A DNA stretch of 64,000 nt. It comes from Macrostomum lignano (lineage: Eukaryota). How positions within the stretch are numbered: the first letter of the stretch is position 1; every line of letters begins with the position of its first letter. Both the position numbers and the translations under genes were made by a program. Shown here piece after piece: positions 1-64,000 of the stretch. The stretch covers positions 1 through 64,000 of the forward strand of contig NIVC01000667.1 in assembly GCA_002269645.1 (NCBI GenBank), read 5' to 3'. Below the pieces are notes generated by a model, which had not been told where the DNA came from, did not search any database, and worked only from the letters and a program-made list of their open reading frames with translations.

Positions 1-135
1 TCTGCCTGTCTGACTGTCTGTCTGTCTGTCTGCCTGTCTGACTGTCTGTCTGTCTGTCTGTCTGTCTGACTGTCTGTCTGTCTGTCTGTCTCTGCTGCTG
101 ACTGTCTGTCTGACTGTCTGTCTGCCTGTCTGTGT
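1..135. repeat. (TCTG)n microsatellite, truncated by window start
   Basis: Near-pure tctg tetramer run. Confidence 0.95.
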
Positions 136-1045
136 CTGTGCACCTCACAATGCTGGTGTCTGGTTCTGTCCGCTCCAGTCTGTCACACTGCCTGTCAGCT
201 CCCACATTTCAATGACAATTCAATTTGCATAAATTTTATTATAACCAGTTTAAACAGTCTTTGAGTCTTTGATTCGTTTTTTGATCTTTTTCTAAGTGGC
301 AAAAGTTATAAGCGACTCAATTTATAATATCATGTACCTGTTCGCTATTTTATGCTTCAAATTTTATGTTCGGCAACATTAGAAGACCTTTAAACTCCCA
401 GTTATTGTAGTGTGAATGTTAAATAAAAGTTCAAGATTAGGAATCTCTTGTTGCTACAATGGAAACGTTCAAAACTTAATTCCGTCCTTAAACTTTATAG
501 ACACGTCTTTAAAGACACTTTTTAATTGATTCGTTTATCACTGAAGTACGACGCCTTAGTTACGGTTAACTGCTACAATTTCTTTAATTCTCTTTACTTT
601 TGCTACTGCGAAAGTGTAAATGTTGTTCGCGTAAGTTATGAATTTTTTATCAATTGAATCATTCTACTTTATAGCTTTACTACTTATCAGTAGCTTATAT
701 AAGTAGCAATTCATGTGTGTGTGCTGATGTTTCTATTTCGTCGAAAAGAGATCTTGTGTTTTCTTGTAGCTGTCTGAATACGGTTATTAATGATATAAAT
801 ATTTTTATAACACTCAGTTTGACTTCTGATTGAGATTTTTTGCGCATACTGTACCCACACTGGGCGACAACAGCATGCTTTCTTCTGATATATTCACACA
901 CACACACAACTGTGCAAAATATTACACACATTGCGAGTCCAAATTTTCCTAAATCAGAAAGTTGGATTCACGTCTGTGCTGAGAACCGCGACATCTTTTT
1001 CGATTTAAGGTTACAATTTTCTTTTATGATACGTAAACCATTAAA

Positions 1046-1672
1046 GCCAGCCTCTCAGACATCCAGTTGCTGGGTCACCAGCCTCCCAGATCCTCAGTTG
1101 CTGGGCTACCCTCTCAGATCCTTAGTTGCTGATCCAGCCTCCCAGATCCTCAGTTGCTGGGCTACCCTCTCAGATCCTCAGTTACTGGGCCAGCCTCTCA
1201 GATCCTCAGTTGCTGGGCCACCAGCCTCCCAGATCCTCAGTTGCTGGGCCACCAGCCTCCCAGATCCTCAGTTGCTGGGCTACCAGCCTCCCAGATCCTC
1301 AGTTGCTGGGCCACTAGCCTCCCAGATCCTCAGTTGCTGGGCTACCAGCCTCCCAGATCCTCAGTTGCTGGGCCACCAGCCTCTCAGATCCTCAGTTGCT
1401 GGACTACCAGCCTCCCAGATCCTCAGTTGCTGGCTACCAGCCTCCCAGATCCTCAGTTGCTGGACTACCAGCCTCCCAGATCCTCAGTTGCTGGGCCACC
1501 AGCCTCTCAGACCCTCAGTTGCTGGGCCAGCCTCCTAGATCCTCAGTTGCTGGGCCAGCCTCCCACAGTGTCAGTTGCTGGGCCACCAGCCTCCCAGAGT
1601 GTCATTTGCAGGGCCGGCCTCCCACATACTCAGTTGCTGGGCCACCAGCCTCCCAGATCCTCAGTTGCTGGG
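1046..1672. repeat. ~31-bp minisatellite (CCAGCCTCCCAGATCCTCAGTTGCTGGGCCA)
   Basis: About 20 tandem units of 28-31 bp; accounts for the repetitive ORFs 840-1740. Confidence 0.95.
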
Positions 1673-2436
1673 CTTTATCCCTTCCAGCTTACCTTCCAGT
1701 CTTACTTTACCCACACATGAATATTTGGATTTGTAATTAAAAGAGCAAATCAATTTCACTGTTTAATATTCAAATTTTATAAAACGCGATTTGATGAAGC
1801 TGAGGTCGAAGATCATTAACATCCATATTTATTCGATAAAGATTCGAAATGCAACGTCGGTGATCTACCAAATAATGGGATAGCATTCGAGCAAGGACTT
1901 GCAAATACTGATTGAGCTGTACATGTAACTCACAAGACGCGGCCAGTTATTAAGTGGAATAAAAGCAGAAATGTTGCAGAGAACAAAAATGTGCATTAGC
2001 AATTGCATTCAAGATTTCTCAGTCACTTGGCGCTAATATAAAGAGGAAATTTCTGTACAAAATAAACAATTTTGTGGAGTGAGTATGAGTTCAATGTGCA
2101 CCTGCAAAGTGAATAAATGTATATATAAGCTGTACATCATTATTTCGATACAAATAGAATAAGCGATCTACTAATCCTGGCAAAAAATGTCCGAATGAGA
2201 TTACTAATATACAAATACAAAGTTACAATGAATAGCAGAGGTACACAAAGGTATTTTTATAGATGCTACTACTAAAAGAAGCTGAAAATGCGGCTAGCAT
2301 AAACTTATCAAGCAGTGCTTATACAAATTTGTTCGTTGAAGATTCGCGCGCGACAGCAAAAAGAGTGCAAAATTGCAGATAAACTACTTATAGTAAGTAG
2401 GCTAGTAGCGCATTTTTACTACGAATTTATGTATAT

Positions 2437-4392
2437 CTACAAATGCGTAGCATTGGTTGCAACGCTGGAGTCCGTAGGTAGTTGAACTACACTGACAGCC
2501 TTGAGCAGCACTGGTTTGCCAGTCGGGCCGACTCCTGAAGGGTGACTTCGACCAACAGATGCCAACTGGTGCGGCTGTTGCTGCTGCTGCTGCTGCAAAC
2601 TTTTCAACTTCTGTTGCATATCGTAGACGCTGTACACCGCGTACTTTCCTCGACTGCGCCGTCTGGCGTAGAAGAAGGCCACTCCGGTGACGACGCCCAG
2701 CAGGAGAGCAATGCCTAGAACGACGCAGGAGAAGAGCAAAGGCAGCTCTGGTGGGTACGGCAGATGTCCGTAGCCGTAGCCGTAGCCGTTGGCGCTGTCC
2801 TTCTCATCGTAGCAGAAGACGGTGCCGAGTCGCGATCGTCGGTGAATCGGCGACGACGACTGGAGAGACGTCTCGAAGCTGCACACCAGCTCGCTGGCGT
2901 CGGCTCGAAGGCAGCAGTCGCTCGACTGGGCGTCCAGGCGAAGTGCCGTGCCGCGCTGGAACAACAGCCCAACCAGATCGTCGATGGTCGGCCGTTGGCC
3001 TCTCCGACGAAGTCGCTCCATTGACGCGGCAGCGGCGTCGCCCTCGATGCGAATGGAGGCTGAGTGCAGGTGCTGCAGCCGTCTGATGGTCACAGAGGCC
3101 AACAAGTTTTCCGGCAGTTCGGACAGGTTCAAGTGCACTAGCCGAGGATTGCCGCTAATGTCCAGGTGAACCGATCGGTTATTGCCGTCGCTGTTTCTTA
3201 GAAACCTGTCAACCAGTTCGGCTGCTGCCGCCAAATTTGGCAACCAATTGTCGGCCAGAGACAGACGAAATCGACGACTGCTCAAATCCAAAGCGGCCGA
3301 TGGGTCAAACAGGCGAAAGCGAGTCAGCAGTGTTGACAGCTCGGCGTCACCGCCCCACAGTCCGGACAAGTCGAGAAGCTCGGACACGTAGATTTGCGAC
3401 AAAGTCTCGGACTCTGACGCTTTGAGCAGGTTGGAATTTTCGGCCAAATCTAAGCCAGAGAATCTCTGTCCAGCCAGCCTGTCCAACGCTTTCGGGCTGA
3501 GCTGATTGCGCCTCAACAGCAGGGTGGGCGATCCCGTGACCACAGCTCGGCAGACGCTTCCAGGCCGGAAGAAGACGTTCGGCAGGTCTACCAGTCGGTT
3601 TCCGCTCAGATCCGTTCGTCTAGCATTGAAGGTTACATTGGCCAGAGTGCGCAGGCGGTTGTCGCTGAAATCGATTGTGTCGCTGACGGCCAGCTGCGAG
3701 CTGCTGCCGGCCACGCCAACAAGATCGACGCCGTCTCTGGACACCAGGCCAGTCACGTAGATGCTGTTGAATCGTTTACTAGCGCAACTGTTCGCCCGGT
3801 GACTGGTGATACTGGCTGGTAGTTGATTTTCGTTCACCAGTTTCCAGCCAGTTATAGAGAATGTCTCCACTCGGAGGCTGTACATGTAGTCGGTGGCCTC
3901 GGTCAGGTCAAGCGGCTCAGAGACTGCGGTACCGTTGGCTGTGAGCATTCGGATGCTAATGAGCAGCTCGTCGGATGATGCAGTTTGAGCAGGTTGGAAC
4001 AATCGACCAGGCAGTGGCGCCAACTGCGTGCCACCAATGTCCAACTCGCCGATGTACAGTCCGTCCATGCGCTTGCCGGAAGCAACATCAACGCTGAAGC
4101 TGGTCAATTGTGGATTTCCGGACAAGTTCAGTAGAGCAATGTTTACCTGACGCCAGTCGAAGTTCGGACTTCGCGTAGTTGTAGCAGCGCCGTCAGTGAG
4201 ATCTTCGGAGTGAAAGATCAGAAGCAGGCGTCCCACTAGGCCTTGGTTGGATAGATCAATGTTGGTGACATTGTGCGGATAGACTGGTATGGAAGCTCCA
4301 GCGCCGGTTAGACCGCTGTCGATGGAGACTGACAGGACAGGTAGAAGCCGCAATAGAAACAACAGCAGTGGGGAGAACGCTTTGACCGTCAT
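2437..4392 (-). CDS. Intronless leucine-rich-repeat type I single-pass membrane protein (651 aa)
   Basis: Signal peptide MTVKAFSPLLLFLLRLLPVLSVS; LRR motifs IDLSNQGL, LNLSGNPQL, IDFSDNRLRTL, TDLSGNRLVDL, LDLAENSNL, LSLADNWLPNL, LDISGNPRL; TM LLFSCVVLGIALLLGVVTGVAFFYA followed by RRRSR; short tail with poly-Q, no TIR domain, ending ATHL (class I PDZ-ligand-like). Confidence 0.88.
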   Translation of the reverse strand: MTVKAFSPLLLFLLRLLPVLSVSIDSGLTGAGASIPVYPHNVTNIDLSNQGLVGRLLLIFHSEDLTDGAATTTRSPNFDWRQVNIALLNLSGNPQLTSFSVDVASGKRMDGLYIGELDIGGTQLAPLPGRLFQPAQTASSDELLISIRMLTANGTAVSEPLDLTEATDYMYSLRVETFSITGWKLVNENQLPASITSHRANSCASKRFNSIYVTGLVSRDGVDLVGVAGSSSQLAVSDTIDFSDNRLRTLANVTFNARRTDLSGNRLVDLPNVFFRPGSVCRAVVTGSPTLLLRRNQLSPKALDRLAGQRFSGLDLAENSNLLKASESETLSQIYVSELLDLSGLWGGDAELSTLLTRFRLFDPSAALDLSSRRFRLSLADNWLPNLAAAAELVDRFLRNSDGNNRSVHLDISGNPRLVHLNLSELPENLLASVTIRRLQHLHSASIRIEGDAAAASMERLRRRGQRPTIDDLVGLLFQRGTALRLDAQSSDCCLRADASELVCSFETSLQSSSPIHRRSRLGTVFCYDEKDSANGYGYGYGHLPYPPELPLLFSCVVLGIALLLGVVTGVAFFYARRRSRGKYAVYSVYDMQQKLKSLQQQQQQQPHQLASVGRSHPSGVGPTGKPVLLKAVSVVQLPTDSSVATNATHL

Positions 4393-4509
4393 GATTCGAT
4401 GATGTTTCTGTTAAATAAAAATAAGACAAAAATCCAGGGTTCAATATACTAGCAATAGTCTTAGTGAAAGAAGAGATTCTGCAGGAAGTGGAGTCATCCG
4501 CATGGCGGG

Positions 4510-4590
4510 TTTATATAGTGGCCACGTCATTCCCTACTCGGGCAATCAACTTTCCCCGAGGCAGGTCTGCCGCGGCGGTCCCGATTGGAG
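4510..4590 (-). promoter_or_regulatory. Core promoter of the LRR gene: TATA box with upstream CRE/G-box-like and CCAAT motifs
   Basis: Minus strand CTATATAAA (4518-4510), TGACGTGG (~4522-4529) and CCAATC (~4580-4585), about 120 bp upstream of the ATG. Confidence 0.55.
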
Positions 4591-7500
4591 GGGCCTAAAT
4601 TTGGGATTCCTGAATCATCGCCTAATCTTGGCAGCCGTTCGGGAGGAGCTGCGATGGGGCTACGGCAACTCTCTCCCTGTCTGTTCTTTGGTTTCTCTTC
4701 CTTTAGTACGCGTGCCCCCCGTGAGTCATACTCTCCACAATCTCCCCGCCTCCCCCCCCCTATCCACGGGCGAGCGGAATTAGAAAGGGAATTCTTCGGG
4801 ATTCCCCTTTCGTCTAGATCCCTCCCCATATTTACTGGATTTGGGTTGGGATCGGGTTGGAGTTAGAGGAAGTGACCTTGAGAAGCGGGATAAAAATAGT
4901 TCCTGCAAGCTATATGTTGTGTAGAGAGATGAAGAAGGAAAGCCAGACTTCTCCCCCCCTAGGGTGTACTTTCTCTAGACAATTTGCCAACCTTTATAGC
5001 CAGTTTCTATGCCTCATCCTTTCCTATCCTACATCTATTCGCATTGCGTTTATGCAACTTTGTAATCTAGTAGTAGAAGTTTTCAGCAATTCGCCCCATA
5101 AATCAATGTCTGCAACGACTGGAGAGGCATTTGAAGCCGTTGCGCTAATTCCAACAACAAACCGACAACAGTTGAAGAAAGAAAAGAGATGGGAACTTCG
5201 AAAATTAGTTTCCACTTCAATTTTGGTTATAGATACTAAGTCTCTAAGTCTAACGCCCACGCAAAAAAAAGGATCCGGATTTGGGAAGTTTTTTGTATAC
5301 CGTTTTTTATACGGATCTCCCTTCGTGACTTTAAGCAAGTACTTTTCCCCGAGAAATGAGTCAACCCCTCGACTAATAATACGGCACACTTCACTAGTAC
5401 ACTGTATTCAACTTCCTATATATTCTCTTATACATTTACCAATCCTACCATAGTGTGCAATCAGTTTGCCTGCTACGAAAGTAAAATATGAAACATAATT
5501 GTAACTAAAATTAATACAATTCTGCGAAGTTATAGTAACATGTACTGGTACTAATTCAATTAGGGCTAGCGGTGAAGGGGACGCTATAAACTTGAACTAT
5601 AGACATAGTCCATAATTATATGTCAAATAGTGTTACATGTTGTGCATTAAAAAAATCGACGCAAATTATTTGCCAAAAAATAAGTACTGACCTATAAAAT
5701 CTGTCATGAAAATTGCTTGGGCCGTAACCAGAAAAATAATATATTACGCTTATATTGATATTTCTAATCAAATCATTTTGTCTTCTTGACTTTGATATAT
5801 TTTGATGCGCATTTGAACACAATTATTGCTCGCTAATTGCTGCCTCGCAAGATATTGCCTTTAGCTTGAGCGAGACGAGGCCCATGCAAAAAACACAAGT
5901 CAGTCACTGCGATGGTTTTATAAAAAGCTTTTTCGTATGGTGTGTCAATCGATAGACTAATTTACTGATAAGGAATAGAACAAAGGATGTACATTCCCCC
6001 CAGCGAGGTGGGGTGGGGTGGGGTTCGGACGGGGGCCGGGGTAGAGGGGGAACAAATGTACAGTCTCCCGACGCGTTTATCGATTAACTGAACCGACTGG
6101 GGTTCTAAGAAAGTTAAAGCCACACTGTGCATGTGTTCACATGTACGTTGTAAAGAACCGCTGATAGAAAGTACTCATACGAAAAGCTATAGTATAGTTT
6201 AACAACCAAGTATTTTTTCGGGCTGACCATGAAAGCTGTGTGGCCAGGTCAGGTGATTTGACATTTGAAGACTAATTTATTGTGGCGGTGTGAGCATGCA
6301 TTGAAGGGATTACTGACTCTCGAGTCTATACGATGTGATATGAATAGCATCATCAACGTAAACAAAGCAACGGGGTATGGCCGAAATTCTTACCAAAAAA
6401 AACGAATGGACGGGTGTCAGATCAACAGATCTCCTGCTTCTCAGCTGAAAGCGACACAGACGGCGAATACAACAATCTCCGAGCAATTAAGCTTGCTTTT
6501 TATGATTATTGCAAGAGCTTATAAGTTGTTCTTCTGTCCTTCTTTTGTACGCAGGAATCGAGACGGCTTACTGCGACTTGTATTTATACTATATAGAGCA
6601 GCGAACGTGCCTCAACTTTAAACTTCTAACTCGAGATACACATTTTTTAACGTTTCTTCTTGCTCCAACGGCTTTCTATGGCTCTTTTTACGTTGTGAAT
6701 TGCCGATTGGTTGACTGTCGCTGAAGGCGCCAAACTTGGTTGGTGCTCCCCCCCTAAATAAAAATTGTGCGCACAATGCCGCAGTGATCTATTCTTGGCT
6801 ACAGAGGGGTGTAGGGGTTGTTGCTTTTTGCTTTTAATGCTTTCCAAGAAGGTAAAAGCTAGAGAGTTATGGACATTTTTGGGCATGATGCTAAAAATAG
6901 CTAGGTTATAATTGCATGGATTTTACGAAAACAACGCGCGTTTTTACGGTTGAAAATTATGAATTTATGAATTAACTGCATCACGAGTCAATAAGCACCA
7001 ATATTGGTCATGTTAATGGCTAGCTTGCCGGGTGGTCCTACGGCCGACTTATAATATCAACAGTTGCATATGCAACTCTTGTTGACATGACATCTGATTC
7101 GATGCTTGTTATCACAACAGCTGGTTAATCTTGCCGCTATGACAAGAAATAAAGTTGAATATAGCTTTGTCAGTTTGCGTACAGCCCCAGGGTAAAGAGG
7201 TCGAATTCGTTCAGACTTCAATAACTACTAGTTTTAAATGGTTTTCACAGGTCTGAACAATTGTCAAACACAACTTCAAACGCAGCCGTGCAGAAAAAAT
7301 GCTTGAAAAATGAACAATAGTTAGATATACAGCTCCGGCGAGAGAAAGGCGACGTTTAAATAGAGAAAAATGTGCGAGATTGAATTCTTGCAGTTACAAC
7401 TGACTGGGCTGCGTGTGTGGCTGCATGCTTATTAGATAGCTTTATGAGCTTTGAGAACGAATTTGTTTCCTGAGGCTAACCTTGTGAATTTTTTCTCTAT

Positions 7501-8122
7501 CTGTATTCCAGGCATTCCAGGAATTCCAAGCTCGATTGGCAGATAACTATAGCTCGCCGGCTTAGACTTGAGTTGACGCTCTCACAAACGCATTGCATTT
7601 AGCCGTGATGCTGCAGGAGAGAGAGAAGAGAGGAGAGAGAGGAGAGGAGAGTCTGCAGACACACACGCGTACTGCATGAAAGCAATGTGCACTCAGACTC
7701 AAATTTGAATTGCTTTTCCTGAGCAATGCGGCTACCCTTGCAAGTGCAGTACTATAGCTAAAAACATGAGAGTCTAGCTCTCTTCACTATGCAGTTCGCA
7801 CCAATCCAACAGTTATATCTACCTACCGCATGAAATAACAAACACTGCAGGAATTCCATTCCTATGTGTTTTTTTTAACAAGTTTCCGAATTCTTTATAT
7901 TGTTTTCATTCGTTCGACTGTAAAATATACTTAGTTTTCCTGTCTTTTAAACGTTTTTAATGGTGTTGTTAAAAACGGACTCAGAATAGCTGGTAATGGT
8001 ATTTCCGAATGAAAGACAAGTTTTTATTGCTTTAACATTTTCCTGCTCCGCCAGCAAACTTCATACGTAGAATCGGAAAAGACGTCTTTACCGAAAGTTA
8101 GTGTGAATTGAGGACCTGATGA

Positions 8123-8760
8123 TCTAGTCTAATCTAATCTAATCTAATCTAATTCAGTCTAATCTAATCTAATCTAATCTAATCTAATCTAATCTAATCT
8201 AATCTAATCTAATCTAATTTAGTCTAATCTAATCTAATCTCATCTCATCTAATCTAATCTAATCTAGTCTAATCTAATCTAAAATAATCTAACCTAATCT
8301 AATCTGATCTCATCTTATTTAATCTAATCTAATCTAATCTAATCTAATCTAATCTAATCTGATCTAATCTAATCTAATCTAATCTAATCTAATCTAATCT
8401 AATCTAATCCGATTTGATCTGATCTGATCTAATCTAATCTAATCTAATCTAATCTAATCTAATCTAATCTAATCTTATCTAATCCGATTTGATCTGATCT
8501 GATCTAATCTAATCTAATCTAATCTAATCTAATCTAATCTAATCTAAACTAATCTAATCTAATCTAACCTAATCTAGTCTAATCTAATCTAAAATAATCT
8601 AACCTAATCTAATCTAATCTAATTTAGTACTCTAATCTAATCTAATCTGATCTCATCTGATCTAATCTAATCTAATCTAATCTAATCTAATATTATCTAA
8701 TCTAACCTAATCTTATCTTATCTAATCTAATATCTAATATAGTTTAATCTAATCTAATCT
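8123..8760. repeat. (AATCT)n pentanucleotide satellite
   Basis: Long aatct run with degenerate units. Confidence 0.95.
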
Positions 8761-9377
8761 TTAGTTGAATCTTATGTAATACTATCCTTATTTACTCCTG
8801 AATAATTTAATGTCATCTAACAAGCGTAAAATGCCAGAGAATGAATAAAATTGCGTCACAAATATCTAAGCATTTTTAGAGGTCTACCCAGTCGCGGTGT
8901 TGTTGCAAAAATTTACATGTAGATGATTCCGTTGAATTACTCACACTTAGATTTTAACACAAATATGGGCAACGGTACCTTTTTTGTAACCTAACTATAA
9001 CGAAACTTCAATAGCTATGGGTTAATTTCAGTTCAAGTCGCGGGAAAAAAGTTGCTACTAAACCTCTCAAACTTTTTCTCGATGCCAACAAAATGAAACC
9101 AACTACCTATAGCTACACCTATGGTCTCAAGCCTAATCGCTTCGCAATTAATGCATTCTTTCGTATAACTACACACTAGCCTAGGCTATTGATATTAGCA
9201 ATTATAATAACAGTTTGCAACAGCTAGGCCCCGCCGTTAACTGTCGAATAAATTAATATTGCTTGTTATTGAAACATAAAGTATAATTTGTTAATCTTAA
9301 CTGCCTTGGATGCAATTAGTTAGCATCAAACGCCGCGTGCTGCTGCGTGGGCGTGATTATTAAACTACAGTTCTCTC

Positions 9378-9391
9378 GTTTCCATGACAAC
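9378..9391. promoter_or_regulatory. RFX X-box-like motif GTTTCCATGACAAC
   Basis: 14/14 match to RYYNYYWWRRNRAC; preceded by ACTACAGTTCTC (ACTACAnnTCCC-like) and a CpG-rich patch. Confidence 0.4.
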
Positions 9392-9654
9392 GTATTGGCG
9401 TTGTGTAGTTCAACAAAAATGCGCTGGTAAAGTTCAAGGTGCGAACGGCACGGTTTGCACGACTAATTTTGAAATTATAGGCAAGCACGTTATGTTTTTA
9501 CTGACGTTCATCAATTCACCTGTTTATCAATTAGCTAATCAAGAAATGTTCAGGAAAAATGCAGTTGTTATTGTTGCATTTTGCCTGTTAATGATTGCTT
9601 GCTAGAATAGACATCTATCTTAGACAAAACAGAACAAATAGGAATCATGGATGA

Positions 9655-9968
9655 GGGTTGTATGTAGCCTAGCGGTTAGAGCGTCGGACTCCCGACTTGA
9701 AGGTCTGGGGTTCGATTCTCGACCAACTCGGAACAATGTGTCCTTGAGCAAGACACTTAACTCTGCATTGCTTCAGTTCACCCAGCTGTAAATGGATACC
9801 AGTGTTAGCTGGGGTAATTGAGGGTGTGTGTGGCGACCCCCAGTCCTTGGACTGAACAGCCGTACGCAGCCTTCAGATGCACCGCGCAATAGCTGCGGCT
9901 GAGCTGTCGGTTGCACATCTGCCCACTAGGGCAGTTGTTATCAATTATTATTAATATTATTATTCATT
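9655..9968 (+). mobile_element. tRNA-derived CORE-type SINE, full length
   Basis: A box TAGCCTAGCGG (9665), B box GGTTCGATTC (9709), CORE-like GTGTCCTTGAGCAAGACACTTAACTCT...CAGCTGTAAATGG, 3' stem-loop, (TTA)n tail; TSD ATGGATGA at 9647-9654 and 9969-9976. Confidence 0.88.
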
Positions 9969-11127
9969 ATGGATGAAGGAATATGTTGTATCATGGATTG
10001 CTCATCAGAGAAATGTCTGCGGCACTGACCCCACTACAATCTTGGGATGTCCCCCCGCTACAATTACTGAGTGAGTCTGTAAATACCCCACCCTACATCA
10101 CCACCCACCCCACCCCACTTACCCCACATCAACTTGATTGGTTTTAGCTTCAACGCGAGTATAGAAATGTTTTGTCATAAAAAGCAAATGTATACCGCCA
10201 AACTGGAGCTACAGCTCGATTGTCTATGGTAAATAGGGATATCGAATCATACAAATCGACACTTCTTTTAGTTCTATTTATATTTATTCGGACAACTTGG
10301 TGCTAAGAATCTGAAAACTTCCCAATCTCGCTGATGGGTCTTGGAAGAAACAAGCATAGAGATTTATTAGCAAAAATGGGTGTGTGGGCGTGAAAAAAGC
10401 GCTACAGTAGCTGGTTATATGAAAAACATCTGTTCAGCTACAGGCGCAGGGAGCTACAGGGACCGTTGCACCTGCGGTCGCAACTATAGCGAGACCACTA
10501 TACTTAATGCACTTGCGACGTGTAATTATGAAGCTTCCCACAGAGAGAGTAAACTTTGCTTCTAAACACTGTTGCAGGGGCACAGCTGCTTGAGTCTGTG
10601 GTTGCCTTCGTTTTCTTGTCTTTTTAATATAAATGCAATAAATGTGTTTACGGGTGCGCCCAGAATCTACGAGTCCATTCACACGCTGCAGTGATGGGTT
10701 TACAAAGTTTTCTTTTGCAAGCTTAATGTCTTAATGGGCTAATTTGAGTTTGAGAACTGCCTTAGAAGAAATTGATTAATGATAGAATTGTAGTTAGGTA
10801 TATTTAGGTAAGATTGAGCATCACAACTGAATGGTGTACAGGTATATTCAACTGTAGCTTAAAATAAATTCTTTAACATACTACTCTGCTTGATAAGTAG
10901 TTTAATTCGAAAATGAAAAACTTTTTATTATTAAATTTGTTGAACCTTGCCGTAGGATTCCATGAAATCCGCGAGATTAATATATTTCTTGACTTTCATA
11001 CGTTGACTGTATACGTTGTAAAAGCCGAGAATCTGGGACAATGTAAATGAAGTATATTTAGCATTATTGATCAACAGTATTCAATTCATAAATTGTCAGC
11101 GATAGAATAAAAAAAAGACTCAACCCA

Positions 11128-11230
11128 AGAGGGGCAGATGCTAAAATGTACAGAGCCATATCACGTACAAAGACCACGTGACCGAATAAAGGAATAAAAG
11201 ACTGGATCATCGGTTCGACAGCATCTTACA
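11128..11230 (+). mobile_element. Possible shortened LTR remnant with polypurine tract
   Basis: Purine tract AAGAGGGGCAGA, then TG...AATAAAGGAATAAA...GCATCTTACA; ends are imperfect inverted repeats (AGATGC/GCATCT). Confidence 0.3.
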
Positions 11231-11299
11231 CCGTCCGTGCTTTATAGCCTGGTGCGTCAGCATCACTCGGTCGCCGATCTTGAACTTGATCCTGTCAGC

Positions 11300-11740
11300 T
11301 CCTCGGTTATGGAACTCGTGCTGTGACCTCTGAGCGGCGTCCAGGTGCGCTAGCACCACCTGGAAGCCCCGCCAGATTCGCGCATAGCTGTTGTAGGCCT
11401 ACAAGACATAGGGCAGCAGGGCGTCCCCAGCCGGTCTGATTCTCCGAGCAGAGGGCCGAAAGCATGTTGCCAAGCGTCGTCTTGAATCTCTCAACGTTAT
11501 CGTTGCCGCTCGTCGCTCGAGGGAAAAAGTGAGGTCTGCGACTACACGACCTAGGGAACACCATGCCGCAGCACGACGCTGGTCACTAGGGCTCCGGCTA
11601 CTGTCTTGGCGTCGATTTGGCTGAGTGCCGCAGTCTCCACCCACTTTGAAAACATATCGATGAAGCAGAGAATGTACATGTAGCTCTTGCCTGACTCGGT
11701 GACTGGCAGAGGACCCTTGATGTCGGGCTGCACAACAGCT
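11300..11740 (-). pseudogene. Degenerate Ty3/Gypsy retrotransposon integrase core fragment
   Basis: DIKGPLPVTESGKSYMYILCFIDMFSKWVETAALSQIDAKTVAGALVTSVVLRHGVP, then frameshifted NVERFKTTLGNMLSALCSENQTGW (rve D..D..E core); broken frames. Confidence 0.85.
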
Positions 11741-12070
11741 CAGGGCCTCGACAGCAGCGGATGCCGCACCAAAAATGCATAGATTCAATGATTCTGACCA
11801 ATATATGCCAGTTAGCATAATTTAATCCCAGTGAAAAAACCCACTGACGTATATGAAGTTAACTAGCCGGATGCTTGCTAGGCGGATGTTTGTCTGACTA
11901 CGTAATTTTTTAACCGGCAGCAATTCAGTGAGCAAATAGGAGCATCAGAGTTTTTTAACCAGTCGCTTCCCCTAATGAAATAGCCCAGGAATGGAAAACT
12001 CCGACCATCGGGTCGTTTGAAACTTCACAATAGCAATCCTGCTCCCTCAGGATTTTATCTCTTCTCAGCT

Positions 12071-12668
12071 CCCTCCTCTCCTCTCCTCTCCTCTCCTCTC
12101 CTCTCCTCTCCTCTCCTCTCCTCTCCTCTCCTCTTCTCTCTATTCTCTCCTCTCCTCTCCTCTCCTCTCCTCTCCTCTCCTCTCCTCTCCTCTCCTCTCC
12201 TCTCCTCTTCTCTCTATTCTCTCCTCTCCTCTCCTCTCCTCTCCTCTCCTCTTCTCTCTATTCTCTCCTCTCCTCTCCTCTCCTCTCCTCTCCTCTCCTC
12301 TCCTCTCCTCTCCTCTCCTCTCCTCTCCTCTCCTCTCCTCTCCTCTCCTCTCCTCTCCTCTTCTCTCTATTCTCTCCTCTCCTCTCCTCTCCTCTCCTCT
12401 CCTCTCCTCTCCTTTCCTCTCCTTTCCTCTCCTCTCCTCTCCTCTCCTCTCCTCTCCTCTCCTCTCCGCTCCTCTCCTCTCCTCTCCTCTCCTCTCCTCT
12501 CCTCTCTTCTCCTCTCCTTTCCTCTCCTCTCCTCTCCTCTCCTCTCCTCTCTTCTCCTCTCCTCTCCTCTCCTCTCCTCTCCTCTCCTCTCTTCTCCTCT
12601 CCTCTCCTCTCCTCTCCTCTCCTCTCCTCTCCTCTCCTCTCCTCTCCTCTCCTCTCCTCTCCTCTCCC
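12071..12668. repeat. (TCTCC)n pentanucleotide satellite
   Basis: Pure pyrimidine run; source of the spurious LLSSP and GEERR ORFs. Confidence 0.95.
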
Positions 12669-13031
12669 CCTAGGTTCAATTTATCTATGAAGGACATGGA
12701 ATTCAATGAGAGCCGACGTCCGAAAAGCAACTCTGGTCTGAAGGTGTGATTGGTAGTGATGTCCACGACAACTGGTGAGTTCTGTGATTTGGGGGGGGGT
12801 CAATTTGGAGTTGTGCGGGGTGATTGTCTACTTTGATTGAGTTTATCTGTTACTCGTACGACCTATTGACTCACTTTTAAAGGTCCAGTCAAAAAACTGG
12901 TTGACAACTGCTTACTTTTCTAAAACATTATAATCTGTTACTTGTACATTTGTTTCTTTGGGTATTGTTTTTGCAATACTAAATGATAATTTGGACATTC
13001 AAAATAAGACTGGCAAACTGGTATTGGCCAT

Positions 13032-13286
13032 AGAGTCTGTGGACAATCTAATCGAGGAAAAGCCATTCTAAATGAGAAATGAGTAGTATGAGTAGATGGA
13101 GATAAGTAGATGAGTTGATGGAGTGCCCAGCGTTGATGGCATCGATCAGGCGACGGTGATTTGCTTAAATTGTTTGAGGCGGCATTATGCTGCTGCTGTG
13201 TGTACGCTTTGCTGCTGCTAGTGCGCGCGATGAGAGAAATTCTCATTTAGAATGGCTTTCTATCGATTAGATGATCCACAGACTCT
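13032..13286. mobile_element. MITE-like unit with ~47-bp terminal inverted repeats
   Basis: AGAGTCTGTGGACAATCTAATCGAGGAAAAGCCATTCTAAATGAGAA (13032-13078) is the near-perfect reverse complement of 13240-13286; no clear TSD. Confidence 0.6.
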
Positions 13287-13616
13287 GTCCACGGAGCGAG
13301 CTGCAGCAGCCACAGAGCGGCCATTGGTCGACTAAAAAAATTTCGACTAAAAAATAAAAGGAATTCAATGACGTGTTCGAGCGTATTTATAGCACTTAAG
13401 CTCGTATCCGTTTGGTTGCTGCCATCAGCGTAAAAATTGATATCTGAAGTCATGCCTTCGCTATAAAACTGTCTCTACAATGTTCTCAATGCCGAATCAA
13501 AGGTGTAGCTGCCAAATGGGGGTATTTTTACGCTACACTAACAGATAATGACGTCATACGTCGGCTGAACGTTGATATTTTGTAAATCTACCTATTCGCC
13601 AGCGACGTCGATAAAC

Positions 13617-13760
13617 GTTGGAAACGTCTGCTTGAGTAAGTTGGAAACGTTGGAAACGTCTGCTTGAGTAAGTTGGAAACGTTGGAAACGTCTGATTGAG
13701 TAAGTTGGAAACGTTGGAAACGTCTGCTTGAGTAAGTTGGAAACGTTGGAAACGTCTGCT
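13617..13760. repeat. 32-bp tandem repeat present only in copy D1
   Basis: GAAACGTCTGCTTGAGTAAGTTGGAAACGTTG, ~4.5 units; absent from D2. Confidence 0.9.
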
Positions 13761-14784
13761 TAATCCGTACACGAATAAATAATCTGCATTTAAGCCTGTT
13801 CCTGATTGTTGGCATATCGAAGATACGCCAGTCTAATCAGTATTAAAAGTGCAGAGTCAGCATACTCGCTATAGTGGTGTTTCACTGAGAGACTTTCCTG
13901 CCGTTTTTCCTAAGCAGGCAAGAAACCTCCTCATCTCCCGCAAGTCCTATACCTCTACCGTTCACTCTTCTGTCCTGAAGGACTAAGGCCAAGTCTTAAA
14001 GCAACAACAATGTACAAACGGCAGGAGAAAGATGGCTGAGATGAGGATAGAGCAGAAAAGTTAGAGTGGGTAGAGAGAATTCTTGCCTGTACACTTCAGA
14101 ACGCCTCCCATTATCTCGTTTGCGTGCAGCAGCCTTCCTTTCCTATAGCCTGTGATCCAGCAACACTATTGTATGAAATTTCTGCATGGCAGAACAATTG
14201 ACACTGCGTCTGACTCGTAGCAGCCATTCCAAAATGAATTAATAAACACGTACAAAGATAGAAAACATTGCTTTCAGAGAATTTCCAGCTGGAGAATGAT
14301 GTACATAATGATTCTATTAAACAGTACCATAAAATTTCGGTTTCGTATATCATTAGCACTAAAGCTAACACAGAGAAGTTCTTGAAATGTACCTATTGAC
14401 CATTAGCTTATAATTGCAATGTAAACATTCAATAGTTTACTACTCGTGAAGTGTCCAGAAGATTTTAGGTTTACCGATCTGCTTCAATTATATATATATA
14501 TATAGTCGGTATTATTCAGATTGACGCAGATTATACCACAGCAGCGAAACTGTAGTGTGACCTACACAATATACTACAGATCAGTATAATAGTAATAACC
14601 AGACACTTTTGTCTGAAACTGCATGCTCGCAGCATTCAGCCAAAAATGTTTTCAGTTTTCTATTTTAGATATTCTTCGGTTTTCATGCAGCTACAGTAGA
14701 CATGCTTTAATAGAAGAGATGCGACTTTTAATTGCCAACCCTGGTTATAGAAATTTTACTCTTAAAGAAAAAATGGTCAGCCCT

Positions 14785-15172
14785 GCTGACTGACTGACTG
14801 ACTGACTGACTTGAGTGAGTGGGTGACTGACTGACTGACTGACTGACTTGAGTGAGTGGGTGACTGACTGACTGACTGACTGACTGACTGACTTGAGTGA
14901 GTGGGTGACTGACTGACTGACTGACTGACTGACTGACTGACTGACTGACTGACGGTCTGACTTGAGTGAGTGGGTGACTGACTGACTGACTGACTGACTT
15001 GAGTGAGTGGGTGACTGACTGACTGACTGACTGACTGACTGACTTGAGTGAGTGGGTGACTGACTGACTGACTGACTGACTGACTGACTGACTGACTGAC
15101 TGACGGTCTGACTTGAGTGAGTGGGTGACTGACTGACTGACTGACGACTGACTGACTGACTGACTGACTGAC
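14785..15172. repeat. (CTGA)n microsatellite with TTGAGTGAGTGGGTGA interruptions
   Basis: Direct reading; the same interruption occurs in the D2 copy. Confidence 0.95.
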
Positions 15173-15673
15173 TTTATCAATTAGATGGTATACAGACTCT
15201 GTCCACGGAGCGAGCTGCAGCAGCCACAGAGCGGCCATTGGCCATAGAGTGTTTCTCGTTTTGACTGTCCAAATTATCATTTAGATTGTCAAAAACAGTA
15301 CTTTCTAGTGGCTCATTCGTTTGTCTTATTTATTTATTTATTTATTTGGCCGGGACAAATAAATATCTTTTGCATTGGACCATTAACTTATTCGGGTATA
15401 AATCGATCGTTTGCACGAACTTTTAGGATGCCTCTCTGGAGTGAGAGAGAGGGAGAGAAAGAGAGAATGTACGTAGCACGATCTAGTTGCAGTGGATGGG
15501 AGGCTGAGCTACAGAAATGGAATTAAGTCCGCGGACCAATAGAAATGGTTGGAATAAACAGCCAGCTACGTATATGAACACGACCATTCATAACCATTAG
15601 AAGCCAGCTCTTAGATCTGTGAACAATACCACGAGCCTCAATACTTTGACCTGCACTGCAGCATCAACACGCC

Positions 15674-16909
15674 ATGGCAAGCAGTAGTCTAATTCTAAGG
15701 ATACTGAGTGTGAGACGGATTGCCATGTTTGGCACTCTGCTGCTGATGCTCATGTTCATCAACTTTTACTCGCGACCGCTCAAGCACTGCAACTGCGCCA
15801 ACCATCTCGAAGGAAGTCACTCAGTCTCGAGTGACTCCCAATTTGATAACTCAGCCGTCAAATCACAGATCGATAATTTGGAAACCCGCAAAAGTCCCGA
15901 CGTTAAATCGGCGAAGAAGTTTGTCAACGATTTCAAAGCCGGCTACGAGGCATTCTATCGTTATCAGAATAAGTCTCTCTATCAGGTTCAGAAAGATACA
16001 CGGTTGCCGTTGCTACGACTCTCGGAGGCTGAGAACGACGTTAAGTACCGCACTAAGATGGGCAAGCAGTGGATGCAAGAGAAAACTGCCGTCTTTGTTG
16101 GCACCGCTAGAAATGCAAAAGACCATCTGCCGAGGAACATAAAAGACATTCATCGCTTGGGTAAACTGTTCAAGGACTACTGGATCGTGTTCGTTGAGAA
16201 CGACTCAAAAGACGGTACCAGAGAGTTCCTTATTGGCGTGGTCAAGCAGTATAACAAGACCATCATTCTGGGTTGCGAGCCCATCAACTCACCCGCTGAA
16301 TGTCACATCGACATCAAGTACCGCTCCGGTAAGATTCACAAACCGGGATGGGCTCAGAAGCGCAACGAGGAAGAATTTGTTGACCGAGGTGTAACAATGA
16401 GCATACTGCGCAACATGATTCTGGATTACATCTACGCCAATCTAGCTGACAAGGCCGACCTCATGATCGCCATTGAGCCCGACATCTCTTGGCACCCGTG
16501 GAATCTTGACAACATTGCCCAGGGGATCTACTACTTCAGCACGAGGCCTCAGCTCGATCTTCTCTGCGCCAACGGTCGTCTTTGGGGTAAGATCTACGAT
16601 CCATGCTCGAGGACGTACTATTCAATGAAGAAGTTCACCAATGTGGATGACAACGATAAAACGTTCGTTACTGACGCAATGGCCGTAGAGAAAAACAAGA
16701 TACCGATCAAGGTGGATTCCTGCTTTCAGGCGTTCGCTATTCATCGCATCAGCAGTCTGGTGAAGCACAATGCTCACTACTACCTAGCGCCTGGCGAGAG
16801 GAACTGTGAGCACAACACGTTGGCTAGACAGCTGCCAGAGAGGTACATTGACCCGGTCATGTGGCTTGACATCTACTCTCTAGTAGTCCACAGCAGAGAC
16901 CGTTGGTGA
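15674..16909 (+). CDS. Intronless type II membrane GT-A glycosyltransferase, CAP59/GT69 (cryptococcal mannosyltransferase)-like (411 aa)
   Basis: N-terminal anchor IAMFGTLLLMLMFINFY plus stem; motifs VFVGTARN, IVFVENDSKDGT, MSILRNMILDY, IAIEPD (DxD position), IYD, PIKVDSCFQAFAI, CEH, YIDP; Kozak-like GCCATGG; 1236-bp uninterrupted ORF. Confidence 0.75.
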   Translation: MASSSLILRILSVRRIAMFGTLLLMLMFINFYSRPLKHCNCANHLEGSHSVSSDSQFDNSAVKSQIDNLETRKSPDVKSAKKFVNDFKAGYEAFYRYQNKSLYQVQKDTRLPLLRLSEAENDVKYRTKMGKQWMQEKTAVFVGTARNAKDHLPRNIKDIHRLGKLFKDYWIVFVENDSKDGTREFLIGVVKQYNKTIILGCEPINSPAECHIDIKYRSGKIHKPGWAQKRNEEEFVDRGVTMSILRNMILDYIYANLADKADLMIAIEPDISWHPWNLDNIAQGIYYFSTRPQLDLLCANGRLWGKIYDPCSRTYYSMKKFTNVDDNDKTFVTDAMAVEKNKIPIKVDSCFQAFAIHRISSLVKHNAHYYLAPGERNCEHNTLARQLPERYIDPVMWLDIYSLVVHSRDRW

Positions 16910-18632
16910 TGCTTGTGCCAATACGCTGCGCGTTAATTCTTGATATTTTGATGATCCCTGAACTCAGATATATACTTCTATTGGTATTCCACTTTTCTCA
17001 CTTTCTTTGCCTCATAAAAGCAGTACGCTGAAACTCATACTTAATTTGTCATTGTATTAGATGTTGTATTTTGTGCCTTGAAGTTTTCCTGACCGATTTA
17101 TCAAAGATATCGACTGAAAATAAAAGGCACTCAATGGAATGTACGAGCAAATTTATTGCGTTTGTTGCTGCCATCAGCGTAAAAATTGATATCTGAAGTA
17201 CACGTATTCCCGAGCAACATTTCAACGTGTCGACGAATTGATGGATACCGTTGTCAAATGGGAGTATTTTTACGTTATGTCGGGAGATAATGACGTCGTA
17301 CGTCGGCTGAACGTCGATATTTTGTAAATCTACCCATTCGTACAGCGACGTCGATAAATGTCGAATAAATAAGTAGCATTTAAGCCTGTTCCTGATTGTT
17401 ATCATGTCGAAGATACGCCGGTCTACTCAGGGTTAAAAGTGCGGGGCTATTATAGTGGCGTTTCTCCGAGAGACTTTCCTGGTTTTTTTCCTAGGCAGGC
17501 AAGACACCTCATCTCCCGCCAGTACTATACGAGCTACATCTACTGTTCACTCTTCTTTACAGAGAGGATCCGGCTCTGAGTGTCCCCCCCCCCCCCAGTC
17601 TGAGATCCGTCCACACGCGCGGCATTGAGAAATAACCCACCGGCTTTCCACACTTGTTTCTGGCGCCTAGGCAACGGTCCTGAAGGACTAAGGCTGAGTC
17701 TTAAAGGGACAATGTACAAACGGCAGGAGAAAGATGCTGAGATGAGGATAGAGCAAAAAAATTAGTGGTTGGTAAGAGAAAATTTTAGCCTGTGTACACT
17801 TCAAAACGCCCGGGCAGCCTGAAAGACTCCCAGCATTATCCCGGGTGCAGCATGCAGCCCTTCCGTTCCTATAGCCTGTGTTTTAGCTACCTTCTGTTGC
17901 ATGCCAAATTTCTGCAAAGTAAAACAATGACACCGCGTCTGACTCGTAGCAGCCATTCTGTTACGGTTGAAGAACACGAAGGCACTTGGGTTTATGAATT
18001 GAAGGAGGGCGTTATTTGAGCAGCTCCAAATTGGCATGTGCACGAAGCTCGCTCTTATATTTCTTTACCCTTAAGGGCATTGAAGTTTCTAGCAAACAAG
18101 GTGTACGGTAACATTTTGCCCCGATGGCACATAGACTACTTTTAGAAGAAAATAAATCTATGAATAATTCAGCATAGCATGCAGCATATGCAACACATTC
18201 CGAAATATGAGTTAATAAACACGTAAGAGGCAGAAAATTTGCTAGCTGGAGAATAACGCACATTTATTATTCTAGCTGTACCATAATATTTTGGTTTCGT
18301 ATGTCGTTACCACTAAAGCAGGCACAGAGTTCTTCAAATGTACGTATTGACCATGCACAAGGTTATAATTATACCGGTAATGTAAACATTTAATAGTTTA
18401 ATATAAAAGTGTCTAGAAGATTTTGGGTTTACCGATCTGCTTTAACTGTGTGTGCATATCTGTAGCCTATATTATTCAGATTGATGCAGCTCAATACCAC
18501 AGCAGTGTGTCTGTAGAGTGTGACTTACAATATACTATAGTTTAATATTTAGCAGAAATCAGCTAAAATGCTTTGGTTTTGTATACTCGCCGTTTTGATA
18601 TAATATATACTGTAGCTACAGTGGGTTTGATT

Positions 18633-18681
18633 CAGGGACAACTAAAACCCTGAAGACCTGTCAACCTTTTAGTTGTCCCTG
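18633..18681. mobile_element. Ultra-short (49-bp) hAT-like TIR element
   Basis: Perfect 15-bp TIR CAGGGACAACTAAAA / TTTTAGTTGTCCCTG; flanks GTTTGATT and GCTTGATT (7/8 match, 8-bp TSD). Confidence 0.65.
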
Positions 18682-18702
18682 GCTTGATTTTAGAGAAGAG
18701 TT

Positions 18703-18965
18703 GTGACTGACTGACTGACTGACTGACTGACTGACTGACTGACTGACTGACTGACTGACTGACTGACTTGAGTGAGTGGGTGACTGACTGACTGACTGAC
18801 TGACTGACTGACTGACTGACTGACTGACTGACTGACTGACTTGAGTGAGTGGGTGACTGACTGACTGACTGACTGACTGACTGACTGACTGACTGACTGA
18901 CTGACTGACTGACTGACTGACTGACTGACTGACTGACTGACTGACTGACTGACTGACTGACTGAC
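18703..18965. repeat. (CTGA)n microsatellite of D2
   Basis: Direct reading. Confidence 0.95.
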
Positions 18966-19589
18966 TTTTCTGTTCACAGATTTAATCTGCGCTTAAATGT
19001 CACTGACTACGGCTGATTCCGAAATTAACTACTCAAGACTGACAGGACTCTTGTAGCAATTGAAAGCGCAGAAGTTTAGATACGCATGTGTCAACCGCAA
19101 TGAAAAACTATTTCACTTTTCTATTCCTATTGCCAGGCCTTTTATATTTATGCACCTTTCAGTGAGGCAAGTTGCTTTCGTTGAATTATCTATTGAATGA
19201 AAACAGTTTAAATCTCGTGGATCGTTTAGGTTCAGCGAAGCGAAAAACTTCCAAAAAGACCATTTGTGATGCTTCTGTCTGGCGTGCTGAAGCGACAAGC
19301 AGTCAAACGCATGCTCATGAGACAGATCGCGTGCTAGCACTAAGCAATAAAGTATGAAGCTGTCAAGAGCGTCACGCCTCGTTCAACGCAGACATTCAAT
19401 CTGAAATGTTAAAACCTGCTACAGAACTTGTCATTGTCCTGTAGCCACTTCAGATCCAAAGTCCATGTATCCGCAATTTCAACGTGTACCTTAAGCTTTC
19501 GCTGTACTCAAGCTCTAAAAGCCTAATCAACCTATAGAACTTGAGAAATGTCTGCAAAGACAACCGCAGGAAAGGAATCCGAGTCTGGC

Positions 19590-20277
19590 GGTGCTCTGGG
19601 TGATTGATGCGTTTCTTCCCGACTGTCTTGGTGCTCTGGGTGATTGAGGCGTTTCTTCCCGACTGTCTTGGTGCTCTGGGTGATTGAGGCGTTTCTTCCC
19701 GACTGTCTTGGTGCTCTGGGTGAGTGAGGCGTTTCTTCCCGACTGTCTTGGTGCTCTGGGTGAGTGAGGCGTTTCTTCCCGACTGTCTTGGTGCTCTGGG
19801 TGAGTGAGGCGTTTCTTCCCGACTGTCTTGGTGCTCTGGGTGAGTGAGGCGTTTCTTCCCGACTGTCTTGGTGCTCTGGGTGAGTGAGGCGTTTCTTCCC
19901 GACTGTCTTGGTGCTCTGGGTGAGTGAGGCGTTTCTTCCCGACTGTCTTGGTGCTCTGGGTGAGTGAGGCGTTTCTTCCCGACTGTCTTGGTGCTCTGGG
20001 TGAGTGAGGCGTTTCTTCCCGACTGTCTTGGTGCTCTGGGTGAGTGAGGCGTTTCTTCCCGACTGTCTTGGTGCTCTGGGTGATTGAGGCGTTTCTTCCC
20101 GACTGTCTTGGTGCTCTGGGTGAGTGAGGCGTTTCTTCCCGACTGTCTTGGTGCTCTGGGTGATTGAGGCGTTTCTTCCCGACTGTCTTGGTGCTCTGGG
20201 TGATTGAGGCGTTTCTTCCCGACTGTCTTGGTGCTCTGGGTGAGTGAGGCGTTTCTTCCCGACTGTCTTGGTGCTCC
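19590..20277. repeat. 40-bp VNTR (GGTGCTCTGGGTGAGTGAGGCGTTTCTTCCCGACTGTCTT), ~17 copies
   Basis: Highly homogeneous units differing mainly at GTGAGT/GTGATT. Confidence 0.95.
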
Positions 20278-21960
20278 AGATCACTATGACTGGAGTACAG
20301 TTTCGTTTGGGAGTTTAGCGACTTGAATGGCAACTTGAGAATGTTCGGTTTCTCTGTAGACTCGTCGGGCGACAAGCACAGGCTCGATATGGATCTGTGG
20401 GACCGTTGAACGTGAGCAGGTCGAATTTCGGACAATTCTTTATTGATGAACATCCGGGTGAAAACTACAACTTTTTCTACAACTATTTTTCTGACTCCGG
20501 TCCGTGCTCGATCGAGTGGGAATATTCCATGAAGACCTTCGAGTGCAATGATTGGGCAGTGAGAGGCCGCAGCAAATTAAGCTGGAGGCTGGTGTCCTGA
20601 GAAAATTTGAAATTGAAAGCTACTTTAATTAGAAACTTATAGCAAAATTATAGTTCAGCATTTTATTAAAAACCAGATAACTGGGAAATCAGTGAAATAT
20701 ACTAAAACACCATTCCAGTGAAATTTTACTCTTATTTTAAAGTTCTTCTCTTTGTATGTTTTATTTGTATGCACTTCAAAACCACGTCTTGAAAACTAGT
20801 CTTTATTAATGTACAACCAAGTTTATGATTCATTTTTTTCAATTGACGGCTTATGTTTCATCAAGTCGCGGTTCTGCACTGGATGGTTTGCTCGCTTCTA
20901 GTCTAAATTGTATCACCTTTAATTGATTATCTAGCTTAATTGTTAAGATGAAAATAATTATTATTGTTATCTAAACCCATATGTAAGAATTATAATTATC
21001 TCATCTATATGTACATGTAGGTGAGACCGCCAGGCAGCGGGTGATCGAGTCCGAGACGTACTATACTAGCTATTCCCAAATAATGGATAGACACTGTGCA
21101 TTTTTCAACACAAAAACGCGTCTACTGAAATTTACCAGCCCAGAGGACGAGATTGTGAGATTGGTAATCAGCAACCCCACCCAGATGAATCTGAAGATGA
21201 ACGAACAACATATCTGATGAATTATCAGTGCTGGACGTCATCGTTATGGCGCCAAAGTGCTAATGCAGTTAGACACAGAATGATGCTGTCAAGCAAAATG
21301 TGAAAAAAATCGTCTTTCTAAGATCAGATTTGCGATCAGCATTTTACATTATGATGAGGACGCACTTTTTTCCAAATTCCACGCCTCGCACATGGGTGCT
21401 AAGCTTGTTAGCCTACTAACAGCAGGCTATGGGCATTTTTCTTCTTTTTATGTAATTTTCCTTGAATTCATACTAGTAGGATCTTTGTAGCTAATCATTT
21501 TGCCATACCTGTAGTCATTATAACATAGGCACGGTTTTCGCTACTTTTGGGGTCATAAATCATTGCTTGTGAGCTGGTCTGACAGCAACCTGGGCCTCAC
21601 TCAGTGTTGAGGCTGGCGCCAGATGGTCTGAGAGGATGCGGGCGGTAGCTTTTTTCGCATCATTTTTTACAGGCCATCAAGATTTATGAGGTCAGGGCCC
21701 ATTGCTCGTGTTCACTCAAGCGTTTAACAGCTTTGACAGCTATGCGCTTTACCCCTAAAAGTACTTTGGGATAAGCGATTATCGATTTCTCTTCACCATC
21801 TTCACTTTCTATTTAATGAGATCTTTCTAATGCATATTTTTCATTAATATTTGTAATTCCTACGCGTAAGGTCATAAATCATAATGTAGCGATTTTGAGT
21901 GATTTATGACAGCAACCTGGCGTATTTTTATGGCCCCGAGGGAACTGATAGGATCTTCTG

Positions 21961-22425
21961 GTCACGTGAGTTTGGGTGGCAACAAGCTCAGCCAATCAGA
22001 AAATTCGACGTCAGTTATAACAAATCGGCTCAGCCAATCAGCGTCGAGGTGTTTCATTATAACAATTTGTATAGTCCAGTTGGCGGCTATACAAACCGAT
22101 GTTTTTAGCCCGCTTGGACTCAACCTCCTCGGACCCAGCACACAACTTCTGGCTCCCAGGACTCGACCGGCCCGTCGTCTCTTGATCCCCGGATTGCGAC
22201 AACCCCCCCCCCTCATCACCAAGGACGAATGTCCCCCGGTCGACGGCATCGATCATCGAGGTTAAGATCGTCACCTGCTAACTATCTGCGAAGACTGTGA
22301 CATCATCATCCCAGGCCTACAGCTGCGAAGCACTAAGCCGATTCGTTCACTGTGGATTACCTGGTCTCCGGCTGTTGGGTTTCTGATTGGTTGGGTGAGA
22401 GGCTACCTAGATTTGCTTGATTGGT
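21961..22425. promoter_or_regulatory. Promoter-like cluster: E-box TCACGTGA and four CCAAT boxes
   Basis: GTCACGTGAG at 21961; AGCCAATCAG at ~21992 and ~22034; reverse ATTGG at 22386 and 22420; GC-rich core. Confidence 0.4.
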
Positions 22426-23604
22426 GATCCCTTATCTGTCCCCTATTTCAGTAGCTGGATTAGGCGCACACTTTTGCTCATTTTGTTCAGTAGTGCTGTT
22501 ATTGAGGCAGAAATCATTCAATAATACTGCTAGTAGTCTAAGACTCCAATTCGATCTAAAGTGTGAAGTGATTCAGTGAGAAGGTTAAATCTGATAGTTT
22601 TTTACCGGTTTTATTTCTTTGTTCGCCGATGGCTCAGATGAGTAGCTAAGCTAGTAGGCGCCGGTCTCAGTTCAGGCAAGGCAGTTCTCATCAGTCGATC
22701 AATCTATCAAATCAGTTAGTGAAATTGCCAATAGTGCAAAATCGGCGCTAGAGATGTACTCATGTGCACTCTAGATTCGCCAAACGGCTCGGGTAATGAA
22801 TCATGCGGTCTCTGAGGTTCGAGTTAGTCTATCATCAGCGCTACGAGAGGCTGGCTGGCACGTTGAAGGCCAAAAGTACATTACATGTACAAAATTCCTC
22901 GTATTTAGCAATTTAATAGTACGTAGCTACCCCATAGTCTCGCCACCGCAAGGATCCCCTGCACAAGTCCCTTCTGTACCTGCATGACCAATGCGATCTT
23001 AGTCCAAGCAGTGTCCCTTATCATCGGCTATGACTTCGAGAATGATAGCAAAAATACACTATAGTTGGCAGGTAGCGCTAAGCCCCTTAGTCGGAAGCCC
23101 GATTTCGAAAGTTCCGGTTTGGTGAGCCAGAACGCACGGGCTGGTGGCAGCGGGTTAGTTAATCTGCGGATTAACTGATCTTTACCTGCAATATTCTCCC
23201 TGCTTGTCTCTCGCTGTCCCTCTCTTAGCTATAGGACCTAGACTGCTCGTCACAGATCAAGCTACCTCGGGGGTGACCATCTGACAGGAGTGGGGGGCCA
23301 GGACTCTAATTGATTTATTTCTGAGACCTGAGGCCCGAAGGCTTTCGTACAAGAAGCCGAAAAGGCCTAAACCCATCAATTAAGGCAATCGCTCATTGAT
23401 GAGAACGTACCGGATTGTCAAACACAATACATGTCACTCTCAAAGACATGTAATATATCTTGCCAATAGGAATAAAAATATATATTATAAAAAAAATATA
23501 TAAAAATATTTATGTGCCCACTAATTCAGAGAGCCTTGATGAGAACATTTTGATACTCTTTTTTGTTTGAATTGCTTTGTAATTTTGCTACTAAAAATTT
23601 CTTT

Positions 23605-23981
23605 GGGTCTCCCTAAAACACGCACCGCCCCGCCCCGAACCGCTACACATTATAACATTTTTTGTCAATGCAGTATTTGATTGCAAAGAAAACTATTTGT
23701 TGTAAGAGTAATGGAATAAATATCTTTAATTATTATTATAAATATTATTATTTTTTATATTCTCGTTTTCATTATTAAATTATATTATTATTATTTTATT
23801 AATAATATTATTAATATCACTTATTATTTACCGAATTTTATATTTCATAGTAAAAAAACTAAATTTAATAAAAACTTTGAAGCTTAACAGAAAACGCATT
23901 TTGAAGTGTCTTCAGTTATAGTCCAATTTGTTTTAATGTGTAGCGCTGCAGGGCGGTGCGGGGCGTGTTTTAGGGAGACCC
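23605..23981. mobile_element. Mutator (MULE)-type MITE, 377 bp
   Basis: ~48-bp TIRs GGGTCTCCCTAAAACACGC...CGCTACACATTA / TAATGTGTAGCG...GCGTGTTTTAGGGAGACCC; exact 9-bp TSD AATTTCTTT (23596-23604, 23982-23990); AT-rich interior. Confidence 0.88.
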
Positions 23982-25267
23982 AATTTCTTTGAAATTTCTT
24001 TGAAAAGGCCACATTTTAGCAAATTCCACCGAGACTGAGCTGAGAGGAACTCTAACTCCTCATCCTTTGTCGGCTAGTCGAGCTCGACGCAGCCGACGCT
24101 CGAGCTGTGTGCTTTTGTCAAAACCATGGCTGCAACCTACCCTCTACATGTCGTAGATTTAAGCTAGGGAGAAAAGCCGAGCTTTAGGCCTAGCTAAGCT
24201 AGGCCTTCTTAGTATTTACCGTGTAGGCTCTACTGTTAGTTAGAACATGACAGGATATCATAGATAAAGTGAACAGTGAACTTTTCTGTAATTTAATATC
24301 CCACTGGCTAGTTAAAAACCTACATTAGGCCTAAACCAAAGAGCTACATAAAAGAACATGTCTAGGTAGGCCTAGCTGATATTGAAAGAGTCTAGCACTA
24401 AATCCAAATGTGTCAAGTCTAACCATTTACCTATACCTTTTAAACCTATTTATTTAATATATTGCTTAACACATGGCCTTTCTTTTCTATAGACTGCTAA
24501 ACTATCTATGGTATTGTTTTATTTTTTGAGCCATTAAGCCCTAAATCATTTCTTAGTCCTCAAAACAATGACTAAGAATTTTGAAGACTAGAAAAATGAC
24601 CATTATAGTCATAGAAACAAGATGAATGCAAAATTGCACAACAAGGAAACAGTTAGTTATAAAACTAAAAGACTCTATTGATATTTTAAAAACTTCTAAA
24701 TTTCTAATTTTAGCTATGCAATACAATATATCTTGTTTTGTTTATATGAGTAGTCCTAAAAAGACATTTCACTTTTGAAATTTTTTTTGAAAAATAAAAA
24801 AGTTATACAAAATTTTGTCAATAAATTTTTTGTTGGCTTGTAATTTTTTTGCATATAAAAGACTGATCTATGATTAGTTTTGCAGATGATATCAAATTAA
24901 AAAAGTTTTTTAAAACTTTTATTCCTTAGGCCCTATTAAATTTTTATATGATATGATATTGATAATATGATATTTTTTCTTTTGCATTTTTTTTCTACTT
25001 TCAAAAATTATGTTTAAGTATGTCTATCATTTTATAATTTAAAATTTTTTTGTATTCTTTTAGTCTATAGTTATTATTTGCCTATCACATTATTGTCATT
25101 ACTTATCTATGTATGTAGTATGCCAAATATTGAAAAATGCTTATTTGATAGCTAGTATTCCCAAGTAAGTACTTTTTAATTATATATAATTAATAGAAAA
25201 TTGATATGCAATCTGTTTGTTTGCCATTCAAAGTGCATGTAAAGGCCTTAAAACCATTATTCACTTG

Positions 25268-25864
25268 CCATAGTCAGGATGATTTATATTATGCTGGAAA
25301 TTTCCGGCATACAATTGAAAATTTTACTTTTTTGGCATACAATTGGCATAAAAAATGAGGCAAAATATATTTGGCATACCTTTTGGCATGATGCCATGGC
25401 GTAAATACGCCAAGCAGGGTATGCCAACTCCAACCTTCATGCCAAAGTTAATATTAACAATTGTTGGCATAACGCCGTAACCTCAAAATCTTATTATAAA
25501 ATCATAAAAACCATAAAACTCGTAAGATGAAAGTTCATAACTATTCGTGATTTTTTAAAATTTAAAATTCCACACAAACTAATCGTGTAATTTTCTAAAG
25601 AAAACTTAAACATACAAAAATTATTTTTGTTGGCATTATCTGTAAGCCAATTTACTTTAAATAAAAACCACACATTTGTTAAATTTTTATTGTTAAAATT
25701 GTTAAATAATGTATAACATACAAAAAAGGTCATTTATTGTCGCAAAGCCTACAAAACCTGGCATAAGTTCCTAGGACCTTGGCGTATGTTTCAGTATGAA
25801 GTGGCATAGATTTTTTAGGAGACTTTTTATTCTGGCATATACCATGACATGATCCTGACTATGG
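25268..25864. mobile_element. Non-autonomous DNA transposon with 8-bp TSD (hAT/P-like), 597 bp
   Basis: TIR CCATAGTCAGGAT / ATCCTGACTATGG; exact TSD TTCACTTG (25260-25267, 25865-25872); many subterminal TGGCATA motifs in both orientations. Confidence 0.85.
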
Positions 25865-27252
25865 TTCACTTGTACATATAGTAAGTACTTTAGGCTTTAG
25901 AAACAAAAAGTGTAGCATAACATAAAAGTAGTATTTATCCTAGACCATGTTTTTCAATGAATTCTGTATTAGAAAATCCATGGCCAGATTTTGGAATTTG
26001 ACCTTGCCTATTTGATAGAAGCAAAACAAAGTAAAAAATCATTTTCGGTAAAGTTTAAAATAGTGTTTTATTGCCGCAAGTGTTGACTGCCATAACCATA
26101 ACTAATTAGGAAATTTCTTGCAAAATTGTGTAATTTGACTTTAATTTAACTTTTGTGAAATTTGTCCTATTGGTCTATGTTTTGTGTTATTTTATTGCAT
26201 TTTATTGTTCTTTTAAAAATTTATAATTAACTCATTATTTGTATTTTATAGTATGTAACTATTTTTTCTATTCATAAGTAGCCCTGTTTTGGTCATATTT
26301 TGCATTTTTGAATTCATACCACAATCTCACTGAAGTTGCTAGATAAAAACTGACAAACACTTTCCATTTCCAAAAGCAGAAGTCTTCAGACTAAATGTGA
26401 CATAGTTCTATAGAATGGAAAATATGTCTTTCAGTTCAGACTTGATGCATTATATTTGCTCTTATCCTGTTTGCACATTTCAATGAAAAATCATTTTAGA
26501 AGATCATTCACTATAATATAATGTTAAAATATGAAATAACAATAATATTAATGACTAAGTGTCATTAATAGGTCTCATTTATTAATTGTACAAAAAGAGT
26601 GGCTAAGATTGCATTTATCTTAAATTTAGCCTCTTTTGTTCCAACTACATATGTGGCTCTATTGCCTAAATCCTTGACCCTAGGGACTGCAAAGCTCCCT
26701 TCTATTGAGAATGAAAACATTCATTTAAATTTTAGTCCCCTACTGGTTTATCTATACAATGTCATACATAGAGTTTAAAATCTCTTGCTTAAGTCTCCAA
26801 CTGCAGGGACTTGAGAATTCCTTATAGAAAAGCTTTGAAACTAGCAGTGTTCACTCATATAAGATGTTCTACCCTGTTCTTACATATTAAATCAAGACTG
26901 AAACTGAATCTAGTCACTTTTACTAGATTAACTAGATATGGGAAATATGAGCATCTGTATCCATAAAAGCATCTGTATCCATAACTTCCTATATTAGTCA
27001 TATCTGCAGCTATGGTGGATTTCTAATTTTGTTAAAACTTTTAGCTAACTTGAACTTGTTATATTTACATTTAAATAGAATTTAGTTGATTGTAATGTTG
27101 TAAATTTGTCTATAAGTTATAATAAGTTATATCTTATCCCTTTCTGGTTTTTGGATTTTAACTAAATATTCAAGCCTTATAGTAATAAGACAGAAATGAT
27201 TTATCAAATATTCCCAATTGCATAGATTTGCTAACATATGAACAGATAATAA

Positions 27253-27468
27253 ATGTCTATTAAGCGTCAAGTCAGTCGCCTGTTCTATTACCATGGCATC
27301 CTATGTGCAAGATTCCCTGTGTACATTTTGGCTGGCGTAATTCTTATAATTCTGTTCTTCTGGTATCCACTGTTGACTCTGTCCATTCCTAGTCGGTCAC
27401 CATATGAGTTTGTCATAGACAAGCCTAATAATCTGACTGGCAGTTCTGTGTCACCTACACGGCCTTGG
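27253..27468 (+). CDS. SCAP: SCAP (SREBP cleavage-activating protein) coding exon 1
   Basis: MSIKRQVSRLFYYHGILCARFPVYIL...YPLLTLSIPSRSPYEF matches the SCAP N-terminus (ISRAFYNHGLLCASYP...YPLLKLPLPGTGPVEF); donor TGG|GTGAGT. Confidence 0.92.
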
Positions 27469-27581
27469 GTGAGTATGGTGTCTATGTACTTTAATGTAAT
27501 GTTCTGAGCGGTCCTACTTTTTAATTGCTATTACAAAGTCTGTAGATGTAGCTTATTGAAAATATTTTCCTTCTTCGCGTG

Positions 27582-27582
<1 letters not shown>

Positions 27583-27630
<48 letters not shown>
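27583..27630. repeat. (CT)n microsatellite, left flank of the Penelope-like fragment
   Basis: Direct reading; a matching (CT)n lies at 28563-28610. Confidence 0.95.
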
Positions 27631-27632
<2 letters not shown>

Positions 27633-28560
27633 AGCCTGTCCTGTGGCTCCAAGAGCATCATCTATGGCATCTCCTGTAACCAGTGCCACCCTGGGAAAAT
27701 CCTCTATGTAGGTATGACTAGAAGAACAATGAGAGATAAATGAACCAGCACAGGTCAAATATTAACAGGAGAATCGTTACTTCGGGGTCAGAGCACTTTC
27801 ACCCCCAATCACTCGATTGCAAACTTTGTTTCCATTGCTATCGAACAAGTTCTTAATAACAACAAAATCGAACTAAGGGAAGAAATCTGGATTAAAAAAC
27901 TGGGGACTGACAAACCGCCAGGTACGAACATCAGGGTCGACAATCATCTTCTCCGACCCATCCCAATGGCCCTCCTTTTCACCCATCTACGGTCTGGCTT
28001 GCCAACGAGATTGCTAAAAACTTTGATAAGCTACAAAATAAACCAGGCTCCCGCATACTGCCCACATTTACACGGCAACGTAATTTACAGAGCCTCCTGG
28101 CTCCCAATAAGTTCAAGTCTCAGCCAGGAAACCATTGAATCATTTTAACCAATGTGGTCATTTTACCCTATTGAAGTACAATATTTATTCACTTTGTCAT
28201 TTATTTTATCCAAACTACTTGATTGTACGCACAAATATCGATTTTTACGCTCCTACCTCCAATACTGGAATTTCATCTAATCGTATAGTACTTCGAAAAA
28301 AAACAATTTTTATATAATAAATATACTGTCGATTGAAATGAATGGTGGAAAGCCTCTGGGACAAGTTAGAGCTAGACAAAACAGGGTTTTAAATGTAAAT
28401 CCATCATATGTACAACTACTCATCAGTTTTATCAGACTAAGAAAAATAATACTTAAAAGACCAACTTGCTTTGCATTACACACAGATTTTTGGCCTGACG
28501 AAGAGCCCAGAGGCTTAAAACCGGTAGCCTATTTTCTAAAATAATATTTTAATACGCCGT
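27633..28560 (+). mobile_element. 5'-truncated Penelope-like retroelement (GIY-YIG endonuclease and 3' region) in SCAP intron 1
   Basis: With frameshifts: SCGSKSIIYGISCNQCHPGKILYVGMTRRTMRD/MNQHRSNINRR...EHF/NHSIANFVSIAIEQVLNNNKIELREEIWIKKLGTDKPPGTN, the diagnostic PLE GIY-YIG; hammerhead motif downstream. Confidence 0.85.
28492..28529 (+). ncRNA. Minimal hammerhead ribozyme (PLE type), probably inactivated
   Basis: GGC CTGACGA AGAGCC-CAGA-GGCTT AAAA CCG GTA GCC: stem I GGC/GCC, CUGANGA core, stem II, palindromic ACCGGT stem III, GUA cleavage triplet; conserved GAAA reads AAAA. Confidence 0.7.
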
Positions 28561-28563
28561 GAC

Positions 28564-28611
<48 letters not shown>

Positions 28612-29039
28612 GACCCTTAATGACTCATTCTCCAGTAACAACAGTATTTTACTATCATGGCGTGATATATTAGTTCTTCTATACATTGGACAGAAAGGCT
28701 AGCTAATTTAGAGTCTTGTGTATCAGGTGACTCAGGTCTTGCCATTTTCTATTTTTATACCATATATAATAAAGTTATACCGGTGCTCGTATTTTTGATA
28801 TACTGAAACTGCGGGTACAATAGTACTAGTAGTTGTGTGCTACCCCAGGCCTTAGTGCTGAGTTCTGTGTGTGCTTAGATTCTTAAAGATCCGAATGCCA
28901 CTGAACAGTCTGTGTTGGGAGATTGTGCTTTTTATTGAACAATTTTTTAACAAACTGAAATTCAGTCACTGCCTGTTTCAAGTTCTTAATTTTTCCCATT
29001 CCCATTCTCCCAAAACAGACAATCCCATTTTCTTAACTC

Positions 29040-30245
29040 CCAAGGATTCTCCCAGACATTCTGATTATCTCAATACCTCAGACATCCCCATTCTCCCAAA
29101 TCCTTAGACATCCCCATTTTCCCAAATCCCAGACATCCCCATTCTCCCAAATCCTTAGACATCCCCATTTTCCCAAATCCTCAGACATCCCCATTTTCCC
29201 AAATCCCAGACATCCCCATTTTCCTAAATCCTCAGACATCCCCATTTCCCAAATCCCAGACATCCCCATTTTCCCAAATCCCAGACATCCCCATTCTCCC
29301 AAATCCTTAGACATCCCCATTTTCCCAAATCCTCAGACATCCCCATTTTCCCAAATCCCAGACATCCCCATTTTCCCAAATCCCAGACATCCCCATTCTC
29401 TTCTCCCAAATCCTTAGACATCCCCATTTTCCCAAATCCTCAGACATCCCCATTTTCCCAAATCCCAGACATCCCCATTTTCCCAAATCCTTAGACATCC
29501 CCATTTTCCCAAATCCTCAGACATCCCCATTTTCCCAAATCCCAGACATCCCCATTCTCCCAAATCCTTAGACATCCCCATTTTCCCAAATCCCAGACAT
29601 CCCCATTTTCCCAAATTCCAGACATCCCCATTCTCTTCTCCCAAATCCTTAGACATCCCCATTTTCCCAAATCCTCAGACATCCCCATTTTCCCAAAAAT
29701 CCCAGACATCCCCATTTTCCCAAATCCTTAGACATCCCCATTTTCCCAAATCCCAGACATCCCCATTTTCCCAAATCCCAGACATCCCCGTTCTCCCAAA
29801 TCCTTAGACATCCCCATTTTCCCAAATCCTCAGACATCCCCATTTCCCAAATCCCAGACATCCCCATTTTCCCAAATCCCAGACATCCCCATTCTCCCAA
29901 ATCCTCAGACATCCCCATTGTCCCAAAATCCTCAGACATCCTCATTTTCCCAAATCCTCATACATCCCCATTGTCCCAAAATCCTCAGACATCCCCATTC
30001 TCCCAAATCCCAGACACCCCCATTTTCCCAAATCCTCAGACATCCCCATTCTCCCAAATCCTTAGACATCCTCATTTTCCCAAATCCTCATACATCCCCA
30101 TTGTCCCAAAATCCTCAGACATCCCCATTCTCCCAAATCCTCAGTCAAGCATCCCTATTGTCCCAAAATCCTCAGACATCCTCATTTTCCCAAATCCTCA
30201 TACATCCCCATTGTCCCAAAATCCTCAGAATTCCCATTATCCCAA
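29040..30245. repeat. ~25-bp minisatellite (CAGACATCCCCATTTTCCCAAATCC) in SCAP intron 1
   Basis: Direct reading; source of the MGMSEDLGKWGC ORFs. Confidence 0.95.
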
Positions 30246-30275
30246 ATGACAATCTCTGTTATTTTCTCCGCGCAG

Positions 30276-30603
30276 TTGCACCGGCCGGCCGAGGCTGTGA
30301 TTCTGCAGTTGCTGGTCACCGTCCACGTGTCCAAGCAGGCATCCGTTGATGCTCTGCGGGCGGCCCTCGCTGGCAGCTTCGAACTTCACGCTTTGGTTCG
30401 CGATTTTCAACACGGCAACGCCAGTCTGAGCAACCTGTGTTTTACTGTTGATGAAGCCACTGCTTTGACTCCAGCTGAGAGGCGGCAGCTGCCCGCCTAC
30501 GGCTGCCTGTTGTTGTCACCCGCGTCTCTATGGCAACAGGAAGCTGAGATGTTCAATTCTGATCGCAACCTGTTGCGGACTGTCTACGTATCGCCTCTGA
30601 AAG
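30276..30603 (+). CDS. SCAP: SCAP coding exon 2 (luminal loop 1)
   Basis: cgcag|LHRPAEAVILQLLV...LSNLCFTV...YGCLLLSPASLWQ (human HGCLLLSPGNFWQ); ends AAAG|gttttg, phase consistent with exon 3. Confidence 0.88.
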
Positions 30604-30717
30604 GTTTTGGACTTTTTGTTGCTAAAAATACGAGCGTAGTGATGCATTCGCATTGATGCCGAGTAGAAAATAATATTTCTTCCAATTTATAAGTAATAAA
30701 AAATTAATTCATTTCAG

Positions 30718-30832
30718 AGATTTTATTCGGCATGCCCTGGCGTCACACTGGCGTCTCTCGTTTCAATGTTCGCAGCAGAGATCGAGTTATCTCATACTGT
30801 GTGACCGCTTTTTTAAAAAACCATGATCAAGA
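30718..30832 (+). CDS. SCAP: SCAP coding exon 3
   Basis: tttcag|(E)ILFGMPWRHTGVSRFNVRSRDRVISYCVTAFLKNHDQ, cf. human [28 protein letters not shown]; donor GA|GTGAGT. Confidence 0.88.
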
Positions 30833-31337
30833 GTGAGTGCTGTTCCATTGTATAGTTTTCTTAGTTTCTTAGAAAACATTTCTTAGTCAGTTTCTTAGAA
30901 AACATGATCAAGAGTGAGTGCTGTTCCATTGTATAGTTTTCTTAGTTTCTTAGAAAACATTTCTTAGTCAGTTTCTTAGAAACCATGATCAAGAGTGAGT
31001 GCTGTTCCATTGTATAGTTTTCTTAGTTTCTTAGAAAACATTTCTTAGTCAGTTTCTTAGAAACCATGATCAAGAGTGAGTGCTGTTCCATTGTATAGTT
31101 TTCTTAGTTTCTTAGAAAACATTTCTTAGTCAGTTTCTTAGAAACCATGATCAAGAGTGAGTGCTGTTCCATTGTATAGTTTTCTTAGTTTCTTAGAAAA
31201 CATTTCTTAGTCAGTTTCTTAGAAAACATGATCAAGAGTGAGTGCTGTTCCATTGTATAGTTTTCTTAGTTTCTTAGAAAACATTTCTTAGTCAGTTTCT
31301 TAGAAAACATGATCAAGAGTGAGTGCTGTTCCATTGT
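30819..31337. repeat. 81-bp tandem repeat containing the exon 3 splice donor (7 donor copies)
   Basis: CATGATCAAGA|GTGAGTGC recurs with GAGTGAG starting at 30831, 30912, 30993, 31074, 31155, 31236 and 31317. Confidence 0.95.
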
Positions 31338-31383
31338 CATTTATGAACCTAAATGTATATAAATATTATAATTATTGCTTTAG

Positions 31384-31565
31384 ATTCGTGGATTCACTTG
31401 TCAATCGAGCTGCAAAGCTGTCATGGGCTAAGCACTTGCCTGTTTTGGAGTCGGCCTCCCTAACGCCAACTCACATCTATTTTAAAGACAACAGTTTCAT
31501 TGTGGAATACACTCCATTGCTGGTTCTGTATTCCATACTGTTTTTGTATATCTACTTTTCAGTTC
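31384..31565 (+). CDS. SCAP: SCAP coding exon 4 (TM2, YIYF motif)
   Basis: ctttag|FVDSL...HIYFKDNSFIVEYTPLLVLYSILFLYIYFSV|gtaagt. Confidence 0.92.
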
Positions 31566-31749
31566 GTAAGTTTTCTGTCATTTTTGTTGGTTATGTAACT
31601 TATGTTGAAGGAGGTCATGCTCTGAAACTTTGAAATATTATTTTCGAACAAATATAACTACAGGTCGCCTAATTTTTAGCGTTAGTTTAGTCATGTTAAG
31701 ACTATATTTTGCGTTGGGGTTTTTAACTGTGCTTTTTAGTCAAATCATC

Positions 31750-32165
31750 ATTTTGAACTGCTTTGTGGGTCATAATGGTCATTGTGAACTGCTTTGTTGG
31801 TCATAATGGTCATTGTGAACTGCTTTGTTAGTTATTATAGTCATTGTGAACAGATTCATTGGTCATAATGGTCATTTTGAACTGCTTTGTTGGTCATAAT
31901 GGTCATTGTGAACTGCTTTGTTGGTCATAATGGTCATTGTGAACTGCTTTGTTGGTCATAATGGTCATTGTGAACTGCTTTGTTGGTCATAATGGTCATT
32001 GTGAACTGCTTTGTTGGTCATAATGGTCATTGTGAACTGCTTTGTTGGTCAAAATGGTCATTGTGAACTGCTTTGTTGGTCAAAATGGTCATTGTGAACT
32101 GCTTTGTTGGTCATAATGGTCATTGTGGACTGCTTTGTTGGTCAAAATGGTCATTGTGAACAGAT
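31750..32165. repeat. 31-bp minisatellite (TGGTCATAATGGTCATTGTGAACTGCTTTGT) in SCAP intron 4
   Basis: Direct reading. Confidence 0.93.
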
Positions 32166-32349
32166 TCGTTGGTCATACAGGTTAAACCGCTTCATGGATC
32201 CTATTGGTCAAAATAATTGAATTTTGGTCATAGATATCGGACATTTAAGCCATCGTAAACTGCTTTGGGTCATAATGCTCATATTTAAAAAAAATCGGTC
32301 ATTAGTCTTTGGTCATAAAAGGTGATTGCAATCCTTCACTTAATCGCAG

Positions 32350-33224
32350 GCAAAATCCAGATGGTGAAGAGCAAGTGGGGCTTAGCCTTTGGCGCCTGTT
32401 TCACCGTGGTGGCCTCTCTGCTAATGTCCGTGGGAGTCTGCATGTATTTTGGCATCGCGCCAAGTCTGAACGGTTCGGAAACCTTTCCCTATCTGGTTGT
32501 ACTGATAGGCATGGAGAATGTTTTGGTCATCACCAAGTCGGTTGTGAGCACCCCAGTTGAATTGGAGGTCAGGCACAGGGTTGCCGTGGGCTTGAGCAAA
32601 GAAGGCTGGACCATCACTCGCAGCCTGGTTGCGGAGGTCGGCCTGCTGAGTCTGGGTTTGTTATCCTTCAACACCAGCATCCAAGAGTTCGCCCTGTTCG
32701 CTGTAGTCGGTCTGTGTACAGATTTCTTTCTGCAGATGTTCTTCTTTGTCACTATATTGGCTATCGATATCAAGCGAATGGAACCGTTGCCTGTGGCTAA
32801 GCAGAGGACTGCTAATCTGCTTCAACAGCAGCAGCAACTGAAGCAGCAAGACCAACAACAACAAAAGCAGCAATCTATACAGCAGGTTCCTCAAGACCTG
32901 GCTGTCACCCTTGGCTGCGACGAGTCTATAGAAGACAATAACAGTGATTCGAAACCGGCGACTGCTCAGACTGCATCGGATTCTGCTGAGCAGCTGCGCA
33001 AGCTTCATCAATTCCATCATATGCATAGGCGACAGCCTTCCGATGCTAATACTGCCGCCTTCTTGATGCATTCGTTGACTGCTGCGGCAACTTCGGCTCC
33101 AGCTAGTGCTAGTGTGGACTCCGCACCTGCTGTTCCAAGGCGGATTCGAGTTCTGTACTACTTGGCTAGCAAACGGCTGGCTTTGCGATTGCTGCTTTTG
33201 GTACTGTGCGTCTGGCTGCTGCAG
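32350..33224 (+). CDS. SCAP: SCAP coding exon 5 (sterol-sensing domain TM3-6, loop 6, TM7)
   Basis: cgcag|[13 protein letters not shown]...[29 protein letters not shown]...[35 protein letters not shown]; donor CAG|GTGAGA. Confidence 0.95.
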
Positions 33225-33289
33225 GTGAGACTGGGGGGTGAGGAGTCTGGGAAAAAGATATCTGAGAATCTTTGTGAATGGGATCTGAG

Positions 33290-33745
33290 AATCTCGGGAG
33301 ATGGGATCTAGGAATCTCAGGAGATAGGATCTCAAAATCTCGGGTAATGGGATCTCAGAATCTCAGGAGATAGGATCTCAAAATCACAGATGGGATCTCA
33401 GAATCTCGAGAGATGGGATCGCAGAATCTCGAGAGATGGGATCTCAAAATCTCGAGAGATGGGATCTCAAAATCTCGAGAGATGGGATCTCAGAATCTAG
33501 GGAGATGGGATCTCAGAATCTAGGGAGATGGGATCTAATAAACAGCTTGAGATTCTTCGAAACTTTGCCCACTCACACTAGACTCCAAAGTATCTCACAC
33601 TAGACTCCAAAGTATCTCACACTAGACTCCAAAGAATCTCACACTAGACTCAAAAGAATCTCACTCTAGACTCAAAAGAATCTCACACTAGACTCCAAAG
33701 AATCTCACACTAGACTCCAAAGAATCTCACTCTAGACTCAAAGGA
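33290..33745. repeat. Two minisatellites in SCAP intron 5 (GATGGGATCTCAGAATCTCGAGA-type and 22-bp CACACTAGACTCCAAAGAATCT-type)
   Basis: Direct reading; the second family recurs in intron 7. Confidence 0.88.
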
Positions 33746-33769
33746 ATCTGATAATTGAAAATCCAACAG

Positions 33770-34241
33770 GCCAGCGGCTTAATTTCGGCAGTCAGTCGGC
33801 AGCTGCACAGCTCTCTGACATTCTCTTCAAATTTGTCCACGACCGCGTCATCAAACCCGGGCTCGCCGGGAGACCTTGTAGAGCATCCAGATTATCAGCG
33901 GTACTGGCCAGAGATGGCTGCGCTGCATTGGCCCAGTTTATTCGGTCACTATAATCGCAGCTTAGCTGGGAGATACGTCACCTATCTGGGTGCTGCTTGT
34001 TATCAGTCCGCCGCTGCAGATCGATCAGCTGCTATTGATGAAGAAACTGTAACTGAGCAGCCGCAGCAGGAGCAGCCTTGGTGGTTTCTTCTAGGCAGAC
34101 CGGCTGCTCTGCACGGCACCTGGGGCTTGGCGGCGATCTGCCTGTTTGGCGTCACCTTTGTGTTGACTTCTACCTATGCGCTGATGCTCTGCTGTCAGCT
34201 CTGTGGCCTCGCCTGGCTGTTTCGGCTGGGATCTAGAGCTT
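33770..34241 (+). CDS. SCAP: SCAP coding exon 6 (loop 7, TM8)
   Basis: caacag|ASGLISAVS...YWPEMAALHWPSLFGHYNRSLAGRYVTYL (SCAP W..LF..YN.TL..RY....) followed by a TM segment; donor T|GTGAGT. Confidence 0.88.
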
Positions 34242-34960
34242 GTGAGTGATGCTTTTAGTGACTGAGTAGGGTGACTAAGCTTGTGAGTGATGCTTTTAGT
34301 GACTGAGCTTGTGAGTGATGCTTTTAGTGACTGAGCTTGTGAGTGATGCTTTTAGTGACTGAGCTTGTGAGTGATGCTTTTAGTGACTGAGCTTGTGAGT
34401 GATGCTTTTAGTGACTGAGCTTGTGAGTGATGCTTTTAGTGACTGAGTAGGGTGACTGAGCTTGTGAGTGATGCTTTTAGTGACTGAGTAGGGTGACTGA
34501 GCTTGTGAGTGATGCTTTTAGTGACTGAGCTTGTGAGTGATGCTTTTAGTGACTGAGCTTGTGAGTGATGCTTTTAGTGACTGAGCTTGTGAGTGATGCT
34601 TTTAGTGACTGAGCTTGTGAGTGATGCTTTTAGTGACTGAGCTTGTGAGTGATGCTTTTAGTGACTGAGCTTGTGAGTGATGCTTTTAGTGACTGAATAG
34701 GGTGACTGAGTGTTGATTTTAGTGACTGAGTTGGGTGATAATTTTAGTGACTGAGTAGTATGTTTGAGTTTGAGATCTTGAGTAATGTGTCCGAGTTTCT
34801 GAGATCTTGATTGCGTTGTCCGACTTTGTGAGATCTTGAGTAGTGTGTCCGAGTTTGTGAGATCTTGAGTAGTGTGTCCGAGTTTGTGAGATCTTGAGTA
34901 GTGTGTCCGAGTTTTTGAGATCTTGAATAGGGTGTCCGAGTTTGTGAGATCTGAGTCATT
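34236..34960. repeat. 28-bp minisatellite containing the exon 6 donor, followed by a ~29-bp GAGATCTTGAGTAGTGTGTCCGAGTTTGT repeat
   Basis: GAGCTTGTGAGTGATGCTTTTAGTGACT, ~15 units starting in the exon end. Confidence 0.93.
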
Positions 34961-34997
34961 CCGCAGTAAAATAATCATACAAATAAAATTATTTCAG

Positions 34998-35323
34998 TTG
35001 ATCGGCCGCCCCCGCTGCGCACAGTGGTGCCTGTTGTACTGCCAGCCACATCCATGGACGTCGATCTGGTGTGCATCTCCTCGCTAGCGCCTGCCGACTG
35101 TCCAGCAACGCGCCGCGTTGAAGACCGAATATTGGCGGCCAGCAGTCTCGACGGCTCTGTGTCAGTGTGGAATCTTTCTGGCCGTCGGCTGGCCTATTTT
35201 GACAGGCAATTACAGCACGAGGGACAGTGCGATTGCGTCACGAGTGATGCAACTGTTGGTCCAGCCGATGGTTATGGCAAATTGGGCGACGGACCTGATG
35301 TCGGACTCGGATTGAGACAACGG
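34998..35323 (+). CDS. SCAP: SCAP coding exon 7 (first WD40)
   Basis: tttcag|DRPPPLRTVVPVVLPATSMDVDLVC...LAASSLDGSVSVWNL (human IVPLVLRGHLMDIECL...CCLAGHVCVWD); donor CGG|GTGGGT is the least certain boundary. Confidence 0.8.
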
Positions 35324-35359
35324 GTGGGTCTGCGTGTCTTGCTGTTCTTAACATAGAGT

Positions 35360-36060
35360 CTGGAGAATCTCACCATAGACTCTGAGGAATCTCACCAAAG
35401 ACTGACGAATCTGAACATAGACTCTGAGGAATCTCACCAAAGACTCTGACGAATCTGAACATAGATTCTGTGGAATCTCACTCTAGACTCGGAATAATCT
35501 CACTCTATTACTCACTCTATTACTCAAGCGAGCAACCCTACCGGTAATCTCACTCTAGACTCTGAAGAATCTCACCCTAGACTCTGAAGAATCTCACCCT
35601 AGACTCTGAAGAATCTCACCCTAGACTCTGACAAATCTCACTCTAGACTCGGAAGAATCTCACCATAGACTCCAAAGACTCTCACTCTAGACTCCAAAGA
35701 ATCTCACTCTAGACTCCAAAGAATCTCACTCTAGACTCCAAAGAATCTCACCATAGACTCTGACAAATCTCAACATAGACTCCAAAGAATCTCACCATAG
35801 ACTCTGACAAATCTCAACATAGACTCTGACGAATCTTACTCTAGACTCGGAAGAATCTCACTCTAGACTTTAAAGAATCTAGAGTCTAGTGACTGAGCTG
35901 TGAAATCTCACCCTAGACACTAAATAGTCTCACCATTAGACTCTGAAGAATCTCACCCCAGACTGAAGAATCCTACCCTAGACACTACAGAATGTCAGTA
36001 TAGCCACAAAATAATCTCATCCTAGACAATACTTTCTCACTCACATAATCCTACAGAATC
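35360..36060. repeat. ~22-bp degenerate minisatellite (AGACTCCAAAGAATCTCACTCT) in SCAP intron 7
   Basis: Direct reading. Confidence 0.88.
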
Positions 36061-36093
36061 TCACCTTTAGTCTCACCCTGACCTCTTTTCCAG

Positions 36094-36810
36094 GTAAGCC
36101 ACGCGACATCGCTTTCCCCATCGCAAGCTGCATCAACGGACTCAGACTTGGCAGCCGCAAGTGAAGCTGTCCCATCAAATTCCGGCTTAAATCCAGCATC
36201 CCCAACTCAAACCTTATCTTCCTCATCAATTTGGTGCATGAGTCTCATTACTAACGATACGGATTCGCGCTATCTGCTTGTTGGCTGCTCAGACGGTCAC
36301 CTGGAGCTGTGGGATTTCACCTGTACCGATTCTGCAAAGTGCCGAATTCAATTATCAGCTGAGGGTCTGACTCACCTGACTGTACAGCAGAGTCAGTTAG
36401 TTGCTGTGGCAGCTACGGCTACAGGCATGCTGCACTGCGTTCGACTGCTTCTCGACGCTGATCGAATTGAACCGCTGTCGTCTTGCCGGGCGTCGCCTCT
36501 GCCGTTGCACTCGATGCTGATCTGGCCGGATTCCGGCCACGGCGACCTGCTGGCCACGGCCGGTGAAGATAATTTAATTCGATTCTTTTCTATAGGGGAG
36601 CTGTGCAAGATCCGGCAGCCGCAGCAGCAGCTGAGCAATAATGGAGCTGTTGGTGCCGGGGCGGCCGCGGCGGCTGCTGCGGCTGCTGCTGCTGCTGGGG
36701 CGGCTTCGTTTTGCACGGTGGTGTCGGCGCACGCGGCGCCTGTGCTGGATCTGGCCGCCTATCCTAGCAGGGGAGTGCTCAGCGGGGGTGCCGATGGAGC
36801 CGTGTTTCAG
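36094..36810 (+). CDS. SCAP: SCAP coding exon 8 (WD40 repeats)
   Basis: ttttccag|VSH...SIWCMSL...LLVGCSDGHLELWDF...LLATAGEDNLIRFF...SAHAAPVLDL...LSGGADGAVFQ|gtgagt; phase 0 on both sides. Confidence 0.85.
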
Positions 36811-37089
36811 GTGAGTACCGACTGGGACCAAATAGAGGTACTTAAAATCGCTTATATTATCGATTCTCTGGATTCTAATTTTCTCATTATCGATTATTAT
36901 TGTGCTGAATTATTGGTTATCGATGCTTTGATTAATCTGTTGCGTTAATTATCGATTGTAACATTTATTAATTATCGAATTTAAATACTCCAATCAGTTA
37001 ATTATGGATTTTGAGTTGCCGAAATTCGTAAATTATCTATTCTAAATAACGAATTTTGTATCACTGAACTCGTTAATTATCGGTTCTGA

Positions 37090-37420
37090 ATGACTGAAAT
37101 CGTAAATTCTCGATTTTGAATCACCGGATTCGTTAATTCTCGATTTTAAATGACTAAATACGTTAATTATCGATTCTGAATGACCAAAATAGTTAATTAT
37201 TGATTCTGAATGACCAAAATAGTTAATTATCGATTCTGAATGACCAAAATAGTTAATTATCGATTCTGAATGACCAAAATAGTTAATTATCGATTCTAAA
37301 TGACCAAAATAGTTAATTATCGATTCTGAATGACCAAAATAGTTAATTATTGATTCTGAATGACCAAATTCGTTAATTATCGATTCTGAATGACTGGATG
37401 CGTTAATTATCGATTCATAA
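37090..37420. repeat. 30-bp minisatellite (TTAATTATCGATTCTGAATGACCAAAATAG) in SCAP intron 8
   Basis: Direct reading. Confidence 0.92.
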
Positions 37421-37553
37421 TCGTCATATTCCTTAATTGTCCGTTACGAATTAATTTACCTGTCAAATATCGGTTGAAAAGAAGTTAATCTCACGCACAT
37501 CTATACTTTCCCTTCTCCATCAGCCTTCTCCCCACCCCCTCCTACCCGCGCAG

Positions 37554-38021
37554 GTGAGCCCCGCTGATGACAGATCGTCTAGCGGCTTCCGGCAGAAGCG
37601 GCTGGTGTGGCAGCGCCAACCGGTGCTGTCGGTGTCGGTGTCAAGTCGGCACGCCGTCTGCGGCTTGGCCAACGGCCAGTTGCTCCTTCTGCGTCTGTGC
37701 ACTGGCGCCTGGCGACTGCTCAGCTGCTGCCAACAACAGCAGCAGCAACCGCAGCAACCCTTGCAACCCTTGCTATGCACCTGGTCGCCGCCTTGTCTGT
37801 TGCCTAGCAACGACGCCATTGTGACGTCTTCGTCGTCGGGATTGAACGGTTTGGACGTCTGGTGCCTGGCCAGGCGGCGTCGGCTGTCCCGGGTGCGCCT
37901 GGCAACTGACTGGATTCGAAGCGACCCGGTGCAGCCTGTCTGCCTGCTGTCCCAGGAGTCCATGCTGCTGTGCAAGTGCGGGCCCTGCCTGCTGCTGGTG
38001 CCCGAGTGCCAGCTTACCTGA
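37554..38021 (+). CDS. SCAP: SCAP terminal coding exon 9 (WD40 repeats to stop)
   Basis: cgcgcag|VSPA...AVCGLANGQLLLL...IVTSSSSGLNGLDVWCL...LLCKCGPCLLLVPECQLT*; an alternative in-frame acceptor at 37523 would add 10 aa. Confidence 0.85.
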   Translation: MSPADDRSSSGFRQKRLVWQRQPVLSVSVSSRHAVCGLANGQLLLLRLCTGAWRLLSCCQQQQQQPQQPLQPLLCTWSPPCLLPSNDAIVTSSSSGLNGLDVWCLARRRRLSRVRLATDWIRSDPVQPVCLLSQESMLLCKCGPCLLLVPECQLT

Positions 38022-38084
38022 GCTAGCGGCCTGCTGTCTCCACGGTTGACCTCTGTGTAGTTCACCTCTGAATGACCTCTTATG

Positions 38085-38605
38085 ACCCCGCTCTTGACCT
38101 CTACTGACCCTGCTCTTGACCTCTACTGACCCCGCTCTTGACCTCTACTGACCCTGCTCTTGACCTCTACTGACCCTGCTCTTGACCTCTACTGACCCTG
38201 CTCTTGACCTCTACTGACCCTGCTCTTGACCTCTACTGACCCTGCTCTTGACCTCTACTGACCCTGCTCTTGACCTCTACTGACCCTGCTCTTGACCTCT
38301 ACTGACCCTGCTCTTGACCTCTACTGACCCTGCTCTTGACCTCTACTGACCCTGCTCTTGACCTCTACTGACCCTGCTCTTGACCTCTTGTGACCCCGCT
38401 CTTGACCTCTACTGACCCCGCTCTTGACCTCTACTGACCCTGCTCTTGACCTCTACTGACCCCGCTCTTGACCTCTACTGACCCCGCTCTTGACCTCTAC
38501 TGACCCTGCTCTTGACCTCTACTGACCCTGCTCTTGACCTCTACTGACCCTGCTCTTGACCTCTACTGACCCTGCTCTTGACCTCTACTGACCCTGCTCT
38601 TAGCC
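38085..38605. repeat. 22-bp minisatellite (CTGACCCTGCTCTTGACCTCTA) just 3' of the SCAP stop
   Basis: Direct reading. Confidence 0.95.
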
Positions 38606-39407
38606 TCTTATGACCCCGTTTTGAACCCACTCTCGACTCTTAGAATTCACTCCTTGACCCCCCCCCCCTATCCCGTTCTTGACCTTTCGTGACCCTTGTC
38701 ATAAAGAGAGTCAATGAAGTCGAGAACCGCTTGACAACAACACACCTGGATTATGCGGCTCTCCGTTGCATTTTTGTTTCTAAGAAAATCCTGTATTTTT
38801 TAAATCCTTCCAATTGTCAATAAAGATTTCCAGTTTTGCTTCACTGCTTTAATCGCATAGGAGTTGTCAATTACCTGGTAATAAACTTATTTCTTTTTTT
38901 CCTTAGTTGTTGACTTTGTTATTTTCTTATTTACAATACTTTTGCGCTAATCTGTACGCGTCTATAAGTAGTATGTGCAGAGTATCCTTGGATTTATTTG
39001 CTGTGCATGGCATTCAAGAAGATTATCTATGTATCTAACTATTAGCCCACTGGGAATTCGTGTAAATTAGCCTGGATGTTGCATTGCTTTGTTCAATACT
39101 TTTATTTTTTTATCAATTGCTTGTTTGCTTGATTTTTTATTTGTTTTTTTGTCCATATGCAAGATAAATAATAATCTATACTAGTTAAATAAATAGTAGA
39201 ACACAAGCCGTCAGATCCGTAAGTGCTCAGTCGTTGCGTGTTAAACTCAGAACTGCGTTGAACAGCTGACATCGGATGCATGACCTTGTCGTCACTTACA
39301 TTAAACTGTAAGCTACTTTGTTAAATAGAAAACAAATTGACTAATATGCTTTTCAATTGATGTCTTTACTGAGAATACGTTAGATAGGTAGTTGCAACCA
39401 ATTAACT

Positions 39408-39520
39408 GATAATAATAATTAATTACATCTGCCCTAATGGACAGATGTGCAGCTATTGCGCGGCGCATCTGAAGGCTGCGTACGGCTGTTCAGTCCAAGG
39501 ACTGGGGGGTCGCCACACAC
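39408..39520 (-). mobile_element. 5'-truncated copy of the CORE-SINE (or cognate LINE) 3' end
   Basis: Reverse complement of ~9830-9960 (GTGTGTGGCGACCCCCAGTCCTTGGACTGAACAGCCGTACGCAGCCTTCAGATGC...CAATAGCTGC) with stem-loop and TTA tail. Confidence 0.9.
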
Positions 39521-39529
39521 AGTCATGAA

Positions 39530-41640
39530 AGTATGAGATTGAGACAGTGAGATTGGGAGTTTGAGATTGAGAGGGTGGGATTGAGATTAAGAAGGTTAGA
39601 TTGAGAGTGTGAGATTAGGATTGAGAGCGTAAGTTTGAGATTAAAATTAAAAATGTGAGCTTGAAAGTGTGAGATTGAGGGTGGGATTGAGATTATGAAG
39701 AGTTCGCTTTAGCACACTAGAGAAAGAGAGAGGGGAAAGGAGAGAGAGAGAGTTGAGTCTAGTGTCTAAACGCTCGAACTCCAATTTCCAGACACTTAAG
39801 CCTGGGAACAAAATCAGTGATCACTTACTCTTGCGGGCTCCTCTTCTTTGTTGCGCGTGTCTGCTGAGCTCGTCTTCTTAAGTCCGCTTCCTCCGGAGTA
39901 GTCTTGAAGTCCTTGAAGTCCAAAATCGGCCGAATGTGAGAGTGTAACAATCCGTCGAAGTATTCCTCGAGTGCAAAAGTCAAATTGGACAATAACAGCC
40001 GGCAATAAAATCGCTCTCAATTAATCGAAATAACGAAGACTTGAACAACGCTTATCAATTGATAATATTATCTCTCAGAGATATAGCCTCGGTTAGCTGC
40101 TCTGGCAAAACACAGGATCTTTTGAGGCTGCTCCGAGTCAGATTTCAGGTCGGATTTTATAGACAATTTTTTGGTACATGACTCATATTTCATCATAAGT
40201 CGCAATCATGATTCATATATCATCATAAGTTGTAAGATGACTCATCTTTCATCATAAGTCGCAACATGATTCATCTTTCCTCATCATTTTGCTACGCATG
40301 TTTACATTAGTCTACTCATAGTAGCATCTTATGGTAATCTACAATTAAGAGTGTGAGATTAAGAGGGTGAGATTGAAAGTGTGAGATTGAGAGGGACAGA
40401 TTGAGAGTGTGAGATTGAGCGGGTGAGATTGAGAGTGTGAGATTAAGATTGAAAATGTGAGATTGAGATTGAGAGGGTGAGACTGAGATTGAAAATAATA
40501 GATTGAGAGTGTGAGATTTAGATTGAGAGGGTGAGACTGAGATTGAAAATAATAGATTGAGAGTGTGAGATTTAGATTGAGAGTTTGAGATTAAGAGGGT
40601 GAGATTGAGATTGAAAATAATAGATTGAGAGTGTGAGATTTAGATTGAGAGTTTGAGATTAAGAGGGTGAGATTGAAAATGTGAGATTGAGATTGAGAGG
40701 GTGAGACTGAGATTGAAAATAATAGATTGAGAGTGTGAGATTTAGATTGAGAGGGTGAGACTGAGATTGAAAATAATAGATTGAGAGTGTGAGATTTAGA
40801 TTGAGAGTTTGAGATTAAGAGGGTGAGATTGAAAATGTGAGATTGAGATTGAGAGGGTGAGACTGAGATTGAAAATAATAGATTGAGAGTGTGAGATTAA
40901 GAGGGTGAGATTGAGATTGAAAATGTGAGATTGAGATTGAGAGGGTGAGATTGAGATTGAAAATGTGAGATTGAGATTGAGAGGGTGAGATTGAAAGTGT
41001 GAGATTGAGAGGGTGAGATTGAGAGTGTGAGATAAAGCGGGTGAGATTGAGAGTGTGAGATTGAGATTGAGAGTTTGAGATTGAAAATGTGAGATTGAGA
41101 GGATGAGATTGAGATTGAAAATGTGAGATTGAAATTGAGAGTGTGAGATTGAGATTGAAAATGTGAGATTTAGATTGAGAGGGTGAGATTGAGATTGAAA
41201 ATAATAGATTGAGAGTGTGAGATTGAGATTAAGAGGGTGAGATTGAGATTGAAAATGTGAGATTGAGATTGAGAGGATTAGATTGAGAGGATGAGATTGA
41301 GATTGAAAATGTGAGATTGAGATTGAGAGGATTAGATTGAGAGGATGAGATTGAGATTGAAAATGTGAGATTGAGATTGAGAGGGTGAGATTGAGATTGA
41401 GAGTTTGAGATTGAGATTGAGAGGGTGAGATTGAGATTGAGATTGAAAATGTGAGATTGAGATTGAGAGGGTGAGATTGAAAGTGTGAGATTGAGAGGGT
41501 GAGATTGAGTGTGAGATTGAGATTGAGAGTTTGAGATTGAGAGGGTGAGATTGAGATTGAAAATGTGAGATTAAGATTGAGAGGGTGAGATTGAGATTGA
41601 AAATGTGAGATTAAGATTGAGAGGTTGAGATTGAAATGAG
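39530..41640. repeat. GAGATT-based degenerate satellite, interrupted by unique DNA at ~39720-40345
   Basis: Hexamer-derived units (GAGATT, GAGAGG, GAAAAT) with higher-order blocks. Confidence 0.9.
39829..40013 (-). other. Candidate orphan exon
   Basis: Two frames open across the segment (e.g. RLLLSNLTFALEEYFDGLLHSHIRPILDFKDFKTTPEEADLRRR), ending in a perfect donor GA|GTAAGT; acceptor weak, partner exons not found. Confidence 0.3.
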
Positions 41641-42179
41641 TATGCAACCGAGGAGCGAATTGTTCCGGACCCGTCTAGAAAGCACTTTATCCTGAGCGCT
41701 GCCCAGTAAGGATCAAGGATCTGCAGTTCTAATTGCAGGTATAGGAGCTACTCCTATAAGATGCCATCCTCTTGACGCTCGAAAACAGTTAATTATCAGT
41801 CAATTCAATCAAATATATCTAAAATTATTATTAGGATATTAGCCTTCAGGCAAAACTGGGCGTTGCCAAACGTTTTGTCTTCTTTGTCTAACGACCGCGT
41901 GCAGAAGGTGAGCATTTGCGGAATGAATAGCTACAATTTCTATACTTCACGACATTGTTGCCGTTTTTGTCCGTTGACTTGCCTAGCAGCCAATCAATGC
42001 TCCTCGGAGCTGTACTTTTGCCTTCAATTCTGCTCTGATTTTGACGGGCGTTGCAGTTGAAGGATTCTAATAAACTGTTTCGTTGCTATTGTCTCAGTTG
42101 TTAGCATCACCTTGGATACCTGCATACTGGCTGCAGTCCCAGAGATAAAGCGAAAATGCTGCGTCTCTATGACTAGATT

Positions 42180-43400
42180 AGATCGAGTGAGATTGAGATA
42201 GGCGAGGCTGGAACACAGAGGAGTAAGACTGGAACACAGAGGAGTGAGACTGGAACTCAGAGGTGAGAGACTGGAACACAGAGGAGTGAGACTGGAACAC
42301 AGAGGAGTGAGACTGGAACACAGAGGAGTGAGACTGGAACTCAGAGGTGAGAGACTGGAACACAGAGGAGTGAGACTGGAACACAGAGGAGTGAGACTGG
42401 AACACAGAGGAGTGAGACTGGAACTCAGAGGAGTGAGACTGGAATTCAGAGGAGTGAGACTGGAACTCAGAGGAGTGAGACTGGAACTCAGAGGAGTGAG
42501 ACTGGAACACAGAGGAGTGAGACTGGAACACAGAGGAGTGAGACTGGAACTCAGAGGAGTGAGACTGGAACTCAGAGGAGTGAGACTGGAACTCAGAGGA
42601 GTGAGACTGGAACACAGAGGAGTGAGACTGGAACTCAGAGGAGTGAGACTGGAACTCAGAGGAGTGAGACTGGAACACAGAGGAGTGAGACTGGAACACA
42701 GAGGAGTGAGACTGGAACTCAGAGGTGAGAGACTGGAACACAGAGGAGTGAGATTGAGATAGAGTTGGTGATATTGAAATAGATAGGGTGGAATTTTAAG
42801 AGGGTGAGATTGAGACAGTGGGATGAGATTGAGATAGAGACGGTGAGATTAAGATAGAGAGGTTGAGATTGAGATAGAAATGGTGAGATTGAGATAGAAA
42901 TGGTGAGATTGAGATAGAGGCGGTGAGATTAAGATAGAGAGGGTGAGATTGAGATAGAAATGGTGAGATTGAGATAGAGGCGGTGAGATTAAGATAGAGA
43001 GGGTGAGATTGAGATAGAAATGGTGAGATTGAGATAGAGACGGTGAGATTAAGATAGAGAGGTTGATATTGAGATAGAAATGGTGAGATTGAGATAGAGG
43101 CGGTGAGATTAAGATAGAGAGGGTGAGATTAAGATAGAAATGGTGAGATTGAGATAGAGGCGGTGAGATTAAGATAGAGAGGTTGATATTGAGATAGAAA
43201 TGGTGAGATTGAGATAGAGGCGGTGAGATTAAGATAGAGAGGGTGAGATTGAGATAGAAATGGTGAGATTGAGATAGAGGCGGTGAGATTAAGATAGAGA
43301 GGGTGAGATTGAGATAGAAATGGTGAGATTGAAATAGAGGCGGTGAGATTAAGATAAAAATGGTGAGATTCACGTATGAAAAGGTGGGATTAAGATAGGA
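42180..43400. repeat. 21-bp (GAGACTGGAACACAGAGGAGT) and GAGATT/GAGATA-based minisatellites
   Basis: Direct reading; sources of the SEFQSHS and HRGVRLE ORFs. Confidence 0.93.
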
Positions 43401-43946
43401 TAAGAATAAGATTTATTTTTATCGGTAAAATTCAACATTCGCTTGTTCTCCCATTTTCAAAAGGTAGAGAATAAATTCAAGCCAGTTCCGAGGCAAAGAG
43501 AGCAGCTGTACTTGAATAATTGAAACAGTCCAGCTGCCGAAGGCTATATCTAAAAAGGGTAGTGAAAGCAAAAAAGGCACATTGCCTGTAAATATCAGAG
43601 GCCGGCAAACACAGCTAAGCTGGTTTCTCATAACGGCATGCAATGCCCCGGAGTCAGGGACACCCCAAACACATGGCAAGCAATCCAAGGCAGTCTCAGT
43701 CGGTCTGCACAGATTTCGTCCAAATACGACATCTGTCAGAGAACTGGTTGCCATGCTGCTCAGACCGCCAAGCGAGTGCAGAGCAGGGTAATAAAAATAT
43801 TGCCTATGCAGACTCTAAACTGCATCACGCGACCCAGTTATGGTCGGGACTATCGTAAAATAAGTTTTTCTCTCGCTTCGGAGTGGAAGCTGCTGGTTAG
43901 TGATGCAGGATTTACAGGTAAGAGATGCACTGCTAGCTGTCAGCAC

Positions 43947-46458
43947 TGAGATGGGGAATCTAGTATGGGGGAGATGGGGAATCTAGTATGGGGGAGACGG
44001 GGAATCTAGTATGGGGGAGATGGGGAATCTAGTATAGGGGAGATGGGGAATCTAGTATAGAGGAGATGGGGAATCTAGTATAGGGGAGACGGGGAATCTA
44101 GTATAGGGAAGATGGGGAATCTAGTATAGGGGAGGTGGGGAATCTAGTATGGGGGAGGTGGGGAATCTAGTATAGGGGAGGTGGGGAATCTAGTATGGGG
44201 GAGATGGGGAATCTAGTATAGGGGAGGTGGGGAATCTAGTATGGGGGAGGTGGGGAATCTAGTATAGGGGAGACGGGGAATCTAGTATGGGGGAGATGGG
44301 GAATCTAGTATAGGGGAGATGGGGAATCTAGTATAGAGGAGATGGGGAATCTAGTATAGGGGAGACGGGGAATCTAGTATGGGGGAGATGGGGAATCTAG
44401 TATAGGGGAGGTGGGGAATCTAGTATGGGGGAGATGGGGAATCTAGTATAGGGGAGATGGGGAATCTAGTATGGGGGAGGTGGGGAATCTAGTATAGGGG
44501 AGGTGGGGAATCTAGTATGGGGGAGATGGGGAATCTAGTATAGGGGAGGTGGGGAATCTAGTATGGGGGAGGTGGGGAATCTAGTATAGGGGAGATGGGG
44601 AATCTAGTATGGGGGAGATGGGGAATCTAGTATAGGGGAGATGGGGAATCTAGTATAGAGGAGATGGGGAATCTAGTATAGAGGAGATGGGGAATCTAGT
44701 ATAGGGGAGACGGGGAATCTAGTATAGGGGAGATGGGGAATCTAGTATAGGGGAGATGGGGAATCTAGTATAGGGGAGATGGGGAATCTAGTATAGAGGA
44801 GATGGGGAATCTAGTATAGGGGAGACGGGGAATCTAGTATGGGGGAGATGGGGAATCTAGTATAGGGGAGGTGGGGAATCTAGTATGGGGGAGATGGGGA
44901 ATCTAGTATAGGGGAGGTGGGGAATCTAGTATGGGGGAGGTGGGGAATCTAGTATAGGGGAGGTGGGGAATCTAGTATGGGGGAGATGGGGAATCTAGTA
45001 TAGGGGAGGTGGGGAATCTAGTATGGGGGAGATGGGGAATCTAGTATAGGGGAGGTGGGGAATCTAGTATGGGGGAGGTGGGGAATCTAGTATAGGGGAG
45101 ATGGGGAATCTAGTATGGGGGAGATGGGGAATCTAGTATAGGGGAGATGGGGAATCTAGTATAGAGGAGATGGGGAATCTAGTATAGAGGAGATGGGGAA
45201 TCTAGTATAGGGGAGACGGGGAATCTAGTATAGGGGAGATGGGGAATATAGTATAGGGGAGATGGGGAATCTAGTATAGGGGAGATGGGGAATCTAGTAT
45301 AGAGGAGATGGGGAATCTAGTATAGGGGAGACGGGGAATCTAGTATGGGGGAGATGGGGAATCTAGTATAGGGGAGGTGGGGAATCTAGTATGGGGGAGA
45401 TGGGGAATCTAGTATAGGGGAGGTGGGGAATCTAGTATGGGGGAGGTGGGGAATCTAGTATAGGGGAGATGGGGAATCTAGTATGGGGGAGATGGGGAAT
45501 CTAGTATAGGGGAGATGGGGAATCTAGTATAGAGGAGATGGGGAATCTAGTATAGGGGAGACGGGGAATCTAGTATGGGGGAGATGGGGAATCTAGTATA
45601 GGGGAGATGGGGAATCTAGTATAGGGGAGGTGGGGAATCTAGTATAGGGGAGACGGGGAATCTAGTATGGGGGAGATGGGGAATCTAGTATAGGGGAGAT
45701 GGGGAATCTAGTATACAGGAGGTGGGGAATCTAGTATAGGGGAGTTGGGGAATCTAGTATAGGGGAGATGGGGAATCTAGTATAGGGGAGATGGGGAATC
45801 TAGTATAGGGGAGGTGGGGAATCTAGTATACAGGAGGTGGGGAATCTAGTATAGGGGAGTTGGGGAATCTAGTATAGGGGAGATGGGGAATCTAGTATAG
45901 GGGAGATGGGGAATCTAGTATACAGGAGGTGGGGAATCTAGTATAGGGGAGATGGGGAATCTAGTATAGGGGAGGTGGGGAATCTAGTATAGGGGAGGTG
46001 GGGAATCTAGTATAGGGGAGATGGGGAATCTAGTATAGGGGAGGTGGGGAATCTAGTATAGGGGAGGTGGGGAATCTAGTATAGGGGAGGTGGGGAATCT
46101 AGTATAGGGGAGGTGGGGAATCTAGTATAGGGGAGGTGGGGAATCTAGTATAGGGGAGGTGGGGAATCTAGTATAGGGGAGGTGGGGAATCTAGTATAGG
46201 GGAGATGGGGAATCTAGTATAGGGGAGGTGGGGAATCTAGTATAGGGGAGGTGGGGAATCTAGTATAGGGGAGGTGGGGAATCTAGTATAGGGGAGGTGG
46301 GGAATCTAGTATAGGGGAGGTGGGGAATCTAGTATAGGGGAGATGGGGAATCTAGTATAGGGGAGGTGGGGAATCTAGTATAGGGGAGGTGGGGAATCTA
46401 GTATAGGGGAGGTGGGGAATCTAGTATAGGGGAGGTGGGGAATCTAGTATAGGGGAAT
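43947..46458 (+). repeat. 23-bp G-rich satellite (GGGGAATCTAGTATAGGGGAGAT), ~109 units; left arm of an inverted pair
   Basis: Direct reading; begins with a unique TGAGATGGGG terminus. Confidence 0.96.
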
Positions 46459-46885
46459 TTCACTGAAAACGCACAGAGATGGTAGGAAAAATCGCAGCAA
46501 AAAATGCGCAAAAGACAGCGATGGAGAGCAAGAACATGGCTGAATGGCCACTGCAAGGATTGAGTCCGCTCGGCCGAGTTGCTGGGAAGTAATTGCCCCG
46601 AGAGGCGGGGGATCCCAGCCTCTTCTTTGCCCGGATCCCAGTTTGTACCGACAGGGCGGGACGAGAAAAAGTTGGACATGAGGAGCTCCGGCGACGGGCA
46701 GTTAAGCCGGCCAAGCAGACCAAACTTATTAACGACTTGGCCAGCTGGGGCTGACGGCTGGAAATTGAGGCTGGGCCGGGGGATTAGCGGCCGCCCTCAT
46801 CCCGGAGGAGCGTGGCCGCCCCGCTCCGGTCTGACTTTGATGGGCTGAGGAAACTTGCCTGATCGGTTTGGTGCTGTCCTGGATC

Positions 46886-46999
<114 letters not shown>

Positions 47000-47413
47000 A
47001 TCTACCATCTACAGCTTTTACTGAAAACGCAGTCTCATGTGGCATTCGCAAAGCTGGAGGATGCGTAATGAAATGAAATTTATTATTTACAACAGTTGAT
47101 TAAATAATCCTAGAACAGTTTTCCCTCGAGAGTCGTCTGCGATGACATCAAGCTTAGCATTCGGTTGAGATTAAATTTAAAGATTTATGCAACACTTCAC
47201 AGAATAATACAGCAATGTTGCTTGACATGCCTGCCGCTATCAAACGGAATTCGCTGAGCAATTCTATAAAGCAGCGCGATGGTCTCGCGGCAGTCCCAGT
47301 GCAACGCAGATATGAATAAATTTCCAAGAAAAAGACTTTGCGTTCTATTAATAGTGATGTTTTTATCTTCTTCAAATACTTCACACTTTGCTATCTTCTA
47401 TCGGTGGTTCAGG

Positions 47414-48080
47414 ACTGCATGTCTTTCAGTGGGTGAAGTGTGTCTTTCAGTGGGTGGAGTGTGTCTTTCAGTGGGTGGAGTGTGTCTTTAAGTGGGTGAA
47501 GTGTGTCTTTCAGTGGGTGAAGTGTGTCTTTCAGTGGGTGGAGTGTGTCTTTCAGTGGGTGGAGTGTGTCTTTCAGTGGGTGAAGTGTGTCTTTCAGTGG
47601 GTGAAGTGTGTCTTTCAGTGGGTGGAGTGTGTCTTTCAGTGGGTGGAGTGTGTCTTTCAGTGGGTGAAGTGTGTCTTTCAGTGGGTGGAGTGTGTCTTTC
47701 AGTGGGTGGAATGTGTCTTTCAGTGGGTGAAGTGTGTCTTTCAGTGGGTGGAGTGTGTCTTTCAGTGGGTGGAGTGTGTCTTTCAGTGGGTGAAGTGTGT
47801 CTTTCAGTGGGTGGAGTGTGTCTTTCAGTGGGTAGAGTGTGTCTTTCAGTGGGTGGAGTGTGTCTTTCAGTGGGTGAAGTGTGTCTTTCAGTGGGTGGAG
47901 TGTGTCTTTCAGTGGGTGGAGTGTGTCTTTCAGTGGGTGAAGTGTGTCTTTCAGTGGGTGGAGTGTGTCTTTCAGTGGGTGGAGTGTGTCTTTCAGTGGG
48001 TGAAGTGTGTCTTTCAGTGGGTGGAGTGTGTCTTTCAGTGGGTGGAGTGTGTCTTTCACTGGGTGGAGTGTGTCTTTCAG
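47414..48080. repeat. 21-bp minisatellite (GTGTCTTTCAGTGGGTGGAGT) just 3' of the PTB gene stop
   Basis: About 31 homogeneous units. Confidence 0.95.
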
Positions 48081-48108
48081 TCGGTCAAGTCTGTCTGCGG
48101 ATTCCAGA

Positions 48109-48891
48109 TCAGGCCTCTTCAATCTCATTTGTGACCGCGCCCAATTTTACAACTCTCCTAGATAAAGCATCTCCGGCTTCACTCTGCTGCTTTTGCTCCA
48201 GACGCTGCTGCTGCTGCTGTTGCTGTTGCTGCTTTCGTCTGGCTGCCAAAGCAGCAGCCTTTGTCTGATTCACGGACGAGCTGAAGGCCAGCCGAGCCGC
48301 CAGCACCAGACTGTGGCAGTCGGAGACGCTGGCGCACAGGAAGACGTGGCATGTCGGGTTCATGGCGACTGTTCTCGCTGGTTGCTGCTGCTGCTGCTGC
48401 TGCTGCTGCACCGCCGAAGATTTCACGGCGATCTCCACGGAAACCAAACAGAACAGTCTTGGCATTCTGGTCTCCATAGCTACGTAGGATATAGTTTCGA
48501 TAGGATGGAAGGTGGAGGAACCGGATTCTTGATCTTCAACGCTCAGACCGTGCGGTAGGACCGTCAGCTGCACTCTGGGCAGCTGAGTCGCCAGCTTGCC
48601 CGACGCCTGGCTGCTGCGCCTCAGCCGAGCCACCGCCTTGGCCAGCTGATCAACCGGGCCTCGGACACTGTCCGAGCCCCCGATGCCGGCCGCCGGAGCG
48701 AAGCCAAGTCGCTTAACTACGCTGACCGTCGGCAGGGTGACCTCTGCCGAATCCTTCAGCTGCTCGGAGGCAGCAGAGGCAGCTCCTTGAACTGATTCTG
48801 CTGGCGATGACTCCGCAAGCAGAAACTCATTGAAGTATTCATCTTCATCAATATCGTCTGCAGCTTCTGGTTCAAGGTGTCCTTCAGACAT
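48109..48891 (-). CDS. Intronless PTB/PID (phosphotyrosine-interaction) domain adaptor protein (260 aa)
   Basis: VVKRLGFAPAAG..GSDSVRGPVDQL...RVQLTVLPHGLSVED...HPIETISYVAMETRMPRLFCLV...TCHVFLCAS..CHSLVLAARLAF matches PID topology; acidic N-terminus, poly-Q; ATATAAAA ~55 bp upstream (48950-48943). Confidence 0.82.
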   Translation of the reverse strand: MSEGHLEPEAADDIDEDEYFNEFLLAESSPAESVQGAASAASEQLKDSAEVTLPTVSVVKRLGFAPAAGIGGSDSVRGPVDQLAKAVARLRRSSQASGKLATQLPRVQLTVLPHGLSVEDQESGSSTFHPIETISYVAMETRMPRLFCLVSVEIAVKSSAVQQQQQQQQQPARTVAMNPTCHVFLCASVSDCHSLVLAARLAFSSSVNQTKAAALAARRKQQQQQQQQQRLEQKQQSEAGDALSRRVVKLGAVTNEIEEA

Positions 48892-49477
48892 GTTTCCGCG
48901 GACTTCTGGAATTGAGTCAGCCAGGTCCTATTGTCCAACTGGTTTTATATTCCACTCTCAGCTCTCCCTTTCTCTCTCTCTCTCATTTCGCCCCGGCTCC
49001 TCAATACTTGAGCAGTTCCTGAGTAGGGGGCAGGCGGTGTGTCCAAAATAGAAAAAAATGACCAAAAGAGCCATTCCTGCATGCGCGTAGCTCCCTCAAC
49101 TTGGCAAAGTCCTTTCTTTCAGAGCGTGCTAAACATGAAGTTGCACGGCACAGGGTCTGAGAACAGCCCACGCATGAGGTGACTAAGAAGGAGATTAACA
49201 CTGTGAAAATTCCCGCGAAAATGACCAAAAAACTATATTTTCATGCTCACGACCGACCATATTCTACAGGGGTTGATCGTGTGGCAAACAGGCAAGCTGT
49301 GAGAAATTATTATAATTTATTGCGATTAAGGTGAGCTTTTTTTGCAAGTCATAAAACTGCAGCGAGAATGACTTTGGCTTAGGTGGCATTACCTTGAGTT
49401 ACAGAATTAATTTACATATTTTGCATGCTGAATCAGTGCATGCGGATTGCTGATTGCTCAAGCTTAACTCCCATTTC

Positions 49478-49975
49478 CCTAGATCCCCCATCTCCCCTAT
49501 ACTTGATTCCCCATCTCTCATATACTAGATTCCCCATCTCCCTATACTAGATTCCCCATCTCCCTATACTAGATCCCCCATCTCCCCTATACTTGATTCC
49601 CCATCTCTCATATACTAGATTCCCCATCTCCCTTATACTAGATTCCCCATCTCCCTATACTAGATTCCCCATCTCCCCTATACTAGATTCCCCATCTCCC
49701 CTATATTAGATTCCCCATCTCCCTTATACTAGATTCCCCATCTCCCCTATACTAGATTCCCCATCTCCCCTATACTAGATTCCCCATCTCCCCTATACTA
49801 GATTCCCCATCTCCCCCATACTAGATTCCCCACCTCCCCTATACTAGATTCCCCACCTCCCCCATACTAGATTCCCCACCTCCCCTATACTAGATTCCCC
49901 ATCTCCCCTATACTAGATTCCCCACCTCCCCTATACTAGATTCCCCACCTCCCCTATACTAGATTCCCCATCTCA
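49478..49975 (-). repeat. Inverted copy of the 23-bp satellite (~21 units); right arm
   Basis: ATCTCCCCTATACTAGATTCCCC units; ends CCCCATCTCA, the reverse complement of the left-arm terminus. Confidence 0.95.
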
Positions 49976-50519
49976 ATACCAATGTCACGGAGATTCAAAC
50001 AGGCTTCCAGATTGAAACTTTCCCATGGATACAGAATTAAAATTTTTTTTTTAAATCCGATGCGAGTATTAGTTTCAGTCCCTTGCCTAGCAATTCGGCT
50101 GTCCACCTTGGCTAGCAACTAGACTTTGCCAGCCGATTGCGGTGGAGTCTTACGAGTGCGTTTGCCACTTTTTTGTCACTAGCCAAGGTGGCACTACTTT
50201 GCTCAGGAAATCTGCTTCGAGAAGAGAAAAATATCGTATAAAAAGTACAAATTATAGGAATCGACTCGGAGAGTGGTGGGCCCGCTCACTTCCGAAATTC
50301 GGCACGCCAATCTTATTTCAGAAGCAGATGCCAGTCTGCAAAGGCAAATATAAATTTAGCTCGCATACTGTGTGGCTGACAGCCGCCTTGTTATATTCGA
50401 ATGTCTTTTTTGTAGTCCTGCCGTACAGAGGGTGATGCGTAACCTCAGACTGCATGCCTGCATCCACTGGGTATCCTGGATTTGCACTTTTGTCTACCTC
50501 CCTGGTTCTCCCTCTACCT

Positions 50520-51255
50520 CAATACCTCCCCTCTTTCCACCGCCCCCTCCCCTCACTCTCCCTCTAACTCTCCCACTCACTCTCACTCTTACTCTCACTC
50601 TCACTCTCACTCTCCCTCTCACTCTCTCACTCTCCTCCCTCTCCCTCTTCCTCTTCCTCTCCATCTCCCTCTCTCTCTCCCTCTCTCTCCCTCTCCCTCT
50701 CTCTCCCTCTCCCTCTCTCTCTCTCCTCTCTCTCCCTCTCCCCCTCTCTCCCTCTCCCTCTCTTTCTCTCTCCTCTCTCTCCCTCTCTCTCCCTCTCTCC
50801 TCTCCCTCTCTCTCCCTCTCCCTCTCTCTCTCTCCTCTCTCTCCCTCTCCCCCTCTCTCCCTCTCCTCTCTCTCCCTCTCCCCCTCTCTCCCCTCCTCTC
50901 TCCCTCTACCCCTCTCTCCCTCTCCTCTCTCCCTCTCCCCCTCTCTCCTCTCCTCTCTCTCCCTCTCCCCCTCTCTCCCTCTCCTCTCTCTCCCTCTACC
51001 CCTCTCTCCCTCTCCTCTCTCTCCCTCTCCCCCTCTCTCCCTCTCCCTCTCCCCCTCTCCCTCTCCCTCTCCTCTCTCTCCCTCTCCCCCTCTCTCCCTC
51101 TCCCTCTCCCCCCTCTCCCTCTCCTCTCTCTCCCTCTCCCCTCTCTCCCTCTCCTCTCTCTCCTCTACCCCTCTCTCCCTCTCCCCCTCTCTCCCTCTCC
51201 CTCTCCCTATCCTGTCTCTCTCTTGCTTTTTTTCTCCCTCTCCCTCTCTCCCTCA
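50520..51255. repeat. CT-rich low-complexity tract
   Basis: Polypyrimidine; spurious LSPS ORFs. Confidence 0.93.
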
Positions 51256-51796
51256 ACCCCTTCCTGCTGCACAGCTGGACCATTCAATTCCATTCTCCCG
51301 CATTATGCAACATCGGCGCTCTGGTTGCCAAAGTGAGGGACGATGATGGCCGCTTACACCAAGGAAGGGGCCATCTGGGAGCAGCTCTGCCACACGCAAA
51401 CGGAACCAGCCACTTGATTAATGTTTTTTCGACTCTCGATATGTATTCTCAAGAATTGTTTTCATGTGCATGCTTTCAAAACCATATTTTGTCATCTCTA
51501 TCAGTGCTTGATTACTACTGCACTTTTATCTGATATTTTAAACTTTATGTATGTTTTGAGCTTACATTCGCACTTTTTCTATCCGCTTGAATGCAGCTCT
51601 CACTCTCAACTCCTCTCCATCTCAATGTTTTTGCATAGATCGTGCAAATACGTTGTCAGCTTCTCAAAATTTTATTTTTACTTGTTTTTGCCCGGGGGGT
51701 AGAAATTGTATTTATCAAAATACCGGCAAACCCTATTTCTGCCACGTTTCTCTGTCCTTTTGCTTTTACCTTGTCAGCGCGTTCGGGATTGGATAT

Positions 51797-52848
51797 CTCA
51801 ACCTCTCACCCTCTCCTCCCCTCTCCCTCTTCCTCTCCTTCTCTCCCTCTCCTTCTCTCCCTCTCCCTCTCCTTCTTTCCCTCTCCCTCTCCTTCTCTCC
51901 CTCTCCCTCTCCTTCTCTCCCTCTCCCTCTCCTTCTCTCCCTCTCCCTCTCCTTCTCCCTCTCCTTCTCTCCCTCTCCCTCTCCCTCTCCCTCTCCTTCT
52001 CTCCCTCTCCTCTCCTTCTCCCTCTCCTTCTCTCCCTCTCCCTCTCCTTCTCTCCCTCTCCCTCTCCTTCTCTCCCTCTCCCTCTCCTTCTCTCCCTCTC
52101 CCTCTCCTTCTCTCCCTCTCCTCTCCTTCTCTCCCTCTCCCTCTCCTTCTCTCCCTCTCCTTCTCTCCCTCTCCCTCTCCCTCTCTCCCTCTCCCTCTCC
52201 TTCTCTCCCTCTCCCTCTCCTTCTCTCCCTCTCCCTCTCCTTCTCTCCCTCTCCCTCTCCTTCTCTCCCTCTCCCTCTCCTTCTCTCCCTCTCCCTCTCC
52301 TTCTCTCCCTCTCCCTCTCCTTCTCTCCCTCTCCCTCTCCTTCTCTCCCTCTCCCTCTCCTTCTCCCTCTCCTTCTCTCCCTCTCCCTCTCCCTCTCCCT
52401 CTCCTTCTCTCCCTCTCCCTCTCCTTCTCCCTCTCCTTCTCTCCCTCTCCTCTCCTTCTCTCCCTCTCCCTCTCCTTCTCTCCCTCTCCCTCTCCTTCTC
52501 TCCCTCTCCCTCTCCTTCTCTCCCTCTCCCTCTCCTTCTCTCCCTCTCCCTCTCCTTCTCTCCCTCTCCTTCTCTCCTCTCCCTCTCCCTCTCTCCCTCT
52601 CCCTCTCCTTCTCTCCCTCTCCCTCTCCTTCTCTCCCTCTCCCTCTCCTTCTCTCCCTCTCCCTCTCCTTCTCTCTCTCTCCCTCTCCTTCTCTCCCTCT
52701 CCCTCCCTTCTCTCCCTCTCCCTCTCCTTCTCTCCCTCTCCCTCTCCTTCTCTCCCTCTCCCTCTCCTTCTCTCCCTCTCCCTCTCCCTCTCTCCCTCTC
52801 CCTCTCCTTCTCTCCCTCTCCCTCTCCTTCTCTCCCTCTCCCTCTCCT
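51797..52848. repeat. CT-rich (CTCTCC/CTTCTC) tract
   Basis: Polypyrimidine; spurious ORFs on both strands. Confidence 0.95.
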
Positions 52849-53159
52849 TATTATTCTCCTTTTTATTCGATAAAATCCCATCATTGGATTTGCTATTCAC
52901 TATCTATCTTACCTAAAATACTCGTAGACCCTGCTCAGAGAAGAAAATCAGCAGAGAAACCAAAATGTCAAGGATAGAAAAGCAGGATTAAGTATCAATA
53001 CTTTCATTCTAGTGAAGACATCGGTCCACCGAATGTCTTTTTCTACAGATTCCATTAGTCTGTGACAGATGAAATCCTGGCTGTGCTCACCCAGCTGCCA
53101 ATTAAATATTAAAAGCTGTTCTTTTTTTGGAACAACGATATTCAGCTTTACTAACAGGC

Positions 53160-54605
53160 AAACACCAGCCTCACTGACACACCAGCCTCACTGACACACC
53201 AGCCTCACTGACACATCAGCCTCACTGACACACCCAGCCCCTCACTGACACACCAGCCTCACTGACACACCAGCCTCACTGACACACCCAGCCTCACTGA
53301 CACACCCAGCCTCACTGACACACCCAGCCTCACTGACACACCCAGCCTCACTGACACACCCAGCCTCACTGACACACCCAGCCTCACTGACACACCCAGC
53401 CTCACTGACACACCCAGCCTCACTGACACACCCAGCCTCACTGACACACCCAGCCTCACTGACACACCCAGCCTCACTGACACACCAGCCTCACTGACAC
53501 ACCCAGCCTCACTGACACACCCAGCCTCACTGACACACCAGCCTCAATGACACACCCAGCCTCACTGACACACCAGCCTCAATGACACACCCAGCCTCAC
53601 TGACACACCCAGCCTCACTGACACACCCAGCCTCAATGACACACCAGCCTCACTGACACACCCAGCCTCACTGACACACCAGCCTCACTGACACACCCAG
53701 CCTCACTGACACACCAGCCTCACTGATACACCCAGCCTCACTGACACACCCAGCCTCAATGACACACCAGCCTCACTGACACACCCAGCCTCACTGACAC
53801 ACCAGCCTCACTGACACACCAGCCTCACTGACACACCAGCCTCACTGACACACCAGCCTCACTGACACACCAGCCTCACTGACACACAAGCCTCACTGAC
53901 ACACCAGCCTCACTGACACACCAGCCTCACTGACACACCCAGCCTCACTGACACACCAGCCTCACTGACACACCCAGCCTCACTGACACACCCAGCCTCA
54001 CTGACACACCAGCCTCACTGACACACCAGCCTCACTGACACACCCAGCCTCACTGACACCAGCCTCACTGACACACCCAGCCTCACTGACACACCAGCCT
54101 CACTGACACACCCAGCCTCACTGACACACCAGCCTCACTGACACACCAGCCTCACTGACACACCAGCCTCACTGACACACCAGCCTCACTGACACACCCA
54201 GCCTCACTGACACACCAGCCTCACTGACACACCCAGCCTCACTGACACACCAGCCTCACTGACACACCAGCCTCACTGACACACCAGCCTCACTGACACA
54301 CCAGCCTCACTGACACACCAGCCTCACTGACACACCAGCCTCACTGACACACCCAGCCTCACTGACACACCAGCCTCACTGACACACCAGCCTCACTGAC
54401 ACACCAGCCTCACTGACACACCAGCCTCACTGACACACCAGCCTCACTGACACACCAGCCTCACTGACACACCAGCCTCACTGACACACCAGCCTCACTG
54501 ACACACCCAGCCTCACTGACACACCAGCCTCACTGACACACCAGCCTCACTGACACACCAGCCTCACTGACACACCAGCCTCACTGACACACTAGCCCCC
54601 CACTG
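53160..54605. repeat. 18/19-bp minisatellite (CCAGCCTCACTGACACAC)
   Basis: Direct reading. Confidence 0.95.
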
Positions 54606-55019
54606 ACACGTAGATGGTAGAGGAGACAGTTAAGGTGAATATTCGCGGACCCTAAGACAGCTTCTTCCGCCTGCATGTTTCCTTTTCCATTTCCATGTTT
54701 TCCATGGATTTAAAATTGATTTTTGATTAAATCTTTGCGTCACTGAAAGTTGGCAAGGGAAAGATAGCCCCCATAAAGATGCTGCTACCTGAGCCCTCTC
54801 CTCTACCGCCTTCTGCCCGCATTCTTCATCATCCTTTTACCCTCCATTTCTCCTCAATCAATTCTCCTCCTTCTTTCAAAGCCCCTGCACGCAAGGCAGG
54901 AAAAGGCCAATTTTCTTTATTATTCCTTTCCTGCGAAAGCGCTGACTGTTTATTGAGTCTGGCTGTCTGCATGCGACTCTCGGCTGCAGAATTCTCTCCA
55001 GTATGTTTCCGGGGATTCC

Positions 55020-55558
55020 GGGCGATTCTTTACTGGGGTGATTCTTTACTGGGGCGATTTTTTACTAGGGCGATTCTTTACTGGGGCGATTCTTTACTGG
55101 GGCGATTTTTTACTGGGGCGATTCTTTACTGGGGCGATTCTTTACTGGGGCGATTCTTTACTGGGGCGATTTTTTACTGGGGCGATTCTTTACTGGGGCG
55201 ATTCTTTACTGGGGCGATTCTTTACTGGGGCGATTCTTTACTGGGGCGATTCTTTACTGGGGCGATTCTTTACTGGGGCGATTCTTTACTAAGGCGATTC
55301 TTTACTGGGGCGATTCTTTACTAAGGCGATTCTTTACTGGGGCGATTCTTTACTGGGGCGATTATTTACTAGGGCGATTCTTTACTGGGGCGATTATTTA
55401 TTAGGGCGATTCTTTACTAGGGCGATTCTTTTCTGGGGCGATTATTTACTGGGGCGATTCTTTACTGGGGCGATTATTTACTGGGGCGATTCTTTACTGG
55501 GGCGATTCTTTACTGGGGCGATTCTTTACTGGGGCGATTCTTTACTGGGGCGATTCTT
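55020..55558. repeat. 16-bp minisatellite (CGATTCTTTACTGGGG)
   Basis: Direct reading. Confidence 0.95.
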
Positions 55559-55989
55559 TGCCTTTCTCATACTTGATCTTCCAGTATGACTTTATAAGAC
55601 TTCCTAAGACTTTCTTAAATAAATTTCTACGATAGGATGTCAAGTTAAGACTCAGGTGAGCAGAATCTGTCTGCTTTGAGTTGAAAATTACATCGTCCTC
55701 TCTTTTGCTGTAAATTACCCTGCCTGTGTAATATAACCCAAAGAAAATCTGCTTCTAGAAGAAGAAAGTCTTAGAAGAGTTCAAATTAGGGCAAACGACT
55801 GAAGACAAGCGTAGCAACTAAGACGGAGTTGGCCTTCTCTCTTCGAAAAAAAATTTAGTATACCCGCCAATCTTCTTTTGAAAGCAGATGCAAGTCTTCG
55901 AAGGCAGGTGGCCAGCACCATAACTTATCATGCCATACTTTTATGCGGCATTTAACTAGTCAGCACACTGCACTGTCAAACAATATTAT

Positions 55990-56660
55990 CCCTCTCACTC
56001 TCCCTCTCCCTCTCACTCTCCCTCTCCCTCTCACTCTCCCTCTCCCTCTCACTCTCCCTCTCCCTCTCACTCTCCCTCTGCCTCTCACTCTCCCTCTCCC
56101 TCTCCGTCTCACTCTCCCTCTCACTCTCCCTCTCCGTCTCACTCTCCCTCTCACTCTCCCTCTCCCTCTCCGTCTCACTCTCCCTCTCCGTCTCACTCTC
56201 CCTCTCCCTCTCCGTCTCACTCTCCCTCTCCCTCTCACTCTCCCTCTCCCTCTCACTCTCCCTCTCCCTCTGCCTCTCACTCTCCCTCTGACTCTCACTC
56301 TCCCTCTGCCTCTCACTCTCCCTCTGCCTCTCACTCTCCCTCTGCCTCTCACTCTCCCTCTGCCTCTCACTCTCCCTCTGCCTCTCACTCTCCCTCTCCT
56401 TCTCACTCTCCCTCTCCCTCTCACTCTCCCTCTCCCTCTACCTCTCCCTCTCCCTCTCCCTTTCCCTCCTCTCTCCCTCACCCTCTCCCTCTCCCTCTCC
56501 TCACCTTCTAACTCACCCTCTCCCTCTCCCTCTACCTCACCCTCTCCCTCTCCTTCTACCTCTCCCTCTACCTCATCCTCTAACTCACCCTCCTTTCACT
56601 CTCCCTCTCTTTTCTTCTCCCTCTCCGTCTTCATCTCGCTCTCCCTCTCCCATCCTTCTT
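55990..56660. repeat. CT-rich (CTCTCC/CTCACT) tract
   Basis: Direct reading. Confidence 0.93.
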
Positions 56661-57799
56661 TCCTTCGTTCCCAATAAAAACATAGATAGAAAATTTGTAA
56701 GAAATTTTTTAATGCAACAAAAAGCAACAACACGGTGAAAATATTTAATCAGATTTTAATTAAACAAAAAATCGATTTGAAGAGATCGTGTGACTGAATT
56801 TCGCGAAACTGGAGTAAATTATCTGCAGCATTCTTAAATTTTTTTCTCCTTAATTACGATATAAACAATAGGAAAAATGCTGACAAAAGTACAATTTAAG
56901 TCATTTGTTTTAAGTGTAAAGTTCTCGCAAGAATTTACGAGCTAAAATTGAATAAAGTTAAAAAATTGCTCGCCGCACATCTTTGATAAAGCCTTTCAAA
57001 AAATTTACAGATTTGCCAATTAAAGCAAGATTTAAAACTTTACTTTATGGTGTGGTTGTTAAATTAGTGAATAATTTACAGAGGATTTTAAATCTTTAGT
57101 TCAATGATAAGGTTTTTTAATTAAAAAAATACTTAAAGAACAAGAAGTCAACAAATCGCAGACAGGGATGCATTATGACAAAGTTTTCCTTGCCTAACGA
57201 CAATTAATAAAAAAAGTTGAAATTCTTTGATTTTGTTAAACCTTGTGGCGCGAATTTAAATTTTTGTAATTAACTCCTTGACAAAACTCCTTGACAAAAC
57301 TTCCTAAAGAAATTCAATTCCGCACAAGTCGTACATGTACTCCACGGACACATGAAATAAAACAAATTGGGACTGCGACTGAAAAAATACAGAACTTTTA
57401 TAATTTATTTTTGTTTTCCGGACAAAACAATGCATGTACAAGATAAAAAGGGGTAAAATTTGGTGATATATACATTTTTTAAAATGTCTTTTTCTACGAA
57501 ACAAGACGAACTGCACGAGTCTTTTGTATAATTGTATTACATGTAAATCAATATAATACAGGTTACATTATAATAAAATAATTAAAATAAACAATTAAAA
57601 TCCAGGCTTTAATTAAAAAGTAACAAAATCATGAAACACTTTTCCAAACCTTGATGACACACCTAAAAAGTATAAATAGTACATTCCAAAAATCCTAAGA
57701 GAACACACGAAGCTATTAATTATCAATTATCAATTAACAATTATAAGTAACTTGTACACCACTACTTCAGTAATGTACAACAAAGCTTATGTAGAATTA

Positions 57800-58106
57800 C
57801 ACACCAACCATCTGCAGATTACACACCAACCATCTGCAGATTACACACCAACCATCTGCAGATTACACACCAACCATCTGCAGATTACACACCAACCATC
57901 TGCAGATTACACACCAACCATCTGCAGAATTACACACCAACCATCTGCAGATTACACACCAACCATCTGCAGATTACACACCAACCATCTGTAGATTACA
58001 CACCAACCATCTGCAGATTACACACCAACCATCTGCAGATTACACACCAACCATCTGCAGATTACACACCAACCATCTGTAGATTACACACCAACCATCT
58101 GCAGAG
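57800..58106. repeat. 22-bp minisatellite (GATTACACACCAACCATCTGCA) overlapping the GPCR stop codon
   Basis: On the minus strand each unit reads CTGCAGATGGTTGGTGTGTAAT = LQMVGV*. Confidence 0.95.
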
Positions 58107-59622
58107 TTGGTTGGCCTCTCAAGCAGGCTTGAACGCACAGTTTAACACACCGACTTCTCCGTGGCCATCTTGACCGTCTTCCTGCTGACCCGGCCTCCTG
58201 GCCAGAAGAGCCTCGGTCCTGGCTGCCTGGTAGGCCAGCATCAACCAGAGCGGCTTTGTTGGTGGCCGCCGCCTTCACAGCCGCCATTTTGAAGGCCCGC
58301 TGATCGCGCAGGTGAATCTCCATCCGGGCGTTGACTGCGTTGGCAGCGGCGGCTGCCACTGCCGCCTGCTCGCGCTTGTTGGCCCGGTAGCGGCAGTGCA
58401 ACCTGGCGCCTCTGGCAGCTCCGGGACCTCCGCCAACAAAGACGTTGCCTCCGCCGCCTCCGCCGCCGCGGCCGCCACCGCCGCATCGGCAGCGACAACA
58501 CCGACAGAGAATCTGGCGCAGGGCCCGTCGGAACCGGGCATTCAGGCCGGCATAGATGATCGGATTGTACCAGATGTTGCTCATCGCGATCCAGTAGCAG
58601 ATGCCGTGCAACAGGATTTCGTTCCTCGGCTCCTGGACGCTGCGCCAGTTGCTGCTGATGACGAAGAGGTGCAGCGGGGACCAGCTGATGAAGAACAGCA
58701 CCACGACTAGCAGCAGCATCAGGATGGTGCGCCTCCTGGTGGCTAGACTCACGTTTGAGGCTCCTCCGTGTGCGACAGTGTCGCTGCCGCCGGCTTCCTC
58801 CAGCGCGTGGTTGGAAATCCACAGCGTCTTGATGACCCTGGCGTAAGCTGCGCAGATCAGCAGCAGCGGCAGCAGGTACTGCAAAGCGAATGCCGTGCAG
58901 GTGAACATCAGACGGCGGCTGGCCGAAGACTCGCCAGCAATGAAGGCGCACACGGAGTCCATTCTGAAGTCGTACACCCGCCGGCTGGAGCTGGCGTTCA
59001 GCTTGTCGAAACTCTCAACCGTCGGGGACCCGAAGATAAACGTCGGCATGACACTGACGGTGGCGAGAAGGCAGGCGACAGCCCAGGAGATGCCAGCCAT
59101 GGTGTACACAGCCAACTTGGTGAGACGCGGCTTCAGCGGCGACACGATCACCCGGTGACGCTCGAAGGCGATGCAGACGAGTACGAAGGAGGCGGCGCTG
59201 GTGCACAGGCTGTTGGTGAAGTAGGCAAGGGCGCAGCCAGCCTTGCCGAGACGCCAGCCGTCGAACTGCGCCAGCGACTTCAGCAGGTTGATGGGCACGG
59301 AGAGGCACGCGAGGAGCATCTGGGCGACCGACAGGTTCAACAGGAAGATGTTCGTAGCGCTGCGCAACTGCGGTTTCCGCTGGATGACCAGACAGACCAA
59401 GCCGTTGCCGATGATGGAGACTAGCGCCATGGCAACAATCAGAGCGGCTATCAGCTCGCGAACCGGCCCGATTAGAATGGCTAATCGGCTTCTAAACTCC
59501 GAACTGGCCTGGTTCAATCGGTTCAAGTAGTCGGTGATGTTGATCGAACCGGATATGTTCGCGCTGCTCAGGTGGCGGAGGAACAGCTCGGGGTCCAGCC
59601 CGCCAGAGGCTTGTGGAGCCAT
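58084..59622 (-). CDS. Intronless class A GPCR of neuropeptide-receptor type (NPY/NPF-RYamide-tachykinin-like)
   Basis: Seven TMs: GNGLV; NIFLLNLSVAQML; W.LG...C; IAFERHRVIVSPLKPRLT; W in TM4; QYLLPLLLICAAYARV; FFISWSPL; WIAMSNIWYNPIIYAGLNARFR. The first ATG is at 59622 (the track start 59751 is TTG); N-glycosylation sequons near the N-terminus. Confidence 0.92.
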   Translation of the reverse strand: MAPQASGGLDPELFLRHLSSANISGSINITDYLNRLNQASSEFRSRLAILIGPVRELIAALIVAMALVSIIGNGLVCLVIQRKPQLRSATNIFLLNLSVAQMLLACLSVPINLLKSLAQFDGWRLGKAGCALAYFTNSLCTSAASFVLVCIAFERHRVIVSPLKPRLTKLAVYTMAGISWAVACLLATVSVMPTFIFGSPTVESFDKLNASSSRRVYDFRMDSVCAFIAGESSASRRLMFTCTAFALQYLLPLLLICAAYARVIKTLWISNHALEEAGGSDTVAHGGASNVSLATRRRTILMLLLVVVLFFISWSPLHLFVISSNWRSVQEPRNEILLHGICYWIAMSNIWYNPIIYAGLNARFRRALRQILCRCCRCRCGGGGRGGGGGGGNVFVGGGPGAARGARLHCRYRANKREQAAVAAAAANAVNARMEIHLRDQRAFKMAAVKAAATNKAALVDAGLPGSQDRGSSGQEAGSAGRRSRWPRRSRCVKLCVQACLRGQPTLQMVGV

Positions 59623-60029
59623 TTTTTCCTGTTTATTTTGAAGGGCTGTGAGACAAGGCTTGGCAAAGATTGTGTGCTTATGGCTGTAGGGGTTTGATGA
59701 AGATGGGTTAGGGACTCGTATATATTTGCGGATGTCATCAGATTTAGCCAATGGGAGTCTTCCAAGCGGCCGGGATTCGAGTTTTCTACTGGCTATAATG
59801 AAACGCCAACGCTTGATCCTAATTTGGGAAGCGTAGCCCCGTGTTTTGGCATGAATCGGATGCTTTTAGACTACTTATAGTAATTGGAGAGAGTATGAAA
59901 CTTTAATGGCTGATTAATAGTGTTCGATTGGGAAATCATTAACAAGGGTAATCCGCTAGGATTATCGGCTTGGGTTATCAATTAAAGATAATCAGCTAGG
60001 ATTATCGACGGGAATTATCGAGAAGATTA

Positions 60030-60375
60030 TCGACTAGGATTATCGACTAGGATTATCGACTAGGATTATCGATTGAGATTATTGACTGGGATTATCAACT
60101 GGGATTATAGGTTAGGATTATCCACTTGGATTATCAACTAGGATTATAAATTGAGATTATTGACTAGGATTATCAACTAGGATTATCGACTAGGATTATC
60201 GACTAGGATTATCGATTGAGATTATTGACTAGGATTGTCGACTAGGATTATCGACTAGGATTATCGACTAGGATTATCGACTAGGATTATCGACTAGGAG
60301 TATCGATTGAGATTATCGACTAGGATTATCGACTAGGATTACGAATAAAATTATCGATTAAGATTATCGACTAAA
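60030..60375. repeat. 13-bp minisatellite (CGACTAGGATTAT)
   Basis: Direct reading. Confidence 0.92.
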
Positions 60376-60762
60376 TGTATCAGCTACAATTATCAAGAGT
60401 TCAGTGGATACTATCACCATAGATCTAAAAGCCAAATACATTAATCAGGACAAATCCATATTCATAATCTTTTCAGACAGCAAACTTGGCAACACTCGTC
60501 AGCTATCAATGCAGATTGTTCGTGCGCATTGCTTTAAGCAATATTGCTCTGAGAGAGCCCAGTCATTCGGAACTGGGCAGATTTATTGCTTCCTGTCTCT
60601 GCCGTGTGCGGCTGCTCTTTCTCTGTACAGCCTGCACTGCACCAAAACTTCCCATGCATTGACGTGCAGAGTTCGGAGCACACGAACGAACTGCAGTTGC
60701 CCTTCTTTGTAGCATAATTTATTGCGACTGCGTGTGCTACTGAAGTAAGAAGGCTTTACAGA

Positions 60763-61798
<1,036 letters not shown>

Positions 61799-62469
61799 AG
61801 TTTGCCTCTGTGCAGCCAGCCTGTCAGGCCCCACCCGCAGGTCCCCAGCAGCTGGGCCAGCCCTGCTAAAATAGTGCGGAGTCAGAGAGCCTTGCTGCCC
61901 CACTGGCTGAGCCCAGCTAATGCAGCCAACCCAGCCGATCCGAAAAGCAATTCGATGCATTAAAATGCGCCAAAAATTATAATTCACTTTGTTTTAATGA
62001 GCCAATGCAAAAAAAGCAATTCATTCATTTTTCTATTTTTCACTACGACTAAGTGCTTTCTTCTTTGTTAGAGATCTCTGCAACAGAAAGTACATTTATG
62101 AAACATGAATTGCTAATTGACCATTCCGAACTAAAACATCAAGCTATAATACTGATTTCATCAATAAAAACGATCAGAAGAGCAGCATGCATGTTAGTGT
62201 GTAATGAGTTGCGGATTGCTCCGATCCAGTGCATCATGGCTCATCCTGCTTGCGATCTAAATAAGTAGGGAAACTTATTTTAAGAACCTTGAAGCTCTTA
62301 ATAAATTTGATGCAGCAGGCTGTTAACGAGATTGAGCGGCTGTGGGAATCATTGCGGCTCTGTGACTTTACTTAATGTTTAGCCATAGCTTTACATTTAA
62401 ATCTTTTCATTCCTTAAATCTATCAGGGCGCCGTTTCTATCTGCTCTATTCTCTATCTCGTTTGCATAT

Positions 62470-63440
<971 letters not shown>

Positions 63441-63460
63441 ATCCGCTGTGGGCCTCTCCC

Positions 63461-64000
63461 TCAGCTGAGCGAACTGCTGGGCACACAGTAGGCCCAGTAC
63501 ACAATGTTAAACAAGCCAAACAAGCCCGGATAGAGGAACAAGCAGATGAAGTCCAGTCTCGATGGTGTCAATCTCCAATTAGACTTCTTCCGTTTGAACA
63601 ATTTAGCCAATGTCTCCCGAAGAATGGAGTCTTGCTGCAGCAATACCTGTTGTTGCAGTTGCTGCTGCTGCTGTTGCTGCTGCTGTTGCTGCTGCTGCTG
63701 ATGCAACTGCGGCAACTGCTGTTGCTGACTTCCCAGAAGCAGCGGCACATCCCTCGAAGCCGCTCTGGATCTCTTGGCCGCCAGAGCCTGCAGTTGTTTC
63801 CTTCGTCTCTCCTTCCTAATTCGCAACAGATTAATGACCATGTACTCCAGCAGGGACAGGTAGACGAACACGATGCAACCGATGTGCCAGATCCCCAGCG
63901 TGGTCACATAGGACACTCTGGGCAGCTTGGACTCCAGAGCCAGGCTCTGGGTGATCTGAGCCAAGAAGCAGACAGTCGACAAGGACACCCTTGCTGGTGG
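63461..64000 (-). CDS. Cys-loop ligand-gated chloride channel subunit (GluCl/GlyR/GABA-A-like), final coding exon M2-M4, 5' part outside the window
   Basis: PPARVSLSTVCFLAQITQ (M2 with PAR), LPRVSYV (M2-M3 loop), IWHIGCIVFVYLSLLEY (M3), poly-Q loop, SRLDFICLFLYPGLFGLFNIVYWAY (M4), stop at 63461. Confidence 0.92.
   Translation of the reverse strand, partial: PPARVSLSTVCFLAQITQSLALESKLPRVSYVTTLGIWHIGCIVFVYLSLLEYMVINLLRIRKERRRKQLQALAAKRSRAASRDVPLLLGSQQQQLPQLHQQQQQQQQQQQQQQLQQQVLLQQDSILRETLAKLFKRKKSNWRLTPSRLDFICLFLYPGLFGLFNIVYWAYCVPSSSLS

What the first reader, a model, noticed from the sequence alone, without database searches (positions are those of the whole stretch)
15674..16909. CAP59/GT69-like glycosyltransferase of microbial/viral motif type in an animal genome
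Seen: an intact intronless ORF with a Golgi-type type II anchor and the motif series GTARN / ENDSKDGT / LRN / EPD / YD / VDSCF / CEH. Known (from recall, unsearched): this motif set typifies fungal CAP59/Cmt1 mannosyltransferases and related bacterial and giant-virus glycosyltransferases, not core animal GT families. The usual DxD is EPD here. Inference: possible horizontally acquired and domesticated enzyme making an unusual surface or mucus glycan.
Basis: partly seen in the sequence, partly recalled or inferred. Interest (0 to 1): 0.7.

Follow-up and report, generated by a model that had tools for sequence, protein, structure and literature searches.

The report
Virus-type glycosyltransferase gene in a flatworm
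An intact, intronless flatworm (Macrostomum lignano) gene encodes a membrane-anchored sugar-adding enzyme whose only named animal relatives are its own paralogues and whose next-closest relatives sit in giant-virus and bacterial genomes, so it is a good but unproven candidate for an old horizontal gene acquisition.

Summary
Window 15674-16909(+) is an intact 411-aa ORF with an N-terminal membrane anchor, and every listed motif is present. It is 99% identical to a Macrostomum lignano hypothetical protein and lies in genuine animal chromosome.

The family call is right only by transitive homology. The query has no Pfam CAP59_mtransfer (PF11735) hit. It matches, at E 1e-20 to 1e-29, ~320-aa proteins that do pass that model's threshold, and 59 of 68 aligned relatives match it.

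The predicted fold is GT-A, with E268-P-D270 exactly where the DxD sits. There is no close solved structure. The best viral structural match is a Marseillevirus glycosyltransferase.

All named homologues are M. lignano, in at least 8 paralogue groups. These form one clade with 100% bootstrap support. One paralogue has a GT-AG intron, and codon usage is host-like.

The nearest non-flatworm relatives lie on giant-virus MAGs or compact virus-like contigs. More distant ones are bacterial. The tree backbone is unresolved, so neither donor nor direction can be named.

No sign of a broad metazoan family or an ordinary animal GT family was found.

Verdict: a likely functional Golgi glycosyltransferase of a viral/bacterial-type CAP59-like subfamily. 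It was probably acquired horizontally long ago and then expanded. Substrate and biological role are unknown.

The parts
15674..16909 (+). Complete single-exon CDS (411 codons plus stop) of a type II membrane GT-A glycosyltransferase. It is an allelic or homeologous copy of M. lignano BOX15_Mlig011967g2.
   Evidence: ORF. 99% identity to P0001. Single-exon gene model. The locus is colinear with NIVC01002515.1 at 92-98% identity, with 11 nt differences in the ORF. dN/dS is 0.31.
15674..15772 (+). Short cytoplasmic tail (R9, R14, R15) and signal-anchor transmembrane helix, aa 1-33.
   Evidence: Hydropathy maximum at aa 10-31. AlphaFold helix at 4-33. Viral and metagenome relatives also start with a hydrophobic N-terminus (alignment).
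15773..15973 (+). Stem region, aa 34-100. It is poorly conserved, largely disordered, and longer than in viral or metagenome relatives.
   Evidence: pLDDT below 50 for aa 37-85. The alignment shows no counterpart in the ~320-aa relatives.
15974..16888 (+). GT-A catalytic domain, aa ~101-405.
   Evidence: pLDDT is mostly above 90. Foldseek matches only GT-A enzymes in PDB. The top BFVD match is a Marseillevirus LCMAC102 glycosyltransferase at E 3e-22 and TMt 0.79. phmmer matches cover aa ~113-400.
16193..16222 (+). Motif VENDSKDGTR (aa 174-183) at the end of strand beta-2. It is the counterpart of the nucleotide-binding acidic motif of GT-A and GT2-like enzymes.
   Evidence: E175 N176 S178 D180 are invariant and D177 T182 R183 are at least 90% conserved in 68 sequences. 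This stretch gives the sub-threshold Glycos_transf_2 match. Strand 168-175 is in the model.
16475..16483 (+). E268-P269-D270, the DxD-equivalent (putative metal and NDP-sugar site) directly after strand beta-4.
   Evidence: D270 is invariant and position 268 is D in at least 90% of family members. The other M. lignano paralogues have DPD. E also occurs at this position in P0008 and P0123. Strand 263-267 precedes it in the model.
16805..16813 (+). C378-E379-H380 motif near the C-terminus. H380 is a candidate third metal ligand, which is an inference.
   Evidence: Invariant in the 15-sequence alignment and at least 90% conserved in 68 sequences. The role is inferred from general GT-A knowledge and was not measured.
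13772..15173 (.). Upstream copy of a repeat block (unique part plus a (CTGA)n-type satellite) that recurs downstream of the gene.
   Evidence: Direct repeat families D1, D2, D5 and D7 with spacing of about 3.6 kb and 82-86% identity in the unique parts. Tandem repeat at 14786-15173.
17362..18966 (.). Downstream copy of the same repeat block.
   Evidence: satellite at 18704-18966. No second GT copy follows it.

Best explanation
The ORF encodes a functional type II (Golgi or secretory-pathway) membrane glycosyltransferase with a GT-A fold.

Proposed mechanism (inferred):
- A short cytoplasmic tail and signal anchor (aa 1-33) hold a flexible stem and a luminal catalytic domain.
- The VENDSxDxTR segment after beta-2 binds the nucleotide of an NDP- or GDP-sugar.
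- The E268-x-D270 carboxylates, probably with H380, hold a divalent cation and the diphosphate.
- The sugar is transferred to a glycan, glycoprotein or glycolipid acceptor.
- The conserved luminal cysteines probably form disulfides.

Family and origin:
- It belongs to a subfamily distantly related to fungal CAP59/Cmt1 (Pfam PF11735, CAZy GT69). The other members of this subfamily are found mainly on giant-virus genomes or virus-like contigs, and more distantly in bacteria.
- In M. lignano it is one of at least 8 diverged paralogue groups that descend from a single ancestral gene.
- That ancestor most likely entered the flatworm lineage by horizontal transfer long ago. The donor is unresolved; a giant virus is the best guess by similarity.
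- It then took on host codon usage, gained an intron in one paralogue, and expanded by duplication, partly in tandem.

Shown: ORF integrity, homology, predicted fold, motif conservation, genomic integration, paralogue monophyly, the taxonomic make-up of relatives.
Inferred: catalytic activity, metal ligands, Golgi location, horizontal origin.
Unknown: donor sugar, acceptor, tissue.
For: - ORF and motifs.
- Topology and GT-A fold: the core has pLDDT above 90, and EPD follows beta-4. PDB matches are all GT-A enzymes.
- Homology: 468 relatives at E<=1e-3. Relatives P0008 and P0010-P0013 pass the PF11735 cut-off. 59 of 68 aligned members match PF11735.
- Viral affinity: the top BFVD match is a Marseillevirus LCMAC102 glycosyltransferase (E 3e-22, 30% identity, TMt 0.79), and the next match is ten orders of magnitude weaker. 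There are 47 IMG/VR loci, including GVMAG contigs and 346-380 kb genomes. Every metagenome contig I inspected that was long enough to show neighbouring genes (L001, L002, L003, L074, L075, L076) is compact, intronless and ORFan-rich, with RING, ankyrin, kinase, DVNP, Fapy-glycosylase and further GT genes. Mean identity to the flatworm clade is 31-35% for the best viral loci and at most 29% for bacterial ones.
- Integration and age: animal genes in the window. The locus is colinear in a second assembly contig. Paralogues lie on contigs of up to 832 kb next to cyclophilin, MFS-transporter and WTAP genes. There is a GT..AG intron in P0004. Codon usage is host-like, with RSCU r of 0.63-0.84 against -0.47 to 0.43 for viral homologues. 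The paralogues form a clade with 100% bootstrap support and share only 37-62% identity between groups.
- Constraint: dN/dS is 0.31 between the two near-identical copies, and all family-invariant residues are intact.
- Restricted distribution: all named hits are M. lignano.
Against: - The query itself has no PF11735 hit.
- The first DxD aspartate is Glu only in this paralogue, so its activity could be altered.
- The phylogeny does not nest the flatworm clade inside any donor group. The sister group has 17% support and the backbone is star-like.
- Only 30 of the 150 listed relatives could be checked for source or name, and most are anonymous metagenome proteins. Cellular eukaryotic (protist) or other animal members cannot be excluded.
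- Fragments 53-64% identical to one paralogue group come from unidentified samples.
- dN/dS rests on only 11 substitutions.
- No expression data were available.
- Giant viruses often take genes from eukaryotes, so similarity to viral genes does not give the direction of transfer.
Confidence: 0.6

Rival explanations
1. Vertical inheritance. An ancient eukaryotic (for example opisthokont) CAP59-like gene was kept in the macrostomid lineage and lost in nearly all other animals. Under this reading the giant-virus copies were captured from eukaryotic hosts.
For: - PF11735 is a fungal (opisthokont) family (PMC8092235).
- The flatworm clade is old and internally deep.
- Its position in the tree is unresolved.
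- Many relatives are anonymous and could be protists.
- Codon usage is fully host-like.
Against: - No named animal, fungal or protist protein appeared among the hits that were looked up, and only M. lignano carries names.
- Flatworm proteins score at most 27.6 bits on the fungal-based Pfam model but E 1e-20 to 1e-29 against the viral-type proteins.
- It would require very many independent losses.
- Three of the four gene models examined are intronless.
Confidence: 0.2
2. Horizontal acquisition from a bacterium rather than from a giant virus.
For: - Family members occur in real bacterial chromosomes and glycan gene clusters.
- The identity difference between the best viral (about 34%) and best bacterial (about 29%) relatives is modest.
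- The tree is unresolved.
Against: - The top 150 phmmer hits are dominated by ~320-aa proteins with an N-terminal anchor, like the viral ones. Every longer contig inspected for these hits was virus-like.
- 12 of 14 bacterial sequences fall in a separate, more distant cluster.
- The best structural and sequence match among named proteins is viral.
Confidence: 0.15
3. This particular paralogue is a catalytically altered or inactive member (pseudo-enzyme, lectin-like or regulatory) because the first DxD aspartate is Glu.
For: Position 268 is Asp in at least 90% of the family and in all other M. lignano paralogue groups. Only this gene and its allelic copy have Glu.
Against: - Glu keeps the carboxylate.
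- The same change occurs independently in P0008 and P0123.
- All other invariant residues are kept.
- dN/dS is 0.31.
- ExD-type variants of the motif occur in active GT-A enzymes (general knowledge, not tested here).
Confidence: 0.1
4. Contamination or assembly artefact: the gene belongs to a virus, bacterium or food organism and not to the worm.
For: The closest non-flatworm relatives are viral or metagenomic.
Against: - The ORF is embedded in 64 kb holding animal genes (SCAP-like, GPCR, LRR receptor) and M. lignano-type satellites.
- The same locus is present in an independent contig at 92-98% identity.
- Paralogues lie on contigs of up to 832 kb beside animal genes, and one has a spliceosomal intron.
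- Codon usage is host-like.
Confidence: 0.01

Closest known systems
Giant-virus glycosyltransferases of the PF11735-like type, for example 'Glycosyltransferase [Marseillevirus LCMAC102]' (UniProt A0A481YUL9), homologues on GVMAG contigs, and homologues on 346-380 kb IMG/VR genomes
   Same: They share the GT-A catalytic domain over its whole length at 25-34% identity, with the same invariant residues (END-S-D-TR, RN, DxD, D309, CEH) and an N-terminal hydrophobic anchor.
   Different: The flatworm proteins are 60-90 aa longer because of a stem region. They carry a 29-aa loop between C210 and R238, against 16-18 aa typically. They are encoded in an animal chromosome with host codon usage. This copy has ExD instead of DxD.
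Fungal CAP59/Cmt1 family (Pfam PF11735 CAP59_mtransfer; CAZy GT69): Golgi alpha-1,3-mannosyltransferases that use GDP-mannose (PMC8092235)
   Same: Predicted secretory-pathway membrane protein with a GT-A-like catalytic domain. Close relatives of the query pass the PF11735 threshold over nearly the whole model, positions 1-232 of 242.
   Different: The query does not reach the model at all and its paralogues stay below the cut-off. No fungal sequence was available from the tools for a direct comparison. Donor sugar and linkage are unknown here.
Bacterial PF11735-like or GT2-like glycosyltransferases in polysaccharide gene clusters (for example Lewinella MAG contig CAJXOS010000016.1 and Spirochaetia chromosome OZ244590.1)
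   Same: Homologous catalytic domain at 23-28% identity over aa ~126-396. The L053 copy lies among glycan-modifying genes.
   Different: They are more distant and some are fused to extra domains (519-550 aa). They form a largely separate cluster.
Animal GT-A families with solved structures (COLGALT1/GT25, ppGalNAc-T/GT27)
   Same: Same general GT-A fold and DxD logic.
   Different: Only 8-14% identity with TM about 0.4 and no Pfam match. The gene is not a member of these families.

Membership tests
Pfam PF11735 CAP59_mtransfer / CAZy GT69 | Whole-protein score above the Pfam gathering cut-off (28.8 bits) | tested here: not met
   The query has no PF11735 hit even at E<=10. Paralogue P0003 scores 27.6 bits, P0002 scores 17 and P0006 scores 16.7.
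Pfam PF11735 CAP59_mtransfer / CAZy GT69 | Significant direct homology to proteins that do pass the cut-off (transitive membership in the superfamily) | tested here: met
   Query against P0008, P0010, P0011, P0012 and P0013 gives E 2e-29 to 1e-20. These score 31-46 bits on PF11735. 59 of 68 aligned members match at E<=1e-3.
Pfam PF11735 CAP59_mtransfer / CAZy GT69 | Specific relatedness to fungal Cmt1/CAP59 proper | not tested
Pfam PF11735 CAP59_mtransfer / CAZy GT69 | GDP-mannose-dependent alpha-1,3-mannosyltransferase activity (PMC8092235) | not testable with these tools
   This is a biochemical property. Sequence divergence is too great to infer donor or linkage.
GT-A fold, metal-dependent glycosyltransferases | Rossmann-like alpha/beta/alpha domain with an acidic DxD-type motif at the end of beta-4 and an acidic nucleotide-binding motif after beta-2 | tested here: met
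   The AlphaFold model has a core pLDDT above 90, with strands 138-145, 168-175, 196-199 and 263-267, and E268-P-D270 directly after the last. Foldseek gives 211 PDB matches at E<=0.001, and all 50 listed matches are glycosyltransferases. This rests on prediction, not experiment.
GT2 (Pfam PF00535 Glycos_transf_2) | Score above the gathering cut-off (23.3 bits) | tested here: not met
   13.6 bits at E 0.063, over aa 145-196 only.
Ordinary animal GT-A families (GT7, GT13, GT25, GT27, GT31 and others) | Pfam match or close structural and sequence similarity | tested here: not met
   No Pfam match. The best PDB matches have TMq of 0.36-0.42 and 8-14% identity.
Type II Golgi-resident glycosyltransferase architecture | Short cytoplasmic tail, single N-terminal signal anchor, stem, luminal catalytic domain | tested here: met
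   Met at the level of sequence and model. Actual localisation is not testable here.
Horizontally acquired gene in an animal | Physically integrated in the host genome and not contamination | tested here: met
Horizontally acquired gene in an animal | Absent from other animals, with a patchy distribution | tested here: inconclusive
   All named hits are M. lignano. However, only 30 of the 150 listed hits were looked up, and anonymous fragments of the flatworm-type clade exist in unidentified samples. A metagenome scan with a flatworm-only alignment found nothing.
Horizontally acquired gene in an animal | Nested with support inside a donor clade | tested here: not met
   In a neighbour-joining tree of 207 sequences with 100 bootstraps, the flatworm clade has 100% support. 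Its sister group has 17% and the backbone is near 0%. No likelihood tree could be run.

The most novel reading that the evidence does not exclude
An ancestor of Macrostomum captured a giant-virus glycosyltransferase. The gene was domesticated as a Golgi enzyme and amplified into at least 8 diverged paralogue groups, giving this flatworm lineage a set of glycan-building activities that other animals lack. These might act, for example, in adhesive, mucus, rhabdite or egg-coat glycans.
Probability: 0.3. Interest if true: 0.6.

Novelty: new member of a known kind. Interest (0 to 1): 0.45.

Why it matters
If the horizontal origin holds, this would be a clear case of a viral or microbial-type glycosyltransferase becoming a multi-gene family in a bilaterian laboratory model.

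- Such cases show how animals gain new glycan chemistry.
- Here the family could be followed with the existing M. lignano transcriptomic and in situ resources.
- It would also add an animal branch to a family (PF11735-like) that has no solved structure and almost no characterised members outside fungi.

If the origin is instead vertical with massive loss, the interest is smaller: a relict enzyme family.

Tried and rejected
1. Pfam and NCBIfam on the query gave nothing usable. A PDB sequence search gave only chance hits.
2. A profile search of the 5.8-billion-protein index with a 68-sequence alignment returned only 4 proteins. The word index did not reach the distant relatives, so names had to come from cluster look-ups of 30 proteins.
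3. The first genome-contig scan with the large alignment failed for lack of a conserved stretch. It was repeated with a 15-sequence alignment.
4. The neighbour-joining phylogeny did not resolve the sister group. A possible shared long loop with P0008 (27 aa, 'HKPG') and with P0139 (26 aa, DPD) was examined. P0008 lies on a contig of only 1.3 kb, and P0139 on a virus-like contig. This is too weak to call a synapomorphy.
5. A metagenome scan for flatworm-type members found nothing.
6. I tried to confirm from papers that the 346-380 kb IMG/VR genomes are Marseilleviridae isolates. The exact lengths were not found. Only the 340-390 kb range appears in the abstract of PMC7695187, so the identification rests on my recollection plus the BFVD hit.
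7. Literature searches for this gene, for glycosyltransferases in Macrostomum, and for CAP59 in marseilleviruses found nothing relevant.
8. Contamination was considered and rejected.
9. The idea that the flanking 3.6-kb-spaced repeats mark a tandem duplication containing a second GT copy was rejected, because no second copy exists in the window.
Full report
**Observation.**
The window has an ATG-to-stop ORF at exactly 15674-16909 on the + strand, 411 aa. They are not arbitrary. In a 68-sequence alignment of relatives, E175, N176, S178, D180, R246, D270 and D309 are invariant. R146, D177, T182, R183, N247, D268, S349, F351, C378, E379 and H380 are at least 90% conserved.

The N-terminus has basic residues followed by a hydrophobic stretch. 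The AlphaFold2 model, built on a 15-sequence alignment, has mean pLDDT 76 and a core mostly above 90. It shows one helix at 4-33, a disordered stem at 37-85, and then a compact alpha/beta domain.

**Whose genome, and is the gene really part of it?**
The protein is 99% identical to Macrostomum lignano BOX15_Mlig011967g2.

- The window holds 45 tandem-repeat rows with score of at least 200; overlapping rows with different periods describe the same array.
- It also holds animal-type coding sequence: a sterol-sensing-domain exon (32322-33311) and a WD40 exon (36148-36948) that together look like SCAP, a rhodopsin-type GPCR (58084-59751, minus strand), and a weak PTB-domain exon.
- There is also a 651-aa ORF with a signal peptide, leucine-rich repeats and a transmembrane segment (2437-4392, minus strand).
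- The locus is colinear with GenBank contig NIVC01002515.1 at 92-98% identity. The ORF differs at 11 of 1236 nt, with 5 synonymous and 6 non-synonymous codons. Nei-Gojobori dN/dS is 0.31.
- That GenBank gene model is a single exon.
- Codon usage resembles the native ORFs of the window (GC3 0.64; RSCU r = 0.63) and not the viral homologues (r from -0.47 to 0.43).

Contamination is therefore excluded.

**Family assignment.**
The query alone matches no Pfam family above threshold. It has only a 13.6-bit Glycos_transf_2 hit over aa 145-196 and no CAP59_mtransfer hit at all. NCBIfam and a PDB sequence search gave nothing.

A full phmmer scan of 1.84 billion representative proteins found 468 relatives at E<=1e-3, of which 110 are at E<=1e-10. 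The best are M. lignano paralogues. Next come proteins of about 300-340 aa at 30-35% identity and E 1e-29 to 1e-20. Several of these pass the PF11735 gathering cut-off of 28.8 bits: P0008 at 32.8, P0010 at 31.3, P0011 at 40.8, P0012 at 45.8 and P0013 at 46.0, covering model positions 1-232 of 242. Of the 68 aligned members, 59 match PF11735 at E<=1e-3. The flatworm paralogues fall just short, with P0003 at 27.6 bits.

The gene fails the formal Pfam test. It belongs to a subfamily that is far from the fungal sequences on which that model is largely based (my recollection of the Pfam model's seed, not checked). I could not compare it directly with a fungal Cmt1/CAP59 because no tool returned one.

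What is known of GT69 comes from PMC8092235. Cmt1 is a GDP-mannose alpha-1,3-mannosyltransferase, family members localise to the Golgi, and an Aspergillus homologue mannosylates GPI anchors.

**Fold and active site.**
Foldseek against the PDB returns only GT-A enzymes, such as COLGALT1, RmlT, ppGalNAc-transferases and TarP, with TMq of 0.36-0.42 and 8-14% identity. The fold is therefore GT-A, and no close relative has been solved.

In the model the strands are 138-145, 168-175, 196-199 and 263-267. VENDSKDGTR ends the second strand, which is the usual place of the nucleotide-binding acidic motif. E268-P-D270 follows the fourth, which is the usual place of the DxD.

Position 268 is Asp in at least 90% of the family and in every other M. 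lignano paralogue group (DPD). Glu occurs in this gene, in its allelic copy, and independently in P0008 and P0123. I read this as a conservative variant, not a loss of function.

I infer from general GT-A knowledge that H380 of the conserved CEH motif may be a further metal ligand. I could not measure distances in the model. Six cysteines lie in the catalytic domain (C201, C210, C298, C311, C350, C378). All six are invariant among the flatworm paralogues, and C201, C210 and C378 are conserved across the wider family. This suits a luminal, disulfide-bonded enzyme.

**Relatives in the flatworm.**
Named homologues are all from M. lignano. They are the query/P0001 group, P0002, P0003, the P0004 group, the P0005/P0157/P0159 group, P0176, P0177 and P0006, plus a 646-aa model that joins a RING domain to the GT domain.

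- Identities between groups are 37-62%.
- The six representatives form a clade with 100% bootstrap support on a long branch.
- P0001, P0002 and P0157 are single-exon. P0004 has one GT..AG intron of about 674 nt, largely made of a 20-bp satellite.
- A second family copy lies about 7 kb upstream of P0002, so some duplication was tandem.
- Neighbours of the paralogues are animal genes: cyclophilins, an MFS transporter and WTAP.
- All flatworm proteins share a 29-aa loop between C210 and R238, against 16-18 aa in most relatives.

**Other carriers of the flatworm-type clade.**
Four short anonymous fragments are 53-64% identical to the P0157 group: P0007 and P0015 from sequencing-run assemblies, and P0125 and P0178 from JGI metagenomes. 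They are less similar to the other groups. They therefore come from some other organism that has an orthologue of that paralogue group, perhaps another macrostomid. The GC3 of the P0007 fragment (0.78) is close to that of P0157 (0.76). Their source organisms could not be identified. A metagenome scan with a flatworm-only alignment found nothing more.

**Relatives outside flatworms.**
- Against predicted viral structures, the top match is 'Glycosyltransferase [Marseillevirus LCMAC102]' at E 3e-22, TMt 0.79 and 30% identity. The next match is at 3e-12.
- A pattern scan of IMG/VR found 47 loci. They include contigs named GVMAG and seven genomes of 346-380 kb. Those lengths lie in the range the abstract of PMC7695187 gives for Marseilleviridae. 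I recall that several equal published isolate genome lengths, but I could not verify this.
- Of the metagenome contigs I fetched for close relatives, two (those of P0007 and P0008) are only 1.2-1.3 kb and show no informative neighbours. Every contig long enough to show neighbours is compact, intronless and rich in ORFans, with genes typical of giant viruses. Examples are ankyrin, RING, AAA and FtsJ genes, Fapy-DNA glycosylase, Ser/Thr kinases, poly(A) polymerase, DVNP with thymidylate synthase on a 240-kb contig, and further glycosyltransferases.
- A scan of one genome per prokaryotic species found 15 loci in bacterial MAGs and in a 2.36-Mb Spirochaetia chromosome, at 23-28% identity. Two of these were checked and are in ordinary bacterial or glycan-cluster context.
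- Mean identity to the flatworm clade over 241 trimmed columns is 31-35% for the best viral loci and at most 29% for bacterial loci.
- In the neighbour-joining tree, 12 of 14 bacterial sequences fall in one loose cluster. The backbone has essentially no support, and the nominal sister of the flatworm clade (P0008) has 17%.

**Interpretation.**
The most likely reading is a working Golgi-type GT-A glycosyltransferase. It is one member of a lineage-specific family that descends from a single gene of the viral/bacterial-type CAP59-like subfamily. The patchy distribution favours horizontal acquisition:
- named homologues are found only in M. lignano;
- there is no hit to any ordinary animal GT family;
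- the nearest relatives are on giant-virus and bacterial genomes;
- three of the four gene models examined are intronless.

The deep paralogue divergence, host-like codon usage and one acquired intron say the event was old. The donor is not established. Similarity points to giant viruses. However, such viruses also capture host genes, many relatives are anonymous, and the tree is unresolved.

Vertical descent with massive loss remains possible; I give it about 0.2. Substrate, product and tissue are unknown, and the 'surface or mucus glycan' idea is untested. I found no paper describing this family in Macrostomum or linking CAP59-like enzymes to marseilleviruses. GenBank calls the protein hypothetical, and UniProt labels some paralogues as generic GT2-like.

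**Verdict.**
It is a new member of a known kind of enzyme with an interesting, probably horizontal, origin. Interest is 0.45.

Noticed in passing
window 2437-4392 (-): An intact 651-aa ORF with a signal peptide, leucine-rich-repeat-like ectodomain, one transmembrane segment and a Gln-rich tail. It has no Pfam hit at E<=0.01 and looks like an intronless LRR receptor-type gene.
   Followed up: partly
window 32322-33311 (+) and 36148-36948 (+): A sterol-sensing-domain exon (PF12349, E 2e-43) and a WD40 exon about 3 kb downstream. Together they look like a SCAP-type gene interrupted by satellite-filled introns.
   Followed up: partly
window 58084-59751 (-): A single-exon rhodopsin-family GPCR (PF00001, E 3e-45).
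   Followed up: partly
window, whole length (for example 43948-46456, 53162-54597, 29076-30247, 60764-61798): Extreme density of tandem repeats and satellites: 45 tandem-repeat rows with score of at least 200 in 64 kb (overlapping rows can describe the same array). Many of them create long spurious ORFs on both strands.
   Followed up: no
window 13772-15173 and 17362-18966: The GT gene is bracketed by two direct copies of a repeat block. The unique parts are 82-86% identical, each block carries a (CTGA)n-type satellite, and the spacing is about 3.6 kb. No second GT copy follows. The origin of the block (dispersed repeat or remnant of a duplication) is not established.
   Followed up: partly
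L070 (NIVC01000572.1), gene at 8001-9904: The P0004 paralogue has one canonical GT..AG intron of about 674 nt inside the catalytic domain, made mostly of a 20-bp tandem repeat. A satellite insertion may have become an intron, or an intron may have been invaded by a satellite.
   Followed up: partly
L069 (NIVC01002680.1), 1-711 and 8001-9176: A second family copy lies about 7 kb upstream of the P0002 gene, which indicates tandem duplication of the family.
   Followed up: no
P0179 (UniRef A0A1I8FAJ4, M. lignano, 646 aa): A gene model annotated as a RING-type E3 ubiquitin transferase contains a GT domain 38% identical to P0157. It is either a real fusion or a merged gene model.
   Followed up: no
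L025 (IMG/VR 360,610-bp genome), homologue at 9839-10844: In this one viral genome the homologue is split into two overlapping ORFs (one frame break), while the six related 346-380 kb genomes have it intact.
   Followed up: no
L005 (Logan SRR31628434 contig, 1193 bp): Two adjacent ORFs in different frames both match the family (one break). This could be an assembly error, a pseudogene or a short intron in the unidentified organism that carries a flatworm-type orthologue.
   Followed up: no
L003 (GCA_050043615.1, JBNHEI010002746.1): A 23-kb contig at 27% GC in an NCBI assembly carries the GT next to GT25, pyruvyl-transferase, PAPS-reductase, PLOD-type GT, RING and an 1802-aa xanthine-dehydrogenase-like gene. 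It is a glycan-rich, virus-like region inside or alongside an unidentified genome.
   Followed up: no
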